A DNA stretch of 64,000 bases. It comes from a bacterium. Lineage in GTDB: Bacteria; UBA8248. The position numbers were made by a program, and so were the translations under genes. Below the pieces are notes generated by a model, which searched no databases, was not told the origin of the DNA, and saw only the letters and a list, made by a program, of their open reading frames with translations. Below are positions 1 to 64,000 of this stretch, one piece after another (within the stretch, counting starts at the first letter, position 1; each line of letters begins with the position of its first letter). The stretch covers positions 480,001 to 544,000 of the forward strand of contig CBDCRP010000002.1 in assembly GCA_965221165.1 (NCBI GenBank). Reading direction: 5' to 3'.

Positions 1-1482
1 AAGCGTTCAGCGAAAGGCGACGCCATCGTCGTCGGCATCGGAACCAACCCCACGCAACTCGACCCGAGGCTATCACAAGACGCCGTCTCCTCTAAGGTGC
101 AGCGCTTCATTTTCAGCCGTCTGATATCGAGAAACCACGAGGGCCGCATCGTTTTGGAACTCGCCGAGAGTTGGGAGCGGCCCACACCTCTCGTTCATCG
201 GTTCGAACTCAGGCGCGGGGTGCGGTTTCACAACGGCGCAGCCCTCACCTCATCCGACGTGAAATACACCTTCGACTCCATTCGAGACCCCTCTCTCGCC
301 TCCCCCAAGGCGGCGGGACTCAAAGAACTCGCGCGCATCGAAACGCCCACGCCGCACAGGGTCGTCTTTCATCTCTCAGAACCCTCCGCCTCGTTCGCGG
401 AATCCCTCATGGTCGGCATCCTCCCCAAAAGCGCGCGCGAGACGGGGAGGCGCTTCGCCCAAAAACCCGTCGGCACCGGCCCGTTCGAGTTCGTGGAATT
501 CACGCCGGACGAGCGAATCACCTTAAAAGCGTTTTCCGGTCATTTCGGCGGGAAACCCGCTTATGAGCACCTCATCTTCCGGATTCTGCCGGAGGAGACC
601 ATCCGCGTCTTGGAACTCGAAAGCGGCGGGGTCGATTTTCTCCAGAACTCCTTTTCGCCCGATATTTTACCGCGCTTCATCAAGAACAAGCGGCTCAAGA
701 TACGAAAACGCCTGGGAACGAACTTCAGCTACATCGGCTTTAACCTGAGCGACCCGATTCTCTCGAAACTCGAGGTGCGGCGCGCGATAGCCCACGCGAT
801 CGACAGGCACCCCATCGTGCGCTTCATCCACAAGAGTCTCGTCCAGGAGGCGGACAGTCTGCTGCCGCCGGATCATTGGGCGCACCAAAAAGGCCTTCCA
901 AGGTACGAGCACCGCCCCGAGTTGGCCATGAAACTTCTCGATGCGGCGGGCTTCCCCGACCCCGACGGGCCTGGGCCCGAGCCGCGCTTCACCCTCGTCT
1001 ACAAAACCTCACAAAACGAACTGGGGCGCCGCGTCGCCACTGTACTGGGCCATCAACTCGCCCGAGTGGGGATAAAAATGAAAATCCGCTCCTATGAGTG
1101 GGGCACGTTTTTCGGCGACATCAGAAACGGAAACTTCCAGCTCTACAGCCTCACGTGGGTCGGCATATCGGACCCCGACATCTACCGCTATATCTTTCAC
1201 AGCCGCTTCACACCGCCAGCCGGCTTAAACCGGGGCCGCTACAAAAACGCGCGCGTGGACGCGCTCTTAGAGGCCGCTCGCCAACCCATCGCTCCCGAGG
1301 CGCGCGCCCGCACCTACGGCGAGGTGCAGCGCATCCTGGGCGATGAACTTCCCTACATCAACCTGTGGCACAGCGTGAACGTGGCCGTCTTCGATAAGCG
1401 CATATCGGGGTATCGGGTGTACCCGGACGCGGACTTCATCTCGCTGGCGAGAGCCACTCTCTCCCCGGCGGCGAGGCGATAA
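1..1482 (+). CDS. Peptide/nickel ABC transporter substrate-binding protein (DppA/OppA family), 5'-truncated by window
   Basis: Frame open from base 1 (…VVGIGTNPTQLDPR…); SBP_bac_5 motifs LRRGVRFHNG, DVKYTF, PVGTGPF; followed by two permeases. Confidence 0.93.
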   Translation, partial: KRSAKGDAIVVGIGTNPTQLDPRLSQDAVSSKVQRFIFSRLISRNHEGRIVLELAESWERPTPLVHRFELRRGVRFHNGAALTSSDVKYTFDSIRDPSLASPKAAGLKELARIETPTPHRVVFHLSEPSASFAESLMVGILPKSARETGRRFAQKPVGTGPFEFVEFTPDERITLKAFSGHFGGKPAYEHLIFRILPEETIRVLELESGGVDFLQNSFSPDILPRFIKNKRLKIRKRLGTNFSYIGFNLSDPILSKLEVRRAIAHAIDRHPIVRFIHKSLVQEADSLLPPDHWAHQKGLPRYEHRPELAMKLLDAAGFPDPDGPGPEPRFTLVYKTSQNELGRRVATVLGHQLARVGIKMKIRSYEWGTFFGDIRNGNFQLYSLTWVGISDPDIYRYIFHSRFTPPAGLNRGRYKNARVDALLEAARQPIAPEARARTYGEVQRILGDELPYINLWHSVNVAVFDKRISGYRVYPDADFISLARATLSPAARR

Positions 1483-2403
1483 ATGAGAAAATTCCTCCTG
1501 AGGCGCATTCTGCTGCTCATCCCCGTCCTGTGGGGGGTGACGACGCTCGTTTTCATCGTCACCCAGGTGTTGCCGGGTGACCCGGTGGACCTGATGCTGG
1601 GCGAGACCGCCCGGCCCGCCCAACGCGAACAACTGCGCAGTACGCTGGGGCTGGACAGACCCCTGGGCGTTCAATACGCCGATTACATGGGCGGGCTGCT
1701 GAAAGGGGATCTGGGCACCTCGCTCCACCAGAGGAGAGCTGTGTCGGCCATCATCTTCGAGCGTACTTACGCCTCTGCGGAACTCACGCTCGCCTCAATG
1801 GTTGTCGCCCTGCTCATCTCGCTTCCACTGGGAATCGCGGCGGCGCGGCGACAGGGCACGGGAATCGACCTGGCGGCCGGCTTTCTCGCCGTGGCGGGCG
1901 CGAGCATGCCCGTCTTCTGGCTCGGCCCGCTGCTCATCATCGTCTTCTCCATCGGTCTCGGCTGGTTCCCCGTCTCGGGCAGGGAGGGGGCTTTAAGCCT
2001 CATCCTCCCCGCCGTGACGCTCGGCGCCGCTCTCTCTCCGATATTGATGCGCATGGCGCGCTCGAGCCTCCTGGAAGTGCTGCCGCAAGACTACATCAGC
2101 GCGGCGCGCGCAAAGGGCATTTCGGAAAAAAGAGTGCTCTGGCTGCATGCGCTCAAGAACGCGTGCCTGCCGCTCATCACCATCCTGAGCCTCCAGCTCG
2201 GCGCCCTGCTCTCGGGCGCCATCATCACGGAGACCGTCTTCGCCTGGCCCGGCGTGGGCCGCCTGGTGATTCAGGCCATCGCCTCGCGCGACTACCCCCT
2301 CGTGCAGGGCTGCGTGCTGTTCATCGCCGCCATCTACGTGAGCGCGAATTTTCTGGCCGACATCGCCTACGCCTGGCTCGACCCGCGCGTGAGGTTGACG
2401 TGA
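1483..2403 (+). CDS. Peptide/nickel ABC transporter permease (DppB/NikB-like)
   Basis: LPGDPV, GDLGTS, EAA loop (YISAARAKG), ETVFAWPGVG, LDPRV end. Confidence 0.93.
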   Translation: MRKFLLRRILLLIPVLWGVTTLVFIVTQVLPGDPVDLMLGETARPAQREQLRSTLGLDRPLGVQYADYMGGLLKGDLGTSLHQRRAVSAIIFERTYASAELTLASMVVALLISLPLGIAAARRQGTGIDLAAGFLAVAGASMPVFWLGPLLIIVFSIGLGWFPVSGREGALSLILPAVTLGAALSPILMRMARSSLLEVLPQDYISAARAKGISEKRVLWLHALKNACLPLITILSLQLGALLSGAIITETVFAWPGVGRLVIQAIASRDYPLVQGCVLFIAAIYVSANFLADIAYAWLDPRVRLT

Positions 2404-3209
2404 GACGCGGTCTTTCCATCTACCTGGGCGGCGGCATCATCGCCCTTTTGCTCATCACCACTCTAGCCGCCCCCGTCCTCTCTCCCCAAAACCCGTATGA
2501 GATGAAACTATCGCAAGGGCTGGCCTCCCCCGAACCGGCGCATCCTTTCGGGCGGGACAAGCTTGGTCGCGACATCCTAAGCCGAGTACTGCACGGCGGC
2601 AGAACGTCGCTCACGGTGGGCTTCGCCGCTGTCTCCATATCCGTCCTGCTGGGCGTCCTCATCGGAGGAATCGCGGGTTATTTCGGCGGGGTCTGGGATG
2701 AGGCGATCATGCGCGTCACCGACGTGTTTCTGGCCTTTCCGGGCATTCTGCTCGCTATCGCGCTCATGTCCGTGCTTGCACCGAGTCTGTGGAACATCGT
2801 CATCTCTCTTTCGGTATTCGGGTGGGTCGGCTACGCGCGCCTCGTCCGCGCACAGGTGCTCGCGCTGCGCGAGCGCGAATTCGTTACCGCTGCTCACGCC
2901 GCGGGAGCCACGCCCGGGCGAATTCTCACCCGGCACCTATTCACGAACATCATCTCCCCGGTCATCGTGGAGGCGAGCATCGGCATGGCAGGGGCGATTC
3001 TCGCCGAATCTGGACTCTCGTTCCTGGGATTGGGAATTCAGCCGCCCGAACCGAGTTGGGGGGCGATGCTGGCCGAGGGGCGAGACTTCCTGCTCGTTGC
3101 CCCGCACCTGACGATCTATCCGGGAATCGCGATCGCCCTCACCGTCATGGGGTTGAACATCCTGGGCGATGGGTTGAGAGATATGCTCGACCCGACTCAG
3201 AAGAGATAG
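2400..3209 (+). CDS. Peptide ABC transporter permease (DppC-like)
   Basis: GTG overlapping upstream stop; HPFGRDKLGRDILSR, LSFLGLGIQPPEPSWG, GDGLRDMLDP. Confidence 0.92.
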   Translation: MRRGLSIYLGGGIIALLLITTLAAPVLSPQNPYEMKLSQGLASPEPAHPFGRDKLGRDILSRVLHGGRTSLTVGFAAVSISVLLGVLIGGIAGYFGGVWDEAIMRVTDVFLAFPGILLAIALMSVLAPSLWNIVISLSVFGWVGYARLVRAQVLALREREFVTAAHAAGATPGRILTRHLFTNIISPVIVEASIGMAGAILAESGLSFLGLGIQPPEPSWGAMLAEGRDFLLVAPHLTIYPGIAIALTVMGLNILGDGLRDMLDPTQKR

Positions 3210-3661
3210 AGGAAATACCAGCGCCGCTTTTTCTTTTCTTTCTCTTTCACGGCGGGGGCAGCCTCTTGTTTGGGCGCAGGCCCCTCCCCCTGCACTCCTT
3301 TCGGCCTAGGAGTGAACTTCGGCTTGGGAATTTTGGCGATGTCGAGCAAAACACCGTGAGGAAAGTCGGTGCTGCGCTGCTCTTTTTTGAAAAACGTCTC
3401 GGGACGAACGACGTGACATCCGAGGCACCGGGTAGCGGCGCGCAACGGGCTTTTCTCGTCATACCGAAGCCTCTGCTTCTCGATGTGCGGGGCTTCCTGG
3501 AAGCTCGCGTGCAAATGGCAGCTTTGACAGTAAGACGTGACGACCACGTTCTCCTCCGTTAGAGGAAGAGAACCGCGTACGGCACTTTCTATCGGTTTTC
3601 GCTGGCAAGCGGAAACGAACAGCAAACATACCGCCAATACCATGAGCCATGAATTCTTCAT
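3197..3661 (-). CDS. Putative di-heme c-type cytochrome lipoprotein
   Basis: Lipobox-like LFVSAC; two CxxCH motifs (CQSCH, CLGCH); start uncertain. Confidence 0.6.
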   Translation of the reverse strand: MKNSWLMVLAVCLLFVSACQRKPIESAVRGSLPLTEENVVVTSYCQSCHLHASFQEAPHIEKQRLRYDEKSPLRAATRCLGCHVVRPETFFKKEQRSTDFPHGVLLDIAKIPKPKFTPRPKGVQGEGPAPKQEAAPAVKEKEKKKRRWYFLYLF

Positions 3662-3762
3662 CCAGCCGCTCCACAAAATTTTATTCCGAAAAAAGCGTCC
3701 CGTCCCGCTTATGCCCGCGCAGTATACGAACTGAGTCTCCGCACCGCAACGAAGCCGCGCCC

Positions 3763-4176
3763 TCAGGCATCCTGCCTGCGATCGGCCACCGTTTCACGTA
3801 CATAGGCGACGATGTCCTCCATCGTCGCGCCCGGCGTGAAAATCTCGTCCACCCCATTTCCCTTGAGAAAGGGAATATCCTCATCCGGCACGATGCCGCC
3901 CCCAAAGAGCAGAACGTCCTCCATGCCGTGCGCATCGAGCAATTCACGGATTCTGGGAAACAGGTGGTTGTGCGCGCCGGAGAGAATCGAGAGCCCCACG
4001 CAGTCGACGTCCTCCTGCATGGCGGTCGAGGCGATTTGCTCGGGCGTCTGGCGAATGCCCGTGTAAATCACCTCCATGCCGGCGTCCCTGAGCGCGCGCG
4101 CGACTACCTTCGCTCCCCTGTCGTGGCCATCGAGGCCGGGCTTGCCCACCAGCACACGTATTTTTCTCTCACTCAT
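3763..4176 (-). CDS. Cobalamin-binding domain protein (methylmalonyl-CoA mutase small subunit-like)
   Basis: [13 protein letters not shown]12 motif, SILSGAH, GGIVP. Confidence 0.93.
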
Positions 4177-4349
4177 TCGCCGCCTCCGCGTGTGATGTGC
4201 TTCTGAAGGATTCAATACCGATTATCCTGTAAAGAAAGCCGCGTTTCAAATGAACTCCATAGACGTATCGACTTTTACCGTAAGTTTTTGTAACCTCAGA
4301 AAATCAGAAATGTAAGACAACGCACCAAATCGCCCCACAGGATTCTCAC

Positions 4350-6386
4350 ATGACGCCTACCCGGGAGATTTACTGGAACATCGTCTTGGGCCCGTTGGTC
4401 TACCTCCTTGCCGCGGCGGCGATCGGCGTGATGTCCTACGGTATCTACCAGCGCGTGCGCTTGTGGCGCCTGGGCGGCGGCGAGATGAGAACAGACAATC
4501 CGGTAAAACGCCTCTGGGGCGTGGTGGATGAGTTGGTGCTCCACCGCCGGATGCTGCGGGACACCTACCCCGGCCTCATGCACTTGTTCATTTTTTATGG
4601 ATTTTTCGCCGAACTCATCGCCACCTCGATGATAGCGGTTCAGGAATGGACGGGAATCCACTACCTCAAGGGAAACCTCTACCTGGGCTACTCGCTGCTC
4701 AGCGACGGATTCGGGCTGTTGGGGATCGTCGGTATTGCTATGGCCCTCTGGCGCCGCCTGGTGGTGAAACCAGAGCGCATGAACTCCGTGCTCGACGACT
4801 ACATGGCACTCTGGCTGCTCCTGCTCGTATTCGTTCAAGGCTTCTTCGTGGAGGGCCTGCGCATCGCGGCAACCGAACTCAGACAGAACCCGGCCCTGGC
4901 GCCGTGGTCGCCGGGCGGCTACGCAGTCGCCCTGACCCTGCAGGGGTTGAGCGTCGAGACACTTCAATTTCTCCACCGCATCAACTGGTGGTTCCACGCC
5001 GTCACCGCATTCGTGCTGCTCGGCTACATGGGTTTCGGGAAATTCAACCACATCTGGTACGGCCTGTTGAACATATTCTGCAGAAATATGGGACCCAGCG
5101 GCAAGCTGAGCTTCATCGACATCGAGGCGACGATGGAAGCGGACCCCGAGGCGCTGGAAACCCTGGGGGTCGAGAAAATCGAGGAGTACACCTGGAAAAA
5201 CCTGCTGGATCTGGACGCCTGCACGAACTGCGGCCGCTGCCAGGACGTCTGCCCCGCCTACATGAGCGGCGTGCCGCTCAGCCCGAAAAAGCTGATTCAG
5301 GACATGAAGGCGCATTTGAGCGAGGCGGGCACGGCGGCGCTCGCGGAAAACGGAGAAGCGGGCGAAAGGCCGCCCCTGTTCGGCGAGCCCGGGGATAAAC
5401 CAGCCGTGCTGGAAGAAGAACTCTGGGGCTGCCGCACCTGCGGGGCCTGCCAGCAGGAGTGCCCCGTCTTCATCGAGCACATCCCCAAGATGGTGGACAT
5501 GCGCCGCTACCTGGTGATGATGGAGTCGAAGACGAGCGAGGACGCGCGTCAGTTCTTAAAGTCGATGGACGAGCGGCTCCACCCCTGGGTGGGCGCCCAG
5601 CACAACCGCGAGGAATGGTACGAGGGACTCGACGTAAAAGTCCTCTCGAGCGGCGAGAAGGCGGAATATCTCTATTGGGTAGGCTGTACGGGCTCGATGA
5701 TCGACCGCAACATCGAGGTGTCGCGGGCGATGGTGAAGATTCTGGGCGCCGCGGGCGTCGACTTCGCCATCCTGGGCGCGGAGGAGGTCTGCACGGGCGA
5801 TCCGGCCCGGCGGGCCGGGGGCGAATTCACCTTCCAGATGTGTGCGAAGCAGAACATCGAGACGCTCAACGGCTATGAGGTGAAGAAAATCATCACCACC
5901 TGCCCCCATTGCTTCAACACGTACAAGAACGAATACCCCGACTTCGGGGGAAACTACGAGGTGGTCCACCATACGCAGCTCATAGCGGAGCTTATAAAAT
6001 CAGGAAAACTCAAGCTCAAGAAATCGCTCGGCTCCCTCACCTATCACGACCCCTGCTACCTGGGCCGCCACAACGGCGTGTATGACGCCCCACGCGAAGT
6101 GCTGCACCAGATATCGGACGGCGGCTTCACGGAACTCAAGCGCAACCGCTCGCGCTCGCTCTGCTGTGGCGCAGGCGGCGGCTACGCCTGGATGGACGAT
6201 GACCCGAAAAAGCGCATCAACCACGAGCGGCTCGAGGACGTGAAGGCCTGCGGGGCCAAAACCGCCGCCGTCTCCTGCCCTTTCTGCATGCAGATGTTCG
6301 ATGACGCCTTAAAGGCGCTCGACCCCGAGAAGAACATCCGCGCCGCCGACATCGCCGAACTCGTCGCCGAGGCGATTGAAGAGTAG
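4350..6386 (+). CDS. Membrane-bound Fe-S oxidoreductase, FadF/heterodisulfide-reductase-like
   Basis: N-terminal TM helices, two CxxCxxCxxxCP clusters, two CCG-type domains (TTCPHC, YHDPCYLGRHN, CCGAGGG). Confidence 0.9.
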   Translation: MTPTREIYWNIVLGPLVYLLAAAAIGVMSYGIYQRVRLWRLGGGEMRTDNPVKRLWGVVDELVLHRRMLRDTYPGLMHLFIFYGFFAELIATSMIAVQEWTGIHYLKGNLYLGYSLLSDGFGLLGIVGIAMALWRRLVVKPERMNSVLDDYMALWLLLLVFVQGFFVEGLRIAATELRQNPALAPWSPGGYAVALTLQGLSVETLQFLHRINWWFHAVTAFVLLGYMGFGKFNHIWYGLLNIFCRNMGPSGKLSFIDIEATMEADPEALETLGVEKIEEYTWKNLLDLDACTNCGRCQDVCPAYMSGVPLSPKKLIQDMKAHLSEAGTAALAENGEAGERPPLFGEPGDKPAVLEEELWGCRTCGACQQECPVFIEHIPKMVDMRRYLVMMESKTSEDARQFLKSMDERLHPWVGAQHNREEWYEGLDVKVLSSGEKAEYLYWVGCTGSMIDRNIEVSRAMVKILGAAGVDFAILGAEEVCTGDPARRAGGEFTFQMCAKQNIETLNGYEVKKIITTCPHCFNTYKNEYPDFGGNYEVVHHTQLIAELIKSGKLKLKKSLGSLTYHDPCYLGRHNGVYDAPREVLHQISDGGFTELKRNRSRSLCCGAGGGYAWMDDDPKKRINHERLEDVKACGAKTAAVSCPFCMQMFDDALKALDPEKNIRAADIAELVAEAIEE

Positions 6387-6544
6387 ACCCCACCCACCCG
6401 ACCGGCGCGCTCTTGAGGCGGCCGCGCCCTTGACCACCTATGAACGAAAACGACCGTGGAGGTCGACGCGCGAATTCACCCTGCGCTTGTGCGAATTTGG
6501 CGGGATGACGCTACGCGGCGCCGGTGGTTCGGAAAGTGCGGCAG

Positions 6545-7240
6545 TCAGCGGGTTCCGTTCTCGGGCCCGGCGGGGGCGACGCGGATGTCACCGTACCAGC
6601 TTCGGGCCGAGAGCTTGCTGTTGTCGGTGTCGGTCATGATGGCGACGTGGGTGATCTCGGTGATGTCGCGACCGAAGTAGCGCCGGAAATCCTCGCGCAT
6701 GTTCCGGCGATGCGTCCGCCACTCTCCGGCGCGGCGCTCGCCCGAATCGACGGCGACCATGCGGGCCTTTTGGGTGTAGGGGTTGGGCCAGGAGGCGCCT
6801 TCGGGCTGGCGGCTGGCCCAGACGTAGACCACCGAATCCGGAAAGGAGAGCATACCGGCGCCGGGGGTGACGAAATAGACGCGGGCGGCGAAGTCATCCC
6901 CCGCCTTCGTCAACTCATCCGGCGGGTTGACGGGGCGCTCGATCCGCCAGCGCCAGATGAGGATCGGCGTTTTGGTGAGGTTGATCTTCCGCTCGTACAC
7001 GAGGCCCGAGGCAGCCGCGTTGCTCACCGCTTCGAGAACAGTTTCACCTGCCTGGTCTTTCGTCAGGCGATAGCGAGTTTCCCCTTTGAAACTTTTGGGC
7101 TGCCAGCCGGCGAGGTCGCCCGCCGAGAACCGGCCGAGAACTATCCCTTGCGCGCACGGCGCACCGGGCGATAGCGTGAGAAGCGCGGTCAAAACGCAGA
7201 GGGCAATTGCGGGGCATTTGCGAAAACGGTAAGTAAGCAT
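6545..7240 (-). CDS. DUF3047 domain exported protein
   Basis: Signal peptide; WRWRIE, GDDFAARVY, AIMTDTDN motifs. Confidence 0.8.
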   Translation of the reverse strand: MLTYRFRKCPAIALCVLTALLTLSPGAPCAQGIVLGRFSAGDLAGWQPKSFKGETRYRLTKDQAGETVLEAVSNAAASGLVYERKINLTKTPILIWRWRIERPVNPPDELTKAGDDFAARVYFVTPGAGMLSFPDSVVYVWASRQPEGASWPNPYTQKARMVAVDSGERRAGEWRTHRRNMREDFRRYFGRDITEITHVAIMTDTDNSKLSARSWYGDIRVAPAGPENGTR

Positions 7241-7250
7241 TCAAAAAACC

Positions 7251-7964
7251 TCAGCGGCAAAACGGCCAAATCTGATACCACGAATCGCACTGAAACCTCG
7301 ATTCGCAGCGCGCGATCTGTGCCTTGTAGCGACGGGCGGTCTCGGCCACCCGCTGCGCGGCGCGGCGTACCTTTGGCTTTTTCTTCCAGGTGCCGCGCCG
7401 GTAGCCGCCCCTTCCCTCGTGATAGGCGAGGTAGAGTCTGTGCGCGTCGTATAAGGAGATGCCCAGTTCGCGCCGGGTCTTGGCGTTGTACCAGCCGACG
7501 AAATCGAGCGCGTCCTTCATGTGCGAGCGGCTGCTCAGCAAGTTGCCGCGCTCCGCCCTGTAGTCCTTCCAGGTCTGGCTCAGGGGCTGCGCATAGCCCA
7601 GAGCCGTGGAGGCGCGGCCGAGCGGGATGAACAAGAACCACCTCATGGGCGGCCTCGCGTGGCTTTGAAAACTCGATTCTTTCTTCACGAACGCCATAAG
7701 CACGTGCACCGGCGTGCCCCAGCGCTTCTCGGACGCGCGGGCGTAGTCGTACCAGTCGGGCTGCTGATCGAAAACCGCACAGATGTTCCCCTGCCGCCTA
7801 GGCGTGGGCGTGACGCAGCCGCTCACGAGAAAAACGAGGGCGAAAGCGAACAAAAGATGGCGGCGCCAGCGCGCATGAGACGCCCGTTTCTCCCAAAAAC
7901 CTTTTGAGCGAAAACGTGAGACCAGCATCGGCTCATTCATCTCCATGTATGGGCGGGGGTGCAT
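7251..7964 (-). CDS. Transglycosylase SLT-like lipoprotein
   Basis: Lipobox LVSGC; ESSF catalytic-Glu motif, GYAQ, YLAYHEG; start uncertain. Confidence 0.8.
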   Translation of the reverse strand: MHPRPYMEMNEPMLVSRFRSKGFWEKRASHARWRRHLLFAFALVFLVSGCVTPTPRRQGNICAVFDQQPDWYDYARASEKRWGTPVHVLMAFVKKESSFQSHARPPMRWFLFIPLGRASTALGYAQPLSQTWKDYRAERGNLLSSRSHMKDALDFVGWYNAKTRRELGISLYDAHRLYLAYHEGRGGYRRGTWKKKPKVRRAAQRVAETARRYKAQIARCESRFQCDSWYQIWPFCR

Positions 7965-8040
7965 TTGCTGTTAATCCGTGAACATCCAAGCAGTTTCATT
8001 CATCATAATTCTTGACATATCGGCAAGGGCGGATTTCGAT

Positions 8041-9183
8041 TCAGTTGAGAAGATGCTTGGCGATGACCTGGCGCAGGATTTCGTTCGTCCCCTCGTAGAT
8101 CTGCGTCACCTTAGAAGCCCGGTAGAACCGCTCCACGGGATACTCGCGCATGTAGCCGTTGCCGCCGTGGAGTTGAACGCCTTCTTCGGCGTTTCGCTGG
8201 GCGGCGTCGGTGGCGAACACCTTGGCGACCGCGGCTTCGGGCGAATAGGGCTCGCCCGCCGCCTTCAGACGCGCCGCCTTCAAGGTGAGCAGACGCGCGC
8301 CGTGGACGCGCGTGGCCATGTCGGCGAGTTTCCATCCCACGGGCTGGTGATCTTTGATCGGCACCCCGAACGTCTCGCGCTCTCGCGCATAGGCCACCGA
8401 GGCGTCGAGACACGCCCGTGCGAAGCCGAGCCCCTGGGCTGCGACGATGATGCGCCCGGAATCCAGGATCCGCATCGCCAGCTCGAAGCCCTGCCCCTCA
8501 TCCCCCATGCGGTTCTCCTCGGGCAGTTCCACGGCGTCGAAGCGAAGCTCCGATACCGAGCAGCCGTGCATCCCCATCTTGTCCTCGCTGCGCACGACCT
8601 CGAAGCCCTCCACATCCGTCGGCACCAGGAAGGCGCTCAGCCCCTTGTGGCGCATCGAGCGATCCGTCACCGCGAAGAGAAGGCACAGGCCCGCCTGCTT
8701 GCCGCTGGTGATGAAGCGCTTCACACCGTTGATGCGGTAGGCGTCCCCCTCGCGCACGGCATTGGTGGTGAGCGAGGCGGCGTCAGAACCCGCGCCCGGC
8801 TCCGTCAAGGCGAAAGCGCCGATGCACGCGCCGCTCGCCAGGCCGTGTAGAAATTTTTCTTTTTGTCCCTCGCTCCCGAATCGATGCACCGGCTCGCAGA
8901 CCAAGGAGTTGTGCGCGGCGAAAATCGCGCTCGTCGAAGGACACGCGGCGGCTACTTCCTCGGTCGCCAGCGCCATCGAAACGGGGTCCGCTCCCCCTCC
9001 GCCATACGAATCCGGCACCGTGAGGCCCATCAGACCAAGCTCCCCCATGCTCTTCACGATTTCCGCCGGGAAACGGCCCTCGTCAATTTCCGCCGCCTGG
9101 GGGGCGATTTCTCGTTCACAGAAATCGCGCGTCATCTGGCGCACCATCTTTTGCTCGTCGTTCAAAAAACCATTCTCAGACAT
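8041..9183 (-). CDS. Acyl-CoA dehydrogenase
   Basis: FALTEPGAGSDA, KMGMHG, QLHGGNGY, IYEGTNEI. Confidence 0.95.
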   Translation of the reverse strand: MSENGFLNDEQKMVRQMTRDFCEREIAPQAAEIDEGRFPAEIVKSMGELGLMGLTVPDSYGGGGADPVSMALATEEVAAACPSTSAIFAAHNSLVCEPVHRFGSEGQKEKFLHGLASGACIGAFALTEPGAGSDAASLTTNAVREGDAYRINGVKRFITSGKQAGLCLLFAVTDRSMRHKGLSAFLVPTDVEGFEVVRSEDKMGMHGCSVSELRFDAVELPEENRMGDEGQGFELAMRILDSGRIIVAAQGLGFARACLDASVAYARERETFGVPIKDHQPVGWKLADMATRVHGARLLTLKAARLKAAGEPYSPEAAVAKVFATDAAQRNAEEGVQLHGGNGYMREYPVERFYRASKVTQIYEGTNEILRQVIAKHLLN

Positions 9184-9436
9184 CACCCATCTCTCCTGTG
9201 ATTCATTGGGCGCCTCTTCGAGGCCGAACATTCCAGCAAGGGCAGAGCGGCGAGCGGCTCTCCACCCTCGATTCATTCAACGCAAAACGCACCTTCAGAC
9301 GCACAATTTAACAGGCCCTTGCCCGAAAATCACCCACGCGGCATCATGCGGATGAAATCGAATAAGATACGGCGTTATCCACCGGGACGAGTCCTTGAAA
9401 TTTCGGGGATTCGCCCGGGTCCCAAAGGAGAAAACC

Positions 9437-10417
9437 ATGGCGGAAACCATCAACGTGCTCACGAGAGAGGACGTCCTCGATAATCTAAACAACCTGCGTG
9501 AGGCGCAGCAGGTCGATTTTTCGGCGTTTTATTCGAGCCACTTAGGCGGCGTGGTGACGGACCCCGCCCTCATGGTCATTCCCTTCGATGACCACATGGT
9601 CCACCGGGGACACGGCATCTTCGACACGGCGGCCATCATCGAGGGAAAAATCTACGATCTGAAAAACCACCTGGATCGCTTCATCCGCTCGGCGGAGGCC
9701 TCGAAGCTCGAACTGCCCAGCCGCGAGGAAATGCGCGAGATCGTCATCCGCACGAGCGCGCTCTCGGGCCGCCGCGAGGGATCGATTCGCTACTGGGCTT
9801 CTTCCGGGACCGGGAACCTGGGGCTGATACCCGCAGGCGACGCCAAGCCCGCTTTTTTCGTGATGATCTTCGGCGGCCTCGACTATCCCGAGCGCTACTA
9901 CGCCGAGGGGATGAAGGTGATGACGACGACCTACCCCATCAAGCCGCCGCTTTACGCCATCACCAAGAGCACGAACTACCTGCCCAACACCCTGATGCAG
10001 ATGGAGGCGAAAGAAGAGGGCCTCGACAACGGGATTTTCGTGGATGAGGCGGGGAACGTGGGCGAGGGCTCGAACATGAACTGCGCCTTCGTTACGGCGG
10101 ACGGCATACTGCGGCATCCCAGGTTCGAGAACATACTCTCGGGCTGCACCGTGAAGCGCCTCCTGGAACTCGCGAGCCGCTTGGTGGATCAGGGCGTCAT
10201 CGCCGACGTGGTGGTGGACGACATTCCCGTGGCCGAGGCCAAGGCCGCCGCCGAGATGATGCTCATCGGAAGCTCGATATACGTCGCCCCCGTCGTGCAG
10301 TGGGACGACCAGATAATCGGAAACGGAAAGCCGGGACCCGTGACCAAGGCGATGCGTGAGTTGCTCGAAGAGGACATGCGCTCGGGCGAGGGTATGCTGA
10401 TAGACGTGCCGTATTAG
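9437..10417 (+). CDS. Class IV PLP-dependent aminotransferase (D-amino-acid/branched-chain/ADC lyase-like)
   Basis: HRGHGIFDT, KSTNYL, EGSNMN, ILSGCT, GNGKPGP; AAGGAG RBS. Confidence 0.9.
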   Translation: MAETINVLTREDVLDNLNNLREAQQVDFSAFYSSHLGGVVTDPALMVIPFDDHMVHRGHGIFDTAAIIEGKIYDLKNHLDRFIRSAEASKLELPSREEMREIVIRTSALSGRREGSIRYWASSGTGNLGLIPAGDAKPAFFVMIFGGLDYPERYYAEGMKVMTTTYPIKPPLYAITKSTNYLPNTLMQMEAKEEGLDNGIFVDEAGNVGEGSNMNCAFVTADGILRHPRFENILSGCTVKRLLELASRLVDQGVIADVVVDDIPVAEAKAAAEMMLIGSSIYVAPVVQWDDQIIGNGKPGPVTKAMRELLEEDMRSGEGMLIDVPY

Positions 10418-10457
10418 TCATCATGTAAAAACTGGAACGGCCCTTTCGAGGGCCGCC

Positions 10458-11861
10458 TCAGGATTTCTTCGGAGGAGCGTGGATTGCCTCGCCGTGGACG
10501 TCGAAAGCCGCTTCCATCACGGCTTCTGAGAGCGTGGGGTGGGCGTGCATGGTCCGCGCCAAGTCCGAGGCGGTGACATTGTGCTGCATGGCGACGGCGG
10601 CCTCGTGCACGATGTCGGCGGCGTGCGCGCCTACGATGTGAACGCCTAGAATGGCGTCATCCCCCGCGTCGGCGATTACTTTCACCTCCCCCTCGATGGC
10701 GCGTTCGGCCTGCGCCTTGCCCAGGGCGCGAACCGCGAACTTGCCCACGCGCACCACATGCCCCGCCTTGGTCGCCTCGTGCTCCGCCATGCCGACGACC
10801 CCGATTTCAGGATGCGTGAAGATGCCGGCCGGAATCGCACGGTAATCCATCCGAATGTCACCGCCCATGGCGTTTTCCGCCGCGGCGACCCCCTCGGCCG
10901 AGGCCACGTGCGCGAGCATGGGCTCGCCCACAACGTCGCCCGCCGCGTAGACGCCCGCCACGTTCGTCTCCATCATCTCGTTCACCTTGATCTCGCCGCG
11001 CGGACCAAGCTCGACGCCGATTCGCTCGAGCCCCAGCCCGTCTGTATTCATCGTCCGGCCCACGGAAACGAGTACGAGGTCGGCGCGTTCCTCCTCGTCT
11101 GAATCTTCGAAGCCGGCGGCCATTGCCCTGCCCTTGCGCGAGACGCTGGTGATCTTCTCACCCAGACGCACCTTGATTTTTTGTTTTCTGAGTTCGCGCG
11201 CCATGAGTTTCGAGACATCCTCATCCCCAAGCGGCAGGACGCGGTCGAGTAGTTCCACCATGGTGACTTCGGCACCCAGTTCTCTATACAGACAGGCGAA
11301 TTCACAGCCGATGACGCCCGCGCCGACGATGAGCACCCTCTTGGGCAGTTTATTCAGATGCACCGCTTGTTCCGAAGAAATGATTTTTTTTCCGTCGATG
11401 GGAAAAGCGGGAATCTGTGCGGGCCTTGAACCGGTGGCGATAATGATCTTATAGGCGGATATTATCTCGTGCTCCCCGCCTTTTCCGCGCACCGAAATTC
11501 TGCCCATATCGAGAATCTCGGCGTCGCCCGCCATGTGGTCTACTCCGTGGGCCTTGAACAGCCCGCCGATTCCCCTTACCAAGCCTGCGACTATCTTGTC
11601 CTTGCGCTCGACCATGGCGGCCAAGTCGGCGCGCACCTCGCCCGTGACCTCGATGCCATAGGCGTCCGCGTTCTTGATGTTCCTGTAAACTTCCGCAGCG
11701 GCGATGAGACTCTTGCTGGGTATGCAGCCCCAGTTCAGGCAGGTGCCGCCCAACTCGTCGCGCTCGATGACCACGCAGCTTCCCCCGCTCTGGGCCACGC
11801 GCACGCCCGCCACGTAGCCCGCCGGTCCGCCGCCGATCACCGCCACGTCATACGCCGCCAT
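10458..11861 (-). CDS. lpdA: Dihydrolipoamide dehydrogenase
   Basis: GGGPAGY, GGTCLNWGCIPSK, HAHPTLSE. Confidence 0.95.
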   Translation of the reverse strand: MAAYDVAVIGGGPAGYVAGVRVAQSGGSCVVIERDELGGTCLNWGCIPSKSLIAAAEVYRNIKNADAYGIEVTGEVRADLAAMVERKDKIVAGLVRGIGGLFKAHGVDHMAGDAEILDMGRISVRGKGGEHEIISAYKIIIATGSRPAQIPAFPIDGKKIISSEQAVHLNKLPKRVLIVGAGVIGCEFACLYRELGAEVTMVELLDRVLPLGDEDVSKLMARELRKQKIKVRLGEKITSVSRKGRAMAAGFEDSDEEERADLVLVSVGRTMNTDGLGLERIGVELGPRGEIKVNEMMETNVAGVYAAGDVVGEPMLAHVASAEGVAAAENAMGGDIRMDYRAIPAGIFTHPEIGVVGMAEHEATKAGHVVRVGKFAVRALGKAQAERAIEGEVKVIADAGDDAILGVHIVGAHAADIVHEAAVAMQHNVTASDLARTMHAHPTLSEAVMEAAFDVHGEAIHAPPKKS

Positions 11862-11996
11862 GCTTCCTCCTTCGGGTAATCCGCTCCACGAACCGAAACC
11901 CAAGCCCATTAGACCAAGGTTCCACGCTCATGCCAAATGGGGGGCGGGATTCATACTAAAACCACACATAAACGGCCTTGACAAGGGGGACGAGAT

Positions 11997-12010
11997 ATTG
12001 TAGCTACAAT
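11997..12010. promoter_or_regulatory. Perfect 14-bp palindrome ATTGTAGCTACAAT, probable antitoxin autoregulatory operator
   Basis: Lies between TTGACA (11978-11983) and the RBS of the DinJ/RelB gene. Confidence 0.6.
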
Positions 12011-12037
12011 GAGGCTACATAATAGGAGGGTACCAAA

Positions 12038-12295
12038 ATGCCGACGGATACGGTCGTGCGCGCCAGAATCGACAGCGAGACCAAAGCCCGCGCCACCGAG
12101 GCGCTGAACGCCATGGGCCTTTCCGTTTCCGATGCGATTCGCCTGCTCATGATGCGCGTGGCGGATGAGCGAAGGCTGCCCTTCGTCGTCCGCGCGCCGA
12201 CCCCCGCCACCCGCAAGGCGATGAAGGAACTCGATGAGGGCAAGGGCAAGCGCTTCGAGAGCGCCGAGGCGCTGTTCGAGGATTTGGGAGCCTGA
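12038..12295 (+). CDS. RelB/DinJ family antitoxin (no adjacent toxin)
   Basis: VVRARID…ATEALNAMGLSVSDAIRL…RLPF ribbon-helix-helix pattern; FESAEALFEDL end. Confidence 0.9.
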   Translation: MPTDTVVRARIDSETKARATEALNAMGLSVSDAIRLLMMRVADERRLPFVVRAPTPATRKAMKELDEGKGKRFESAEALFEDLGA

Positions 12296-12425
12296 CTGAA
12301 CACATACTTCCACTCCACTCCATTCAAGAAATGAATCCTCAGTGAGACCGATTACGCTTTACGATTGACAGCAAGATACGTCATTGTATGGCCGCATCGC
12401 TGGAGTTTCGGGAAGGAGAATCTGA

Positions 12426-13793
12426 ATGCCGTGCGCAGGGATAAATGTAAAATCGGGTGAATCAATTACCATGATCCCTTGTCAGTTTTCGTTCGAATAT
12501 CCAGAAGATGAGTTGATGGAAGTGGACGGCAAACTATTGTGCCACTTCCACGCACCGCTTGAAGATAAGAGCGGCAACCTCACGGATAAGGGGGAATGGA
12601 CGCATCATGAAATAAATGGATTCAATCAGAAAATCCTTACCTTTCAAACAAATACCTTAAAAGCACAAGGAATGCTGAATTTAAGTGGCGTTGTTTTCCC
12701 CGGTGAGGCACGTTTTCAAGAGAGAGAATTTCCTGAAGTTAATTTTTCTCATGCACAATTCAATGGGCATGCCTATTTCTTTTATGCAAAATTCAAAGGG
12801 CATGCAAATTTCTCATTTGCACAATTCAAAGGACAGGCTTCTTTCAACAATGCAAAATTTAAGGGAGGCTACACATTCTTCCTGAATTCGAAGTTTGAAG
12901 AAAATGCCGAATTCGAGACCGCCATTTTCAGCGGCATGGACGTATCCTTTAACAATGTGAAATTCAAAAAGACTGTTAGCTTTCAACATTCTATATTCAG
13001 CAGCGAATCCGCTAAATTTCGAGATGTCGAATTTCACGATTTAACTATTTTCCAAAATGCTCGGTTTGAAGGGCGCGCTGACTTCAGAACGATGGGAAAC
13101 AACAGTGATTTGGATGCATTTCATGACGTTGTTAATTTTGAAGGCGTGGAATTTTTCGACTACGCCATTTTTGAGAATCGAAATTTTCGAAAAAGAACTA
13201 TCTTCAAAAATTGCACCTTTCATAAAGCGCCCCACTTTCATGGCTGTCGCTTCCATCAAGATACAAATTTCACGGATGCCAGATTTTTAGATAACCAAGG
13301 AGATGAAGCAGCCAGGGCATACCGAACGCTGAAACTGGACATGGAACAAAAAAGGGCGCGACAGGAGCAGTTGAGGTTTTACGCCCTGGAGATGAAAAGC
13401 AGGCGCAGTGAAGAAAAAAGGAAATTCTTGAAGTTCATCTCCTGGCTGTATGAAGCAACTTCCGATTACGGCCAGAGGATTTTTTTGCCGCTGGCGTGGC
13501 TGGTGTATTCCTTCCTGGTCTTCGCTTTTTTCTACGCGGCGTATTTCAAGGGACTGACGGATTTGGATGCGGCGAGTATTCTGCCGCGGTCTCTACATTT
13601 CAGCATCAAGCAAATCGTCCGCCCGTTCGGCGTATTCGGCTCTTTATCAAATTCCGGTATTTGGGGGAAAATTCCACCTTCAAGTCTCCTATCCCTGCCC
13701 CTCATTATCGCGGCCACGCTTCAATCGTTCCTGAGTCTCGCCCTACTGCTCCTGAGCGGCCTCGCGGCGCGCTGGCGCTTCAAGATCGGGTGA
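12426..13793 (+). CDS. Pentapeptide-repeat protein with C-terminal membrane segments
   Basis: Repeats of A-x-F-x-x-A-x-F-x-G (e.g. AQFNGHAYF, AKFKGHANF); SDYG followed by hydrophobic helices; AT-rich. Confidence 0.8.
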   Translation: MPCAGINVKSGESITMIPCQFSFEYPEDELMEVDGKLLCHFHAPLEDKSGNLTDKGEWTHHEINGFNQKILTFQTNTLKAQGMLNLSGVVFPGEARFQEREFPEVNFSHAQFNGHAYFFYAKFKGHANFSFAQFKGQASFNNAKFKGGYTFFLNSKFEENAEFETAIFSGMDVSFNNVKFKKTVSFQHSIFSSESAKFRDVEFHDLTIFQNARFEGRADFRTMGNNSDLDAFHDVVNFEGVEFFDYAIFENRNFRKRTIFKNCTFHKAPHFHGCRFHQDTNFTDARFLDNQGDEAARAYRTLKLDMEQKRARQEQLRFYALEMKSRRSEEKRKFLKFISWLYEATSDYGQRIFLPLAWLVYSFLVFAFFYAAYFKGLTDLDAASILPRSLHFSIKQIVRPFGVFGSLSNSGIWGKIPPSSLLSLPLIIAATLQSFLSLALLLLSGLAARWRFKIG

Positions 13794-14061
13794 GGGAAAT
13801 AGGGCCGATGCGCAACCGCTTACTTCACCCGAGCGCCCGAGCAATCCAGCGCGTGCCTATCGGGTCGACCACCGAATTTTCTCCCGCGGGAACTATGCAT
13901 TTCCCCGTATCACCATCTGGTCGTGATGGGACGAAATCAACAGGATAAATCCGGATCTTAGAGCGGCGAAATCAGGTCTATAATTTCTGAAAATAAGTGA
14001 AAAATAGTAAAAAATAAGACAAATATCTGAAAAATTCTGAAAATTTATCGCACGCGGGTGG

Positions 14062-14126
14062 TTATCCACATAAATACACAATATTTGGGGATACCGTGTG
14101 GGTAAGTTCATATATTTTGTGGATAT
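14062..14126. promoter_or_regulatory. DnaA-box cluster
   Basis: TTATCCACA perfect (14062-14070); one-mismatch boxes on - strand at 14097-14105 and 14118-14126. Confidence 0.6.
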
Positions 14127-14209
14127 CGATTTTTTTTATATTGACAGAGGGGAACAAAGCATACTACATTTAGTGTTACGAGTTGGTTTCGTCATACTAA
14201 ATATGTCCC
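14076..14209 (+). promoter_or_regulatory. NrdR-box-like operators and sigma70-type promoter of nrdJ
   Basis: ATACTACATTTAGTGT (14161-14176) and ACACAATATTTGGGGA (14076-14091) resemble acaCwAtATaTwGtgt; weaker partners 31-33 bp downstream of each; TTGACA at 14141. Confidence 0.65.
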
Positions 14210-14246
14210 CGACATAGCGGGGCGCCTTTAGCGGAGGAGACAGGGA

Positions 14247-17200
14247 GTGGAGTTTACGAGGCGTTTTACCCGGGCCGGAGATGAGGCGTATAGCGACATT
14301 CGTTTCGCGCCGCGCACCTCACGCATCACCAACCCGGACGGCTCGGTCGTCTTCGAAGCCAAGGATATCATGGCGCCGGAGAACTGGTCCCAGGTGGCCG
14401 TCGACATTCTGGCGCAAAAATACTTCCGAAAAGCTGGCGTTCCCGCGCATTCGAAAAAGATTCACGAAGAAGGAGTGCCCGAGTGGCTGCAGCGCTCGGA
14501 GCCAGACACGGAGAAACTCGAACCCTTGCCCGAAGCCGAGCGATTCGGAAGCGAGCGAGACGCCCGGGACGTTTTCCATCGCATGGCGGGATGCTGGACG
14601 TACTGGGGCTGGAAACACGGTTACTTTCATACAGAGGACAACGCCAAGGCGTTTTATGAGGAGCTTTTATACATACTTGCGAGCCAGATGGCTGCTCCCA
14701 ACTCGCCGCAGTGGTTCAATACGGGCCTGCACTGGGCCTACGGCATTACACGCCCTGCCCAGGGCCACTTCTATTGCGATCCCGAGACGGGGGAAATACT
14801 CCGCTCCGTGAATGCTTACGAGCGTCCCCAGCCACATGCGTGCTTCATACAATCGGTAAAAGATGATCTCGTCAACGAAGGCGGAATCATGGATTTATGG
14901 ACGCGCGAAGCGCGCATCTTCAAGTACGGCTCGGGAACCGGCACGAATTTCTCGAGCCTGAGAGCGGACGGAGAATCGCTATCGGGAGGTGGGAAAAGCT
15001 CCGGCCTCATGAGTTTCCTGAAGATTGGAGACCGCGCCGCGGGCGCCATCAAGTCAGGCGGCACGACGCGCCGGGCGGCGAAAATGGTTACACTCGACAT
15101 AGACCATCCCGACATCGAGGAATTCATCAACTGGAAGGTGAACGAAGAACAGAAAGTGGCCTCTCTGGTATCAGGCAGCAAGATGTGCAGCCGACATATG
15201 AACGCCATTCTCGGGGCTTGCTTGGAGGGGGAGAACCTGGGCTTGAATGGCAACTTTCATCAGCCGGATAAAAATCCATCACTCGCCAAAGCGATACGCG
15301 CCGCAAGGCTCGCCGGTGTTCCGGACAATTACATTCATCGAACCCTTCAACTCGCACGTCAAGACATCACCGAGGTCGAGTTCGAGGAATTCGACACGAA
15401 TTGGGAAGGCGAGGCCTACACTTCAGTGTCCGGGCAAAACTCGAACAATTCCATACGTGTTTCGGATGGATTCATGGAAGCCGTCGAGAAAAACACGGAC
15501 TGGAACCTGATTCGGCGTACCGATGGCGAAATCGCCGCCTCCGTCAATTCAAAAGAACTTTGGGAACAGATTGGATATGCGGCGTGGTGCTGTGCAGACC
15601 CCGGTCTTCAATTCGACACGACTATCAACGACTGGCATACATGCGCCGCCGATGGGCGCATCAATGGTTCCAATCCTTGCTCGGAATACATGTTCTTGGA
15701 TGACACCGCATGCAATCTGGCGTCCATGAACCTCATGAAATTCCTGGATATCGACAAGAATCATTTTCGGGTAGAAGACTATCGCCACGTTATTCGCCTA
15801 TTGACGGTTGTCCTCGAAATTTCAGTGCTTATGGCGCAATTCCCCAGTGAGGAAATAGCCAAACGCTCATATGAGTATCGAACCTTGGGACTTGGATACG
15901 CCAACCTGGGCACCGTGTTGATGGTTCTCGGCATCCCTTACGATTCGCCGGAAGCAGAAGCATGGTGCGGCGCTCTCACTTCCATCATGACGGGTTGCTC
16001 GTATGCCACCAGCGCCGAGATGGCGGGGGAACTGGGAGCTTTCGCAAGGTATCAGGATAATCAAGAACACATGTTGCGCGTTCTGAGAAACCATCGCCGC
16101 GCAGCTTATTCCGTGCCTGAAGCCGAATACGAAATGCTCTCTAAAGCGCCCAAAGGAATCGCTGCGGAAATCTGCCCGCATTACCTTCTTGATGCGGCGC
16201 GCGAAGCGTGGGATGACGCTTTAGCCATTGGCTATCGAAACGGTTACCGGAATGCGCAAACCACCGTTATCGCCCCGACAGGCACCATCGGTTTGGTCAT
16301 GGACTGCGACACAACGGGAATCGAACCGGATTTCGCTCTGGTGAAATTCAAAAAACTGGCCGGAGGCGGTTATTTCAAGATCATCAACCAGTCTGTTCCC
16401 GTTGCTCTGCGGCATATGGGCTATGCCGACGAGGAGGTTCGCGAAATCGTCGCTTACTGCCGAGGGCGAGGCACTCTCACGAATGCGCCTCACATCAATC
16501 CAGAGTCTTTGCACGCGAAAGGATTTACCGGTAAGGCTCTCGAAAAGGTGGAAGCCGCACTAGAAGGGGCATTTGAAATCCAGTTCGCCTTCAACAAATA
16601 CTCCCTCGGTGAAGATTTTTGTCGTGAGGAATTAGACCTCAGTGAAGCGCAGATGGCCGACTGGAATCTGAATCTGCTTGAAGCCATTGGTTTTACCCCA
16701 GAGCAAATAAGCGAAGCGAATGATTTCGTTTGCGGCAAAATGACGCTAGAAGGCGCACCTCACCTAAAAGAAGAACATTTGGCTGTTTTTGATTGTGCAA
16801 GCAAATGCGGGAAAGAAGGCAAGCGCTTCATCAGTCCCATGGCACACGTCCGGATGATGGCGGCGGCGCAGCCCTTCATATCGGGCGCCATCAGCAAGAC
16901 CATCAACATGCCCGCAGAATCCACGATCCAAGATATCTTAAGCATCTACCATGAATCGTGGCAGCGGATGACCAAAGCCATTGCAATTTACCGCGATGGT
17001 TCCAAACTGAGCCAGCCGCTTTCCGCGCAAAGCGAAGCGGAACTCTTCAATGACATCGGTGAAGAAGAAACAACTGCTGACCAAAGCGCTCCGGTTCGCG
17101 TCGCCCAGCAAATTGTGCGCCGGATTATTTACCAATCCAGAAGACGCAAGCTGCCCACCCGCCGTGGTGGCTACACGCAAAAAGCCGTCATCGGCGGACA

Positions 17201-17840
17201 CAAAGTCTATCTTAGAACCGGGGAATATGAAGACGGCTCCATCGGCGAAATTTTTATAGATATGCACAAAGAAGGCGCTGCCTTCAGAAGCCTCATGAAT
17301 TGTTTCGCCATCGCAATTTCGCTGGGTCTTCAGCACGGCGTACCATTGGATGAGTTCGTGGATGCTTTCCTCTTCACGCGTTTCGAGCCGGGCGGTATGG
17401 TCTCGGGCAACCCGCATATCAAGATGAGTACATCTATCATCGATTACATTTTCCGTGAGCTGGCCGTTTCATATCTCGGGCGCCACGACCTTGCACAAGT
17501 CGTGTCAGAAGACCTGAGAAGCGATACTATTGGGCGACCTCAAGAAGAGATTCCGGAGTTCGATACAGAAGAAGAGGAAGAGATTCGAACCATAATCCCA
17601 GGACCGGATGCAAGCGCACCACGCAGTGACCGAGTAAGTTTGAATTATGACAAAGAAACCTCTAGTGCCTCGATGGCACCTCTAACAAAAGCAAGTTCCG
17701 CTCTTGATTCCCGTATCGAAGAAGCCCGCGCTAAAGGATACGAGGGTGAAGCATGTGGTGATTGTGGTTTATTCACCTTGGTGAGAAACGGCACATGCCT
17801 GAAGTGCATGACTTGTGGCGCTACGAGCGGATGTTCTTAA
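14247..17840 (+). CDS. nrdJ: Adenosylcobalamin-dependent (class II) ribonucleotide reductase
   Basis: [23 protein letters not shown] thiyl Cys, [16 protein letters not shown]-terminal TSCPD-like domain with CxxC…CxxC…GCS. Confidence 0.97.
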
Positions 17841-17849
17841 AAATTACTA

Positions 17850-18150
17850 CCCGTCGTGGGGAAAACGGGCGGACTCTGCGACGGGACGAGAGTCGGGGGA
17901 GAATCCTCGGAGGGCTATCCCCCGACTCTCACCAAAATAGGGTTTCAGGAAATTTTCTTGTTGCGGGGGAAACGGGCGGACTCTGCAGCAAGACCGGGGG
18001 CCGGGGATAATACACCTCGGGGGTTGAGTTTCCGGCCCCCACTTAAATTCAATGGTGATTTTCTGCTGCGGGGGAAACGGGCGGACTCTGCGGCAGGCCG
18101 AGAGCCGATGGAGCCTCCTAGTGGGAGTCTTCATCGGCTCTCCCTTTTTC
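17850..18150 (+). ncRNA. Tandem array of three ~105-bp two-hairpin units (candidate structured RNA)
   Basis: Conserved core GGGG(A/G)AAACGGGCGGACTCTGC three times inside different but self-complementary stems; each is followed by a second hairpin; the last ends in a T-run. Confidence 0.6.
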
Positions 18151-18159
18151 GGTAGTGTC

Positions 18160-19035
18160 TCACTTTGAAATCTTCTTCTTGTAAGGGCCACGCGGACCCG
18201 GCTTCGGTTCCCGCGCTTCAATGAGTTCGAGTATCCAGTTCATATCGCGCAATTCAGAATCAAGGCCAGCGGCCATCGCTGGCGTAACCCGCAAACTTTT
18301 GTGGATGCGGCAAAAGTTATAGTGCACGAAATACAACGATAGCATGTGGATATGATTCTCAAGTTTCTTCGAGAAGCCATTCGTTAGACGAGTGAAACGG
18401 CGCATACACATTCTCATGGTGAGGTTTTGTCTTTCAGCGTAGCTGGTGGAGATATGCGCCGGATCGGCCATTCCGGTTACCATCGACATTCGAGTTCCAA
18501 TACATTCAGAAGGGCTGTATCTCCCATCCTTCTCTGATTGACCATATAGCTTCACTAGCATGGCGTAATCAACATCATCCCCAAAGGCATCTTCAACCGC
18601 GTCAAGATATGCCTTGTGGCCGTCTGTGGTCACCTGAACGCGGTTTGCGAGTCTTTCCTTTACATCGGCCATGAACTCATTCGCATAGCCGCTATCACGA
18701 CCGCCTACGAGATAAGAGACAATCAGTTTGCTATCGGCATCTAAAGCCGTCCACGTCCACACGTCACCCGCATCTTCCGGTGCGGCTTCGGCAGTCGCCA
18801 CGTTCTTTTGCTTCGCATAGACAAACGACCATATCTCATCGCACTGGATTCTCTTTGACTTCACATTGCGAACTTGGTGGTCGTGAAATTCTGCGCAAGC
18901 CTCTCCCGCTTTGATGAGCAGTTTCGTCACAGTGTTGATGGACGCGCCCGTTACGCGGGAGATTGCCCGCATGGACATTCCCTCGATAAGAAGGTTGAGT
19001 ATTTGGATTCTTTTATCTGTGTGTAATTTGTTCAT
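18160..19035 (-). CDS. IS1-family DDE transposase (single ORF)
   Basis: HTH (GMSMRAISRVTGASINTV), IQCDEIWSFV, TTDG, ERQNLTMR, RFTRLTNGFSKK; stop codon inside IR. Confidence 0.9.
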   Translation of the reverse strand: MNKLHTDKRIQILNLLIEGMSMRAISRVTGASINTVTKLLIKAGEACAEFHDHQVRNVKSKRIQCDEIWSFVYAKQKNVATAEAAPEDAGDVWTWTALDADSKLIVSYLVGGRDSGYANEFMADVKERLANRVQVTTDGHKAYLDAVEDAFGDDVDYAMLVKLYGQSEKDGRYSPSECIGTRMSMVTGMADPAHISTSYAERQNLTMRMCMRRFTRLTNGFSKKLENHIHMLSLYFVHYNFCRIHKSLRVTPAMAAGLDSELRDMNWILELIEAREPKPGPRGPYKKKISK

Positions 19036-19041
19036 ACATAT

Positions 19042-19070
19042 AATATATGAACTTTATTGCTTAGTGTCAA
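19042..19070 (-). promoter_or_regulatory. Consensus sigma70 promoter of the transposase (probably leaderless mRNA)
   Basis: TTGACA-17bp-TATATT on - strand ending 6 bp before the ATG; no SD. Confidence 0.6.
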
Positions 19071-19080
19071 GTGCAAAGTG

Positions 19081-19344
19081 CTACTCTTTGGAAAAAACTT
19101 CCGAATTAAATGGAGTCAGGTTTTTCCATTTGCGGTCATCGCTTTTTAACCACTCTTCATCATAGTGGTAGACACGACTTTTGTGGTGCCCACATATTAT
19201 TTCTACCGCCGACGAATCGCCTGCTTCTAGCTTTTCTGCATTCTCTTCATCTGTGATGAAATATCCAGTCTCGTTCTCATCTAAAATCACTCCCACGAAA
19301 ACATCATCGAAAGCGCATCTGACGATTACCTTTTCTCCACGCAT
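19081..19344 (-). CDS. Hypothetical IS passenger protein (87 aa)
   Basis: GGAGA RBS, acidic, directly upstream of the transposase. Confidence 0.55.
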   Translation of the reverse strand: MRGEKVIVRCAFDDVFVGVILDENETGYFITDEENAEKLEAGDSSAVEIICGHHKSRVYHYDEEWLKSDDRKWKNLTPFNSEVFSKE

Positions 19345-19516
19345 CTCAAATCTCCATTTGGGCGAGGTTCAAACCTTGCCCATTCTACCAGTGCCACAAA
19401 GTAGATTCAAAAAAAGTCTAATTTTTACGATTTATGGTATTGACTCTATGGCACATACCGTTAATATCTATCAGATGTTAATGGTAATGGCACAACTCTA
19501 ATGTGAGGAATTTAAT

Positions 19517-20212
19517 ATGAGCGACGAAGCCGGATCCAAAACACCCGCCCCGCCATATTTGGCGTTCATTACTTTTCTGGGATTCATAGAGTCGATGGCG
19601 ACCATTGGTCTCCCGCATCAGATCGACAAGAGCATCATGAAAAATATGTCTGGCGCAAATCAAAATTGGACGCTTAGTTGCCTGAAATATCTCAAACTGA
19701 CCTCAGAAGGAAATAGGCCTACAGATAAATTCAAACAACTCGTTTCGGTGGATGGCGAAAACAGAAAAGAACTGATGAAGGATATCATAATCAACGCATA
19801 TCCTTTCATATTCAGCGCAGAAGGATTTGATATTAAGACCGCTACGGAAAAACTACTTAATGAGCAATTTGACAGTACAGGGGTGGTAGGCGATACGAAA
19901 AAAAAATCTGTCAGATTCTTCATGAATGCGGTGAAGCATGTAGGTATAGAAATTTCGCCTTATCTGGATCAAATGAAACTCCGAGCCAGGACACCCACAA
20001 AAAACAAAAAAACAAAACGTCCTCTAGGAACCAATGGAAATAACAAGACGAAAGATAAAGAGCCACAAGAGCCGCCAGAAAAGGAGAAAGACACATCCTC
20101 CGACAGTAATTTCAATCAATCTCTCCTAGACAAGATTCCTCCGTTCAATCCTGAATGGACTGAGGAAACTTTGATTAAGTGGCTGGATACAATTAGCAAA
20201 CTGAAAGGGTAA
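19517..20212 (+). CDS. DUF5343-like IS passenger protein
   Basis: PPY…P..ID…LKYLKL..GNRPT N-terminal pattern typical of DUF5343; GAGGA RBS; TTGACT-16-TAATAT promoter at 19440-19467. Confidence 0.6.
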   Translation: MSDEAGSKTPAPPYLAFITFLGFIESMATIGLPHQIDKSIMKNMSGANQNWTLSCLKYLKLTSEGNRPTDKFKQLVSVDGENRKELMKDIIINAYPFIFSAEGFDIKTATEKLLNEQFDSTGVVGDTKKKSVRFFMNAVKHVGIEISPYLDQMKLRARTPTKNKKTKRPLGTNGNNKTKDKEPQEPPEKEKDTSSDSNFNQSLLDKIPPFNPEWTEETLIKWLDTISKLKG

Positions 20213-20217
20213 AAACA

Positions 20218-20246
20218 CCCCCTGATGGAGGTAAGCCATCAGGGGG
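20218..20246. terminator. Strong 11-bp hairpin between the DUF5343-like gene and the tRNA-like genes
   Basis: CCCCCTGATGG-aggtaag-CCATCAGGGGG; T-run follows on the - strand. Confidence 0.6.
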
Positions 20247-20255
20247 GGATGAAAC

Positions 20256-20331
20256 GGCCCCGTCGCCAAGTGGTTAAGGCGCGCCTCTGGCAAGAGCGTA
20301 TACGCCGGTTCGATTCCGGTCGGGGCCTCCA
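20256..20331 (+). tRNA. Irregular tRNA: Cys-like body, GGC (Ala) anticodon
   Basis: 76-nt cloverleaf: acceptor GGCCCCG/CGGGGCC, U73, CCA; D-arm GCCAAGTGGTTAAGGC; loop CT-GGC-AA; C30-A40 mismatch. Confidence 0.75.
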
Positions 20332-20344
20332 AATGAGATTGAGT

Positions 20345-20417
20345 GGGGGGTGTGGATGGTTCCCAGGTCAGGACTTAGGCCCCCGTCCTTGGGGTTCGAT
20401 TCCCCAACCCTCCACCA
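20345..20417 (+). ncRNA. tRNA-like RNA with alanyl acceptor (G3:U70, A73) and aberrant D/anticodon arms
   Basis: Acceptor GGGGGGT/ACCCTCC-ACCA; T-arm TGGGG-TTCGATT-CCCCA; mini D-arm GGA-TGGT-TCC; AGGAC/GTCCT arm with 10-nt loop. Confidence 0.65.
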
Positions 20418-20423
20418 ATCTCA

Positions 20424-20648
20424 TTACTTCGATGTTCCTTTGTTCCACCGCGAATTTGCGGCTTTTTGTGCAATCTCTTTTCGTCTTTCAGGTGATAGCT
20501 TTTCTGCGCGGGCACGTCCGCCCGATCTGCCAAGTATCTGCCCAGCGGTCTGAGTCTCCACAACTTCACCCACCGCAATCTTGGCTACATTGACTGCGCA
20601 CCCTACCACATCACCGGGTCTTTTCTGTCCTTGTGGGCCAGTAGCCAT
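20424..20648 (-). CDS. Small basic protein typical of IS1-like cargo elements
   Basis: GQKRPGDV…GGRARAEKLSPERRKEIAQKAANSRW motif; next to the right IR. Confidence 0.75.
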   Translation of the reverse strand: MATGPQGQKRPGDVVGCAVNVAKIAVGEVVETQTAGQILGRSGGRARAEKLSPERRKEIAQKAANSRWNKGTSK

Positions 20649-20775
20649 GTCGAAAATTCCTTTTATGCAATGACGACTATTATCGTCACACGACGATTAT
20701 TGTTGCAACCCCTTTCGAAGTCAAGGGAAAATGGAGGGCGATAAATTTCAAAGTGAGACACTACCCCTTTTTCAC

Positions 20776-20804
20776 TTGACACCCGATGCTCCTTCACCTA
20801 CCTT
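20776..20804 (+). promoter_or_regulatory. Promoter of tRNA-Ala
   Basis: TTGACA-17bp-TACCTT upstream of the tRNA. Confidence 0.6.
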
Positions 20805-20818
20805 CAAGTTCCTTTTGT

Positions 20819-20894
20819 GGGGGTGTAGCTCAGATGGGAGAGCGCGTGGATCGCACCCACGAGGTCAGGGGTTCGAATCCCCTCACCTCCACCA
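20819..20894 (+). tRNA. tRNA-Ala(CGC)
   Basis: Canonical cloverleaf, G3:U70, anticodon loop AT-CGC-AC, TTCGAAT, ACCA end. Confidence 0.95.
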
Positions 20895-20944
20895 ATTCGA
20901 TTTCATGAACAGATTCCATTTTTCAGAAATTGCAACCTTTACGC

Positions 20945-21787
20945 CTAGAGCATGGCGATAGCCGCATCTCGCGTCCTCATGCCTTCTTGCACTCCGCGTT
21001 TTTCAGCCACTTCATTCATGCATGAAATGATGCCATCTTCCCAAGTGCTCATCACATCGCCAATGCGCGCGCTCATGGCACCAACCGCAGCCACCGCGAT
21101 ACCCTCTCGCGCCAGATAAGAAAAAGCAGCGATACCAGAGTCATCTTTCCCCCGACCCGCATCATTCGCAATGACACCCTTGAGATTGAGCTTGATGACA
21201 TGCGGAACGAGAGTGAGTCCGCAATGCGAGGCTTGGATAAAAATATCATCGGGCCTTGGCTCTTTTATAGAACGCAGGACGGGAATTCCCCATGAGGCAC
21301 GTATATTGCCATCAGGAAAATGCTCTAATTCATAAATTCTATCATCAAGACTCTCTTCAATAATCACTTTTCGGCCCACTTCCCCATTGAGCAAACAATT
21401 CGAGGCCTCAGCTATTGACTGACCGATTTCAACACCTAGGTCTTGAGCTGCTTGATTCGCATGGCCAACTTTACCTTCATACACAGATTCGCCCACTGCG
21501 AGCCTCGCTGACATGGTCTCGCACGCTAAGGCCGGCACATTATATTCCTGAGCCAAGCAGAGGCCACTGATACCAGCATCATCCTTGCCAACTCCCGCCG
21601 CATGTGCGACCACTGCTCTCGCACCCAAGCGCATTGCCCAGGCAATTGTCATGCGTGCAGCATAAGAACCCCCAATGAGAACATCCCTTTCACCAACCCT
21701 GTGATCAAAATATGTCATCGAGTCCGCTGAGAGAACGCGGCCACGCATGTCTTCATGATGAATAATTTGCTCATCTGTCGCCATCAT
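20945..21787 (-). CDS. Conserved hypothetical protein with internally duplicated domain
   Basis: Repeated halves: AGVGKDDAGISGL…MSARL and AGRGKDDSGIAAF…MSARIGD; AAGGA RBS. Confidence 0.7.
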   Translation of the reverse strand: MMATDEQIIHHEDMRGRVLSADSMTYFDHRVGERDVLIGGSYAARMTIAWAMRLGARAVVAHAAGVGKDDAGISGLCLAQEYNVPALACETMSARLAVGESVYEGKVGHANQAAQDLGVEIGQSIAEASNCLLNGEVGRKVIIEESLDDRIYELEHFPDGNIRASWGIPVLRSIKEPRPDDIFIQASHCGLTLVPHVIKLNLKGVIANDAGRGKDDSGIAAFSYLAREGIAVAAVGAMSARIGDVMSTWEDGIISCMNEVAEKRGVQEGMRTRDAAIAML

Positions 21788-21842
21788 GTTTCCTTTTTCA
21801 TAAGTCATGAAGCAGCATCTGTATTCTGCCGTCATTTCAGAG

Positions 21843-21878
21843 CAAAAGAAACGCCCGGTCGATATCACAACCGGGCGT
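21843..21878 (-). terminator. Intrinsic terminator
   Basis: ACGCCCGGT/ACCGGGCGT stem followed by TTCTTTT on - strand. Confidence 0.6.
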
Positions 21879-21902
21879 CCAATGATTTTCCACTACGGGG
21901 CA

Positions 21903-22070
21903 CTAATATACGGCAGGAGCATTCCCCCCTTCGCCGTCACTTAAGATGCAGAAATTTTCACTTACATTTTTATCAGGTACATCATATTCCACATCCGTCG
22001 GCAATACGTCTCCAGACTCTGCAAAAAACTCATGGTCCAGAACAACAACATTATCTGTCAATTGAATCAT
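21903..22070 (-). CDS. Small acidic protein (55 aa), hypothetical
   Basis: GAGGA RBS before ATG and its own downstream terminator. Confidence 0.4.
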   Translation of the reverse strand: MIQLTDNVVVLDHEFFAESGDVLPTDVEYDVPDKNVSENFCILSDGEGGNAPAVY

Positions 22071-22438
22071 TTCATCCTCATTCTGTGGGCGGCTCGAAAT
22101 CACTTTGCTCCAGCTTTTTTCGAACATCGCAAAGTCAGGAAATATACTCAAAAACTATCGAAAAAAGCAATACTTTTTTATCCATAACCCCTTATTTTTC
22201 AACTGAAAAATATGTTGATCCAAGCGATACTGCTATATTTTCGGGTGCTATCCGAGAATTGAAAAATCTTGAACAACGAAAAATGAAAAATATAGGAGGT
22301 GTGCAGTTCAGACGACTTTATCTTGTTCAGCACATAGTATGACTTTCATGGACGCGCGCACGACTAAACGGCTATCCACAAAATTGAGGGTTTGCGCGAT
22401 ATATTTTCTTGATGAAATGCCGGATTCGGCCGAACTAT

Positions 22439-23104
22439 TTACTCCATATCCTTCTCTTGAAATTCGATGCGCCCTCCCGGAGGTTCCACCACCAAGTGAA
22501 GCGCCTCAGCCAGCCTTCCTGAAAGGTGCCACATACCACAAATAAAAGTGAGTTCCACAATCTGACGAGCGGAGAAATATTTTTTCATTTCACCGAATGC
22601 GAAGTCGTTATTCTTTGCCGTAAGCTTCGACACCTCATCCGCCCACCGGATAACGGCTTTTTCCTTATCATCGAATAAATCGCTGTCTTTCCAATAATCG
22701 CCTTCAAGCAGATTTATCTGCTCCTGAGTAAGACCCAGAACTCGACCGAGCTCCACATTGTGCCCAATTCAGTTGTTGCATTCGGTCAATATCGCCGTTT
22801 TGACGATGACAAGCTCCATGAGGCGAATATAATCGGATTCCGTCTTTAATCGATTCGTGCGGAGCTTTTGGTCGAGGAACATCCACGCTTCCATGGTGGG
22901 AGGAGCATTCCCCAGTAGCTGCAAAAAACGCGGGACGGTGCCCCACATCCGAGTTGACCACTCATAGAGCGGAGTCAGTTCATCTTTGAGTTCAGCGGGA
23001 ATGTTATCAGGATCAACGAAAGGCAACCTCGGTAACGGACAAGCCATCATCTCGTCGGTCACGCCCAGACTATCCGGCAAGCTTGTTGCTTCGTCCATAG
23101 GCAT
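22439..23104 (-). CDS. AhpD/carboxymuconolactone-decarboxylase-family protein with in-frame UGA (probable selenocysteine, CxxU)
   Basis: Two ORFs in the same frame joined by TGA 22769-22771: …TEC-N-N-U-IGHNVE…; SECIS-like hairpin downstream. Confidence 0.8.
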
Positions 23105-23136
23105 TGGATTCTCCTTAAAAAAGTATTGGGTGTGAT

Positions 23137-25392
23137 TTACGCGCTATTCGTCGCCAGAGCCTCACTAATATGATGCGGGCCAACGGGCAATGAAAAAACT
23201 GGTATTCCGACAGCATCCTGTATGGCGTTCACTATAGCAGCTGCAGTCGCCACTATGGGCGGTTCACCCACCCCCCGCATTCCATAGGGTGTGCCCTCGG
23301 CCGGATTGTCATACAAAACGGCATTCAATTCGGGCATATCCATGCTGGTTGGTATCAGATATTCATGGAAGGTATCGCCGTGCAAATTCCCATCCGGGTT
23401 TCTTGGTTGCTCTTCCATCAAAGCCAAACCAAGCCCCTGTATCATGGCGCCCTCAATCTGTCCGACCACAGACAATGGATTTATCGCAAATCCCACATCC
23501 TGCACACATGTAAGGCGCAAAACCCTGATTTCGCCAAGTTCCGGATTCACGGCCACATCCGCTGTCTGTCCGGTATGTATGGGACACGGAGGTGGCTTCG
23601 CGCTTTCGCCTTGTCCAATTAAAAATCCCTGAATTTCAGGGGCGGCCTTAGCCACCTGTGCAAGCGTAAGGGCTCGCTCGGGTGCCGAAGCTACCTTGAC
23701 CTGGCCATCTTCCAAAACCAGATCGTCCGCAGCGGCTTCTAGTTTTATGCTCGCCACATTCAAAATTTTATCTCGCAAATCGCGCGCGGCACTCAAGGTG
23801 GCCATTCCCACCGCGCGCGTCGCCTTGCTACCCGATGCCGCAGATGATTCGGGCACCGAATCCGTATCGCCGTTCGTATAGCGCACCTCATCCAAACCGA
23901 CGCCTAACTCCTCCGCGGCCAACTGGCATATGGAAGTACTCATGCCCGTGAGGTTCACCGTTCCAGCTATCACTTGTACGGTGCCGTCTTGATTCAAGCG
24001 AACCGTGCAACTAGACGCCTCTCCCGGCCCTGGCCAATATCCACAAGCAATCCCGCGGCCTAACTTCCAACCCTCTCCTTCAAGCTCTCCGTTTACTTCA
24101 ATCTGCTGCCCCCACTGTCCCTCTATGGCTGTTGAATCGAGGACGCTACGCATGGATGAGTTCTGCTCCTTGCCAGCCAGCGTTTCATCCCCGGGCCGAA
24201 GAGAATTGATTCGCCTTATTTCAAGCGGGTCGATCCCCATCTCGCGTGCGATGATGTCCATTTGCACTTCGGTGGCAAAGTGATACTGGGGACCGCTAGG
24301 AGCACGCACAGGACCACAAACGGGTCCATTGGTATACACCGTACATGCGCGAATTCTAACGTTGAGAATGCGATACGAACTTGATCCCATAAGCATCTTG
24401 CTACTGCATTGGAATGGCGCGCCCCGTCCATACGCCCCATGATCCATCGTGACATCAAGTTCCCGGGCGACAAAGGTACCGTCATTTTTCACAGCTGTAC
24501 GTATGGTGATGAAATGAGGGTGCCTTGGATTCACACTGATATGATCTTCTTCGCGGGTCATCTCCATGCGCACGGCTTGGTCCGTTTTCAAAGCCAATAG
24601 CGCAGCTATGTGCTCATACGTGCTCTTCAATTTTGCGCCAAAGCCACCACCAATTTCGGTAGGGATGACGCGAACCTGCGTTGCAGGAAGCCCTAGAGCC
24701 TCAGCCACGTCCGCCCGAATGGCCCACGCATCCTGCGTGGTTGTCCAGACCGTGACTTTCCCGTCCGTACCAGCTTCGGCAGTACACGCATGGGGCTCGA
24801 TGTAGCCGGCATGTACAAATGGCGTGGAAAATGTGTGCTCAAAAATACGATCCGCCTCTTTATAACCGGCGTCAACATCACCGATTTCTTTTTCAAACCG
24901 GGCGATGATGTTCTTGTCCGCATTGGGGCCAAGTCCTAATTCTTGCCAATCTTCATGTACGGCAAGACCCTTACCTGCACGGCTATCCAAGCCGTTTACC
25001 ACCGGTTCTAAAACTTCATATTCCACGCGGATCAACTCGATGGCTGCTTGGGCGGCATCCATATCCTCCGCAGCCACAGCGGCCACTGGCTCTCCGCCAT
25101 ACCGAACAAATCCATCTTGCGCAAACCAACTCTGATCTTTGATGTTGGCGCCGAATCGAATACGAGGAGCCTCATCTCGCGTCACTACAGCGCGGACGCC
25201 AGGGATATTGCGCGCCTCGGTCGCATCCACGTTTTTCACTTTTGCGTATGGATACGGGCTGCCCAACACAAGGCCTATTAGTGAACGGCTCGATGGGACG
25301 TCAGCCGCATATTTCGCACTTCCAGATACTTTGTCCGGAGCATCAATTCTGGTGAGGCCCAAGCCCGCCACTTTGTAGTCTGTCATTTCCAC
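23137..25392 (-). CDS. Xanthine dehydrogenase/CoxL-family molybdopterin-binding large subunit
   Basis: KVSGSAKYAAD, IGGGFGAK, GQIEGAMIQG, GVGEPP. Confidence 0.92.
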   Translation of the reverse strand: MEMTDYKVAGLGLTRIDAPDKVSGSAKYAADVPSSRSLIGLVLGSPYPYAKVKNVDATEARNIPGVRAVVTRDEAPRIRFGANIKDQSWFAQDGFVRYGGEPVAAVAAEDMDAAQAAIELIRVEYEVLEPVVNGLDSRAGKGLAVHEDWQELGLGPNADKNIIARFEKEIGDVDAGYKEADRIFEHTFSTPFVHAGYIEPHACTAEAGTDGKVTVWTTTQDAWAIRADVAEALGLPATQVRVIPTEIGGGFGAKLKSTYEHIAALLALKTDQAVRMEMTREEDHISVNPRHPHFITIRTAVKNDGTFVARELDVTMDHGAYGRGAPFQCSSKMLMGSSSYRILNVRIRACTVYTNGPVCGPVRAPSGPQYHFATEVQMDIIAREMGIDPLEIRRINSLRPGDETLAGKEQNSSMRSVLDSTAIEGQWGQQIEVNGELEGEGWKLGRGIACGYWPGPGEASSCTVRLNQDGTVQVIAGTVNLTGMSTSICQLAAEELGVGLDEVRYTNGDTDSVPESSAASGSKATRAVGMATLSAARDLRDKILNVASIKLEAAADDLVLEDGQVKVASAPERALTLAQVAKAAPEIQGFLIGQGESAKPPPCPIHTGQTADVAVNPELGEIRVLRLTCVQDVGFAINPLSVVGQIEGAMIQGLGLALMEEQPRNPDGNLHGDTFHEYLIPTSMDMPELNAVLYDNPAEGTPYGMRGVGEPPIVATAAAIVNAIQDAVGIPVFSLPVGPHHISEALATNSA

Positions 25393-25490
25393 CTCATAGA
25401 GAAATATGGCTTAAACCGTTAGAAGTTATGGTACTCGATAATCAATTAATGCTTTTACCACGCAACTCATAAAATTCATCTCCCATCCAC

Positions 25491-25892
25491 CTATTCAGGA
25501 ACATCCGGTGGCCTCATGCCATGCGTGGCACGAATTTTCGTTTTGATATTTCCTCTCACATTAAAATCACCTTCAATCCATATCCACTTCGGTTCACAAA
25601 CTTCAACCAAATCATCGAGTATTGTGCTGACCACTTGTTCATGAAAAATTTCTCGGTCCCTGTAATTATTGATGTAGAGTTTTAAGGACTTCAACTCGAC
25701 TATTTTATCTCCAGGAACATATTTAATGTGGATAGTGGCGAAGTCAGGAAAATTACTGATCGGGCAAAGACACGTAAATTCGGGAACAGTGAAATCGACA
25801 ACGTAATCTCTTTGCCTTGAGGGATTCGGAACAGCCGCCAGCTTCGTCTCGGCAATCATCTTCGCGCCATATTTCATCTCACCTTGAGACAT
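25491..25892 (-). CDS. queF: NADPH-dependent 7-cyano-7-deazaguanine (preQ0) reductase, type I
   Basis: PEFTCLCP…[12 protein letters not shown] QueF motif, FHE, VRGNI. Confidence 0.93.
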
Positions 25893-25897
25893 TTTCG

Positions 25898-27006
25898 TTA
25901 TGCACCAGGGGTCAGATTCACTAACAAAGCACCGTCTTTTCGAGCCACAAACGTATCGTGCGCCTCTTGATATTCCTTGAGGGGGAAACGATGGGTGATG
26001 TATGGATCCACTTCCATTCTCCCGGCATGAATGAGCGATAAAACCTCATCTCCACAATTAGGATTCGCTCGAACACCAAAAATATCCATTTCCTCAAGCA
26101 CAACGCGTTTCCATGCCAAATCATGGATGTTGTCCGGTATGCCGGTAATGGCGACACGCGCGCCTTTTCCGCCACAATCCACACTCCACTTGAAACTATC
26201 CGTGGTTCCCGCCGTCTCCAGCACCACGTTGGCTTTCCTTCCGCCAGTCATCTCATTAATCCGTTCTGGCACACCCCCGTCTCGGTAACTGACGACTTCA
26301 GCACCTTGTTCCTCCAAAATTTCGAGTCTCTTGCCGCCTCCCACAACAATAATGCGGCCTGCGCCCATCGCCTTGGCTGATTCATAGGCGAAAACACCTA
26401 TGGGACCCGAACCCAATATCACGACCGTATCGCCGGGGTTGATGCCTGGGCGCTTCGCTGTCCAGAGACCACAAACAGCCGGGTCCACGGCTGAACCATA
26501 CTCGAAAGACATGCCTTCCGGCATCTTGTGCAGCGCACGTATATTGTTGGTCACATACTCCGCATATGAACATATGAACCTTGCGTGATATGCCCATATT
26601 GCCTGTGGCCAGTGACTGTATTTCCATAATTATAGCAGAGGTTATAGCGGCCGATGAAGCACATGCGGCAAGCGCCGCACCCTGCGTGGCTCGTACCCGC
26701 CACGGAATCACCCATCTCCAGACCGAACCCCTCGGTCATCGGACCCATTGCGACGATTCTGCCAGACCACTCATGCCCTAAAATGGACGGAAGTTTAGGC
26801 GGCCAGCGGGGAAGATGGCCCCCTTTGATGATTTCAATGTCCGTACCACAAATCGTGGTACACTCTACTTTGACAAGCACTTCTCCAATATCCGGCTCAG
26901 GAACAGGAACAGACTGAATTTCTAGCTCTTCGGGCGCGGTCATTACAACCGCTTCCATGTTATCCCCTATCTCTTCGCCATAACGCACTTCGAATTGTGA
27001 GGACAT
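25898..27006 (-). pseudogene. Zn-dependent MDR alcohol dehydrogenase, frameshifted
   Basis: ICGTD, GHEWSG, CGACRMC in the 5' part; GSGPIG Rossmann motif in the 3' part; 8-bp duplication CATATGAA at 26563-26578 shifts the frame. Confidence 0.88.
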
Positions 27007-27132
27007 AAAACTTACACTCTCCTTCAATTTGCTGCTGCTTGACGATCAGTTTTGGAATGAATGCCAGGTTCTCGCAAATCCATTACAACACCTTCCCACA
27101 AGCTGGGCAGTGATGAACGATAGTTTATCGCA

Positions 27133-30100
27133 CTAGATACCTATTTGTCCCTTCTGTGGTGAATGCACATCTACTTCTTCTCTCGTTAGCCATCTGCCCG
27201 TCCATAGGCGCCACCAAAACCGCCCGACGTCGTTTCCGATTAAAGAAATTACAGGAACCAGAACAAGCGTTATCACCGTGGCGAAAAGTAGCCCAAAACA
27301 CAAACTAATCGCCATGGGGATCAAAAATTGCGCTTGAAAACTTTTCTCGAACAATATTGGCCCCAGTCCTGCGGCTGTTGTTAATGTGGTCAGAATAATG
27401 GCTCGCCACCTGGCGACACCGGCCAAATGAAGCGCATCTTCAATCGACATCCCCTCCTTGATGCTTCGATTTGCGAAATCCAAAAGCACCAAAGAGTCGT
27501 TCACCACCACGCCGGAAAGCGCCAAGATCCCCATCATACTCAATATGGAGATATCGAACCCCATGACAACGTGTCCCCAAAAGGCGCCTACTATCCCAAA
27601 CGGAATAGCACTCATGACAATGAAGGGTTGAAAATAGCTCCTGAACAATGTGGCCAAAATCGTAAAAATAACGGCTATCGCAATTGCGAAGGCGCGGAAC
27701 AGACTGGCAAATGATTCTCTTGTTTCTTTTGCCTGACCCTCGAATCTAAATCCTATCCCCTTATAACGGTTGAAGAGTTTTGGAAAAAAGTTGGCTCTCA
27801 GGTCACTTAGGACTTCAGTGGGATTGGCGCGTTCCGAGTCAATATCGGCCGTCACATTTACAACTCTTCTCCTGGCCGCGCGTTTGATTTCATCAAGGCC
27901 TTGAATCATCTTGACTTCCGCCACTTCATAGAAAGGTATTTCCGCCCCCGAAGATGTTCTAACCCTCATATTCTTGATATCTTCGAGAGAACGCCTTTCC
28001 TCTGGCGGGTAACGCAGTTTCACCTTCACGTCCTCACGTCCACGTTGCAGACGCAGGACTTGCAGCCCGAAAAAGCTTGCGCGCAATTGACGCGCCAAGT
28101 CATCCAGGCTCACTCCCAGCACTCGAGCCTGTGATTTCAATGAAGTTTGAAACTCGAGTTTTCCGGGTCTGAAATCATCCTGGATATCGTATAAGCCGGG
28201 ATATTTTCTCAACTCCAGCTTCAACTCCTGAGCTATTCTTTTCAAAGCCTCGATATCGTCACCATAAAACTGCACATCAATCGGCTTTCCACCGGGCGGC
28301 CTAGCTCCCCCGGCGCCAAAAGTCAGGCTTATTACGTCAGCGATTTCCCCTGTCTTCTCACGCCAGCGGTTGGTAATTTCCTTCGCGCTGATCCCCCTGG
28401 CTTCTGAGGGTAGCAACTCGACGATCAACTGAGCCATATGGCTTCCCCCCGCGACACGTCCACGACTTTGGCCTTGTTCGACTTGCTCGCCCAGCATGGT
28501 AAATACATGTTTGACGATAGGCTCTCCCGTTTTCGAGCGAAAATCCTCATCAAGAGACATGGCCGCCTGTTCGATCCTTTTTGTTGCGAGTCGTGTTTGC
28601 TGAATCGGGGTGCCCTGTGGAAACAGGAGCCTGGCTTCCACCCAGTCGGAATCGAGTTTTGGGAAAAACAAAAATCTCACGTGCCCGCTTACTGCCAAAC
28701 CTACCGTCACCATGAAAACCACTACAGCAACAGCGATGATCAGGTACCTGGCGCTGAGACAAAATCTCAGAATCGGCGCATAAAATCGGTGGATCAGCCA
28801 GTTCACGGCCCTTTCGATGGTATTCCTTACTCGCGATGAGATTCCGCCCCTCCTCGGTGGCCGCACCCAGTGTCCCAAATGAGCCGGCAGAATGAACAAC
28901 GACTCGATGAGAGAAGCAATTAGTGCGGCGATGATGGCCGCCGGGAACACCGCCATGAACTTCCCGACAGTTCCCTCCATCATCAGCAGAGGTATAAAAG
29001 CAACTATGGATGTCACTACAGTGGCAATAACGGGCAAGACTACTTCATAACAGCCATCAATAGCGGCCTGAACGCGGTTTTTCCCTCTTTCCATATGTGA
29101 ATAAATATTTTCAGCCACTACGATGGCGTCGTCCACCAGGATTCCCAAAACCATGATGAACGCGAACATGGTCAGCATGTTGAGCGTACCGCCGGAAAAA
29201 CTCAAGAAACCCAGCGATGTCAGCAGGGAAATAGGAATACCCAGCGCAACCCAAAAAGAAAGGCGGATGTTCAGAAACAACCACAGAGAAATGAAGACCA
29301 AAACGAGCCCCATCCGCCCGTTTCTCAAGAGAAGATCGAGTCGATCTCGTATCAACCGCGAGGTATCCGCCCAATCGGCCAAATGCAATCCTTCGGGTAA
29401 TTCCCGGCGCTTTTTCTTCACATATGCAGCTACTGCTTTTGAAATCGAAAGCGCATCTTCTTTCTCGGTCCGGTACACTGTGATGAGAGCAGCCGGTTTC
29501 CCATCGAATCGACCCGTTCTATCGCTGTCCTCAAAGGCATCGACCACACGAGCGATATCACCAAGTCTCAAAATGGTGCCGTCTTTCTGAGTGAGTATTT
29601 CAAGCCGCTCGAACTCGAGACCCGTATAACGCTTTCCCAATGTTCTGATCCTGATTCTCCGCTCCGAAGAACGGATATCACCACCTGAAAGCTCCAGCAC
29701 GTTTTTGCGAATGATATTCGCAAGCCGCTCAAACGTGAGGCCATGGCGGCGAAGCGTTTCCTCAGACATTTCGATTGAAATTTCCCAATCCTTCAACCCG
29801 GTCAGAACCACCTTGGAAATGTTGGACATATCCACCAAATCATCCTTGATTTCTGTGGCTTTGCGTTTGAGGATTTCTTCTGAAACGTTTCCGAATAAGG
29901 AAAGGTGAACCACCTGATTCGTCCGCTTTACTTCCGTAACGACGGGCCTTTCTATGTCCTCAGGCAATGTGTTGATACGGTCGATCTCACCTCTTATATC
30001 TTCCATCAACTCCCGGGAGTCTTTAATCCAAGAATGTAACTCCACCATCACATTGCAGCGCCCTTCATAGGCGACCGAATTTATTTTTTTTATCCCCTCC

Positions 30101-30324
30101 ACAGCCGTAAGACCCTCTTCGATCCTGATACAGACGCCCTCTTCCACCTCTTCAGGACTCGCGCCCTCCCACACTACGCTGACACGCACTCTATCGAGCG
30201 CAAACTGCGGGAGTAACTCGCTTCTAATCTGAAAACCGGCGACCACACCGATGATGAGCATTATCACCATTAGAAGGTTGGCGAAAACAGAATTGCGTGC
30301 AGCCCAATCGATAATTTGCTTCAT
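27133..30324 (-). CDS. RND efflux transporter permease (AcrB/AcrD/AcrF family)
   Basis: GILVDDAIVVAENI, GVVVNDSLVL, RAIILTTLTT; 1063 aa. Confidence 0.95.
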   Translation of the reverse strand: MKQIIDWAARNSVFANLLMVIMLIIGVVAGFQIRSELLPQFALDRVRVSVVWEGASPEEVEEGVCIRIEEGLTAVEGIKKINSVAYEGRCNVMVELHSWIKDSRELMEDIRGEIDRINTLPEDIERPVVTEVKRTNQVVHLSLFGNVSEEILKRKATEIKDDLVDMSNISKVVLTGLKDWEISIEMSEETLRRHGLTFERLANIIRKNVLELSGGDIRSSERRIRIRTLGKRYTGLEFERLEILTQKDGTILRLGDIARVVDAFEDSDRTGRFDGKPAALITVYRTEKEDALSISKAVAAYVKKKRRELPEGLHLADWADTSRLIRDRLDLLLRNGRMGLVLVFISLWLFLNIRLSFWVALGIPISLLTSLGFLSFSGGTLNMLTMFAFIMVLGILVDDAIVVAENIYSHMERGKNRVQAAIDGCYEVVLPVIATVVTSIVAFIPLLMMEGTVGKFMAVFPAAIIAALIASLIESLFILPAHLGHWVRPPRRGGISSRVRNTIERAVNWLIHRFYAPILRFCLSARYLIIAVAVVVFMVTVGLAVSGHVRFLFFPKLDSDWVEARLLFPQGTPIQQTRLATKRIEQAAMSLDEDFRSKTGEPIVKHVFTMLGEQVEQGQSRGRVAGGSHMAQLIVELLPSEARGISAKEITNRWREKTGEIADVISLTFGAGGARPPGGKPIDVQFYGDDIEALKRIAQELKLELRKYPGLYDIQDDFRPGKLEFQTSLKSQARVLGVSLDDLARQLRASFFGLQVLRLQRGREDVKVKLRYPPEERRSLEDIKNMRVRTSSGAEIPFYEVAEVKMIQGLDEIKRAARRRVVNVTADIDSERANPTEVLSDLRANFFPKLFNRYKGIGFRFEGQAKETRESFASLFRAFAIAIAVIFTILATLFRSYFQPFIVMSAIPFGIVGAFWGHVVMGFDISILSMMGILALSGVVVNDSLVLLDFANRSIKEGMSIEDALHLAGVARWRAIILTTLTTAAGLGPILFEKSFQAQFLIPMAISLCFGLLFATVITLVLVPVISLIGNDVGRFWWRLWTGRWLTREEVDVHSPQKGQIGI

Positions 30325-31646
30325 TGCGTGGAAATCTTGGGCGTGCTCCCATTCAGGGAACTAAGTTTCATGCCGGAAACGGGGTCGGGGATGGCGGAAA
30401 GAATGATTTGGGCGTTTTCGCTCACTCTATTTTTTATTACGACGCCATCTTGGCCTTTTCGAATGACTTGCACTTTCTGAATTCGTAGTTTTCCATCGTC
30501 GAACAAATAAATATGATCCCGCGCGCGTAACGCGGCACGCGGAATTACATATACATCGGACATTGTGATGCCTTCGATCTCTACTTGAACGAACATTCCC
30601 ACAAAAAGAGGAGGATGCTCTCCAGGAACCCAATTTCTCATGGGTTCGGGAATTTCCACTACGAGCGTGAGCGCGCGCGTGGACTCATCGAGCCCAGAGC
30701 CCACAAGAGATACTCGTCCTTTCCATTCAAACTGTTTTCCGAATTGGCTCCAGGATACCTTGGCGGCGGGGAAAAACGGCTTTACTTCTTCTTGACTGCG
30801 CGGAAAGGATACTTTCTGAATACGGCGAAACACCCAGCGCACATCCTCAACCGGCAACGAAACCGGAACTTCGAGCACTGAGACATCAAAAATTCTACCC
30901 ACGGATTTGCCCGTACTGGCGAAATCTCCCACATCCAAACTCGTCTCCCGTACCCGAGCATCAAAAGGAGCCACCATCTTCGTGCGGGATAATTGCAAAA
31001 CCGCCCTTTTGAGTTCGGAGCGATTCGCATCCAACGCCGCGCGTTTCTGTCTTAACTGAACGGGCAGAAGCGATAAAACATTTTTAATGGACTGGACTGT
31101 TCTTTCTTGCCTGAGAAAATTTTGTTGAGACTGATCATATTGACCAGAAGAAATCACACCTTGCCTTCTCAACTTTCTATTGCGTTGTATTTCCTGAACA
31201 AGCAATTCCAGATGGCTCCTGGCGATATTCAGATCGGCCTGATGGTTCTTCTCCTCTTGTCCTAATCGAGCAATATCGGCTCTGAGTTGTGCTATTTCTG
31301 CTTTACGCCGCTCAATGGCGAGTTTGTAGTCCGCCGGATCAATTTGAAACAACAAATTCCCTTTTTGGATAAAACCACCTGTCCTGAAGCCTGGAGAGCG
31401 CTTTATTACCCGACCCGAAACCTCGGGCACGATAGAAAGTTCCGTCTTCGGCCGCACTGTTCCGAATCCCTTCACCCAGAACGTCTTGTTCTGTTTTTTC
31501 AAGAGCATTGTTCTGACGAATCTACGCGGTGCGGGGGGAGCCACAGTCTCGGCTTCTGGTCGATTTTTAATCAGCCACCTAGTGACTCCTCCGCCAATTA
31601 CTAGAACCATGACGGCCAAAATGATGAAGACCTTTTGACGAGACAT
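30321..31646 (-). CDS. RND membrane-fusion (periplasmic adaptor) protein
   Basis: N-terminal TM, PEVSGRV, coiled coil, APFDA, GMFVQV. Confidence 0.92.
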   Translation of the reverse strand: MSRQKVFIILAVMVLVIGGGVTRWLIKNRPEAETVAPPAPRRFVRTMLLKKQNKTFWVKGFGTVRPKTELSIVPEVSGRVIKRSPGFRTGGFIQKGNLLFQIDPADYKLAIERRKAEIAQLRADIARLGQEEKNHQADLNIARSHLELLVQEIQRNRKLRRQGVISSGQYDQSQQNFLRQERTVQSIKNVLSLLPVQLRQKRAALDANRSELKRAVLQLSRTKMVAPFDARVRETSLDVGDFASTGKSVGRIFDVSVLEVPVSLPVEDVRWVFRRIQKVSFPRSQEEVKPFFPAAKVSWSQFGKQFEWKGRVSLVGSGLDESTRALTLVVEIPEPMRNWVPGEHPPLFVGMFVQVEIEGITMSDVYVIPRAALRARDHIYLFDDGKLRIQKVQVIRKGQDGVVIKNRVSENAQIILSAIPDPVSGMKLSSLNGSTPKISTQ

Positions 31647-31857
31647 CGTCTTATCGGTATCTCCTCTGTAAGCGGCAATATCATGATTTCGGCGGTAAGC
31701 CGCTTAGGCGGCCCAATAAATGGTTACGCTTCTCGGAAACTTTGATAAAGGCTGCGTATTGTATGCCTTCTTACCCCTATCAGCAGTGTCCCTGTGTGTC
31801 AAAAACCCGTTATTCTCTGATAAACTATAATTTCAATACACAAAAAAGGGAATCCAA

Positions 31858-32748
31858 ATGCACGAAGACGTCGCCTATTTTAGTGATGGCCTCAAAATCG
31901 CCGCGCACTTGTACCGCCCCGCCGACTGGCAGCCCGGCGATCCGCCTCGGCCGGGTGTTGTCTGTGTAACAGGCTACAGCGGACGAAAGAACCTGGCCAC
32001 CATCGATATGCCGATCCATTTGAGCAAAGCGGGTTTTTTCACCCTGGCACCCGATTATCGTGGTTACGGCGCCAGCGAAGGCGCTCGTGGACGCCACCGT
32101 CCGTTGGAGCAAGCCCAAGATACCTACGACGGAATCACCTACCTACAAACCGTTGAAGGTGTGGACCCTGAACGAATTGGCCTGTATGGCACCAGTTTTG
32201 GCGGCGCGCACGCCATTTGGGTGGCGGCGTTCGACGAACGGGTGAAGGCGACCGTCTCCGCCGTGGGGGTACACGACGGCGAACGCTGGTTGCAAACATT
32301 GAGAAGGCCTTATGAATGGCTTGCCTTCAAGTCCCGAATCAGAGAAACCGCCCGAAAGCGCGTCATCACCAATGAGCGGGAAACGATTATCCGGCACGAT
32401 ATTTATAGCGACGACCCGGACAACCCCAAGCCCCCGATGACGCTGGAAGAACACGGCTCCGAAGAAGTGCTCGAACTCGACTACGAAAGCGTGGAGTCGT
32501 GTTTTCGATATCGCCCGGAATGGGTGGTCGGGAAAATCTCGCCCCGACCCGTTTTGTTCATCTACGGAGAAGAAGACGTCATGGTTCCCCCATCCGAAGC
32601 GCACGCCTGCTATGCGGCCTGTGGCGAACCCAAGAAAATCGTCATGCTCCCCAAGGGACGCCATAACGACGTCTACCAGGTGAACAACCAACAGCTCTTC
32701 GAGATGGCCCTGAAGGAAACGACTGCCTGGTTCCGCGAGTATTTATAG
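31858..32748 (+). CDS. Alpha/beta hydrolase
   Basis: DYRGYGASEG, GTSFGG nucleophile elbow, GRHND. Confidence 0.88.
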   Translation: MHEDVAYFSDGLKIAAHLYRPADWQPGDPPRPGVVCVTGYSGRKNLATIDMPIHLSKAGFFTLAPDYRGYGASEGARGRHRPLEQAQDTYDGITYLQTVEGVDPERIGLYGTSFGGAHAIWVAAFDERVKATVSAVGVHDGERWLQTLRRPYEWLAFKSRIRETARKRVITNERETIIRHDIYSDDPDNPKPPMTLEEHGSEEVLELDYESVESCFRYRPEWVVGKISPRPVLFIYGEEDVMVPPSEAHACYAACGEPKKIVMLPKGRHNDVYQVNNQQLFEMALKETTAWFREYL

Positions 32749-32790
32749 ATATCCCCAATAAATCATACACATCGGAGGTGATGCGAAAAC

Positions 32791-33498
32791 ATGGGCGCCA
32801 CATTGATATTTCATGGACAATCGACGTTTCTTGTCAAAACAGACGGGGGAAAGAGCATCTACATCGACCCGTGGCTCGAGAAAAATCCCGTATGTCCGCC
32901 TGAACTGAAAACACCACAAAAAGCGGATCTCATCTGCCTGACACATGGCCATTTCGACCACACGGCCGACGTGATTCCCGTTTTCGAGGCGAATCCATGC
33001 CCCGTGGCGGGCCACATGGACCTGATTCGCACCATCAGCGCCGAACACGACCTGGGCGTCCACGCCACCCCCATGGGAAAAGACGGCACGGTCGATTTCG
33101 GCGGCGTCCAGCTCACCCTCACCCATGCCTTTCACGGCGGCGCGTATGGACCGGAACTCAAGTATACGGGCGAGCCCTGCGGTTTGATTCTTACCTTCGA
33201 GGACGGGAAACGCCTCTATCACGCGGGAGATACCGCCGTTTTCGGCGATATGAGGATCATCGCCGAACTGTATGCGCCGGACTTGTGCTGCCTGCCCATC
33301 GGGGACAGGGCCACCATGGGCGCGCGACAGGCTGCGCTGGCGTGTGAACTGCTCAAGGCGAAGTGCGTCGTGCCCATCCACCATTCGAGCCTGCCCCATC
33401 TTACGGGAACGCCCGAGGCGTTCATCGAAGAAGTCGATAAAAGGGGCCTGGATACGGAAGTTATCGTCCTAAAGCCAGGGGAAAGCGTAACTGTCTGA
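32791..33498 (+). CDS. Metal-dependent hydrolase, metallo-beta-lactamase fold (UPF0173-like)
   Basis: IDPWL, THGHFDH, YHAGDT, PIGD..TMG. Confidence 0.9.
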   Translation: MGATLIFHGQSTFLVKTDGGKSIYIDPWLEKNPVCPPELKTPQKADLICLTHGHFDHTADVIPVFEANPCPVAGHMDLIRTISAEHDLGVHATPMGKDGTVDFGGVQLTLTHAFHGGAYGPELKYTGEPCGLILTFEDGKRLYHAGDTAVFGDMRIIAELYAPDLCCLPIGDRATMGARQAALACELLKAKCVVPIHHSSLPHLTGTPEAFIEEVDKRGLDTEVIVLKPGESVTV

Positions 33499-33509
33499 CT
33501 TTAATGATT

Positions 33510-33953
33510 TTACGCGCTTGGCCTCTCGATGAGTTCGAGCGTGTTACCATCCGGATCCTCGAGGTATACGACGAAGCCTCCCGTGTTGGGACCCTGCGTG
33601 ACGGGCACGGGCTCCGAGACGAACTTCACCCCCCTGGGTGCTAAGGTTTCGTACATCCCCTTGAGATCATTGACGTTATAGGCGATGTGCGCGCTGCCCA
33701 CGTTGTTCGTGGCCGTGTCTATCCTAACCCCCGGCGCACCCACGTATTCGACCAGCTCGATGTGGTAGCCCCCGCCCTTGATGTAGACGATGCGCAGGTC
33801 GGCTCCGGGGATGCCCGTTACCTTCTCGCTGTAGTTCTGGGGCCGGGTGTCGACCGAAACGATGGTAAAATCAAGCATTTCGCAGTACCACCGGGCGATG
33901 GCTTCCGCATCGGACGCCGTGAAACTCGTATGGTTGATGCTTATCAGACCCAT
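33510..33953 (-). CDS. VOC/glyoxalase family protein
   Basis: INHTSF, IELVEY, HIAYNV, DPDGNTLELIE. Confidence 0.88.
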   Translation of the reverse strand: MGLISINHTSFTASDAEAIARWYCEMLDFTIVSVDTRPQNYSEKVTGIPGADLRIVYIKGGGYHIELVEYVGAPGVRIDTATNNVGSAHIAYNVNDLKGMYETLAPRGVKFVSEPVPVTQGPNTGGFVVYLEDPDGNTLELIERPSA

Positions 33954-34280
33954 CTCGCGCTTCCTTAAAAAATCGAATCTCGGGGATACACTCCCCCTCT
34001 TTTCTCCTCCAATTTCCCTCCATCAAATTGTCGCATATCGACTCTTTATCGTAAGACACGGATATAAATCCAGCCTTCCGTCAATAGTACGACTAAACGC
34101 GTTTTTTTATGATAACTATCTGTTTTTAATGATATATTTCTGTTAATGTCCTTTCTGTCTCCCCTTGTATTTTCGTCAAATTTATGCTTAAATACGCTCT
34201 CATTTGATGCCGGTCGTGTGCGTTTTGATTACGGATTACCCACACCCTCCGGCGCTGGAAACGATTCGCCGGGAGGGACC

Positions 34281-34900
34281 ATGCCCAAAAGAAGCGATCT
34301 CAAGCTTACCAAACGCGCCGTCGAAGCGAAAGACGCCGTGTTCTGGGACAGGGAGCTAGCCGGCTTCGGAGTGCGGGTCCACGCCACGGGCCGCAAGGTC
34401 TACGTGGCGCAGTCCCGTGGACCGTGGGGGCCCAAACGCGTAACGCCAGGTCGCACGGTGAGATATCGGCCGATGAGGCGAGGAAGCGTGCGGCCGGCGT
34501 CATCGACCGCATCAAGCGGGGCGAGGACCCGACGCCTAAGCCGCCCGAGGCTGCGCCCACGGTGTACGGACTGGCCGAGCGCTTCATGCGCTTCCACGCA
34601 AGCGCGCACTGCAAGCCGGAGACCGTCGCTACGTACCGCTCCGTGCTCGATGGACGCATCCTGCCGGCGCTGGGCGCGATGGCGATCAGTGAGGTCGGAG
34701 GGGCGGAGGTCTCGGCGCTGCACCACCAGCTCCGCGAGACGCCCGCCATGGCCAACGCGGCCGTGGATGTTCTCTCGAAAGTGTTCTCGCTGGCCGAGGC
34801 GTGGGGTCTGATTCCGGCCGGACGCAACCCGTGCCGGGCGGTGCGTCGCTACCGGACGCGCCTGAGTGAGCGGTTCCTGACGCCTGCGGAATTCCGGCGC
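34281..34900 (+). pseudogene. Tyrosine recombinase/integrase remnant (arm-binding and core-binding domains only)
   Basis: KLTKRAVE…WDRELAGFGVRV…GRK; frameshift near 34450; NPCRAVRRY…ERFLT then lost; no catalytic domain. Confidence 0.8.
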
Positions 34901-35030
34901 ATGAGGCCCCGGCAGCGGCGGCCTTTTTCGCACTCTGGCCGCCTCCGAACACCAGGGGCCGGAATCGTCTCACGGGACACGCAGCCCCCGGCCTTCGCAT
35001 CGTGTTGATGGATGAGGGGAAACGCCCATT

Positions 35031-35253
35031 GAGGCCGTTGAGAGCCGGACTCTGGAGGAGGGCTGCACGATGGTCCGACAGGGACGCTCCGGAGTGAGCG
35101 GGAGTTTGAATTGCTCCGCTTCCGTTTTGATTACATGCTGCAGGACGCGAATCCCGAATAGGAATGGGAACAATGAACCTTTCCCAATAACATCAACAGG
35201 ATAGAAGGATTCCATCGTCGGCAAAAGCGCCTCTCCGCCTCTAAGCGGGCGGA
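35031..35253 (+). repeat. Diverged direct repeat, copy A (copy B at 52154-52375)
   Basis: Colinear shared blocks e.g. TGCACGATG.TCCGACAGGGAC, GCGGGAGTTT.A.TTGCTCCGCTTCC, TTTGATTACAT. Confidence 0.8.
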
Positions 35254-35271
35254 AAATCACTTATTTACCCA

Positions 35272-35397
35272 GATGGCGACCCCGGCATTTTCTTTCGCAA
35301 GCCGATAAGCCTGATGTTTATGGTCCTGGGCTTGATCTACCTCATCAGCGTTTTCCTGAAGCGGACTTCCCTGTTGAAGAAGCAGCGTTTCGCCTGA
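35272..35397 (+). pseudogene. Possible C-terminal fragment of a TctA tripartite tricarboxylate permease
   Basis: DGDPGIFFRKPISLMFMVLG… resembles the TctA C-terminus. Confidence 0.35.
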
Positions 35398-35445
35398 TCC
35401 CCGTTTTCATTAAAACTGGGGTTTTCTCCGCCCGCGTCCTGAAAT

Positions 35446-37542
35446 TCATCGTTTAAGCCGCATGATGATGTTGTCGAACGCATCCCTGGCGACGGCGAAA
35501 TCGGGGGGAACCAGTATGGTGGCGTCGAACTCCTGGAGGATGAACGGCCCTTTTTTCATGGATTCATCGAGCATGGAGCGGTTGATGAGTTTCGCAGCGG
35601 CCCAGCCCATCTCGGCGCCGAAGTAGGCTTGCCGCTCGCCCGTCCTGGTTTTCAGGATTTCAGGGAACTGGAGCGATTCCGGGAAGCGCGGCGTATCGGA
35701 AACGCCCGTGGCGACCAGGTGGAGGTTCACCAGTTCCACGAGTCCGTCGCCTCCCCGGTGGCCGTAGGTGCGCTCGTGTTCATCTTCAAAGGCCGCGGAG
35801 GCTTGCGCGAGCGCATCGCCTGGCGAGCCGTTCTCGGGCCATGGAATCGACAGCTCGTGCGTTTGCCCGTAGTAGCGGAGTTCACCGCGCCTGCGGAGGC
35901 GGCATTTCTCGCCTGGGTATCCCTCTTTAGAGAGCAAATCGCGCGCTTCGGCCTCAAGGCGCTCCCAACGGGCTTCGACCGACCCGGGGTCGAGTTCGTC
36001 GGTTCTTCCCAAAAGGGTTTGGGTGAAGTGGTGCTCCAGGTCGGAATAAAGCAGCCCGAAGGCGGAGAAAATACCCGAAGAGGGGGGGATGACCACCTGG
36101 GGAAGTTCCAATTCTCTCGCGACGGAGGCTGCGAACAGCCCCCCGTTTCCGCCGAAGGCGAACAGGCTGAAATCCCGAGGGTCCTTCCCTCGCTCGGTGG
36201 AGACTGAACGAATCGCCCGCGTCATGTTCGAGGTCGCGATTTGAGTGACGCCGTATGCGAGCGTCGTGATGTCGAGACCCAAAGACGTCGCCACCTTCTC
36301 GCCCAGGGCAAGCTCGGCGGCGGATGAATCGAGCTTCACCGAACCGCCCGCGATGCCTTCTGGGTCGAGATAGCCAAGCAGCAGACAGCTGTCGGTCAGG
36401 GTGGGTTCCACGCCCCCGAGTCCATAGCATGCGGGACCCGGATTCGCGCCCGCGCTCTTGGGTCCCACCTGCAGAGCGCCTCCCTTGTCAATCCATACGA
36501 TGCTGCCGCCGCCCGCTCCGATCTCCGCGATATCGAGCGTGGGAGCGCGCAGGAGATAGCCCCCGCCGCGCGCGAGGCGATTCAACTGGGAGAATCCGCC
36601 GCCGACCTCGTATTCGGGGGAGAAGGTCGTCTCGCCGTTTTCGATGAGGCTCGCCTTGGCCGTGGTGCCTCCGATATCCATGGTGATGGCGTTGTTCACG
36701 TTAATGCGCCTGGCGAGGTGATGCGCCGCGACGACTCCTGCGGCGGGTCCTGATTCGATGATGTGGATGGGCTGCGCCCGCGCCACCTCGGCGGTCATTA
36801 TTCCGCCGTTGGACTGCATGATCAAGAGCGGAGCCGTGAACTCCCGTGCGCGCAGGCCCGCTTCGAGCGATTCGAGATATTGCTTGACGACGGGCATCAC
36901 GAAAGCGTTGATGACAGTCGTGCTGGTGCGTTCGTACTCCCTCATTTCTGGGAGGATGTCCGAAGAGATAGAGACGTCGACCCCGGGATTTTCAGAACGG
37001 ATGATGTCGAGCACGGTGCGCTCATGCTCTGGATTTGCATAGGAATTCAAAAGACAGACTGCGATGGATTCGACGCCCTGGCGGGTGAGTTCGGCGGTGG
37101 CGCTTCGGGCCGATTCCACATCCAGAGCTTCGAGTACTTCACCCGTATGGCTCATTCGCTCACGCACTTCCGCGCGGAGGAACCGCTCCACCAAAGGGGG
37201 AGGTTTCGCCCAACCCAGATCATACTGGGTGGGGATACGTATCCGCCTTAGTTCGAGGACGTCCCGGAAGCCCCGGGTGGTGATGAGGCCGGTCAGCGCG
37301 CCTTCGCGCTCGATGATGGCGTTGGTGGCCACGGTGGTTCCATGGTCCACCTCGGTGCAGTTTCCGGCGGATAAATGGTTCTCCTGCAGCAGATTTTCAA
37401 GCGTTTCCAGGATGCCGCGCTCATAGGCGTCCGTTGTGGAGATCGCCTTCGCCGTGTGAACGCATCCCTGCTCGTCGATGAGAACGATGTCGGTGAACGT
37501 ACCTCCGATGTCCACCCCGATTCGAAAAGATTGTCCGTTCAT
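35446..37542 (-). CDS. Hydantoinase A/5-oxoprolinase family subunit
   Basis: GVDIGGTFTD, HGTTVATNA, ESGPAAGV, DIGGTTAK, IGAGGGS, FGGNG. Confidence 0.93.
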   Translation of the reverse strand: MNGQSFRIGVDIGGTFTDIVLIDEQGCVHTAKAISTTDAYERGILETLENLLQENHLSAGNCTEVDHGTTVATNAIIEREGALTGLITTRGFRDVLELRRIRIPTQYDLGWAKPPPLVERFLRAEVRERMSHTGEVLEALDVESARSATAELTRQGVESIAVCLLNSYANPEHERTVLDIIRSENPGVDVSISSDILPEMREYERTSTTVINAFVMPVVKQYLESLEAGLRAREFTAPLLIMQSNGGIMTAEVARAQPIHIIESGPAAGVVAAHHLARRINVNNAITMDIGGTTAKASLIENGETTFSPEYEVGGGFSQLNRLARGGGYLLRAPTLDIAEIGAGGGSIVWIDKGGALQVGPKSAGANPGPACYGLGGVEPTLTDSCLLLGYLDPEGIAGGSVKLDSSAAELALGEKVATSLGLDITTLAYGVTQIATSNMTRAIRSVSTERGKDPRDFSLFAFGGNGGLFAASVARELELPQVVIPPSSGIFSAFGLLYSDLEHHFTQTLLGRTDELDPGSVEARWERLEAEARDLLSKEGYPGEKCRLRRRGELRYYGQTHELSIPWPENGSPGDALAQASAAFEDEHERTYGHRGGDGLVELVNLHLVATGVSDTPRFPESLQFPEILKTRTGERQAYFGAEMGWAAAKLINRSMLDESMKKGPFILQEFDATILVPPDFAVARDAFDNIIMRLKR

Positions 37543-37649
37543 GATCTCGATTTCTGAAGGCGGAAGCGCCCGGGAATGGCGTCCCACCGTGGTGTTATGA
37601 TAGCTTCCCGCTCTACTTTGATATTGAACCATCTTGGCACGGAGAACGC

Positions 37650-39368
37650 ATGCTTGAAAAGCGTCTGGACCCTGTGACGACATCCGTCGTGGAACGCGGA
37701 TTGTTCAGCGTGGCCGATGAAATGGCCGCCGTCATCGTTCGTACGGCCTATTCCCCCCTGGTCCGCGACCTGCTCGATTTCACCGTCGCGCTTTGCAACC
37801 CGCGAGGGGAGATGGTGGTTCAGGGCGTGGGAATGGCGATTCACCTAGGCGCATTGCCGACCGCTGTGGCCGCCATGCTCAAACAGTTCGAGGGAAACCT
37901 CCGCCCGGGCGACGCCCTCATCATGAACGACCCCTACGAGGGCGGTATGCACCTGCCCAACATCGTGCTCGTCACGCCGATATTCTGCGCCGATGAATTG
38001 ATGGGGCATGCGGTCGCCATGGCCCACATGACGGACGTCGGCGGCCACGTGCCGGGGAGCGTTCCGGTGAACAGCCGGGAGGTTTTCGCCGAGGGTCTCA
38101 GGATCCCGCCCCTTTTGCTGGAGCGAGACGGGAGACGCGATCAGACGCTGATGGCCTTGATCGAGAAAAATTCCCGGCTTCCGAGAGATTTTTTCGGCGA
38201 CTTGGAAGCCCAGCTCACGGCCTGCCGCCTGGGGGAGAGGCGTTTCTCCGCCCTGGCGCGGCGCTACGGCAACGAGGTGATGCGGGCCGCCATGGCGGGC
38301 TTGCTCGACCGAAGCGAGAAGATGGCGCGCGCGGAAATTGCCGCGATGCCCGATGGCGTCTATTCTTTTGAGGATTGGCTCGATAACGACGGCATGGATG
38401 GCGGGCCGCAGCGCCTCTTCGTTACCGTCACGATAGACGGGGATGATTTGACCGCCGATTTCACGGGTACGGATTTACAGGCCCCCACCGCCATCAACTC
38501 TCCTCTCGCATATTCGCGCTCGGCGTTCTATCTCGCGGTGCGCTCCATCATGAATCAGGAAATTCCCAACACGGCGGGTTTTTTCCGCCCGCTTCGGCTC
38601 GTGGCGCCGGAGGGAACGCTCGTTCACCCCAGCTTCCCGGCGGCCGTGGGCGCGATGGGCGTGGTGGGCTACCGGGTGGCGGATTGCGTTTTCGGCGCCC
38701 TGGGCCAGGCGGCGCCGCACCTTGTGCGGGCGGCGAGCGAGGGCGGCACCACGCGCTATACGGTGGGCGCTACGAAAAACGGCGCGCCCAGCATCCTCAG
38801 CGAGGCGCTCGTCGGCGCTTGGGGCGGTCATCCTCACATGGACGGCATCGACGGCGTGGCGAACGTGGCCGCCAACATGGCGAACTCGCCCGTCGAGATG
38901 GTGGAGAGCACCTATCCGGTATTGGTGGAGGAATACGCCTATGAGCCCGACTCGGAGGGTGCGGGTAAGTTTCGGGGCGGTCTGGGCGTGCGTCGAAAGA
39001 TTCGCATTCTCGCGCCCGAGGGTGGAGTGCTCCAGGTTCGATCAGGCAGGGCCGATCACGCGCCGTGGGGGCTTCATGGCGGCCACGACGGCACCATCTG
39101 CCAGAATGTTCTCGACCCCGACACCCCGAACGAGCAGCGTCTCAAGGGAAACGAAACGATTCACGTACCCGAAGGAACGGTGTATGTCCACGTCACTCCC
39201 GGAGCGGGAGGACACGGCCCGCCGCAGGAGCGTGAACCGGCTCTGGTGGCTCTCGACGTGCGGGACGGGAAAATCTCCGTCCGGCGCGCGCGGGAGGTCT
39301 ACAGGGTCGCGGTCGATGAAGCGGGTGCGCTCGATGAAGCCTCGACGATGAAACTGCGCGGCGAATGA
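37650..39368 (+). CDS. Hydantoinase B/5-oxoprolinase family subunit
   Basis: RTAYSP, NDPYEGGMHLPN, HMTDVGG, EGLRIPP, GAGKFRGG. Confidence 0.93.
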   Translation: MLEKRLDPVTTSVVERGLFSVADEMAAVIVRTAYSPLVRDLLDFTVALCNPRGEMVVQGVGMAIHLGALPTAVAAMLKQFEGNLRPGDALIMNDPYEGGMHLPNIVLVTPIFCADELMGHAVAMAHMTDVGGHVPGSVPVNSREVFAEGLRIPPLLLERDGRRDQTLMALIEKNSRLPRDFFGDLEAQLTACRLGERRFSALARRYGNEVMRAAMAGLLDRSEKMARAEIAAMPDGVYSFEDWLDNDGMDGGPQRLFVTVTIDGDDLTADFTGTDLQAPTAINSPLAYSRSAFYLAVRSIMNQEIPNTAGFFRPLRLVAPEGTLVHPSFPAAVGAMGVVGYRVADCVFGALGQAAPHLVRAASEGGTTRYTVGATKNGAPSILSEALVGAWGGHPHMDGIDGVANVAANMANSPVEMVESTYPVLVEEYAYEPDSEGAGKFRGGLGVRRKIRILAPEGGVLQVRSGRADHAPWGLHGGHDGTICQNVLDPDTPNEQRLKGNETIHVPEGTVYVHVTPGAGGHGPPQEREPALVALDVRDGKISVRRAREVYRVAVDEAGALDEASTMKLRGE

Positions 39369-39378
39369 AGGCGCGCGG

Positions 39379-41511
39379 CTAGCATCGTCGTTTCGTCCGG
39401 CTCGTTTTCTTGCGCGTCATAACGAATCTGCCCAGAGAATCCACCTCCACGCGAAACGAGGGCGGGATGAGCACCGTGGAATCGGGTTGCTCGATGACCG
39501 CCGGGCCTTGAACCCGGTTTCCGCCTTTCAGAAGCTCTCGTTCATAGATGGGGCAGTCGATGAAATTTCCGGCCTCCTGGAAATGCACCCCCCGCTCGCC
39601 CTTGAGCGCCGCCTTGGGACTGTTGGGACCTGAGGCGATTTTTTTCGGGCGAATGCGGTCCGTGAGGCCGATGGCCGAGACGCGAAGGGTCACGGCCTGC
39701 ACGCTTTCCGCCTCATCGCAATAGCTGTACTGGCGCAGATGCGCGTCGTGAAAAGCCCGCCGCGCCTTGCCGAGCCACGCGGGGCCTATCTTTCCGCCGG
39801 GCAGCGGCACGTTGATCTCATAGTTTTGAAGCGGGTAGCGCAGGTCGGCCGAGCGCACGAGCATGCGCTTCGTCCGGGGCGCCTTTTCGCCTTTGAGCCA
39901 TTCGTCCGCCTCCGCTTCAAGCTCGGCCATGAGCGCGGCGATTCGCTCCGCGTTCTCCCCATCGAGGCTCAGCCGGGTGGTGGCCGTAAAGTCCGCTCTC
40001 ATGTCCGCCCAGAGCAGGCCGAGTGCAGAGAAAACGCCCGGCGCCTCGGGGATGATGATGCGCGGAATGCCGAGTTCGTTCGCCAAGTCGGCCGCGTGCA
40101 GGGGGCCCGCGCCGCCAAAGCTGATGAGCGCGAAATCACGCGGGTCATAGCCTCTGGCGACCGAGACCACGCGAAGCGTGCGAACCATATGGGCGTTCAC
40201 GACCTCGATAATTCCTGCGGCAGCTTCCATGGTGGAGAGCCCGAGTGGTTCGGCTATCTTCTCTTCGATGGCCTTTTCCGCGTACTCGAGATGGAGGCGT
40301 GATTCTCCTCCGACGAAATAATCCGGGTTCAGGCGGCCCAGGACGAGGTTCGCGTCCGTGACGGTGGGTTCCTCGCCCCCCCGGCCGTAGCAGACCGGGC
40401 CTGGTTCCGAACCCGCGCTGTGGGGGCCGACTTTCAGAACGCCCACGCCGTCCACCGAAGCGATGGAGCCGCCGCCCGCGCCGCATTCGGTCAGGTCGAT
40501 GACGGGCGTCTTGACGGGATATCCCGTAAAACGGACCGCCAGGGACTGGTGCATGCCCATCCCGATTTCGTATTCGGTGGTGGTCTTGTAGGCGCCGCCC
40601 TCAATCAGGCTCGTCTTGGCGGTGGTGCCGCCCATGTCGAAGGAGATGATGTCGGGTTCTTCGATCTCCCGCGCGAGGACGGTGGCGGCGATGACGCCCG
40701 CCGCGGGGCCTGATTCGATGAGCGTGTGGGGGCGTTCGCGCGCAGATGCGGGCGACATCAACCCGCCGGCGGAGTTCATGATGAGGAGCTTTTCGGGGCG
40801 GTGGCCGAGCTGGGATACCTCATCGTGCAGCCTTTCCGTGTAGCGCGCGAATATGGGTTTCAGGTAGCCGACGAGCGCGGCCGTGCTGGTTCGCTCGAAT
40901 TCGCGAAACTCGGGCGTGATGTCCGAGGAGGCCACGATGTGGCGGCCCGGAAGCGCGCGAAAGAGATGTTCTTTCACCCGAAGCTCGTGGGCGGGATTCA
41001 CATAGGAGAACAAAAGCGCGATCACCACCGATTCGGCGCCCGAGGCATCGAGCGCATCCGCGAGGCGGTCGAGTTCCGCTCTCGTCAGTTTGGTGACGAC
41101 GTCTCCGTTCCACCCCAGTCGCTCGTTCACCTCGAAGCTGAGCCGCCGGGGGATGAGGGGCTTGGCCTTCACCTCCTGCAAGTTATACAGACTCGGCCTG
41201 CGCTGGCGGGCGATCTCGAGAATGTCCCGAAACCCTTGGGTGGTGACCAGGGCGGTGCGTGCGCCCTTTGATTCCAAAACGGTGTTGGTGGCCACCGTAG
41301 TGGCGTGGAGGATGCGTCCCACCTCCTCAGGCGATATGCCTCGCGTCGCCCTCTGGAGTCCGTTGACGAAACAGCCCTCCAGATTTACCGGCGTGGTATC
41401 CACCTTGTAGGAGGCGATGAGCCCCTCTTGCTCTCCCATGAGGACGACGTCGGTGAACGTGCCGCCGATGTCGATGCCGACGCGGTATTTTTCTTCCTTT
41501 CTCGAGGCCAT
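39379..41511 (-). CDS. Hydantoinase A/5-oxoprolinase family subunit (second)
   Basis: GIDIGGTFTD, ESGPAAGV, DMGGTTAK, FGGAGPLHA. Confidence 0.93.
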   Translation of the reverse strand: MASRKEEKYRVGIDIGGTFTDVVLMGEQEGLIASYKVDTTPVNLEGCFVNGLQRATRGISPEEVGRILHATTVATNTVLESKGARTALVTTQGFRDILEIARQRRPSLYNLQEVKAKPLIPRRLSFEVNERLGWNGDVVTKLTRAELDRLADALDASGAESVVIALLFSYVNPAHELRVKEHLFRALPGRHIVASSDITPEFREFERTSTAALVGYLKPIFARYTERLHDEVSQLGHRPEKLLIMNSAGGLMSPASARERPHTLIESGPAAGVIAATVLAREIEEPDIISFDMGGTTAKTSLIEGGAYKTTTEYEIGMGMHQSLAVRFTGYPVKTPVIDLTECGAGGGSIASVDGVGVLKVGPHSAGSEPGPVCYGRGGEEPTVTDANLVLGRLNPDYFVGGESRLHLEYAEKAIEEKIAEPLGLSTMEAAAGIIEVVNAHMVRTLRVVSVARGYDPRDFALISFGGAGPLHAADLANELGIPRIIIPEAPGVFSALGLLWADMRADFTATTRLSLDGENAERIAALMAELEAEADEWLKGEKAPRTKRMLVRSADLRYPLQNYEINVPLPGGKIGPAWLGKARRAFHDAHLRQYSYCDEAESVQAVTLRVSAIGLTDRIRPKKIASGPNSPKAALKGERGVHFQEAGNFIDCPIYERELLKGGNRVQGPAVIEQPDSTVLIPPSFRVEVDSLGRFVMTRKKTSRTKRRC

Positions 41512-41513
41512 GG

Positions 41514-43298
41514 CTAGAGGGCCTCCTTGCGTTTCAGCGCTTCATCGACCAGGGCTGCCGGGTAGGACGCCCTGGCGTATTCGAGCGAAATTTTTCCGTC
41601 CGCGAGATCGATCGCCAATTCCTCCGGTGAATGCTCGGCCGGCTCGCCGTATCCACCGGCCCCGGCCGACTGGCACCTAAGCACCTCGCCCTCTCGCACA
41701 TCGTGGGGACCGCCCTTGCTCGGCAGCTTCGTTTCGTTCGCCTCCCCGGGATTTTTCAGATGAATTCCCAGGGCCCCCTCTTTCCCGCCGAAAAGGGGCC
41801 AGGGGGAAAAATCGTGCCGGTCGGCGTGGGCGATGAAGCCCGTGTCGCTGAGCATCCGGAAATCCTTGCGCGTGGCGAGTCCGCCCCGGCGGCGTCCCGC
41901 GCCGCCGCTGTCGGGCACGAGTTCGAAGCGCTCCACCCGGATGGGGTATTCACTCTCTAAAATCTCGACCGGCAGGTTCGGTATGTTGTTGGTGTGAATC
42001 TGGACGGCGTCCATGCCACTGCTCGTCTCGCGACCCCCCATGCCGCCGCCGATGCCGTCGATGCAGATGAAAGGCCTTTGCCGGATGGTATCGAAACCGT
42101 GGAGGTTGATGGAGGTGGTGCCGTGGCCGCAGGCGCACACGCGCTCGGGCGCCACCTTGGACATGACGCCGATGAGCAGGTCGGCCAGCCGCTGGCAGGT
42201 GGTGCCGCGCCCGCCCACGGGCGCGGGCGGGTTCGGGTTCACGATGCTCTCCTCGGGTGCAACAAGCCTCACCACGCGCTCGAAAGCCGCGTTCGACCAG
42301 AGTTCGGGGTCGATGGTCGCTTTGAGCGCGTAGGCGACGGTGGCGAACAACGCTTCGTAGACGACGTTTACGCCGCCCGTTCTTTGGTGGCTCGAACCCG
42401 TGAAGTCGAAAACCATGTGGGGCTCGGGGCGATGCGAGATGGTGAGCGTCACCTTCAGGGGAACCGGGCCAGGGACGTGGGCGTCGTCGTCGAGTTGATC
42501 CTCGAAATCCCATGTTCCTTCGGGCAGTTCCCTGATTTTCGAGCGAATCGTTCGCTCGTTGTAGTCGAGCACGCCCTCCACGAGTTCGAGAAAACGCTCG
42601 GCCCCGTATTTCTCGCTGAGTTCCTGGAGACGCCGGACGCCGAGCTGGTTGCACGCGGCCTGCGCGCGGAGGTCGGCCGGCCTGTCTTCTGAAAAGCGCA
42701 TGTTGAGGAGGATGAAGGAGAAGAGGTCTTCTTGCAGTTCGCCTTCTTTGAAGATTTTCATGGGCGGTATCCTCAAGCCCTCCTGGTATATCTCGTTGCA
42801 GCCCTCGGTCATCGCGGCGCCCGGCTTGATGCCGCCCACGTCGGGCCAGTGGCCCATGTTGGCGACGAAGCCGATGAGTCGTTTACCCTCGAACACCGGA
42901 GAGGCCACCGTGACGTCGGCGAGGTGGGTTCCGCCGCCGTGATAGGCGTCGTTCGCCAGAAAAGCGTCGCCGGGTTTGAGTTCCTCGAGCGGGTAGCGCT
43001 TCAAAATGTTGCGGATGATGCTCAGCATCGCGCCCAAATGCATGGGGATGTGCTCGGCCTGGGCGATGAGGCGGCCTTCGGCGTCGAATATGGCCGTCGA
43101 GGCGTCCTGGCGCTCCTTGATGTTCGTGGAATAGGCCGTGCGAATGAGCGCCGCGCCCATCTCCTCGGCCACCGAGAGCAGGGCGTTCGAGAATACCTCG
43201 AGCGCGACCGGATCGGGCACCGAGGAAGCGCGCCGCTTCATGGGTTTGCGGCGCGAGGCCGCTTTTTTCGAGATCGCTTTCAAACGTCCGGCTGGCAT
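41514..43298 (-). CDS. Hydantoinase B/5-oxoprolinase family subunit (second)
   Basis: RTAYSTNIKERQD, HIPMHLG, NDAYHGGGTHLAD, EGLRIPP; start uncertain. Confidence 0.92.
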   Translation of the reverse strand: MPAGRLKAISKKAASRRKPMKRRASSVPDPVALEVFSNALLSVAEEMGAALIRTAYSTNIKERQDASTAIFDAEGRLIAQAEHIPMHLGAMLSIIRNILKRYPLEELKPGDAFLANDAYHGGGTHLADVTVASPVFEGKRLIGFVANMGHWPDVGGIKPGAAMTEGCNEIYQEGLRIPPMKIFKEGELQEDLFSFILLNMRFSEDRPADLRAQAACNQLGVRRLQELSEKYGAERFLELVEGVLDYNERTIRSKIRELPEGTWDFEDQLDDDAHVPGPVPLKVTLTISHRPEPHMVFDFTGSSHQRTGGVNVVYEALFATVAYALKATIDPELWSNAAFERVVRLVAPEESIVNPNPPAPVGGRGTTCQRLADLLIGVMSKVAPERVCACGHGTTSINLHGFDTIRQRPFICIDGIGGGMGGRETSSGMDAVQIHTNNIPNLPVEILESEYPIRVERFELVPDSGGAGRRRGGLATRKDFRMLSDTGFIAHADRHDFSPWPLFGGKEGALGIHLKNPGEANETKLPSKGGPHDVREGEVLRCQSAGAGGYGEPAEHSPEELAIDLADGKISLEYARASYPAALVDEALKRKEAL

Positions 43299-43884
43299 GA
43301 AATTCTCTCTCCTTCACCTGGGTGGACTGGAAGGGCGAAAAGACGCGCTCCTCATCCGGCGACACGGGCTTTTCGATTTTTCGCTCAAACACGGCGTTTA
43401 GCGCGCGCGCGTTCACCGTCGAGACGCTTTGGAGGCGAACGAACCCAACTCACGGGACGCCCGGGTTTTTCGCTAAAACTTCAGGGGAAAACTCTCCGGG
43501 CGCGCTCCGCCTTTCCGGTGCGGCGTCGCGATGATACGGATATGACGGCTCGGGGTTTTCGAGAGGAAGTTTTACACGAGTTTCCGGCTTTTGAGCAAAG
43601 GGGTCGGGGGATCCGCGCAATCTATCCCCCCACGTTGATTTCAACTAGGATCCGTTCTTTGGTTTTTCTCCCGTCCGGTGAAAGAGAGCTGAGCAGATTG
43701 TTTACCGGCGGTTTTCCTAGAGTCTGGCTTGGATTGCGCGCCCATGGGGAATCGTGTTGTAATCTATTGGTCAATCACAATTCACTTCTTGATCTTTGCG
43801 GGGAATTTTCTACTGCTTCCGATGAAGGTATCGGGAGGCTTCCCCCGGAGAGGAATGCGCAACTGAACCGAATTTGGAGACGCC

Positions 43885-45147
43885 ATGGAAGATATTCCCT
43901 CCTGGGTCGACCAGGACGCCATGAACCTCGATGCGCGGCTGGATGAGCAGCACCGCTGGATAACCAGCCCGATGAACGCCCTGGCGATGCCGGATGCCGT
44001 GAACGCGCAGCCCCGACACATCGTCTTGCGTGACGACACGCTGCGCTCAGGCGCGAATACGCCCGGCGTTTATGCGAGCGTGGAGAAGAAGCTGCGGATT
44101 TCCGAACTGCTCGATGAGGCGGGCGTTCAGGAGGCCGAGGTGGGGTATGGCTCGCTGCCCGATGATCAGAAATTCGTTAGCGAACTCAAAAAACGCGGTT
44201 CCAAGATCATTTGCGGCATGCACGCGCGCTGCTGGCTCCCGAACTGGAAATCCGACATCGACGGCATCGCCGGTTGCGGGGCCGACATGGTGAATTTCGT
44301 GGGCATGCAGGGCTACACGATGACAGAAGCGCTCCACCCGACGCTCCGGGGCGAGTCGTTCCTTGTTCGCATGGAGGAGTGCATCGGCTATGCGAAGGAC
44401 AGGGGCCTCAAGGTGGGTTTCGGCACGGATCATCCACGCGCGGATATTATTCCCGAGACGATTCGCCGCGCCGTCGCCGCCGGCGTGGACAGGTGGGTCT
44501 GCTACGACCCGCGCGGGTGGTTCCTGCCGCAGACGATGGCGATGGTTGTTCACACCGTGCGGGCGGCGAGCGAGGACAAGATAGAGGTGTCCGTTCATGC
44601 GCATGACGATTTCGGCCTGGCCACGGCCATCACGTTCGAGGGCATCAGGGCGGGCGCCATGGCGTGTGACGTGTGCATCAACAGGACGGGGCATCGCTGC
44701 GGCAACGCGGGCTTCGAGCAGATAGCCGTGGGGCTGGAGTATTTCTTCGGGTATCGGACCGGAATCGACTTGAAGAAAATCACCGAGCTCAGCCGGCTCG
44801 TCTCTGAACTCTATGAGATTCCCGTCGCCGAGAACGCCCCGGTGGTGGGGCACAATATGTTCAGCTACGGCGGGCTCCACATTCCCGGCATTCTGCGCGG
44901 GGACTGGTTTTTGTGGGAGAACCTGCGCTCGGAGACCGTGGGCACCGGCAGGCACATCGTGTATGGACCCACTGCGCTTCAGAAAGGCTCCGACAGTCCC
45001 CTGGACGCCAAAGTAAATCAAATGGGCAAAAAGGCGGACGAGGCCCAGATGGACCGGATCATCTCGGGCGTTCGGGCGTTGATCGAAGAGAAGAGCTTGG
45101 CGACCGACGCGGAAGTCGAGCGGATTATCAGCCGCGTCATGGGGTAG
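43885..45147 (+). CDS. DRE-TIM metallolyase (homocitrate/isopropylmalate synthase-like) with divergent active-site motif
   Basis: DDTLRSGANTPG, HAHDDFGLA, GHRCGNA, PVVGHNMF. Confidence 0.8.
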   Translation: MEDIPSWVDQDAMNLDARLDEQHRWITSPMNALAMPDAVNAQPRHIVLRDDTLRSGANTPGVYASVEKKLRISELLDEAGVQEAEVGYGSLPDDQKFVSELKKRGSKIICGMHARCWLPNWKSDIDGIAGCGADMVNFVGMQGYTMTEALHPTLRGESFLVRMEECIGYAKDRGLKVGFGTDHPRADIIPETIRRAVAAGVDRWVCYDPRGWFLPQTMAMVVHTVRAASEDKIEVSVHAHDDFGLATAITFEGIRAGAMACDVCINRTGHRCGNAGFEQIAVGLEYFFGYRTGIDLKKITELSRLVSELYEIPVAENAPVVGHNMFSYGGLHIPGILRGDWFLWENLRSETVGTGRHIVYGPTALQKGSDSPLDAKVNQMGKKADEAQMDRIISGVRALIEEKSLATDAEVERIISRVMG

Positions 45148-45202
45148 CGACGATGGCGCGGCTGCTCTCATAGGCCGAGGGTAGGGCGAGAGGCGGAGTT
45201 TC

Positions 45203-46933
45203 ATGGCCGAAACAGTTGTTCAGAACCCAGGAGGGGCGCTCGAGCGCTATTTCCACGCGCCGCTCAGAAGGCTGCGCGCGGCGGGCGTCACGCCGTTCGA
45301 GGTCGTCACGATCGTTGTGATGACGGTGCTGGTTCTGTGGTTCGTCCTGGCTCCCGTTCTCAATCTGTTCTACGGCGCGTTCCAGTCCCAGCCTCCCGGG
45401 GAGGGAGGCGTGTGGACGCTCGAGCACTTCCGCGTCGTTTTCGGCAATCCGGGCTACTGGCGCACGGTGGGCAGAACCCTGCTGGTCGGTTTCGGCGTGG
45501 TCTTTCTGGCGACGATCATCGGCTCGCCCCTGGCCTGGCTGGTCGTGAAGACCGACATGCGCGGAAAGCGCTGGGTGGAGCTTTCGGCAATTCTTCCGTT
45601 TTTCACCAGCACCTTCGTCGGCGCGCTCGCCTGGATTTTGCTGGGAAACCCCACCAACGGGATGGTCAAGCTCTGGACGGGACTTCCCATCAACGTCTAC
45701 TCCGTCTGGGGGATCATCTGGGTCTCGGGCATATACATGGCGCCTTATATGTTTCTGTTCACTTCGGCGGCGCTCCGCTCCGTGGACACGACGTATGAGG
45801 AGGCCTCGTTCATGTCGGGGGCGGGCTTGTTCCGCACCCTGACGCGGGTGACGTTTCCGGTCATTCTTCCCGCCATCCTCTCAGGCATGACGCTCGTGTT
45901 CGTCATTACGATGGGGATCTTCGGCGTGGCGGCCATTTTGGGTTTTCCGGCGCGGATCGTGGTGCTGGCGACGGATATTTTCGCAAAATCGGTTTTCGCC
46001 CCGCCCCTGTACGGAGAGGCGACCGTCGCCGCCCTTACGCTGATGGCCATCACCGCCGTTTGCATCCTTTTGCAGCGGTGGATTCTCAGAAAAGGCTCCT
46101 ACGCCCTGGTGAGCGGGCGGGGATTTCGCCTCAAGCTCTACTCTCTCGGCCGCCTGACGCCCTTCGCCTATTTGTTCACGGCGCTCTACGCCCTGCTGGC
46201 CGTCATCCTGCCCGGGCTGGTTCTCATCAAGGTCAGCATGCAGCCCTACGCCACGCCCAAATTCGGGTTGTGGACACTGGAGAACTGGGAGGTCTTTTTC
46301 ACGAACCCCGATTTACTCGACTCCTTCATCCGCTCGATGTATCTCTCCACGGGCGGGGCGACCATCAGCGTGCTCATGACGGCCGTCATCGCCTACATCA
46401 TCCACAAGAGCAAGGCGCCCGGCCGCGGCATTCTCGAGCAGGTGAGCGTCATGCCTGTGGGAATTCCCGGAATCGTCATGGGCCTGGGGATGATATGGGC
46501 GTATATCCAGTGGCCGATTTGGGCGACCGTCTGGATTCTCGTCGTCGCGTACCTGACCCTGTTCATGCCCTACGGCGTCCGCGCCCTGGGGGCGAACGTG
46601 GTGCAGGTTCACGGAGAACTCGAGGAGAGCAGCCGGGTTCACGGGGGGAGTTGGTTCCTCACTTTCCGGAGAATCATCTTCCCCCTATTGCGCCCGGGCA
46701 TTTATTCCACCTGGATTTTGCTGTTCATTATTTTCCTGCGCGAAATATCCACGGCGGTTCTCCTGACCACGCATGAGACGCGCGTTCTGCCCGTTTTGAT
46801 CTTCGAGCAGTGGACGGACGGTGAGTTGAACATCATGTGCGCGGGCGCATTGCTTCTGACGGCGATCATGTTCGTCGTCATTTCCGTGTTCAAGTGGGTT
46901 TTCAAGGTGGATGTAACCCCCGTCTACCGATAG
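45203..46933 (+). CDS. Fe(III)/thiamine-type ABC transporter permease (FbpB-like, duplicated domain)
   Basis: Two EAA loops (YEEASFMSGA, LEESSRVHGG), about 12 TM. Confidence 0.9.
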   Translation: MAETVVQNPGGALERYFHAPLRRLRAAGVTPFEVVTIVVMTVLVLWFVLAPVLNLFYGAFQSQPPGEGGVWTLEHFRVVFGNPGYWRTVGRTLLVGFGVVFLATIIGSPLAWLVVKTDMRGKRWVELSAILPFFTSTFVGALAWILLGNPTNGMVKLWTGLPINVYSVWGIIWVSGIYMAPYMFLFTSAALRSVDTTYEEASFMSGAGLFRTLTRVTFPVILPAILSGMTLVFVITMGIFGVAAILGFPARIVVLATDIFAKSVFAPPLYGEATVAALTLMAITAVCILLQRWILRKGSYALVSGRGFRLKLYSLGRLTPFAYLFTALYALLAVILPGLVLIKVSMQPYATPKFGLWTLENWEVFFTNPDLLDSFIRSMYLSTGGATISVLMTAVIAYIIHKSKAPGRGILEQVSVMPVGIPGIVMGLGMIWAYIQWPIWATVWILVVAYLTLFMPYGVRALGANVVQVHGELEESSRVHGGSWFLTFRRIIFPLLRPGIYSTWILLFIIFLREISTAVLLTTHETRVLPVLIFEQWTDGELNIMCAGALLLTAIMFVVISVFKWVFKVDVTPVYR

Positions 46934-46948
46934 TGGAGGAGAGGTTCC

Positions 46949-48028
46949 TTGCCATCGCTGACCATCGAGAATCTATCGAAACACTTCGACGAAGTGCGTG
47001 CGGTGGATGACCTCGACCTGGAAGTCGAAGAAGGGGAGATGCTGACCCTCCTCGGCCCGAGCGGGTGCGGCAAAACGACGACGCTCCGGTGCATCGCGGG
47101 CCTCGAGCGGCCGACCGCCGGGCGCATCATTCTCGGCGAGGGTGTCGTCACCGATATCGATGGCGGCGTTTTCGTCCTGCCCGAAAAGCGCGAAATGGGC
47201 ATGGTTTTCCAATCCTACGCTGTTTGGCCGCACATGACGCTGTTCGAGAACGTCGCCTATCCGCTCCGGGCACGGGGCATGCCGCGTGGAGAGCTTTCCG
47301 GGAAAGTCATGAACGCGCTCAAACTCGTTCAGCTCGACGGCATGGAGCACCGCTACTCCACCCAGATAAGCGGCGGCCAGCAACAGCGCGTCGCCCTCGC
47401 GCGGAGTCTGGTTTCAGAACCCTCCCTGCTGTTGTTCGACGAACCCCTGAGCAACCTCGACGCGAATCTGCGCGTGCAGATGCGCCTCGAGATTCGGGAG
47501 CTGCAGGAGAGGCTGAATTTCACGGCCGTTTACGTCACCCACGATCAGACGGAGGCCATGGCGCTCTCGGATCGCATCGCCATCATGGATCACGGAGTAC
47601 TGCAGCAGATCGCCGACCCGCGTGAAATCTACAATCGGCCCCAGAACCGCTTCGTCGCCAGTTTCATGGGAACCACGAATCTTTTCGAGGGTGCGAAGAA
47701 GGGGGCGGGAGGCGAATCGCTCGTTCTCTCGGGTGAGGGAATCGAGATTTCCGTCGGCGATCAGCACATGCCGGATGAGGAGAAGGTATACGTCTCGATT
47801 CGGCCCGAGGCGCTCTCGTTGTCTGCTTCGCCGGATGGGGGCGATTCCCCGAATCAGTGGAAAGGCAGAGTGGTTCATTCTACTTTCCTGGGGGAGTCGA
47901 CCATATTTTCGGTCGAAGTTTCCGGAAAAGCGCTCGAGATACATGCAGAACCAACACAGGTGTTCGAAACGGGTCAGGAGGTAGTCGTCTCCGCGGAGCC
48001 GGAGCGATGCGTCGTCGTTGAATCGTAG
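46949..48028 (+). CDS. ABC transporter ATP-binding protein (FbpC/PotA-like)
   Basis: GPSGCGKT, ISGGQQQRV, LLLFDEP, TOBE-like C-terminus. Confidence 0.93.
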   Translation: MPSLTIENLSKHFDEVRAVDDLDLEVEEGEMLTLLGPSGCGKTTTLRCIAGLERPTAGRIILGEGVVTDIDGGVFVLPEKREMGMVFQSYAVWPHMTLFENVAYPLRARGMPRGELSGKVMNALKLVQLDGMEHRYSTQISGGQQQRVALARSLVSEPSLLLFDEPLSNLDANLRVQMRLEIRELQERLNFTAVYVTHDQTEAMALSDRIAIMDHGVLQQIADPREIYNRPQNRFVASFMGTTNLFEGAKKGAGGESLVLSGEGIEISVGDQHMPDEEKVYVSIRPEALSLSASPDGGDSPNQWKGRVVHSTFLGESTIFSVEVSGKALEIHAEPTQVFETGQEVVVSAEPERCVVVES

Positions 48029-48055
48029 CTGTCTTCTCAATCTCAAAGGAGGTGC

Positions 48056-49102
48056 ATGATGAAGAAGTGGACAATCCCTATCATTTGTCTGGGGCTATCG
48101 GTGGGCCTGGCGGCGAGCGCCGCGCACGGCGCCGACAAGGAAACGCTCAAAATGGCGGCCGGCACCAAAGGCGGGCAGGTCATCGTGTACAACATCATTT
48201 TCAAGCCCGCCCAGCGGAAACTGAACAAGGCGTTCAACAAGAAATTCGCCAAGTACGGGATCAAAGCGAAGATGATCCGGAGCCAATCCGGTAAAATCGC
48301 CAATCTCTACAAGCAGGAACTGAGGGCCGGGAAGGTGCGCATGGACGCCATCTCCACGGCCGATCCGGGAATGTTCCTGAGCTTCAACAGAAAAAACCAG
48401 CTCACCCGTTATTGCAGCCCGCACTACAAGGACTATCGAGACTGGGGCGTGGCAAAGGATTGCGGCTACTTCTACCACACCTCCTGGCTGCAATACATTT
48501 CCTACAACCCTGAACTCGTGAAGGGCGGCGACATTCCCAATAGCTGGCTCGATTTCCACAAGCCCAAGTGGAAGGGCAAGATCAGCTTCGGCGACCCGAA
48601 GATCGGCGGCGGGCACTACTACTTCGTGTTCACGATGTACAAGCTCTTCGGGCGCGACTGGTTCATCAAGACGCGCGACAACGGCGCCATGATGGTGCGC
48701 AGCCACGGCACTACGAACAACAAGGTGAAATCGGGCGAGCGCCACTTCGGCGTGAATCTCTCCATGCTCGTTCGCCGTGACGGCCCCTACCCGGGTGGTA
48801 AGGGCGCACCCATCAAAGAGGTGTTCCCCAAAGAAGGCGGCGCACTGCTCGTCGCTCCCATGGCGATCACCAAGGGCGGACCCAACCCCGCCGGCGCAAA
48901 AGTGCTGATCGAATGGCTCTCGAGCCTCGAGGGCCAGAAGGTGGTTTCCGACAAGGGCAAGTTTTCTCTGCGCAAGGATTTCACCAGCGTAGAGGGAGCC
49001 AAGCTCTCCGACTTCAAATACCACTGGTGGGACCCGAACGAGATGGACAAGATGCGGGACAAATGGACCAAGGACTCGCTGAAGATACTGACCGGCAACT
49101 AA
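48056..49102 (+). CDS. ABC transporter substrate-binding protein (AfuA/FbpA-like)
   Basis: Signal peptide, YNPELV, PNSWLDF..PKWKGKI, PNPAGAK..IEWLSS.EGQ. Confidence 0.88.
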   Translation: MMKKWTIPIICLGLSVGLAASAAHGADKETLKMAAGTKGGQVIVYNIIFKPAQRKLNKAFNKKFAKYGIKAKMIRSQSGKIANLYKQELRAGKVRMDAISTADPGMFLSFNRKNQLTRYCSPHYKDYRDWGVAKDCGYFYHTSWLQYISYNPELVKGGDIPNSWLDFHKPKWKGKISFGDPKIGGGHYYFVFTMYKLFGRDWFIKTRDNGAMMVRSHGTTNNKVKSGERHFGVNLSMLVRRDGPYPGGKGAPIKEVFPKEGGALLVAPMAITKGGPNPAGAKVLIEWLSSLEGQKVVSDKGKFSLRKDFTSVEGAKLSDFKYHWWDPNEMDKMRDKWTKDSLKILTGN

Positions 49103-49126
49103 TTTCACTTGATGGATGAAACGGCG

Positions 49127-49165
49127 CGCCGCGTCCGCTCAGATGCGGGCGCGGCGGCGTTTTTT
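49127..49165 (+). terminator. Intrinsic terminator after the SBP gene
   Basis: GC-rich stem CGCCGCGTCCGC/GCGGGCGCGGCG followed by T-run. Confidence 0.6.
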
Positions 49166-49184
49166 ATCGCACACAAGGGATACG

Positions 49185-50573
49185 ATGAATCGCTCGAAAC
49201 AACTTGCCGGATTCATGTCGGGGCTGTGCCTGGAGGATATGCCCAAGGAGATACCCGATTTTCTGAAGCTCTGCCTGCTGGATCACTTAGGCTGCGCGCT
49301 GGGGGCTCTGGGAACCGAGGAGGCGGGCGTTCACCTGCGCGCCGCCGAAGCGGCTTCGGGAAGCGGGCCCTGTACGATCATCGGCCGGGATTTCGGGGCC
49401 GACCCGGCCACCGCCGCTCTCACGAACGGCATTCTTGCCCACGTCCTGATTTTTGACGATCTGCATCGTAAATCCAAACTACATCCCGGCGTGGCCGTGA
49501 TCCCGGCGGCTCTGGCCGCCTGTGAGCTTGGGGGAGCGGACGGAAAAACATTTCTGGAAGCAATATCGGCAGGTTATGAAACGGCGGCGCGGGTGGGCAT
49601 GGCTGTCAACATGGCCGAGCATCGCCTGAAGGGATGGCGCGCCACGGGCACGTGCGGCTCTTTCGGGGCGGCGGCGGCCGCATCGCGCGCCATGAATCAT
49701 TCGCCCGAAACCCTGCACCACGCCATCGCAGCGGCGGCGGGGCAGGCTTCGGGTAATTTCGCCTTCACGCAAGGATCGGGCATGGAGCTTTACCTGGCGG
49801 CGGGAACGGCCGCCAGAAACGGCGTTGTCTCGGCACTTCTGGCTGGGGGAGGCTTCAGAGGCTCCTCCGATCCCATTGAAGCCGCCGATGGGGGCTTTTT
49901 CTCCATGACCACCAGGGACCCGAGACCCGAGATTCTGATTGACGGCTTGGGCGATCGGTATTGGCTCATGGACACCTCCATCAAACTCTACCCCACCTGC
50001 CACAGCAGCCAGACGGGCATCGACGCCGCACTCTTTGCCCGCCAAAAGCATGGCCTGAGGCTCGAGGACGTCGAGCGCACCTCGATTCGGGCCGGTGAGA
50101 TAACGAAAATCCAGTGCGGCTGGGATTACGAACCGGGTCCTCCCGCCAAGATGATCTTTCACATGGGATACGCCATGGCGGTTGCGCTGAAGCGGGGCAA
50201 GGTTTCGCCGTCTGATTTAGAGGGCGAATCCTTACACGATCCGGAACTGGTGCGATTCGCCAAAGCCACGCAGGTGGAGGCCGACCCGGAACTCACGGCG
50301 ATTTACCATGAGAAAAAACCGTGCGACGTGACGTTTCATCTCAAAGATGGCAGTCGACTTCACGAACGCGTCGAATACTGCCGGGGCGATCCGGAAAACA
50401 GGCCCACCGAGGAGGCGGTCGTCGAGAAATTCCGTGATCTTACAGCACCCGTGCTTGTACCGGGGAGTCAGGACGCCATCATCGATTTCGTGATGAATGT
50501 CGAGGAGCAGCCCGGTCTCTCGCGACTGAGGGAACTGACAACCCTAAAGGAAACCCAGGCGGTGGGAAGCTAA
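49185..50573 (+). CDS. MmgE/PrpD family protein
   Basis: DHLGCALG, DDLH…HPG, KLYPTCHSSQ, GDPENR. Confidence 0.9.
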   Translation: MNRSKQLAGFMSGLCLEDMPKEIPDFLKLCLLDHLGCALGALGTEEAGVHLRAAEAASGSGPCTIIGRDFGADPATAALTNGILAHVLIFDDLHRKSKLHPGVAVIPAALAACELGGADGKTFLEAISAGYETAARVGMAVNMAEHRLKGWRATGTCGSFGAAAAASRAMNHSPETLHHAIAAAAGQASGNFAFTQGSGMELYLAAGTAARNGVVSALLAGGGFRGSSDPIEAADGGFFSMTTRDPRPEILIDGLGDRYWLMDTSIKLYPTCHSSQTGIDAALFARQKHGLRLEDVERTSIRAGEITKIQCGWDYEPGPPAKMIFHMGYAMAVALKRGKVSPSDLEGESLHDPELVRFAKATQVEADPELTAIYHEKKPCDVTFHLKDGSRLHERVEYCRGDPENRPTEEAVVEKFRDLTAPVLVPGSQDAIIDFVMNVEEQPGLSRLRELTTLKETQAVGS

Positions 50574-50624
50574 AAAATTAAAAGAACGTAAAATCCGAGA
50601 GGTTCATATTTCGCCGTATAGGAG

Positions 50625-51536
50625 ATGCAAATGGCCATACGCCGCAACACCACCAAGTTTCGCGCCCTGCTGAGAAGGGGAAATTTCATCTTCATGCCCG
50701 TCGCCTACGATCCCATCGGGGGCAGGCTGGTGGAGAGCCTGGGCTTCAAGGCGACCTATACGGGTGGTTTCGTGACGGGTGGTTCACGCTGCATCACCGA
50801 GCCGATGGTGACGATGCGCGAGCAGGTGGACGTGGCCGGAGACGTCGCGAACGCGGTGAAAATACCCACTCTCGCAGACGGCGGGGCGGGCTTCGGCGAG
50901 CCGATGCACACCATGCGTGCCGTGCGGGAGTTCATTCGCGCGGGCGTGGCCGGGATTCATATCGAGGATCAGCTCTACCCCAAACGCGCGCACTACCATA
51001 AATACGTCGCGCACGCGATTCCGACCAGGGAATTCGTCGACAAGATCAAGATGGCGTGTCGCCAGCGAGACGAGACGGACAAGGATTTCGTCATCATCGC
51101 GCGCTCGGATACGGCTCGCTTCAGGGGCATCGCCGAGGCGGTCAGGCGCGTGAACATGGCCGCCGACGTGGGCGCGGATATGGGTCTCGTCTTTCCCCGG
51201 AACCACAAGGAAGCCCTCGCCGCTCCCCAAAAGTCCAAGATTCCCCTGGTCTACGTCCAAAGCCGGGGCAACCGGGACGGGAGGCCGCTCTACTCGGAAT
51301 CCCAGATGGCGGAGATGGGCTACGTCGCCTGCATCGACGCCATTTTATATCTCACCGCCAGTTTCCATTTCATGAAAAAGGCCTTACAGGAAGTGCACAA
51401 AACGGGCGATTACACGGGCATGACGCATGAGGAGTTCATGGCCGCCCGCCAGGATATAGAGGATTTGATCGGTCTCGAGGGCTTCTATGAGATTGAGGAA
51501 GAGACGGTGGAGAAGAAAAAATGGGGTAAACGCTAG
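50625..51536 (+). CDS. Isocitrate lyase/PEP mutase superfamily enzyme
   Basis: ADGGAGFG, GIHIEDQ, IIARSD; PKRAHY in place of PKRCGH. Confidence 0.88.
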   Translation: MQMAIRRNTTKFRALLRRGNFIFMPVAYDPIGGRLVESLGFKATYTGGFVTGGSRCITEPMVTMREQVDVAGDVANAVKIPTLADGGAGFGEPMHTMRAVREFIRAGVAGIHIEDQLYPKRAHYHKYVAHAIPTREFVDKIKMACRQRDETDKDFVIIARSDTARFRGIAEAVRRVNMAADVGADMGLVFPRNHKEALAAPQKSKIPLVYVQSRGNRDGRPLYSESQMAEMGYVACIDAILYLTASFHFMKKALQEVHKTGDYTGMTHEEFMAARQDIEDLIGLEGFYEIEEETVEKKKWGKR

Positions 51537-51572
51537 GGAGCGGTTTTTGAGGAAAAAGAGGAGCATTAGACC

Positions 51573-51830
51573 ATGAAGCGAAGCACCGAGAGAATACTCA
51601 CGACCCACACGGAGAGCCTGCCGCGTCCCCAGGAGGTGGTCGATTTGTTGCCGGCCTAGGAGGAAGGCGGCGCGCGTTCTGCTGATCTCGATGCCGCCGT
51701 GGCGCGCGCGATAGAAGACGTCGTGGAGAAACAGGCGGGGGGGGGTCGACGTCATCAACGACGGTGAGCAGGGTCAGCCCGATTACACCACCCACGTCAA
51801 GGACAGGCTGACGGGATACGAGGGGAGAAC
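51573..51830 (+). pseudogene. Cobalamin-independent methionine synthase II-family remnant
   Basis: MKRSTERILTTHTESLPRP then stop/frameshifts; DVINDGEQG…KDRLTGYEG. Confidence 0.75.
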
Positions 51831-51892
51831 CGGTTTGTGGTCGAACTCGCGATGGAGGCCCTGGACCGCAGGAAATACCCCCGTACGGAAAT

Positions 51893-52126
51893 TGGAGTCC
51901 AGTTCCCGCGCTCGTCCTCTCCCGCGAAGAGGTCCCGCGTGAGCCTCCCTCCCTGCCACCTCGTAGCCATCGACGCCGACGAAGCGGGCGCTGGCCGAGG
52001 CGGCGGGGCACGCTGTCCTCGGTCAGCATGCACCTCATTGCCAGCCGCTGGGCCGGTAGCCCTGCTCCTTCACCTGCTCCCAGACCGCCGTCTGGCGGCC
52101 GTGGTCGGTGGTCCCTAAATGAACGT
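51893..52126 (-). pseudogene. Fragment of plasmid/ICE-type ParB-like protein
   Basis: DHGRQTAVWE…LTEDSVP…ARFVGVDGYEVAG..GRLTRDLF spread across frames with stops. Confidence 0.5.
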
Positions 52127-52153
52127 TGCGGGGTGCGGCAGCATGAACTCAAA

Positions 52154-52375
52154 GAAGCCGTTACGGGCCGGATTCGGAGGTCAGTTGCACGATGATCCGA
52201 CAGGGACCCACTGGGATGCGCGGGAGTTTTAGTTGCTCCGCTTCCAATTTGATTACATTCTGCGGAAGCCGGATTCTGAACGGGACCGGAAATAATGACC
52301 TTTTTCCAATGATATCAACTGGATAACGGGATCTCATGGCCGATGAAGATGGCTCGACGTCCCTAAAAGGAGCGA
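52154..52375 (+). repeat. Diverged direct repeat, copy B (copy A at 35031-35253)
   Basis: Colinear similarity with copy A. Confidence 0.8.
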
Positions 52376-52481
52376 TTGCTGTTTGACCCGACCGGTGAGG
52401 GAGGGTTTGTAATCTTGAAGGGCATCAAAGGGGGGGAGTGTTGAGACGCGCACAATCGCTCCTTCCTCAGTCGCAATTGAC

Positions 52482-53477
52482 CTACACACTCACCCCCAAC
52501 GCCTTCTTCGCGGCTTCGACGACGTTGGCCGTGTTGGGGAGCACGAAATCCTCGAGGCGGGGCTCGAAGGGAATGGGCGCATCGAGGGCGGCCACGCGGC
52601 CGATGGGGGCGTCGAGATAATCAAAGGCTTCTTCCTGGACAGCCGCGGATATCTCCGAACCCACGCCGCTTCTCAGGTGGCCTTCCTCGACGATGATGCA
52701 GCGGTTCGTCTTGCGAACCGATTCGGCGAGCGAAGCGGTATCGAGCGGGGCCAGCGTCCTGGGGTCGACCACTTCTGCGCTGATGCCCTCTTTCGCTAGT
52801 TCATCCGCCGCCGCCAGGCAGTTGTGCACCTGATAACCCACGCCGATGAGGGTGATGTCTGCGCCCTCGCGCTTCACGGCGGCCTGGCCGAAGGGAGTGA
52901 TGTGCTCACCCTCGGGAACGGGGCCCTTCATCTTGTAGAGCATCTTGTGCTCCACCATGAGCACGGGGTTGTCGTCTCGAATCGCCGAGCACATGAGGCC
53001 CTTGGCATCTGCGGGGTCGCTCGGCGCCGCCACCTTGATGCCCGGTATCTGCATAAACCAGGCTTCCAGGCACTGGCTGTGGGTGGGGCCGTACTGCACA
53101 CCGCCACCGCCGGGGGTGCGCACGACCAAGGGCACGCTCAACTGCCCGCCCAGCATGTAGCGCAGCTTGGCCGCCTGATTGATGAGCGGGTCCATCGCCA
53201 GCATGATGAAGTCCATGAACATGATCTCGACGATGGGCCTGTAGCCCGCCATGGCGGCGCCCACGCCCGCGCCCACGATGCCGAGTTCGCTGATGGGCGT
53301 GTCGCGCACGCGGTCTCGCCCGAATTTATCGGCCAGCCCCTTCGTGACGCCGAATACATAGGCCAGTTCCACGTCCTCGCCCATGACGATGACGCGCTCA
53401 TCCCGCTCCATTTCCTCGTGATGGGCTTCGGTCAACGCATCCACAAAAGTGATCTCTCGCATGTCGTCTCTCTCCAA
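52482..53477 (-). CDS. 2-oxoacid/acetoin dehydrogenase E1 beta subunit
   Basis: MGEDV, RVRDTPISE, HSQCLEAWF, DPRTLAPLD. Confidence 0.93.
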   Translation of the reverse strand: MERDDMREITFVDALTEAHHEEMERDERVIVMGEDVELAYVFGVTKGLADKFGRDRVRDTPISELGIVGAGVGAAMAGYRPIVEIMFMDFIMLAMDPLINQAAKLRYMLGGQLSVPLVVRTPGGGGVQYGPTHSQCLEAWFMQIPGIKVAAPSDPADAKGLMCSAIRDDNPVLMVEHKMLYKMKGPVPEGEHITPFGQAAVKREGADITLIGVGYQVHNCLAAADELAKEGISAEVVDPRTLAPLDTASLAESVRKTNRCIIVEEGHLRSGVGSEISAAVQEEAFDYLDAPIGRVAALDAPIPFEPRLEDFVLPNTANVVEAAKKALGVSV

Positions 53478-53517
53478 GGTTATCGCTTAAGCGCGCAGCA
53501 CCGGGGGACGGGAATCT

Positions 53518-54507
53518 CTAGGCATACACGTCCTCGAGTGCGGATTCGAGCGTCGCCTCCGGGCTTTGCTCCGCAAAGTCGATGGCCCCGTTCAACTCAT
53601 CGTCCACGGCTTTTAAGTGCGCCTTTTTCTGCGCTTCCGTGAGTTTGAGCATTTCCGCCGCGATCGTCAGCGGATCGCGCTTTCTCCACTCGTCCACCTC
53701 TTCTTTCGTGCGGTAGGGGCCGAACTGGGGGTCGCCGCGCGAATGGCCGAAGAAGCGATAAGTCTTCGCCTCTATCAGGCTCGGGCCGCCTCCCTCACGC
53801 GCCCTGCGCACGGCCTCGGCGGTCGCCTCGTAGACGGCCACCACGTCCATGCCGTCCACCGTCACGCCGGGCGAGTCGTAGCCCTGCGCGCGCACGCTGA
53901 TGTCTTTCACCGATGTGGAGCGCTCCACGTGGTAGCTCACCGCGTAGTGGTTGTTCTCGCAGAAGAAGATGACCGGCAGCTTCCAGATGGCGCACAGGTT
54001 CATCGACTCGTGGAAACTGCCCTGGTTCGACGCGCCGTCCCCGAAGAAGACCACCGCCACCCGGCCCGTTCCTTCCAGTTGATAGGCGAGGCCCATGCCC
54101 GTGGCCATCGGCATGTTCGCCCCCACGATGGAGTGCGCGCCGTAGTGGCCTTTGGAGATGTCGGCGATGTGCATGGAGCCGCCGCGCGCCTTGCAAAGCC
54201 CGGTGGACTTGCCGAGAAGCTCCGCCATCATCTCGGGCATCCTGGTGCCCTTGGCGATGGAGTGTCCGTGGCCCCGGTGGGTGGTCAGGATGGCGTCCTC
54301 ATTGGTCAAGGCCGTGCAGACGCCGACCGAACACGCCTCCTGCCCGATGCTCACGTGAACCGCTCCCTTCACCCGGCCCGCCATGAAGAACTCGTCCGTC
54401 TTCTCCTCGAAGCGGCGGATCCGCAGCATGTTGCGGTACATCGCGTTCAAGTCCTTTTTCGTCAACCTTTTCGGCTTGGCCGATCTTCGCTTCGCCCTGG
54501 TGGCCAC
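53518..54507 (-). CDS. 2-oxoacid/acetoin dehydrogenase E1 alpha subunit (TPP-dependent)
   Basis: THRGHGH, RGGSMH, FFGDGASNQG…ENNHYA TPP motif, TYRFFGHS. Confidence 0.93.
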   Translation of the reverse strand: MATRAKRRSAKPKRLTKKDLNAMYRNMLRIRRFEEKTDEFFMAGRVKGAVHVSIGQEACSVGVCTALTNEDAILTTHRGHGHSIAKGTRMPEMMAELLGKSTGLCKARGGSMHIADISKGHYGAHSIVGANMPMATGMGLAYQLEGTGRVAVVFFGDGASNQGSFHESMNLCAIWKLPVIFFCENNHYAVSYHVERSTSVKDISVRAQGYDSPGVTVDGMDVVAVYEATAEAVRRAREGGGPSLIEAKTYRFFGHSRGDPQFGPYRTKEEVDEWRKRDPLTIAAEMLKLTEAQKKAHLKAVDDELNGAIDFAEQSPEATLESALEDVYA

Positions 54508-54632
54508 GGCTTCCCCCTCCCGGCGACATCGTCAGAATGCAACCGTTGGAATGTCATGAGAACATGATTTTTAGACCCTTCATCAGTACCACACGGGGCG
54601 GTGGTGGTTCAATCGGCGCGGTGGGCGGGGCG

Positions 54633-55319
54633 TCACGCTGGCTTCGCGGCGTAGCGCAGGAACAGCTCATCCCCCTCGCGGCGAACCTCCACCAGTGTCA
54701 GCCCCAGAAATTCCCCCGAGCGGAAACCCGGCCCGTCCATGAGCGTCGGAGCGGATGCTCCTCCCGCCAGCCAGGGGGTGAGCGTCACGTGAAACTCGTC
54801 TATATAACGGGCGAACTCCCATATCAGGGAACCCCCGCCCTCTATCAACACGTTCTTCATTCCCCGCTCGCCCAAGTGGGCCAGCACCTGACCGGCGAGG
54901 GAATCCGCCTCGTCCAGAACCACGATTCGCGCGCCCCCGGTTCGTGCTTCCCCAAGACGGCGTGCCCCTCCCGGCGCGGTGAATATGAACCGCTCGACCT
55001 CATCGCTCTCGAACCAGGGCAATTTCTTGGGGAAAACGCCGCTTTTCGTGATCAGAGCGTTCGCCGGATGCGGCGGGAGGCCGCGTTCCAAGCGTTCGCG
55101 CGCGAGGGATTCCTCACGCACCCTCGCGGGATGGCGCGCCGTCCTGAGCGTCCGGCCGCCCCATATCACCACGTCCGCACAGGCTCTCAGGCGATCCATC
55201 TCCAGGCGATCCGTTTTGGAACCTAAGGAGAAATCCTCGCGGTCGGATCCTGAGATTTTTCCGTCGAGCGTCATCGCCAGATTCGCGAATACGAAGGGTT
55301 TGTCCATGAAAATTCTCAT
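54633..55319 (-). CDS. RibD C-terminal/DHFR-like reductase
   Basis: AMTLDGKI, LRACADVV, LIEGGGSL. Confidence 0.85.
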   Translation of the reverse strand: MRIFMDKPFVFANLAMTLDGKISGSDREDFSLGSKTDRLEMDRLRACADVVIWGGRTLRTARHPARVREESLARERLERGLPPHPANALITKSGVFPKKLPWFESDEVERFIFTAPGGARRLGEARTGGARIVVLDEADSLAGQVLAHLGERGMKNVLIEGGGSLIWEFARYIDEFHVTLTPWLAGGASAPTLMDGPGFRSGEFLGLTLVEVRREGDELFLRYAAKPA

Positions 55320-55415
55320 CCCGTGGTTGTGGTCTGCCCACTTAAGGCATTAAAGTTCGTTGTCACCTCATGTTCGTGAAAGCCGGCATTCATCAGACAA
55401 AGGAGAGAAAACGCC

Positions 55416-56066
55416 ATGGGTGAATTCGACCAAAGGGTGGACCTTCCCGCACTCGATTTTCAAAAGCTCAACATCGGCCCCTACAGCAACAACGTATACG
55501 TGCTGACGTGCAAGGCGACGAAAGAGTGCGTCATCATCGACACCTCTCACTCCGCCGAGCCGATTCTCGCCGCGTGCGAAGGCGCCGCGCCCCAATACAT
55601 TCTACAGACCCATTGCCACGGCGACCACATCGACGCGCTCGACGAGGTGCGCAGCCGGACGGGCGCGCCCCTGGGCCAGCACGCCGAGGACGCCAAAGAG
55701 TTCGGCGTCAGCCCGGATTTCACCATCGCGGACGGCGAGGATATCAGATTCGGCGAGATTACGCTCAGGGCCATCCACACGCCCGGACACTGCAAGGGCA
55801 TGCTGATGTTCCTCTACCCGGGCCACTGCGTCTGCGGGGATACGATTTTTCCCGGCGGCCCCGGCAAGACCTGGAACCACGGGCAATTGCTCACGTCGCT
55901 CGATTCCATCGAGAATAAGGTCTTCGCCTTGGCCGACGAGACCGTTCTCTACCCCGGCCACGGGGCGAACAGCACCGTCGCGCAGAGCAAGGCGGAAGTC
56001 GCCGGGTTCCGGGCCGCGGGCAGGCCTGCGCCGGGTGAATTCGGGGACGTGACCTGGGACAGCTAG
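55416..56066 (+). CDS. MBL-fold hydrolase (glyoxalase II-like)
   Basis: THCHGDH, HTPGHC, GDTIF, YPGHG. Confidence 0.9.
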   Translation: MGEFDQRVDLPALDFQKLNIGPYSNNVYVLTCKATKECVIIDTSHSAEPILAACEGAAPQYILQTHCHGDHIDALDEVRSRTGAPLGQHAEDAKEFGVSPDFTIADGEDIRFGEITLRAIHTPGHCKGMLMFLYPGHCVCGDTIFPGGPGKTWNHGQLLTSLDSIENKVFALADETVLYPGHGANSTVAQSKAEVAGFRAAGRPAPGEFGDVTWDS

Positions 56067-56152
56067 AGATAAAACGCTACGGGATGAATTCGGAGCGCGC
56101 GATCCTTTCAATCGCGCGACCTGGGACAGCTAGACAACGAAGGAGCCATGCA

Positions 56153-56545
56153 ATGAGTTCAGCCGGCATCGTATTCGATCACGTGCACGTCATCAGCAAA
56201 GACCCCGAGGCGAGCGTGAACTGGTTCGTCGAAAACTTGGGGGGCGAGCGCGGAGATGGCGTCGTGTTCAAGGAAGCGCCGCAGATTCCTGTAAAATTCA
56301 ACGGCGCCACGGTCATCGTTCGCGGAGAAAGAACGGGCGAGAGCGCCGGAAATAAGGGCGGCCTCGAATGGGGGACGGATCATTTCGCCTTCCAGGTCGC
56401 AGGCGATTTTCAGGCCTATTGCGACGACCTCAAGGGAAAAGGTGTGAAATTCACCGTGGAACCGGTACAATTCAACCCGACGACGCGAATCGCCTTCATC
56501 GAGGCGCCCGATGGCGTCAGCATCGAGTTGCTGCAAAGAACATGA
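56153..56545 (+). CDS. VOC/glyoxalase family protein
   Basis: FDHVHV, DHFAF, APDGVSIELL. Confidence 0.88.
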   Translation: MSSAGIVFDHVHVISKDPEASVNWFVENLGGERGDGVVFKEAPQIPVKFNGATVIVRGERTGESAGNKGGLEWGTDHFAFQVAGDFQAYCDDLKGKGVKFTVEPVQFNPTTRIAFIEAPDGVSIELLQRT

Positions 56546-56600
56546 TGCCGCGGAGCTTTTGCTCCGCCCTCCAAGACCGCCCGGTTTGAAGAGGAATACC

Positions 56601-57662
56601 TTGTTTCACCTCGCGCGTATCGCAGCGCCGTGTCTCCTGATGGCGGTGCTCGTGTGGAGCGTTGCGCCAGTGGCGCATGCGCAGGATAAGCGCGCGCAGG
56701 AACAGGAGGAACTCCCCCCGGAACCGCCCCTGGGCCTCGACGACGTGCCCGTGCCCGAGAACAACCCCATGACGCACCCCAAGGTCGAACTCGGAAAAAT
56801 GCTGTACTTCGAAAAACGCTTCTCCGGCGACGGAAAGGTTTCCTGCGCGACGTGCCACATGCCCCGGCGCGGATTCTCGAACGCGCGCCAGTACGGAACG
56901 GGCTTTGACGGCAGGCTCACGCTCAGGAACGTGCCCACGGTCGTCAACGCCGCCTACAACGAATCCCAGTTCTGGGACGGGCGCGCGGAGAGCCTGGAAG
57001 AACAGGCCAAAGGCCCCATCCTCCATCCGAGCGAGATGGCCTCGAGCGAAGAAAAAATCATCCGGACGCTCGGCGCGATTCGGGAATACCGCGAGCGGTT
57101 TCAGGAAGCGTTCGGAAGCCCCGGCATCAGCCTCGAGCGCGTGGTGCAGGCCATCGCCACCTTCGAGCGCACGATCCTTTCCGGGAATTCCCCGTTCGAC
57201 CGCTGGAAATACGGGGGCGATAAGTCCGCGCTCTCGCCTCGGGCGATCATAGGGTTCGAGGTCTTTACAACCAGGGGAAATTGTGTGAAATGCCATTTGG
57301 TGGATGAATTCAGCGCGCCCTTCACGGACGATAAGTTCCACAACATCGGCATCGGGATGGACAAGAAGCCTTTAGAGATCGGACGAGAGAAAATCACCAG
57401 AAAAATAAAGGATCGGGGCAAATTCAAGACGCCCACGCTTCGCCACATCACCCAGACGGCGCCCTATATGCACGACGGCCGCTTCTCCACGCTGGAGGAA
57501 ATGGTCGATTTCTACGACAAGGGCGGCCACCCGAATTCTCACCTCGACCCGGATATGAAGCCTCTCAAGCTCACGAAAACCGAGAAAGAGGACTTGATCG
57601 CCTTCATGGGCGCGCTCACGGGCGATCTCCCGGAAATTAAAGCCCCCGAGTTGCCGAAATGA
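56601..57662 (+). CDS. Di-heme cytochrome c peroxidase/MauG family protein
   Basis: CATCH, QFWDGRA, CVKCH, FKTPTLR, APYMHDG; start uncertain. Confidence 0.9.
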   Translation: MFHLARIAAPCLLMAVLVWSVAPVAHAQDKRAQEQEELPPEPPLGLDDVPVPENNPMTHPKVELGKMLYFEKRFSGDGKVSCATCHMPRRGFSNARQYGTGFDGRLTLRNVPTVVNAAYNESQFWDGRAESLEEQAKGPILHPSEMASSEEKIIRTLGAIREYRERFQEAFGSPGISLERVVQAIATFERTILSGNSPFDRWKYGGDKSALSPRAIIGFEVFTTRGNCVKCHLVDEFSAPFTDDKFHNIGIGMDKKPLEIGREKITRKIKDRGKFKTPTLRHITQTAPYMHDGRFSTLEEMVDFYDKGGHPNSHLDPDMKPLKLTKTEKEDLIAFMGALTGDLPEIKAPELPK

Positions 57663-58390
57663 AGTCCATGAAGGCGAATTTCGCGGCGATTTTTTTCATC
57701 ATCGTGGCGGGAATTTTCTCTCTCTCCCACGCACCCACCCATTCATACGGTGCGGATGTTCAGGAGGGAAAATCTCTTTTCGAAAAGAACAACTGCGGAA
57801 GCTGCCACAGCCGCAAAGGACCTGAAACCAGGATACCCCCGCCCCGGCGCCACGGGATAAAAGGCCCCACGCTGTGGTATGCGGGCAACAAGTTCCGGCC
57901 CGGCTTTCTGGCTAAATGGCTCGCGAAACCAGAGCCTTTTCGCGGCGTCATCTACGGAACCATGAAGCGGGGGAAATACGCGCACCCCGTCCTCGCCGAG
58001 AAAGACGCGGCCAGGGTGGCGGCTTATCTCGAAAGCCTCAAGGACCCCGAAATGCCGGTGGGCGTCGTTCCGCACTGGAAAAAAATCCCCAGAAAAGTGC
58101 TCCGGCGGGCGAGAATACTGTTTCAGAAAAAACAGCCCTGCTATTCGTGCCACATGGTCGCGATACGAAAGACGGTTTATCGGGCGAAAATCGAGGTGGG
58201 CGGCCACAGCGCCCCTCATTTCAGGGAAGCGGGGAGCAGGCTGAACCCTGATTTCATCGTGTCCTTACTGAAACAGCCGGAACGCTACAACCCCAACGGC
58301 AGAATGCCGGTGTATGGGGATGAGGCGTTCACGAAACTGAGCGAGAAGGACTTCATCGCTCTCGCCGCTTACATCGCGAGTTTCAAATGA
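57659..58390 (+). CDS. Exported di-heme c-type cytochrome
   Basis: Signal peptide; CGSCH and CYSCH. Confidence 0.82.
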   Translation: MKSMKANFAAIFFIIVAGIFSLSHAPTHSYGADVQEGKSLFEKNNCGSCHSRKGPETRIPPPRRHGIKGPTLWYAGNKFRPGFLAKWLAKPEPFRGVIYGTMKRGKYAHPVLAEKDAARVAAYLESLKDPEMPVGVVPHWKKIPRKVLRRARILFQKKQPCYSCHMVAIRKTVYRAKIEVGGHSAPHFREAGSRLNPDFIVSLLKQPERYNPNGRMPVYGDEAFTKLSEKDFIALAAYIASFK

Positions 58391-58815
58391 AGTTTTATTC
58401 TCTCGTGAGAACGCTATTTCTCACACTTGTGACGGCGACGGCGAGCGCCCCCCTCCTTGTGGGTGCGGAAGAACCGGCGAGCCGCGTGAACGCGCAGGAG
58501 AATTTCCGCTGGTTCTGCATCCAGTGCCACGGCCCCAAGGGAGACGGCAAGGGGGTGAACAATACCAAGAAGCTGCCCGTGAGCCCCCGCAACCTCACCG
58601 ACGGCAAGGACATGGCCCAGTTCTCCGATGAGGACATGGTGCGCACCATCACCCACGGAGGCGGGGCGAGCGACCTCTCGCCCATCATGCCGCCCTGGGG
58701 CAACGTGTTTACAAAACAGGAGATTCGTGATTTGGTGGCCCTGATCCGCAAGCTGTGCAATTGCCGCTTCGACCCCAAGGCGAAAGAGGCGTTTTTGAAG
58801 CAACAAGGCCGGTAG
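58387..58815 (+). CDS. Mono-heme class I cytochrome c
   Basis: Signal peptide; CIQCHG.KGDGKG; MPPWG. Confidence 0.85.
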   Translation: MKFYSLVRTLFLTLVTATASAPLLVGAEEPASRVNAQENFRWFCIQCHGPKGDGKGVNNTKKLPVSPRNLTDGKDMAQFSDEDMVRTITHGGGASDLSPIMPPWGNVFTKQEIRDLVALIRKLCNCRFDPKAKEAFLKQQGR

Positions 58816-58826
58816 GTTCTTCCAGA

Positions 58827-59798
58827 ATGCGCGACATCATGCTCTCTATTGTCATTCTCGCTCTTTTTCTCTCAACGCCTGCGTCCGCGCTCGCGGCGGG
58901 AGAGCGGATTCTCGTCACGAACACGCGCGACGGTACTCTGAGCGTCATCTCGCGCGATTCCCACGAGGTAATCAAAACCATCCCCGCGGGCAGGAAGGCG
59001 AACCGCCTCTCGCTCGCGCCCGATGGGCGCCACGCCTACGTCATCAACGACGGCAGCGCCTATGTGCGTGTTTTCGACACGCATACGCTCAAATTCATTC
59101 ATCGCGTGCGCGCGGGCCGCGACCCCTACAATTTGGCGTTTTCCCCAGACGGCGCACTCGCCTACTTCGTGAACACCTATTCGGACAACGTAACGATTCT
59201 CGACGTCGCCGCCCAAAAGATCATCGGCCTGATCAAGCACGGGGGGAACAACCCGGTGAACATCAAGCTGAGCCCCGATGGCCGCCGCGCCTTCGTGGCG
59301 AACGAGCTGAGCGAGGATGTCTCCGTCGTCGATCTGAAGACCAGAAAACCGATCAAGCAGGTAGAGGCGGGCCACTACATCGAGGGAATCGACGTAACAC
59401 CCGACGGAAAAAGGCTCTACGTCATGAACGGAGAGCGCCACTCCTACAGCGTGGTGGACCTCGATACGCTCGAGACAATCCAGACGGTCAAGCTATCCGG
59501 CGAGCCGCACGACGCCCTCATTGCGCCGAACGGCGAATTCCTCTACGTCACTCTCCCGCACATTAACAGGGTGTCGGTATTCTCCCTGCCCTCGCAAAAG
59601 CGCGTCGCCAGAGTAAAACAGGGTGTGCGGCCCGACCTCATCGCCTTCACGCCCGACGGCGCGCTCGCCTACGTGACGAACAGGGATTCGAAAGAAGTGT
59701 TCGTGATGGATGCGAAAACACACCGCAACATCAAGAAAATCCGCGTGGGAAACGGGGCGCACGGCGTGCTCGTCGTGCCGCCCGCGCCGACGAATTGA
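58827..59798 (+). CDS. Exported YVTN/YncE-type beta-propeller protein
   Basis: Repeated SPDG/TPDG..AYV.N..S..VSV.D blades. Confidence 0.87.
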   Translation: MRDIMLSIVILALFLSTPASALAAGERILVTNTRDGTLSVISRDSHEVIKTIPAGRKANRLSLAPDGRHAYVINDGSAYVRVFDTHTLKFIHRVRAGRDPYNLAFSPDGALAYFVNTYSDNVTILDVAAQKIIGLIKHGGNNPVNIKLSPDGRRAFVANELSEDVSVVDLKTRKPIKQVEAGHYIEGIDVTPDGKRLYVMNGERHSYSVVDLDTLETIQTVKLSGEPHDALIAPNGEFLYVTLPHINRVSVFSLPSQKRVARVKQGVRPDLIAFTPDGALAYVTNRDSKEVFVMDAKTHRNIKKIRVGNGAHGVLVVPPAPTN

Positions 59799-59882
59799 TG
59801 GGTTTGGCTTTGTAGGGAGCGCGTATCCAGTCCCCTACGGACAGTTACACGATGCGCTTCATTGAGGAGGCGGGGCGCCGAC

Positions 59883-60767
59883 CTAACCACCCTCACCCGT
59901 GACGCAGCGAAAGCCGATCTTGTTGTTCCGGTAATCGGGTGGGCGATGGTAGCGGTTGTGCGCCGTGGCCCAGGCGATGGGGCTGCCCCAGGATGCGCCT
60001 CGGACGACTCTGGTTTTTCCCCTGGACGGTCCGTGTGGGTCGCGTTCGGCCATTTTTTTATAAGCTCTCGAATGGTAGCGGTCGGCCACCCACTCCCAGA
60101 CGTTGCCGGACATGTCGAGCGCCCCAAAGGGGCTCGCGCCTTTGGGGAAGCGGCCCACGGGCGCGACGCCAGGGAATCCATCTTTCCCGCCTTTCAGGTT
60201 GGCCCTCATCGCGTCGCGGCCCTTGCCCCAGGGGTAGAGCCTCCCGTTCCCGCCGCGCGCTGCGCGCTCCCATTCCGCCTCGGTGGGCAGGCGTCTGCCT
60301 GCCCACCCGCAATAGGCTTCCGCATCGGGCCAACTCACGTGGGATACGGGTTGGGTCGGCATGGTTTTCCAACTCGATTTAGGGCCTTCCGGCCGACGCC
60401 AGTCCGCTCCCTTCATCTTTCGCCAGCCGCCTTTTCCCTTTCTTAGGGAAGAGTCCCAGGTCCAGGACCACTTCCGCTTCTCGGCCGTCGTCTTGTATCC
60501 GGTTTGCGCGACGAAGCGCGCGAAGCGCTCCGCCGTTGCTTCGGTCTCGTCGATCCAGAAACCTGAAACAAAGATTTTCCGGGGCGGGCGCTCGTCCTTG
60601 TCGCTGGCTTTGCTGCCCATGAGGAACCAGCCCGAGGGAACGCGCACCAGCGTGGCGCCGTCGAATCCGGATATTTTCTTACTGGCCTGCTGTGCCTGCA
60701 CAAACGAACCGGTGACGCCCATGAGGCAAGCGAAAAACAGACAAACGTGGAATCGTGGGGAAAACAT
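59883..60767 (-). CDS. Formylglycine-generating-enzyme (SUMF1/NirV) domain protein
   Basis: RLPTEAEWERAARGG, DMSGNVWEW, IGFRC. Confidence 0.9.
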   Translation of the reverse strand: MFSPRFHVCLFFACLMGVTGSFVQAQQASKKISGFDGATLVRVPSGWFLMGSKASDKDERPPRKIFVSGFWIDETEATAERFARFVAQTGYKTTAEKRKWSWTWDSSLRKGKGGWRKMKGADWRRPEGPKSSWKTMPTQPVSHVSWPDAEAYCGWAGRRLPTEAEWERAARGGNGRLYPWGKGRDAMRANLKGGKDGFPGVAPVGRFPKGASPFGALDMSGNVWEWVADRYHSRAYKKMAERDPHGPSRGKTRVVRGASWGSPIAWATAHNRYHRPPDYRNNKIGFRCVTGEGG

Positions 60768-60838
60768 GCGCGTTCTTATCTCCTCATTCGCAGTCGATGA
60801 TGGGCGAAACAGGGAACGCCCCGCAAAAGCGGAAAAAG

Positions 60839-61267
60839 CTAGTCTGTGAGCGGGTCTCTGGGGTCGTCCACGAATGTCGTGCCCGCTGCTTCCTTGTTGG
60901 GCATACCGCCGTAGGTGAATATCAATTCCGCCGGCGCGTCCGCGCTCGGGTTCTCCTGACCGTGAATGCAACCACACGGGAAATAGACGAAATGGCCGAC
61001 GGGCACCTCTTTTCGGGTGATCTCCTCACCCTCTTTCCAGTAGATGTTGATGGGACCTTTCACCACGTAGATCGTGGTGTCGCAGTTTTTGTGATAGTGA
61101 AGCGCGTTGCGCCCTCTGGGAGGAATGATGGTTCTCCCCATCGTGATGGAATCGGTGCCCGTCGACTCTCGGTTCACGCCCCAGCGGATGTCATAGGGCG
61201 GCTCATAGGCCTTGTCCTCGTCTACGTCCAGGGAATTTACGACTTGCGGTATCGGCAAATCCGCCAT
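60839..61267 (-). CDS. Cupin domain protein
   Basis: HYHKNCD…YVVKG, PCGCIHGQEN. Confidence 0.82.
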   Translation of the reverse strand: MADLPIPQVVNSLDVDEDKAYEPPYDIRWGVNRESTGTDSITMGRTIIPPRGRNALHYHKNCDTTIYVVKGPINIYWKEGEEITRKEVPVGHFVYFPCGCIHGQENPSADAPAELIFTYGGMPNKEAAGTTFVDDPRDPLTD

Positions 61268-61324
61268 GAGATCACCTCCAAAAATGTGTATGGAATCCAG
61301 AAAATTCTCGTTCTGTCCTGCGTC

Positions 61325-62551
61325 CTACCCCTCGGGCGGAACGCTCCAGGACACGATGTTCTTGTCTCTCAATTCCTCGAGTTCACCGGACCCCATGCCG
61401 AGCAGATCACCCAGAACCTCTCTCGTGTGCTCTCCCAGATAGGGCGCTCTGACGTACTTCATATCCGCGCCCGGCAGTCTTATGGGCGACCCGAGAACCT
61501 TCATCCTCCCCGCCACGGGGTGCTCCATCTCGACAATCATGTCCCGCGCCAGAATCTGGGGGTCTTCCATCGCCTGCGCCACGGTGTTCACCGGCGCGAA
61601 GGGAACGGACCCCTGAAGCAGGTCGGTCCACTCCGCGTTCGTTTTCTCCTGGAACGCCTTTTCGAGGATACCCAGCAGAACTTCGCGGTTCTCGAATCGA
61701 TCCTGGGCCAGCTTGAAGCGCGGGTCCTCGGCCAGCGCCGGCATACCCATGCGTTCGACGAGAATGGGGAAGAAACTCTGCTTGAGGCAAAGCACGCTTA
61801 TCCAGCCGTCTTTGGTCTCGAAATTCTGCGCGGGCACCATAGAGGGGTGCGCGCTTCGGGAGAATTTTTGCGGCACATAACCACAGTTGAGCGTCCAGGT
61901 GGCCATGTACGCAAGCTGCACCAAAGCGCCGTCCATCAGCGACACGTCGACGTCCCTGCCCTTTCCGGTGCGGTTCGCCTCCCACAGCGCGGCCAACAGG
62001 CCCACGAGCGATATGAATCCGCCCGTGAAATCCACGAAACTCACGCCCGCCTTGGTGGGGGGGCCGTCGGGCTCTCCCGTCAGGTCCATGATGCCCGCGT
62101 AGGCCTGCATGAGGTAGTCATAGGCCGGTTCAGGCGCTCTGGGGCCCGTCATCCCGTAGCCCGAGAGAAAACAGCACACGATTTTCTCGTTGTAGGGGCT
62201 CAGGTGCTTATACGTTAGTTCGAGCTTCTCGGGCGCCGAGCCCCTGCAATTCGCATAGAGCGCGTCCGCCTTGGGGACGAGTTTGCGCAATATCGCCTTG
62301 CCCTCGGGCGTGCGGATCCTGAGCGCGACGCTCTTCTTGTTGCGGTTGAAGGACTGGAAATAGTAGCTGTCGTTATCCGGAAGGGCATACGGGGGAACGG
62401 GCCGCGCGGAATCGCCGCCCACGGCGTGATCCTCAATTTTGATGACCTCGGCCCCCATATCCCCCAACAGTTGCGAGGCCAGCGGCCCCGCCCCGAACTG
62501 CTCCACCGCCAGGATTCGAAGCCCCTCCAGCGGAAGTCGACCATCCATCAA
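61325..62551 (-). CDS. Family III CoA-transferase (CaiB/BaiF)
   Basis: PLEGLRIL, GAEVIKIE, NRNKKS, APYLGEHT. Confidence 0.93.
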   Translation of the reverse strand: MMDGRLPLEGLRILAVEQFGAGPLASQLLGDMGAEVIKIEDHAVGGDSARPVPPYALPDNDSYYFQSFNRNKKSVALRIRTPEGKAILRKLVPKADALYANCRGSAPEKLELTYKHLSPYNEKIVCCFLSGYGMTGPRAPEPAYDYLMQAYAGIMDLTGEPDGPPTKAGVSFVDFTGGFISLVGLLAALWEANRTGKGRDVDVSLMDGALVQLAYMATWTLNCGYVPQKFSRSAHPSMVPAQNFETKDGWISVLCLKQSFFPILVERMGMPALAEDPRFKLAQDRFENREVLLGILEKAFQEKTNAEWTDLLQGSVPFAPVNTVAQAMEDPQILARDMIVEMEHPVAGRMKVLGSPIRLPGADMKYVRAPYLGEHTREVLGDLLGMGSGELEELRDKNIVSWSVPPEG

Positions 62552-62834
62552 TCACACCCTTTCCGGAATCACCTACCCGGATTCATCGCACCAACCGGGA
62601 AAATTCTATTTGCCAGGCTTGAAATCCACCCGAATCTCAAACAATTTCAACGCTTTCCGGCTTCAATCACTCATCAACACAGATGAACGCACATGAGATT
62701 ATTACAAAACATCACGAAAGTATATTTGCCGTTTCTTTCGCGCCCCGGATTTTGCTAGAATCCTGCTACCTTGGTTCAGTTTCAATACACCTGAAAGGCT
62801 TCGTCTTTCGCAACATGGGGAATAGCACTCATTC

Positions 62835-63581
62835 ATGGTCACAAAAATATCGATTCAAAACTTGAGAAAAATCTATGACACCCCCGAAAGAAGGGTGCAC
62901 GCTCTCGAGGGCGTGAACCTCAATATCGAGGACGGCGAATTCATCTGCCTCGTGGGGCTTTCGGGCTGCGGGAAGACGACCCTGCTCAACATGCTCGCCG
63001 GCTTCGTCGAGATCACCGCGGGCACAATCACAATGGACGGAAAAACGCTCACCCAGGACTACGACAAGGGCGTCGTGTTCCAGGAGTACGCCCTCTTCCC
63101 GTGGCGCACGGCGAGGCAGAACGTGGAATACGGCCTGGAAATCCGAAACGTGCCCGAGGAGGAACGCAGGAAAATCGCACAAGACTACCTCCGTCTCGTC
63201 CGCCTCGAGGAGTTCGCGGATTTCTTCCCGCACAACCTTTCGGGCGGCATGCGCCAACGGGTGGCGGTGGCGAGAGCCATGGCGTTCGACCCGCAAATCC
63301 TCCTGATGGACGAGCCCTTCGGCGCGCTCGACGCCCAGACGCGCGAGGAATTACAGGAGTTGACCGTCGACGTATGGCAGAAGACGAGAAAAACGATTCT
63401 CTACGTCACGCACAATCTGAGCGAAGCCGTCTACCTCGGGAACCGGATCGTGGTTTTCGTTCCGAATCCGGGAAGAATCCGCGAGATCGTAAGAGTCGAT
63501 CTACCGAGGCCCCGTGACGATCTCGCGCCCGAGTTCATCAAACTACAACGACACGTGAACGATATGATTCGCGATTTTTAG
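62835..63581 (+). CDS. Nitrate/sulfonate/taurine-type ABC ATP-binding protein
   Basis: GLSGCGKT, LSGGMRQRV, MDEPFGALDAQTR. Confidence 0.93.
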   Translation: MVTKISIQNLRKIYDTPERRVHALEGVNLNIEDGEFICLVGLSGCGKTTLLNMLAGFVEITAGTITMDGKTLTQDYDKGVVFQEYALFPWRTARQNVEYGLEIRNVPEEERRKIAQDYLRLVRLEEFADFFPHNLSGGMRQRVAVARAMAFDPQILLMDEPFGALDAQTREELQELTVDVWQKTRKTILYVTHNLSEAVYLGNRIVVFVPNPGRIREIVRVDLPRPRDDLAPEFIKLQRHVNDMIRDF

Positions 63582-63594
63582 AGAGGAATTATCC

Positions 63595-64000
63595 ATGCAG
63601 ACATCCGAGACAACGCCTGTTCCTCCATCGTTGGACGAGAGGAAAAAAGAAGTGAGAACGCCGTTTTGGGTGAAGCTGAGGCCGATATACCCGTTCATCG
63701 TCATCCTGGCCATCTGGCAGGTCGCGGCCATGCAGGCCCAGGGCAACCAGGGCAGGCTCTTCCCCACCGTGGACGCCATCGTAACTCGGGCCTGGGAGCT
63801 GGTGACGGATCCCTTGTTCCGGGCGTTGGCCGAAAACCCGAACCTGGGACTCATTGACCAGTTCTTGAAACTCCTGGAGAGTCCGATTCTCCTGCATACG
63901 CTGAACACCGCGTGGCGGCTTCCGTTCGCATTCTTCATCGCCGCCGTCGTCGGCACCATCGTGGGCATAATGATGGGCCGCTTCGCTTTTTGGGAATCGT
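63595..64000 (+). CDS. Nitrate/sulfonate-type ABC permease, 3'-truncated by window
   Basis: GAGG RBS; MQTSE…LAIWQVAA…LFPTVDAI…HTLNTAWRL…GIMMGRF open to the window end. Confidence 0.8.
   Translation, partial: MQTSETTPVPPSLDERKKEVRTPFWVKLRPIYPFIVILAIWQVAAMQAQGNQGRLFPTVDAIVTRAWELVTDPLFRALAENPNLGLIDQFLKLLESPILLHTLNTAWRLPFAFFIAAVVGTIVGIMMGRFAFWES

Follow-up and report, generated by a model that had tools for sequence, protein, structure and literature searches.

What is the series of hairpins that follows the nrdJ gene in this bacterial DNA, and on which of its properties does selection act? Within the window, by which we mean the whole 64 kb stretch of DNA analysed here, three two-hairpin units occupy positions 17850-18150, between the nrdJ stop codon and a T-run (Table 1). 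On its far side, the stretch containing this array adjoins the stop of a minus-strand IS1-like transposase gene. The unit cores, GGGG[AG]AAACGGGCGGACTCTGC, start at 17858, 17965 and 18070 on the plus strand with a spacing of 107 and 105 nt, in agreement with a sequence-only reading of the locus that had described three units of about 105 bp. Three exact copies of the 17-mer AAACGGGCGGACTCTGC exist in the window, all of them in the array. When up to three mismatches were allowed, four matches were found against 0.48 expected, a number reached by none of 100 shuffles; the fourth match (51768-51784) is part of an ORF on the minus strand (51598-52152) and is not enclosed in a hairpin.

The architecture proposed in the sequence-only reading was recovered throughout. 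All three of its outer stems for hairpin A were found (CCCGTCG/CGACGGG, TCTTGTTGC/GCAGCAAGA and CTGCTGC/GCGGCAG, the last with one U.G pair), as was a hairpin B with CCT..GG in its apex 2-3 nt after each hairpin A, and the last unit does close in a T-run, CCTTTTTC. One refinement concerns the core. GGGG pairs with CUCU (G.U, G-C, G.U, G-C), and thus the true loop of hairpin A comprises 12 nt, RAAACGGGCGGA. In each unit, the lower stem of hairpin B spans 13 bp beneath a CCU..RGG apex.

Table 1 Features of the hairpin array and its surroundings, in window coordinates
Feature	Position	Strand	Description
nrdJ	14247..17840	+	Class II B12-dependent ribonucleotide reductase, 1197 aa; Pfam Ribonuc_red_lgC 3.1e-126, Ribonuc_red_2_N 7.5e-43, TSCPD
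Unit 1 hairpin A	17850..17885	+	Outer stem 17850-17857/17878-17885; R2 covariance model 63.1 bits
Unit 1 hairpin A, inner parts	GGGG 17858-17861 / CUCU 17874-17877; loop 17862-17873	+	12-nt loop AAAACGGGCGGA
Unit 1 hairpin B	17888..17930	+	13-bp lower stem, CCU/RGG apex; inverted repeat I1, fold, covariation
AU-rich spacer 1	17931..17955	+	Composition kept, sequence not
Unit 2 hairpin A	17956..17993	+	Loop GAAACGGGCGGA 17969-17980; R2 63.3 bits
Unit 2 hairpin B	17996..18040	+	Inverted repeat I4, fold; 97.9% of cells paired in ortholog-only pair counts
AU-rich spacer 2	18041..18061	+	
Unit 3 hairpin A	18062..18097	+	Loop GAAACGGGCGGA 18074-18085; R2 63.0 bits
Unit 3 hairpin B and T-run	18100..18150	+	Hairpin 18100-18142 (inverted repeat I2), T-run CCTTTTTC 18143-18150; predicted intrinsic terminator of the nrdJ transcript
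IS1-family-like insertion	18151..20765		Perfect 21-nt terminal inverted repeats 18151-18171 and 20745-20765; not part of the RNA
DDE_Tnp_IS1 transposase	18160-19035	-	Pfam
Promoter-like site	20776-20804	+	TTGACA-N17-TACCTT
tRNA-Ala(CGC)	20819-20894	+	

Relatives of the array were sought in 185,579 species-representative genomes using a scan in which the loop was fixed and the inner stem free to covary, a design that misses variant loops. The scan returned 40 loci, 20 of which are the same syntenic locus, present once in each of 20 genomes. Four of these genomes are labelled Nitrospinota or Nitrospinaceae and the remainder are labelled 'bacterium'; the amino acid identity of their nrdJ orthologs ranges from 72.8 to 96.2%. 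A single layout is common to all 20 relatives, consisting of nrdJ, one to four units, a promoter-like site and tRNA-Ala(CGC), and together with the window they contribute 56 units. Hairpin A begins 7-18 nt past the nrdJ stop codon in 21 of 21 genomes (the window and the 20 relatives). Each of the remaining 20 loci is an isolated match in an unrelated taxon, has no hairpins and reaches no more than 27.2 bits with the unit model; these loci resemble chance matches, of which we estimate about 35 for a 35-bit pattern in 1.2e12 bases.

Downstream of the array, the promoter-like site and tRNA-Ala(CGC) follow directly in the relatives. The tRNA was detected in 12 of the 12 loci scanned with Rfam or ARAGORN; its 5' end was matched by pattern in 19 of 20 loci, and in the twentieth (L009) the tRNA was found by ARAGORN. 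In the window, the IS1-like insertion parts the array from the tRNA-Ala promoter. This insertion is absent here in 20 of 20 related loci, and CCTTTTTC is found on both of its sides. Genes beyond the tRNA differ between genomes, unlike the linkage to nrdJ.

Building a covariance model from the units, a check put forward in the sequence-only reading, separated the family cleanly, with all 56 units scoring 73.8-104.1 bits and the next-best match, at 38.8 bits, being the opposite strand of the palindromic hairpin B. Further copies were not found in the 64 kb window, where a hairpin-A-only model (R2, filters off) scored the three known copies at 63 bits, the best match outside the array having 14.5 bits. 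A blastn comparison of the array with plasmid and phage collections gave no match, and a plasmid or phage origin was set aside.

The array shares several traits with the REP/BIME and BOX repeats in that it is built from stable imperfect palindromes that follow one another in tandem between two genes, next to the 3' end of one of them. Repeats of that kind are dispersed, number tens to hundreds of copies and keep the sequence of their stems. Here, by contrast, each genome holds one syntenic locus, with no extra copy in 64 kb of the window, and in place of the sequence-conserved palindromic arms expected of REP-type repeats we found outer stems that differ through compensatory changes and an invariant loop. 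A dispersed repeat of the REP/BIME/MITE type was rejected on these grounds, as the sequence-only reading had anticipated.

Copy number and composition vary between the arrays. The module measures about 85 nt and is present in one to four tandem copies, which sort into three orthologous types: first, middle and last. Duplication of the middle unit has given four units in one genome (L006), and another (L012) carries a single hybrid unit that combines the hairpin A of a first unit with the hairpin B of a last unit. Two arrays (L007 and L017) have kept the middle hairpin B and lost its hairpin A, and four (L013, L019, L023 and L027) consist of two full units with no remnant of the middle one. This variable copy number, together with the hybrid, duplicated and partial units, implies that the module is the unit of function and that one module is enough.

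Conservation within the module was compared with that of sites expected to drift. The genomes are widely diverged: four-fold degenerate sites of nrdJ, nearly saturated in the most distant members, match the window at an identity of 0.36-0.77 and each other at a mean pairwise identity of 0.575; the spacer between units 1 and 2 has a mean pairwise identity of 0.57 (18 genomes). Against this background, identity amounts to 0.97-0.99 in the inner stem and loop of hairpin A and to 0.85-0.92 in the stems (outer stems about 0.88, hairpin B lower stem 0.85-0.92), part of this conservation coming from shared descent since all 21 genomes fall within one clade. Positions 1-2 of the 12-nt loop vary (GA, AA, GC, CA, GU). 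Its last ten bases, AACGGGCGGA, are invariant in 56 of 56 units, an invariance that is partly built in for 20 of them because every genome had to show the exact loop in one unit or more to be retrieved. The remaining 36 units (33 in relatives and three in the window) were free to differ and none does; likewise, no divergent loop came to light in the covariance model search.

Sequence conservation extends beyond the loop. Each G.U pair of the inner stem is kept in 46 of 47 distinct alignment rows, and the apex of hairpin B is also conserved in sequence (C61-G71 in 47/47 rows, C62-G70 in 46/47). A conserved ACC(A) tail follows hairpin B of unit 1, and ACC starts this tail in 19 of the 21 first units. 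The 35 spacers, 13-39 nt in length, have a mean GC content of 0.33 compared with 0.66 for the units. By these comparisons of sequence, the spacers between modules drift neutrally with their AU-rich composition retained.

Covariation was assessed on a MAFFT alignment of the 56 units, comprising 47 distinct rows. Standard pairs form in 90.9% of alignment cells, compared with 84.1% for shuffled columns and 46.5-54.5% for slid partners. Changes on both sides were observed in 19 of 31 pairs, against 11.0 in shuffles, and affect both hairpins (6/12 pairs in A and 12/16 in B). On four of five covariation measures none of 500 shuffles reached the observed value; for the fifth, further pair types, 23 of 500 did so. 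Hairpin A is paired in 98.4% of cells. The unpaired cells of hairpin B derive mainly from middle-type units, whose 5' arm sits one column off register in the MAFFT alignment and which are 97.9% paired in their own register. Covariation persists among orthologs alone, with 10 double-change pairs in first units, 12 in last units and seven in middle units.

The strand on which the fold is selected can be read from the wobble pairs. G.U cells number 242 and A.C cells 23 (150 against 23 with the invariant inner stem excluded), an excess which indicates that the selected strand is the one transcribed with nrdJ. Folding points the same way: a 320-nt stretch reaches -160.3 kcal/mol on the plus strand (z = -6.85, with 0 of 100 shuffles as good) compared with -120.5 kcal/mol on the minus strand. 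The earlier proposal that selection acts on an RNA fold of the plus strand is hence supported by the covariation, the ratio of G.U to A.C cells, the invariant loop and the 20 related genomes. We conclude, from comparative sequence evidence, that the array is a conserved and modular structured RNA, read from the plus strand and tied to the 3' end of nrdJ, in one clade of Nitrospinota-type bacteria. As such it constitutes a well-supported candidate for an undescribed regulatory RNA.

The possibility that this RNA belongs to a known family was rejected, there being no Rfam family near threshold. At Rfam 15 gathering thresholds, two tRNAs and nothing else passed in the whole window, and in the 12 related loci examined the tRNA alone passed. 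With E values up to 10, positions 17700-18300 gave chance-level matches to miRNAs or frameshift sites, scoring 9-20 bits against thresholds of 40-128. The sequence-only reading, which did not recognise the element as a known motif and had called for an Rfam check, stands in this respect. No description of the element was found in open-access full text, a body of literature that leaves most subscription journals outside its coverage, and the same corpus yielded no described regulatory RNA for Nitrospinota. The mention of nrdJ in PMC1242208 concerns the order of genes around yfr6 in Prochlorococcus and has no relation to the element.

Several other identities were considered and set aside. An in-frame open stretch of 104 codons after the nrdJ stop covers the array in the window; in 17 of 20 relatives it ends within the array after 1-76 codons (after 32 in L032, the closest of them), and in L012, L023 and L027, whose arrays are short, it continues beyond the array. 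With a frame that relatives do not preserve, and with units spaced at distances not divisible by three, a coding extension of nrdJ or a small ORF was rejected. A ToxI-like RNA array of a type III toxin-antitoxin system does not fit units of about 105 nt followed by tRNA-Ala(CGC), rather than a toxin gene, in 12 of 12 loci. Nor does the location fit a riboswitch in a 5' leader, with the array placed after a stop codon and the downstream tRNA having its own promoter-like site. An anti-terminator in which hairpin A contributes its 3' strand and hairpin B its 5' strand would, judged by eye, comprise 4 to 6 bp, with an A.C mismatch where column 46 is C; like the two resemblances that follow, it was dropped as too weak or not conserved. 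Hairpin B with its ACCA was also viewed as a tRNA-like structure; position 3:70 is G-C, there is no alanine identity pair and no tRNA was called. Finally, a likeness of CGAGAG..CCGG to the sarcin-ricin loop was dismissed by eye, these bases here forming the base of a regular helix.

How, then, might the array be expressed? A scan of positions 17600-18400 for sigma-70-like consensus sites, which does not cover other sigma factors, found no promoter-like site on either strand. A terminator-like site at 18123-18142 on the plus strand coincides with the last hairpin and is followed by CCTTTTTCGG; of all the units, the last alone is trailed by a T-run. Across the 21 genomes, at least five T follow the last hairpin in 12 (the window and 11 of 20 relatives), four T in one and three or fewer in eight. 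The eight genomes with at most three T imply that hairpin B is maintained even where it is a poor terminator.

We tentatively favour a reading in which the array is a structured nrdJ 3'UTR built of autonomous modules, in which a trans-acting partner, most likely a protein, would recognise the invariant loop together with the G.U-containing inner stem. RNA polymerase is predicted to transcribe the array together with nrdJ, whose transcription probably tracks the demand of the cell for DNA precursors, and the last hairpin B with its T-run is predicted to act as the intrinsic terminator of this transcript. Every module would then fold independently and offer its loop and inner stem to the partner, for which a sequence-specific RNA-binding protein is the most likely identity. 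The array as a whole would form a multivalent binding platform whose abundance follows nrdJ expression, either titrating the factor or recruiting it to set the fate of the 3' end of the nrdJ mRNA. Hairpin B may hold each module together and stop exonucleases that act from the 3' end; cleavage in the AU-rich linkers may yield single modules. A protein is favoured as the partner because antisense pairing would have no need of the sequence conservation seen in the inner stem and the hairpin B apex; as a counterpoint, the invariant single-stranded 10-mer also looks like a base-pairing seed. Among the predicted ORFs of the window that were scanned (50 in one scan and seven in another), none matched an RNA-binding protein family.

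Protein sponges of the CsrB/RsmZ type are among the closest known systems; in these, many hairpins carry the same loop motif and act multivalently, the A(N)GGA sites are of the hexaloop type and transcription starts from a regulated promoter of the RNA's own. In the array, each hairpin A loop contains one GGA (in GCGGAC), and another GGA lies in the hairpin B apex of unit 1. The loop and its flanks nevertheless do not look like the A(N)GGA hexaloop consensus, with 12 nt, ten conserved bases and the GGA at the 3' edge of the loop, and no promoter-like site is seen. Rfam scans of the array reported none of the CsrB, RsmY and RsmZ families.

Nitrospinota are widespread marine nitrite oxidisers. 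For bacteria of this type, the array represents a candidate regulatory RNA that is strictly linked to the gene of a DNA-precursor enzyme and tolerates one to four copies. If its partner is a protein, it would be a sponge or recruitment platform inside a 3'UTR, with a dose that follows nrdJ expression; if the partner is an RNA, the nrdJ regulon would be extended post-transcriptionally. The invariant 10-mer with the G.U stem provides a ready bait for pull-down, and the covariance models allow the family to be mapped in genomes and metatranscriptomes. The protein sponge and the processed sRNA family, both offered as examples when the array was first noticed, remain the two leading readings of the sequence.

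The latter is the main rival of the favoured reading and, in our view, possible though doubtful. It holds that base-pairing sRNAs derive from this 3'UTR, which would be cleaved in the AU-rich linkers to give siblings of about 85-90 nt. The loop AACGGGCGGA would serve as a seed for C-rich sites in target mRNAs or in another sRNA, and the targets would be regulated in step with nrdJ. The placement of the most conserved bases, single-stranded and in a loop, is in keeping with such a role, as are the AU-rich, neutrally drifting linkers that part the modules and the position downstream of a stop codon, with no promoter-like site of the array's own and a terminator (predicted from sequence) common with the mRNA. 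However, the sequence of the inner stem, including its two G.U pairs, is as invariant as the loop, and a seed does not need that. The U-tail, moreover, is present on the last unit only. Nor did a search for partners of the loop point to a target. The final 2.7 kb of the nrdJ coding sequence contains no conserved complement, its best column reaching -11 kcal/mol in 86% of genomes, and in the window the 5' region of nrdJ pairs with the loop no more strongly than -11 kcal/mol. A pairing between the loop and nrdJ was rejected as a consequence. In the 57% GC window, 175 sites pair at -15.5 kcal/mol or better, showing that complementarity alone is not specific.

Two groups of known sRNAs bear on this comparison. 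The LhrC genes of Listeria monocytogenes are adjacent to one another. As described in PMC5880928, LhrC1-5 are homologous units of about 100 nt with a conserved motif in the loop of a 5' hairpin (loop A, which pairs with targets) and a 3' terminator-type hairpin, an architecture that the array recalls. A conserved single-stranded motif in the loop of the first hairpin is found in both. The LhrC loops, however, are CU-rich and pair with Shine-Dalgarno regions, whereas the array loop is G-rich and its adjacent stem is sequence-invariant as well. The LhrC genes are induced via LisR (PMC5880928), while the array, lying 7-18 nt past a stop codon, shows no promoter-like site; its units do not have the appearance of separate genes, given zero promoter-like sites and a T-run that is not repeated from unit to unit. 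The cyanobacterial Yfr1, Yfr2 and Yfr10, as described in PMC6778093, are phylum-level RNAs, several per genome, with a short near-invariant motif in a single-stranded region or loop, divergent surroundings, and loop motifs mediating sRNA-mRNA and sRNA-sRNA pairing; in these respects they too lend some support to a base-pairing function. They differ in being independent, scattered genes with unrelated motifs, whereas the array is a tandem in the 3'UTR of one gene.

An unlikely alternative to any trans-acting partner is that of a passive 3' end, at which the hairpins would terminate nrdJ transcription, shield the mRNA from 3' exonucleases and insulate the tRNA-Ala promoter from read-through. Such a barrier needs stems and not a frozen loop, and the identity of 97-99% in loop and inner stem, compared with about 57% in spacers and four-fold sites, argues against it, as does the retention of the hairpins despite weak termination signals (at least five T in 12/21 genomes and at most three in 8/21). 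What speaks for this alternative is the location of the array, which in all 21 genomes lies after the nrdJ stop and ahead of the tRNA promoter, the great stability of the hairpins, the terminator-like site at the last of them and the flexible number of units (one to four).

Invariant unpaired nucleotides within covarying stems, combined with tandem modules, are also known from ligand-binding RNAs. The array displays both features, and the module might by analogy be a sensor of a small molecule, such as a deoxynucleotide or cobalamin, or a binder of the small ribosomal subunit, altering either what becomes of the 3' end of the mRNA or how far transcription reads through into the tRNA. We consider this improbable: the array occupies a 3'UTR behind a stop codon rather than a 5' leader, and the two hairpins, both very stable, face no plausible competing pairing. 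In favour of contact with the small subunit, positions 1399-1406 of 16S rRNA from E. coli (rrsH) form a perfect complement to the loop bases ACGGGCGG. The match is nevertheless an ordinary one: among 500 shuffled loops, 52 bind 16S or 23S rRNA equally well, and 686 of 5000 have a perfect 8-mer complement, all calculated with the rRNA of E. coli and not that of this organism. A specific form of this idea, to which we attach very little probability, has ACGGGCGG acting as antisense to the decoding-site strand of 16S rRNA, such that modules released from the nrdJ transcript would attach to 30S subunits that are immature or idle and make a second contact through the SD/anti-SD-like apex of hairpin B. 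If true, ribosome availability would be coupled to DNA precursor supply by a new, multivalent and ribosome-directed 3'UTR regulator.

Lastly, a role at the level of DNA, with the 22-bp cores as protein-binding sites upstream of the tRNA-Ala promoter or as a site for single-strand recombination or a mobile element, appears hardly credible, since the spacing of the cores (103-108 bp, about ten helical turns, in most arrays), their position upstream of a promoter-like site and the IS element inserted beside the array in the window are opposed by compensatory stem changes and the 242 to 23 preference for G.U over A.C, which are properties of a single strand and not of a duplex, by the single syntenic locus per genome with no further copy in 64 kb, by the lack of a plasmid or phage match and by the absence of that IS element from all 20 relatives.

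The T-run that directly follows the last hairpin of the array was found to be interrupted by an IS1-family-like element, the insertion point of which falls exactly within this run, between the array and the promoter-like site preceding tRNA-Ala(CGC). The element is flanked on either side by CCTTTTTC, consistent with an 8-bp target duplication as judged from the sequence. Since the element is missing at all of the related loci (20 of 20), we conclude that the insertion is recent.

Coordinates (window) of the insertion, its cargo and further genes and reading frames.
Feature	Position	Strand	Remarks
99-codon ORF	17856-18155		nrdJ frame, directly past nrdJ TAA stop; spans whole array
IS1-family-like element	18151-20765		2,615 bp; bounded by the repeats in the next row
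Terminal inverted repeats	18151-18171 / 20745-20765		21 nt, perfect
Transposase gene	18160-19035	-	in the element
DUF5343 ORF	19517-20212		in the element
tRNA-Ala(GGC) gene	20256-20331		in the element
tRNA-like element	20345-20417		in IS-bounded segment, directly past tRNA-Ala(GGC)
Hydantoinase/oxoprolinase A + B genes, pair 1	35446-37683 with 37650-39368
Hydantoinase/oxoprolinase A + B genes, pair 2	39379-41511 with 41514-43298

The tRNA-like element of the cargo possesses an acceptor-type stem of 7 bp, the T-arm GGGGTTCGATTCCCC and a terminal 3' ACCA, and is without a normal D arm or anticodon arm. It was not called by ARAGORN, and its Rfam matches were all sub-threshold (tmRNA, 15.6 bits; mascRNA, 19.1 bits).

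Beyond tRNA-Ala(CGC), the loci of seven relatives (L002, L006, L012, L013, L019, L023 and L027) were compared in array orientation from position ~3400 on, with gene identities taken from reading of ORF translations. The genes immediately after the tRNA vary among these relatives, and a small ORF that is conserved, along with an aldehyde-oxidase-like gene, marks the return of synteny past the variable stretch. This variation in gene content suggests that tRNA-Ala(CGC) marks the edge of DNA that is variable or integrated.

A coding role for the 99-codon ORF was rejected: the frame is conserved in none of the relatives and is an artefact of the G+C-rich hairpins, which are poor in stops. On the 5' side of nrdJ, positions 14060-14215 are AT-rich and contain short palindromic boxes (e.g. 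~14076-14100 and 14163-14215), which we take to be similar to NrdR operator boxes; a hairpin lies immediately 5' of the GGAGGAG ribosome-binding site. Elsewhere in the window, the two pairs of genes for hydantoinase/oxoprolinase subunits A and B stand side by side (35446-43298) in what looks like a local duplication.

Follow-up and report, generated by a model that had tools for sequence, protein, structure and literature searches.

The window, a stretch of 64,000 nucleotides of bacterial DNA whose first letter is position 1, contains two tRNA genes according to ARAGORN: 20256-20331 (+), labelled tRNA-Ala with anticodon ggc at position 34, and 20819-20894, labelled tRNA-Ala with anticodon cgc. 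Both were recovered with the Rfam tRNA model, at 51.7 bits and 64.7 bits respectively (gathering score 29). The first gene encodes a well-formed 76-nt cloverleaf possessing a tRNA-Cys-type body and GGC in the anticodon slot, and is referred to below as the odd tRNA. It is present in a single genomic copy and is the cargo of a 2,615-bp IS1-like transposon (18151-20765), not a host tRNA. The element and its borders comprise the following features.

18143-18150: left copy of the target-site duplication CCTTTTTC, 8 bp, the same bases as after the right repeat
18151-18171 (+): left terminal inverted repeat, 21 nt, 100% complementary to 20745-20765
18160-19035 (-): IS1/IS1595-like DDE transposase, 291 aa (Pfam DDE_Tnp_IS1 5e-6, plus HTH)
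19081-19344 (-): 87-aa ORF upstream of the transposase, which may not be a gene (ORF list)
19517-20212 (+): DUF5343 passenger gene, 231 aa, directly upstream of the odd tRNA (Pfam DUF5343 3e-6)
20218-20246 (-): terminator-like 11-bp hairpin followed by a T-run (consensus scan only)
20256-20331 (+): odd Cys-bodied tRNA, loop CUGGCAA, U73, CCA (ARAGORN, Rfam, fold and alignment)
20345-20417 (+): tRNA-like element, 73 nt, with an alanine-type acceptor (tRNA-Sec model 25.4 bits, below gathering)
20424-20648 (-): p74, a small basic protein convergent with the RNA genes (ORF list; homologs in related elements)
20448-20461 (+): terminator-like hairpin and T-run after both RNA genes (consensus scan only)
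20745-20765 (-): right terminal inverted repeat, 21 nt, a perfect pair with the left repeat
20766-20773: right copy of the target-site duplication CCTTTTTC, 8 bp, the same as the left copy

Comparison of the two ends revealed a perfect 21-nt inverted repeat, GGTAGTGTCTCACTTTGAAAT, at 18151-18171 and 20745-20765, with the eight bases CCTTTTTC abutting both repeats on the outer side. In the sister species G005 the site is empty and the flanks are joined through one CCTTTTTC, so that a DDE transposase, inverted repeats, a target duplication and an empty site in a relative, as expected of an IS1/IS1595-like transposon, are all present. The insertion is recent and left 53 bases between the element and the host tRNA-Ala(CGC) downstream of it. 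The right flank was found in 23 of 23 genomes of the genus, indicating that the flanks are native to the genus despite the lower G+C of the surrounding 20 kb; the idea that this lower-GC stretch is a foreign island accounting for the tRNA was ruled out on that ground. On the left, three hairpin-forming repeats of ~73 nt, spaced ~105 nt apart (17858-18142), lie between a class II ribonucleotide reductase gene and the transposon, and G005 has them too.

The transposase gene is single copy in the genome, and its homologs, 41-63% identical, are located in related elements. It scores 68 bits with the NCBIfam IS1 model, under the cut-off of 100, and placement in IS1/IS1595 is approximate because the NCBIfam scores fall under the family cut-offs. 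Like known IS1/IS1595 elements with passengers, this one combines a DDE transposase bearing an N-terminal HTH with short inverted repeats and an 8-bp duplication; unlike their typical cargo, its own consists of two small RNA genes and DUF5343. The 87-aa ORF at 19081-19344 matched no Pfam and no PHROG family. The DUF5343 gene gave a weak PADLOC match to PDC-M34A (1.3e-4), and a related element in G048 carries a transposase and a DUF5343 homolog (38% identical) without a tRNA. DUF5343 was considered as a partner of the tRNA and rejected, its homologs occurring in 3 of 50 other genomes of the phylum with no tRNA adjoining any of them. A remnant of a related element, consisting of a p74 pseudogene with two in-frame stops that adjoins a lone copy of the inverted repeat (2 mismatches), was noted at G000:C2:776428-776690.

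The odd tRNA reads GGCCCCG-UC-GCCA-AGUGGUUA-AGGC-G-CGCCU-CUGGCAA-GAGCG-UAUAC-GCCGG-UUCGAUU-CCGGU-CGGGGCC-U-CCA. Its acceptor stem has G1-C72, G2-C71 and C3-G70, followed by the discriminator U73 and an encoded CCA, and its D-arm, GCCAAGTGGTTAAGGC, leaves A13 and A22 unpaired. This Cys-type D-arm (GCCAAG.GGUAAGGC) is shared, minus one D-loop base, with the host tRNA-Cys(GCA) at G000:C2:839665-839739, and it also agrees with 27 ordinary tRNA-Cys genes of Bryobacterales-order genomes, which belong to another phylum. Among 49 host tRNAs the closest to the odd tRNA is tRNA-Cys at 74%, narrowly ahead of tRNA-Asp at 72%. The sequence-only reading, which was made from the letters without database searches, had described a 76-nt Cys-bodied cloverleaf with these three acceptor pairs, U73 and a Cys D-arm, and had placed GGC in the standard-register anticodon without G3:U70; the first description was borne out by direct reading and by the Rfam score, the second by the ARAGORN call at position 34, the loop CUGGCAA and C3-G70.

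As far as the available part of the source goes, AlaRS requires G3:U70, and the major determinants of CysRS are U73 and GCA, minihelices needing U73 alone (PMC9976931). All three host tRNA-Ala genes (CGC at 20819-20894, GGC and UGC) possess G3:U70 and A73, vs C3-G70 and U73 in the odd tRNA, which has U73 as in canonical tRNA-Cys and GGC at 34-36, with GCA at 35-37 instead of 34-36. Judged by these identity rules, the tRNA-Ala label given to 20256-20331 by automated annotation is wrong, and the gene is a real hybrid of a Cys body and an Ala slot that, by the G3:U70 rule, is predicted to be no AlaRS substrate. The odd tRNA derives from tRNA-Cys and stands outside the host decoding set.

Contigs from runs X1 and X2, which may be the source sample, span 19500-20837 with 0 differences, and the sequence of the odd tRNA is therefore not an assembly slip. 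Among the sequencing runs listed for the locus there was no RNA run. Diverged versions of the tRNA region were recovered from run X3 (a 983-nt contig covering 19500-20378, with 27 differences and 4 gaps) and run X4 (a 177-nt contig covering 20225-20403, with 23 differences and 4 gaps). One contig each of X1 and X2 skips 171 bases at window positions 20568-20740, which removes most of the 5' part of p74 and its promoter-like site; the shorter side of this junction is 23 letters, and the skip may be spurious.

Searches of the 22 further genomes of the genus and of 50 further genomes of the phylum gave no homolog of the odd tRNA. Cys-bodied tRNAs with GGC or AGC do occur in four genomes of the order Bryobacterales (Acidobacteriota), G058, G102, G176 and G218. 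A scan limited to a single genome of each species, with a pattern of the Cys D-arm and then YTGGCAA, matched once, in the Bryobacterales MAG G058, whose odd tRNA has the loop CUGGCAA, is preceded by an IS1595 transposase and is followed after 8 nt by an allo-tRNA(UAU) (54 bits with the tRNA-Sec model). When the G058 locus was compared by BLAST with 301 genomes of the order, 26 of the 29 loci examined contained ordinary tRNA-Cys(GCA), 27 genes in all, and the search also brought up Cys-bodied tRNAs in G176 and G218, which ARAGORN calls Ala(agc) and which have the loop CCAGCAA; these two were recovered without any loop condition. A pattern with both spacings matched 6 of the 301 genomes, namely the four already named, among them G102 with the loop CCGGCAA (ggc), and two with an in-register tRNA-Cys. 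At L136 and L137 (G325 and G234) lie tRNA-Cys genes with in-register GCA in which G33 replaces U33; their anticodon stem has 6 bp and their variable loop 3-4 nt. Three patterns run against the viral collection yielded 0 matches, as did the first pattern against the metagenome collection. A looser pattern retrieved 28 metagenome loci; just two of them, L019 and L022, are tRNAs and have the 8-nt loop CUGGCAAA, seven are duplicates of a 5' half that precede a normal tRNA-Cys, and the remainder are non-tRNA. The acceptor of L022 is defective, and L019, on a contig with coverage ~1, may reflect a sequencing error.

The G176 locus shows that the kinship extends to the carrier. Its element ends in GGTAGTGTCTCAGTTTGAA, with 1 mismatch to the repeat of the window, is bordered by the 8-bp duplication CGGCAGCG and encodes a transposase 58.5% identical to that of the window, and within it a Fic/DOC gene runs into the odd tRNA, which is followed after 20 nt by a convergent p74 homolog. 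The Fic/DOC-family passenger gene (L104 3496-4683) has its TAG stop inside bases 8-10 of the tRNA, and 5' processing of the tRNA would consequently strip the stop codon from the Fic/DOC mRNA. In G218 the order is an uncharacterised 154-aa gene, the odd tRNA and a convergent p74 homolog. The arrangement of passenger gene, tRNA and convergent p74 recurs in 3 of 5 loci, with a different passenger in each. The transposase family itself is present in 111 of 301 Bryobacterales-order genomes (E<=1e-20; the tally includes the unpublished genome G276), and among 30 related transposase loci examined within 1.5 kb, tRNAs were found near two, those of G176 and G061. The odd tRNA is thus an occasional cargo of the transposon family and not a core part, and it is dispensable for transposition, as it follows from the two cases in 30. 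The tRNA of G061 (L122 3679-3757) is also mis-wired, with a GCU (serine) anticodon and A73 on a class I body without the long variable arm.

The irregularity of the odd tRNAs is confined to the anticodon arm. Across the five odd tRNAs and two ordinary tRNA-Cys, 105 of 105 base-pair cells in the acceptor, D and T stems are standard, and five pairs show compensatory change on both sides. In the standard register the stem beneath the CUGGCAA loop of the window gene contains the mismatch C30/A40 and the wobble U31/G39. Folded in isolation, the arm is thermodynamically most stable (-6.5 kcal/mol) with the CUC/GAG pairing that the sequence-only reading had proposed, a bulged C and the loop UGGCAA. 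The arm of G102 forms a 6-bp stem with the loop CGGCAA, the arms of G176 and G218 have the stem slid by one base around CCAGCAA, and the anticodon stem of G058 is weak in every register. In all five (window gene, G058, G102, G176, G218) a single unpaired A separates GCA from the 3' strand, so that, counted from the 3' stack, the slot is RGC and GCA occupies 35-37. The GCA displaced by +1 that had been proposed for the window gene would accordingly be a conserved feature of the loop, judging from the alignment of its relatives.

How much weight this NGCA pattern can bear is limited by non-independent sampling and by pattern bias. G058 and G102 cannot count towards its recurrence, because the patterns by which they were found demanded GGCA/RGCAA. 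Among the members found without a loop condition (window gene, G176, G218 and the CGC and GGA types in the accessible part of the catalogue of Mukai et al., described below), three first bases keep G35-C36-A37 and one type does not. The combination of a Cys body with an alanine-box anticodon is, by sequence comparison, a recurrent design and not an accident. The sequence-only reading had named as its refuting case that homologs mostly have GCA and that this copy is a one-off decayed tRNA-Cys; the relatives, including those in the available supplement, have GGC, AGC or CGC followed by A37 instead of an in-register GCA, and that case was not borne out.

A rare class of RNA to which the window gene belongs has been catalogued before. 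Mukai et al. 2017 (Nucleic Acids Res 45:2776, PMC5389517), in the parts of the article and supplement available, describe polycistrons of allo-tRNA-like and other irregular tRNAs (tRNA0, tRNA1 and tRNA2), which come from metatranscriptomes of forest and peat and lie close to toxin-antitoxin genes and transposons. The accessible supplement lists 'tRNA0 (7/5, U73)' with a Cys-type body and the loop CUCGCAG (anticodon CGC, with G35-C36-A37), a second tRNA0 type with the same Cys-type body and the loop CCGGAAA (GGA, without GCA), and a U73 'E-loop tRNA1' with AGC, GGC, UGC or GCU, and several tRNA0 are flagged 'pseudo' in its table (PMC5389517). The available main text mentions tRNA0 once, without a cysteine-like label or a reported test (PMC5389517). 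The presence of tRNA0 with the same body in that supplement assigns the window gene to this class, to the extent that the listed sequences represent it.

Compared by eye with these listed sequences, the odd tRNA shares the 7/5 cloverleaf, U73 and the same Cys-type acceptor and D-arm, an anticodon mismatched to the body (GGC here; CGC or GGA in tRNA0), an adjoining second irregular tRNA-like gene and a link to transposons, tRNA0 having a toxin-antitoxin link as well; the G058 homolog also has the T arm GCCUG UUCGACU CAGGU of the tRNA0 sequences given. Unlike the acidobacterial tRNA0 entries seen there, the window gene has a host in another phylum, an encoded CCA and a carrier transposon delimited to the base, and its partner RNA is an alanine-type tRNA-like element, vs an allo-tRNA in the tRNA0 polycistrons. 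The G-1 tRNA1, which is His-type with GGU and has GUG at 35-37, shows the same displacement of the cognate triplet by one base with a foreign anticodon in the slot; it differs in identity (His, vs Cys here) and in that charging and decoding assays exist for it. According to the available text, it was charged by E. coli HisRS without His insertion at ACC, and allo-tRNAs from similar loci put Ser at Leu codons in E. coli (PMC5389517). The odd tRNA is like the allo-tRNAs (8/4, 9/3) in its mis-wired anticodon, its occurrence in soil bacteria and its IS association, and unlike them in having the standard 7/5 branch and no long variable arm.

A further parallel is tRNA-ProX of Streptomyces and Kitasatospora, which combines the body of one amino acid with the anticodon of another, alanine included, and which, in the part of the source available, has a dedicated synthetase paralog, ProRSx, and A33, whereas the odd tRNA has U33 and one canonical CysRS to rely on (PMC11415595). 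The earlier analogy with Streptomyces tRNA-ProA fails at one point, the enzyme, the genome having no second CysRS. A genome-wide PF01406 search returned one CysRS, carrying DALR_2 and CysS_C domains, the remaining matches being weak and in other class I enzymes, and no synthetase gene was found within the transposon by domain search or in the ORF list. The earlier interpretation as a whole was right about the hybrid and had overlooked both the transposon that carries it and its prior listing as tRNA0 (7/5, U73) in the supplement as available (PMC5389517). The roles that it had proposed, mistranslation, shifted reading and an uncharged decoy, are candidate roles.

In the literature searched, no paper dealt with a GGC anticodon on a Cys body, with tRNAs of this kind carried by IS elements or with Cys-at-Ala tRNAs; supplementary figures S5-S7 of Mukai et al., which depict the polycistrons, may already comment on tRNA0. 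New here are the exact transposon and its relatives in another phylum, the cassette of tRNA and p74, and the interpretation of the class as cysteine-type; the finding is genuine and is more than a decayed copy, but it is of an already catalogued kind. It shows that mis-wired tRNAs like those from acidobacterial metatranscriptomes ride precisely delimited IS elements and reach other phyla. Geometrically, their design can be read simply as a one-base shift of the cognate triplet, which the available text proposed earlier for the His-type tRNA.

The tRNA-like RNA at 20345-20417 begins 13 nt after the odd tRNA, and a terminator-like site follows both; the two might be transcribed together, as in the polycistrons that tRNA0 heads. 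The acceptor of the tRNA-like RNA has 7 bp, including G3:U70, with A73 and CCA, the T arm is canonical, and no convincing anticodon arm can be recognised; pairing of the flanks continues past the acceptor stem, and RNAalifold yielded no consistent structure for the centre. It is not allo-type, scoring 25.4 bits with the tRNA-Sec model vs the gathering score of 47. A covariance model built from two copies detected this RNA (70-73 nt) in 6 of 51 genomes of the phylum, further copies lying at L003 1504-1576 (-), at L004 and L006 1504-1573 (-), and at L072 and L073, and its copies in G006 and G008 are chromosomal and syntenic. At 33 acidobacterial loci, model R1 detected no such element nearby. 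In G003 the tRNA-like RNA is followed after 7 nt by a class-II tRNA (L003 1406-1493 (-) = G003:C110; 88 nt, A73) with the amber-reading anticodon CUA, and a type III restriction-modification system adjoins.

The 74-aa basic ORF p74 (20424-20648, -) has a promoter-like site at 20724-20696 by consensus scan and matched no Pfam family. In the Atlas, the closest clusters carry the automatic name 'RNA-binding protein' at 0.93, which is a lead only. Homologs of p74 adjoin the odd tRNA tail-to-tail in G176 and G218 and lie beside 15 of the 30 related transposases (loci examined within 1.5 kb). Consisting of a tRNA, a small protein and a transposon, the system is compact and lends itself to questions about charging, decoding and the benefit to a jumping gene.

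The account that we prefer, with a probability of about one half for the whole, is that the odd tRNA is an irregular tRNA of a mobile element, charged by CysRS, facing alanine codons and acting as a weak or caged decoder. Its descriptive part alone, comprising the anatomy, the transposon, the empty site, the related elements and the recurrent Cys body with NGC and A37, is held with great confidence. The single canonical CysRS would charge the odd tRNA with cysteine, perhaps poorly, via U73 and the off-register GCA, and AlaRS would leave it uncharged, since G3:U70 is absent. On the ribosome the 3'-stacked GGC triplet would face GCC/GCU codons. The defective anticodon stem-loop (a C/A mismatch and a G/U closing pair, or a 6-nt loop and a bulge) probably keeps decoding weak or conditional, and binding by p74 perhaps contributes; weak decoding is what the His-type analogue would predict. 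The RNA would serve the element and not general translation, with Ala-to-Cys substitution low-level at most.

CysRS reads G34-C35-A36 with a dedicated domain, and a one-base shift may for that reason abolish charging. As far as the sequences can tell, the NGCA pattern may equally reflect selection to be recognised by CysRS or to read alanine codons: a constant G35-C36-A37 with a variable N34 is equally expected from alanine-box decoding, so that CysRS recognition is not singled out. A bolder version of the account is a long shot. It would have IS1-like transposons across phyla carrying a purpose-built adaptor in which N-G-C-A suits CysRS at 35-37 and the ribosome at 34-36, and which, once freed from p74, puts Cys at Ala codons as a mobile, switchable module for mistranslation or addiction.

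A doubtful reading, though one with substance, makes the odd tRNA an active missense adaptor, charged with Cys and inserting it efficiently at GCC/GCU as deliberate, transposon-encoded mistranslation. The recurrence of a Cys body with GGC, AGC and, in the supplement as available, CGC fits it, as do the fully maintained cloverleaf and the Ser inserted at Leu codons by the allo-tRNAs of similar loci (PMC5389517, in part). Efficient decoding is hard to reconcile with an anticodon stem that is irregular in every member, with C33 in place of U33 in two members (ARAGORN register) and with the failure of the His-type analogue of the same shifted design to decode in the assays reported in the available text (PMC5389517); the host's own tRNA-Ala(GGC) would compete, and there is no dedicated synthetase.

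It is improbable that the gene is a decaying copy of tRNA-Cys, a functionless hitch-hiker on the transposon, although it is unique in the sampled genomes of genus and phylum, tRNA cargo occurs in just 2 of 30 related elements and some tRNA0 in the part of the Mukai table available are labelled 'pseudo' (PMC5389517). The odd tRNAs also diverge more than ordinary tRNA-Cys, the window gene being at most 78% identical to any other odd member while ordinary tRNA-Cys of two phyla are 87% alike, a difference that, as a comparison of sequences, would also fit relaxed constraint. Decay is opposed by the intactness of all conserved tertiary bases and of three of the four stems, with compensatory changes across members, by the same loop design in elements whose transposases are only 58% identical, and by the recovery of class members from metatranscriptomes in the source as available (PMC5389517).

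A shifted or four-base register, with GCA or GGCA as the anticodon, would have the RNA read UGC as a tRNA-Cys or suppress +1 frameshifts at UGCC, which we regard as very improbable. The best-fold 6-nt loops, U-G-GCA-A in the window and C-G-GCA-A in G102, put two bases before GCA on its 5' side, the normal loop arrangement, and the loops of L019 and L022 are truly 8 nt long. An 8-nt loop characterises the known frameshift suppressors, and the arm of the odd tRNA is the normal 17 nt, with predicted loops of 7 or 6 nt, not the 18 nt that an 8-nt loop entails; of the two metagenome tRNAs, one may be an error and the other has the acceptor defect. That the gene is an ordinary tRNA-Ala(GGC), as the ARAGORN label has it, is hardly credible given C3-G70, U73 and the Cys-type D-arm, vs G3:U70 and A73 in every host tRNA-Ala.

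Two observations lie apart from the odd tRNA. The tRNA-Pro(ggg) that ARAGORN reports at G000:C3:722482-722558, its anticodon placed at position 32, is without normal tRNA features and is probably a false call. In the window, a zinc alcohol dehydrogenase at 25898-27027 (-) is divided between two ORFs that overlap by 4 bases, with ADH_N in 26551-27027 and ADH_zinc_N in 25898-26554, and may be frameshifted or broken.

Follow-up and report, generated by a model that had tools for sequence, protein, structure and literature searches.

Bacterial tRNA mimics that retain the identity for an amino acid and cannot decode are rare, the main known examples being tmRNA and a few irregular tRNAs. Eukaryotic and viral mimics, such as mascRNA and the tRNA-like structures at viral 3' ends, lie within longer RNAs, are read by tRNA enzymes and likewise do not decode. 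Irregular and allo-tRNA genes of soil bacteria have been reported by Mukai et al. 2017 (PMC5389517). That report describes these tRNAs as non-canonical, some with G3:U70, and places clusters of irregular tRNAs near transposon-related or toxin-antitoxin genes; allo-tRNAs there combine a long variable arm with an 8/4 or 9/3 arrangement of acceptor and T stems, and an identity triplet at positions 35–37 of some irregular tRNAs permits charging without translational use.

The window, the 64,000-nucleotide stretch of bacterial DNA that we analysed, carries a tRNA mimic at 20345–20417. On comparative evidence, this interval is a conserved structured RNA gene with full alanine acceptor identity, a tRNA elbow and no regular anticodon arm. 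The mimic and the RNA features around it are:

20256–20331, plus strand: irregular tRNA-Cys-like gene, called tRNA-Ala(GGC) by ARAGORN (Rfam tRNA 51.7 bits; U73, Cys-type D arm)
20332–20341, plus strand: 5' arm of a flanking 10-bp stem, AATGAGATTG, perfectly complementary to 20416–20425
20345–20417, plus strand: tRNA-like RNA with an acceptor stem of alanine type, a small D arm, a canonical T arm, an irregular hairpin in the middle, A73 and CCA (sequence, covariance model, alignment)
20416–20425, plus strand: 3' arm of the flanking stem, CAATCTCATT, overlapping the last two bases of CCA

The acceptor stem pairs GGGGGGT (20345–20351) with ACCCTCC (20407–20413) over 7 bp, giving G3:U70, and is followed by A73 (20414) and CCA (20415–20417). 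The T arm, TGGGG-TTCGATT-CCCCA, is canonical; the D arm, GGA-TGGT-TCC, has 3 bp and a 4-nt loop. A middle hairpin, AGGAC-(10 nt)-GTCCT, with 5 bp, a 10-nt loop and no variable loop, replaces the anticodon arm and variable loop. Each of these elements was found where the first-pass annotation had placed it, and the flanking arms are perfectly complementary, as it had described. The 94-nt stretch of mimic plus flanks folds to −48.3 kcal/mol (z = −3.9), which none of 200 shuffles equals. By itself the 74-nt core has ordinary stability (z = −0.23; 70 of 200 shuffles equal it), so the case for a real RNA comes from comparison and not from folding energy.

How does this RNA compare with known systems? 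With canonical bacterial tRNA-Ala it shares the acceptor identity set, T arm and discriminator base. Its upper half matches canonical tRNA (RF00005), with a 7-bp acceptor stem, a 5-bp T stem and a 7-nt T loop, and 99% of alignment cells pair in both helices. Its lower half does not: the D arm has only 3 bp and a 4-nt loop, and a 5-bp/7-nt anticodon arm and a variable region are both missing. With the tRNA-like domain of tmRNA (RF00023) it shares G3:U70, A73, the 7-bp acceptor and canonical T arm, as well as a GG loop on a D stem that is reduced or absent, a helix closed just ahead of the T arm and the lack of an anticodon. Unlike tmRNA, it is only 73 nt long, has no tag-peptide frame or pseudoknots and is transposon-borne in a host that has a separate tmRNA. 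In contrast to viral 3' tRNA-like structures and mascRNA, it is bacterial, lies on a DNA transposon and has the full alanine identity. The window's neighbouring tRNA gene and a cluster at another locus (L093) fit the irregular tRNA clusters outlined in PMC5389517, whereas the mimic itself differs from the allo-tRNAs defined there, having a 7/5 arrangement with no variable arm and no regular anticodon arm.

Existing tools pass over the mimic. In the window, ARAGORN and Rfam at gathering thresholds call only the two neighbouring tRNAs (20256–20331 and 20819–20894). Below threshold, with a cut-off of 47 bits in both cases, the mimic's best Rfam scores are 25.4 for tRNA-Sec (RF01852) and 24.2 for tmRNA; mascRNA-menRNA scores 19.1 bits. 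tRNA-Sec has a long acceptor stem, a 6-bp D stem with a 4-nt loop, a UCA anticodon and a long variable arm, and the 4-nt D loop is the sole trait that the mimic shares with it. None of 15 family members tested reached the Rfam tRNA gathering score, and Rfam release 15 holds no family matching the window copy or the 15 relatives tested.

BLAST among relatives revealed the mimic unit in three congeners (G003, G006 and G008), whose acceptor stems carry compensatory changes and retain G3:U70. Public collections were scanned with a D-loop and T-arm motif in which GGTTCCC and the T arm were fixed and the acceptor stem lay outside the pattern; the fixed parts are thus invariant by design, and relatives that diverge further escaped the scan. 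Genome contigs yielded 25 loci, 19 of them with the family acceptor stem. The single viral locus is a member, as are 39 of the 52 scorable loci among 53 from metagenome contigs. Motif scan and covariance model together gave 46 distinct relatives from many phyla, and the hosts among the genome-contig loci include Desulfobaccales, Dehalococcoidia, Pirellulales, Sphingomonadales, Terriglobia, Woesebacteria, a Nitrospinota MAG and others. Among relatives of the host the distribution is patchy: of 51 genomes in the phylum 5 carry the mimic, as do 4 of 23 in the genus. A covariance model from six seed members, run over the 3.69-Mb genome that holds the window, gives the window copy 87.2 bits (E 8e-17). 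That score is inflated by the copy being one of the seeds, so that the independent evidence lies in the homologues. The next matches in that genome are ordinary tRNA-Ala genes at 35–37 bits, and by this model the mimic is single-copy there.

Family members are 70–75 nt long, with a D stem of 0–4 bp, a small D loop with GG and the T loop UUCGAUU. A single irregular hairpin takes the place of anticodon arm and variable loop, in a region of 25–28 nt between D loop and T stem. CCA is encoded in 9 of the 46 distinct members, and most members have a strong hairpin a few bases upstream.

We next consider how the acceptor stem has evolved. In the model-based alignment (A8; 63 rows, 49 distinct), 96.1% of cells pair versus 79.7% in shuffles, and the covariation score of 0.347 is reached by none of 500 shuffles, which score 0.069, while slid controls stay at or below 0.097; with many closely related rows in the alignment, the comparison with shuffles exaggerates significance. 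Both partners have changed in 11 distinct rows at acceptor pair 4, in 18 at pair 5, in 13 at pair 6 and in 26 at pair 7. Of the 49 distinct rows, 46 have G:U as pair 3:70, and the three exceptions (L116, L105 and L095) fail the family acceptor criteria. The tRNA-Ala identity set (G1-C72, G2-C71, G3:U70 and A73) is present in the window copy and retained in all 46 distinct members, and pairs 4–7 covary. The first-pass annotation had staked its reading on homologues that conserve G3:U70 and the T arm, and had looked to a homologue-based covariance model and folding; G3:U70 is universal among the 46, the T arm was fixed by the search, and the model brings out the covarying pairs.

This pattern bears on the simplest alternative, a functionless, decaying tRNA-Ala pseudogene or attachment-site remnant. 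The mimic does lie in a low-GC mobile region, the genome holds a duplicated tmRNA 3' fragment elsewhere, and neither ARAGORN nor Rfam makes a call. However, a remnant would keep just the 3' part of a tRNA, whereas here both acceptor strands are present and covary across phyla. The same odd architecture recurs in 46 distinct sequences, and the homologues are not one recent clone, since acceptor pairs 4–7 differ widely. The covariation effectively excludes the pseudogene reading, to which we give next to no weight.

The middle arm bears on a second alternative, that the mimic is a working, non-canonical alanine tRNA that inserts Ala at stop or sense codons like suppressor or mistranslating allo-tRNAs, in which case the long middle helix would take the place of the D and anticodon stems in their stack. 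Loops of 7 nt with U as the second base occur in some members (CUCUACA in L056, CUAUACA in L055), and ARAGORN calls two others (L039 and L113) tRNA-Gln(CUG). Many loops read N-U-A at the anticodon position, a type-II tRNA(CUA) adjoins the mimic in G003, and G3:U70 allo-tRNAs insert Ala in E. coli, according to PMC5389517. Yet the minimum-free-energy hairpin loop of the middle arm varies between 3 and 14 nt across the 46 distinct members, with 7 nt in just 10 of them and 10 nt in the window. Putative anticodons vary between close relatives, position 37 is often C where the loop fits the anticodon-loop template, and the transposase and DUF5343 reading frames have no in-frame stop codons to suppress. 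The failure of all 15 tested members to score as tRNAs in Rfam also speaks against decoding, which we consider unlikely.

Resemblance to tmRNA raises a third alternative, that the mimic is the tRNA domain of tmRNA stripped of its message, which would associate with SmpB and either go into stalled ribosomes or act as a competitor of tmRNA. G3:U70 and A73 fit this, and members with no D stem have the topology of the tmRNA tRNA-like domain; a Desulfobaccales group has the linker GAUU followed by GGUUCCC, with a helix closing just before the T arm. The 3' half of one relative (G042) is 89% like tmRNA 3' ends over 36 nt, and the mimic does register in the Rfam tmRNA model. That score is far under the cut-off, however, and the RNA has neither tag reading frame nor pseudoknot. 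The host has a normal tmRNA (170.9 bits), of which the mimic is no fragment: both the host tmRNA and its duplicated 3' piece differ from it in sequence. Nor does the transposon carry an SmpB-like gene. The DUF5343 protein was weighed as an SmpB-like partner and set aside, as its predicted structure bears only a resemblance to FokI/BrxA-type winged-helix DNA binders and has no Foldseek match. We judge this alternative improbable, more so than decoding.

The flanking stem had been proposed to extend the acceptor helix and perhaps control maturation. The stem reaches −13.0 kcal/mol in the window, −11.8 in G003 and −16.3 in one further relative (L070), and is strong in all three. In the other 42 of the 45 distinct members examined, including congeners G006 and G008, leader-trailer pairing is unremarkable. 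The stem that the first-pass annotation described is real, then, but it was rejected as a family feature and, on this sequence comparison, is lineage-specific.

The mimic lies inside a 2,615-bp IS1-family transposon (18151–20765), a context on which the first-pass annotation was silent. The remaining features are:

18143–18150, unstranded: left target-site duplication, 8 bp, CCTTTTTC; same octamer at 20766–20773; congeners carry one copy, the empty site
18151–18171, unstranded: left terminal inverted repeat, outer end GGTAGTG...; 21/21 inverted match to 20745–20765; end type found in six other elements
18160–19035, minus strand: IS1-like DDE transposase, 291 aa, with its stop codon within the terminal repeat (Pfam, NCBIfam, identity to relatives)
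19081–19344, minus strand: orf87, small ORF; weak homologues in L053 and L107, no Pfam match
19517–20212, plus strand: DUF5343 protein, 231 aa, directly 5' of the RNA genes (Pfam PF17278)
20218–20246, unstranded: GC-rich hairpin 5' of the RNA genes, T-run on the minus strand only (consensus scan)
20424–20648, minus strand: orf74, short convergent reading frame; ~28 residues at its C terminus form a motif also seen close to the mimic in L096 and L109
20448–20471, plus strand: terminator-like hairpin then T-run, just 3' of the mimic (consensus scan only)
20745–20765, unstranded: right terminal inverted repeat, ...GAGACACTACC (self-comparison)
20766–20773, unstranded: right target-site duplication, CCTTTTTC, matching 18143–18150
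20819–20894, plus strand: host tRNA-Ala(CGC), outside the element (ARAGORN, Rfam)

The insertion point is 2 bp upstream of the −35-like TTGACA of the host tRNA-Ala(CGC). In all eight congeners examined the flanks are contiguous. The four closest carry exactly one CCTTTTTC between a hairpin and the TTGACA of tRNA-Ala(CGC), and the other four have a variant octamer at the same uninterrupted site. The inverted repeats, the octamer duplication and the empty sites together establish 18151–20765 as a recently inserted transposon. Six other elements (L031, L034, L037, L050, L053 and L056) have the same terminal-repeat type (...GGACACTACC) and 8-bp duplications, with the mimic inside. A route to the element ends through multiple copies was closed, because each of six genomes checked holds a single mimic.

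The element resembles IS1-family elements with passengers in its short terminal repeats and its 8-bp duplication, and its ends begin GGTAGTG, in keeping with the IS1 end, GGnnnTG. A tRNA-like RNA gene is here a recurrent internal module. The DDE transposase has IS1 signatures of mixed strength: it matches Pfam DDE_Tnp_IS1 (27.3 bits, cut-off 24.1) and scores 68 bits with NCBIfam IS1, below the cut-off of 100. It is 39–49% identical to the transposases 3' of the mimic in other loci and 62–67% identical to annotated IS1-family transposases on plasmids. The mimic region is low in GC. Consensus scans place a promoter-like site at 19440–19467 and a terminator-like site at 20448–20461, with no plus-strand T-run after the 20218–20246 hairpin. 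The transposase is on the strand opposite to the mimic and has its own promoter-like site, also by consensus scan.

We next asked how closely mimic and transposase go together across the family. An IS1-like transposase lies downstream on the same strand in 35 of the 59 other family loci: 10 of 20 genome or viral loci and 25 of 39 metagenome loci, where 4 of the 14 loci counted as having no downstream transposase have <250 nt of downstream sequence, too short to judge. The transposases adjoining a mimic are 39–61% identical among themselves. In most relatives the mimic is 30–340 nt upstream of the transposase start on the same strand, and in many loci 30–55 nt.

The association has limits. With filters off, none of the four loci of the closest isolate transposases (62–67% identity; Acidiphilium, Hoeflea, Mesorhizobium and Methylocapsa plasmids) had a mimic within 3.5 kb. 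The Hoeflea plasmid transposon has the same terminal-repeat type and an 8-bp duplication, with other passenger genes and no mimic, so transposition in general does not depend on the RNA. Solo mimic copies occur away from any transposase in L093, L103, L113, G003, G006 and G008, beside restriction-modification genes in G003 and G006 and within chromosomal clusters of irregular tRNAs in L093 and L113. The mimic-free relatives, the solo copies and the opposite-strand transposase of the window together make the mimic a frequent module of these transposons and not a universal requirement. A guide-RNA function was considered and rejected: seven target duplications have no common motif and no match to the loops, and two elements with the same loop (L031 and L034) have different targets.

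Proximity to the transposase start suggests another alternative: as part of the transposase leader, the mimic would work in cis as an operator. By binding it, AlaRS or a different tRNA-binding protein would adjust the translation of the transposase, or the stability of its mRNA, to the translational state of the host, and charging would be beside the point. The 30–55-nt spacing at many loci fits this arrangement. At one locus (L109), a near-consensus TTGACA-17-TATAAT lies ~45 nt upstream of hairpin and mimic, a position from which the two would form the transposase 5' leader. AlaRS binding would also equally explain the retention of G3:U70. Against this, the window mimic is outside the transposase leader, and the solo copies and the copies in irregular-tRNA clusters point to a trans-acting RNA. 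We rate an operator role as no likelier than decoding.

Immediately 5' of the mimic is the tRNA gene that the first-pass annotation had taken for its reciprocal, with an alanine anticodon and no alanine acceptor. That interpretation is not borne out in that form: the gene is tRNA-Cys-like, with U73 and a D arm like that of the host tRNA-Cys, to which it is identical at 56 of 78 aligned columns, versus 48 of 80 for the host tRNA-Ala(GGC). Its loop, CUGGCAA, places GCA at positions 35–37, one base downstream of the anticodon position. Since any N-GCA read one base early gives NGC, an alanine anticodon, the neighbour's apparent alanine anticodon is most simply a by-product of this one-base shift. 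The host already has GGC, UGC and CGC tRNA-Ala genes. The pairing recurs: a tRNA with U73 and GCA at 35–37, called UGC, adjoins the mimic in L074, L093 and L119, where it is followed by a 93-nt tRNA(UAU) with G73.

Among these explanations, we lean by a modest margin over even towards the mimic being a processed, AlaRS-chargeable, non-decoding RNA of a widespread family, carried as internal cargo of a recently inserted IS1-family transposon. The first-pass proposal of a chargeable, non-decoding RNA is supported in spirit by the universal identity set and the irregular middle arm. The mimic would be transcribed together with the upstream DUF5343 and tRNA-Cys-like genes, as the promoter- and terminator-like sites suggest. 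tRNA-maturation enzymes would cut it out by RNase P cleavage and 3' trimming, with CCA addition where CCA is not encoded. Host AlaRS would then charge it with alanine, and the charged RNA would decode no codons. Charging by AlaRS is predicted because, to our knowledge, nothing else reads G3:U70.

Where the mimic lies 30–340 nt 5' of the transposase on the same strand, as in most relatives, its excision would separate the transposase mRNA and set its fate, which suggests that excision may control transposase expression in this common arrangement. Such punctuation of the transposase mRNA is inapplicable in the window, where the transposase is on the opposite strand.

A broader proposal, which we hold only tentatively and think rather less likely than not to be right in full, is that an aminoacylatable tRNA mimic belongs to the working parts of a family of DNA transposons. 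Excised by tRNA enzymes of the host and charged with alanine, the RNA would couple the element to the translation apparatus of its host; with the tRNA-Cys-like genes whose anticodon is shifted it would make up a mobile class of chargeable but non-decoding tRNAs. Coupling could run through the fate or level of transposase mRNA, or through anticodon-independent action on ribosomes or on enzymes that use aminoacyl-tRNA.

The literature searched, which took in passages of PMC5389517 and PMC7609411, contains no description of the mimic family, of an IS1-family element with a built-in tRNA-like RNA gene or of any RNA component in elements of this class. Supplementary Figure S6 of PMC5389517 may have a bearing on priority, and the tRNA0/tRNA2 groups of that paper could include the family. 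What sets the family apart is its presence in many phyla, with a full alanine identity set under selection, built into IS1-family transposons. If the mimic is charged and is of consequence for the element, it would connect the biology of transposons with the machinery of aminoacylation and would provide a natural, compact, anticodon-free AlaRS substrate. Since tRNA finders and Rfam release 15 miss these genes, a covariance model for them would improve mobile-element annotation.

The gene just upstream of the mimic varies. A DUF5343 protein is encoded there in the window, in five metagenome loci and in L041, L043, L053 and L056; L048 and L050 have a HARE-HTH protein in this position, and other loci an unrelated protein of ~270 aa, 'X', on the opposite strand. 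A common origin of the three was rejected (hhalign probabilities 0.3%). In a sample of 83 genomes of the order Desulfobaccales, all four DUF5343 genes are followed by a mimic; these four loci are probably related elements. The AF2 model of the window's DUF5343 protein (pLDDT 88) resembles FokI/BrxA-type winged-helix DNA-binding domains over residues 7–155 at VIA-align Z of 6.8–7.4; the winged-helix matches as a whole, at Z of 6.2–7.4, are below the tool's caution line, a range that the tool warns may reflect a common arrangement only. Foldseek found no match to the model at E <= 0.001. The resemblance of the model tentatively suggests that the protein may bind DNA. DUF5343 genes make up 2,150 clusters at E <= 0.001. 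Searches for DUF5343 in plasmids gave no match, and a literature search on DUF5343 gave no papers. An Atlas lead to DUF5343 scored 0.89, which the tool grades as a lead only, and PADLOC returned weak matches to the candidate PDC-M34A (E 1e-4 and 1e-3).

The gene called 'tRNA-Ala(GGC)' at 20256-20331, the neighbor of the alanine-type tRNA mimic, is a tRNA-Cys-like gene. It carries U73 and a D arm of the Cys type, with GCA at positions 35-37 and one mismatch in the anticodon stem. Normal tRNA-Cys(GCA) and tRNA-Ala(GGC) genes are both present elsewhere in the host genome.

Other unusual tRNAs lie beside the mimic.

L003 1408-1495, minus strand: type-II tRNA of 88 nt, directly 3' of the mimic in the congener G003
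L093 3550-3815: cluster in which the mimic is joined by a tRNA(UAU) and by a Cys-like tRNA whose anticodon is shifted

The type-II tRNA has the amber anticodon CUA and A73, and ARAGORN labels it 'Pyl'; the same gene, at L067 5464-5548, scores 59.7 bits against the Rfam tRNA model. Clusters of the L093 kind also occur at loci L074, L119 and L113, with a tRNA(UAU) of 88-93 nt carrying G73 across the four. They are similar to the allo-tRNA(UAU) polycistrons reported from soil.

On the opposite strand, orf74 encodes a C-terminal basic motif of ~28 residues, which recurs near the mimic at two other loci (L096 and L109).

20424-20648, minus strand: orf74
20246-20218, minus strand: predicted terminator

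The orf74 transcript would run antisense across both the mimic and the tRNA-Cys-like gene, as far as this terminator.

The IS1-family element has its transposase end 50-100 bp 5' of an ordinary tRNA gene at three loci (tRNAs Ala-CGC, Arg-CCG and Arg-CCT), with the element end itself mapped in the window and L043 only.

Window 20766-20894: element end near a tRNA gene
L043 about 2658-2787: element end near a tRNA gene
L070 about 5675-5848: transposase end near a tRNA gene

A/T tracts are present in the target octamers, and this siting may mean that DNA upstream of promoters is a preferred target. A related 4.2-kb IS1-family transposon on the Hoeflea sp. plasmid NZ_CP011481.1 (L147 1055-5278) has a terminal repeat nearly identical to that of the window transposon and an 8-bp duplication. 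Its cargo consists of an XRE regulator and hypothetical genes; the tRNA mimic was not found within 1055-5278.

The interval from the ribonucleotide reductase gene to the window transposon contains repeats and palindromes, whose last unit is kept in congeners.

17858-17880, 17962-17986, 18067-18092: three direct copies of a ~25-nt repeat, spaced by roughly 105 nt
17888-17930, 18100-18142: two 43-nt palindromic hairpins

From about 12000 to 32000, a stretch far larger than the transposon, GC content is 0.46-0.53, versus about 0.61 around it; its genes encode a pentapeptide-repeat protein, a class II ribonucleotide reductase, a molybdopterin dehydrogenase and an AcrB-type pump. Elsewhere in the host genome, a duplicate 3' fragment of the tmRNA (G000:C3:1497245-1497308; L019/L022) sits about 1.2 kb 3' of the real tmRNA gene and ends in TCA, not CCA. 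This duplicate resembles the trace that an element inserting into ssrA would leave behind.

Restriction-modification genes repeatedly adjoin the mimic.

L066 (congener G006) 4687-5968: restriction-modification neighbor
L067 (G003) 6508-10916: restriction-modification neighbor
L053 3252-5897: restriction-modification neighbor
L050 4072-5223: restriction-modification neighbor

Types among these four include MunI with an MT-A70 methylase, a methylase with a ResIII helicase, a large N6 methylase fusion, and an N4/N6 methylase.
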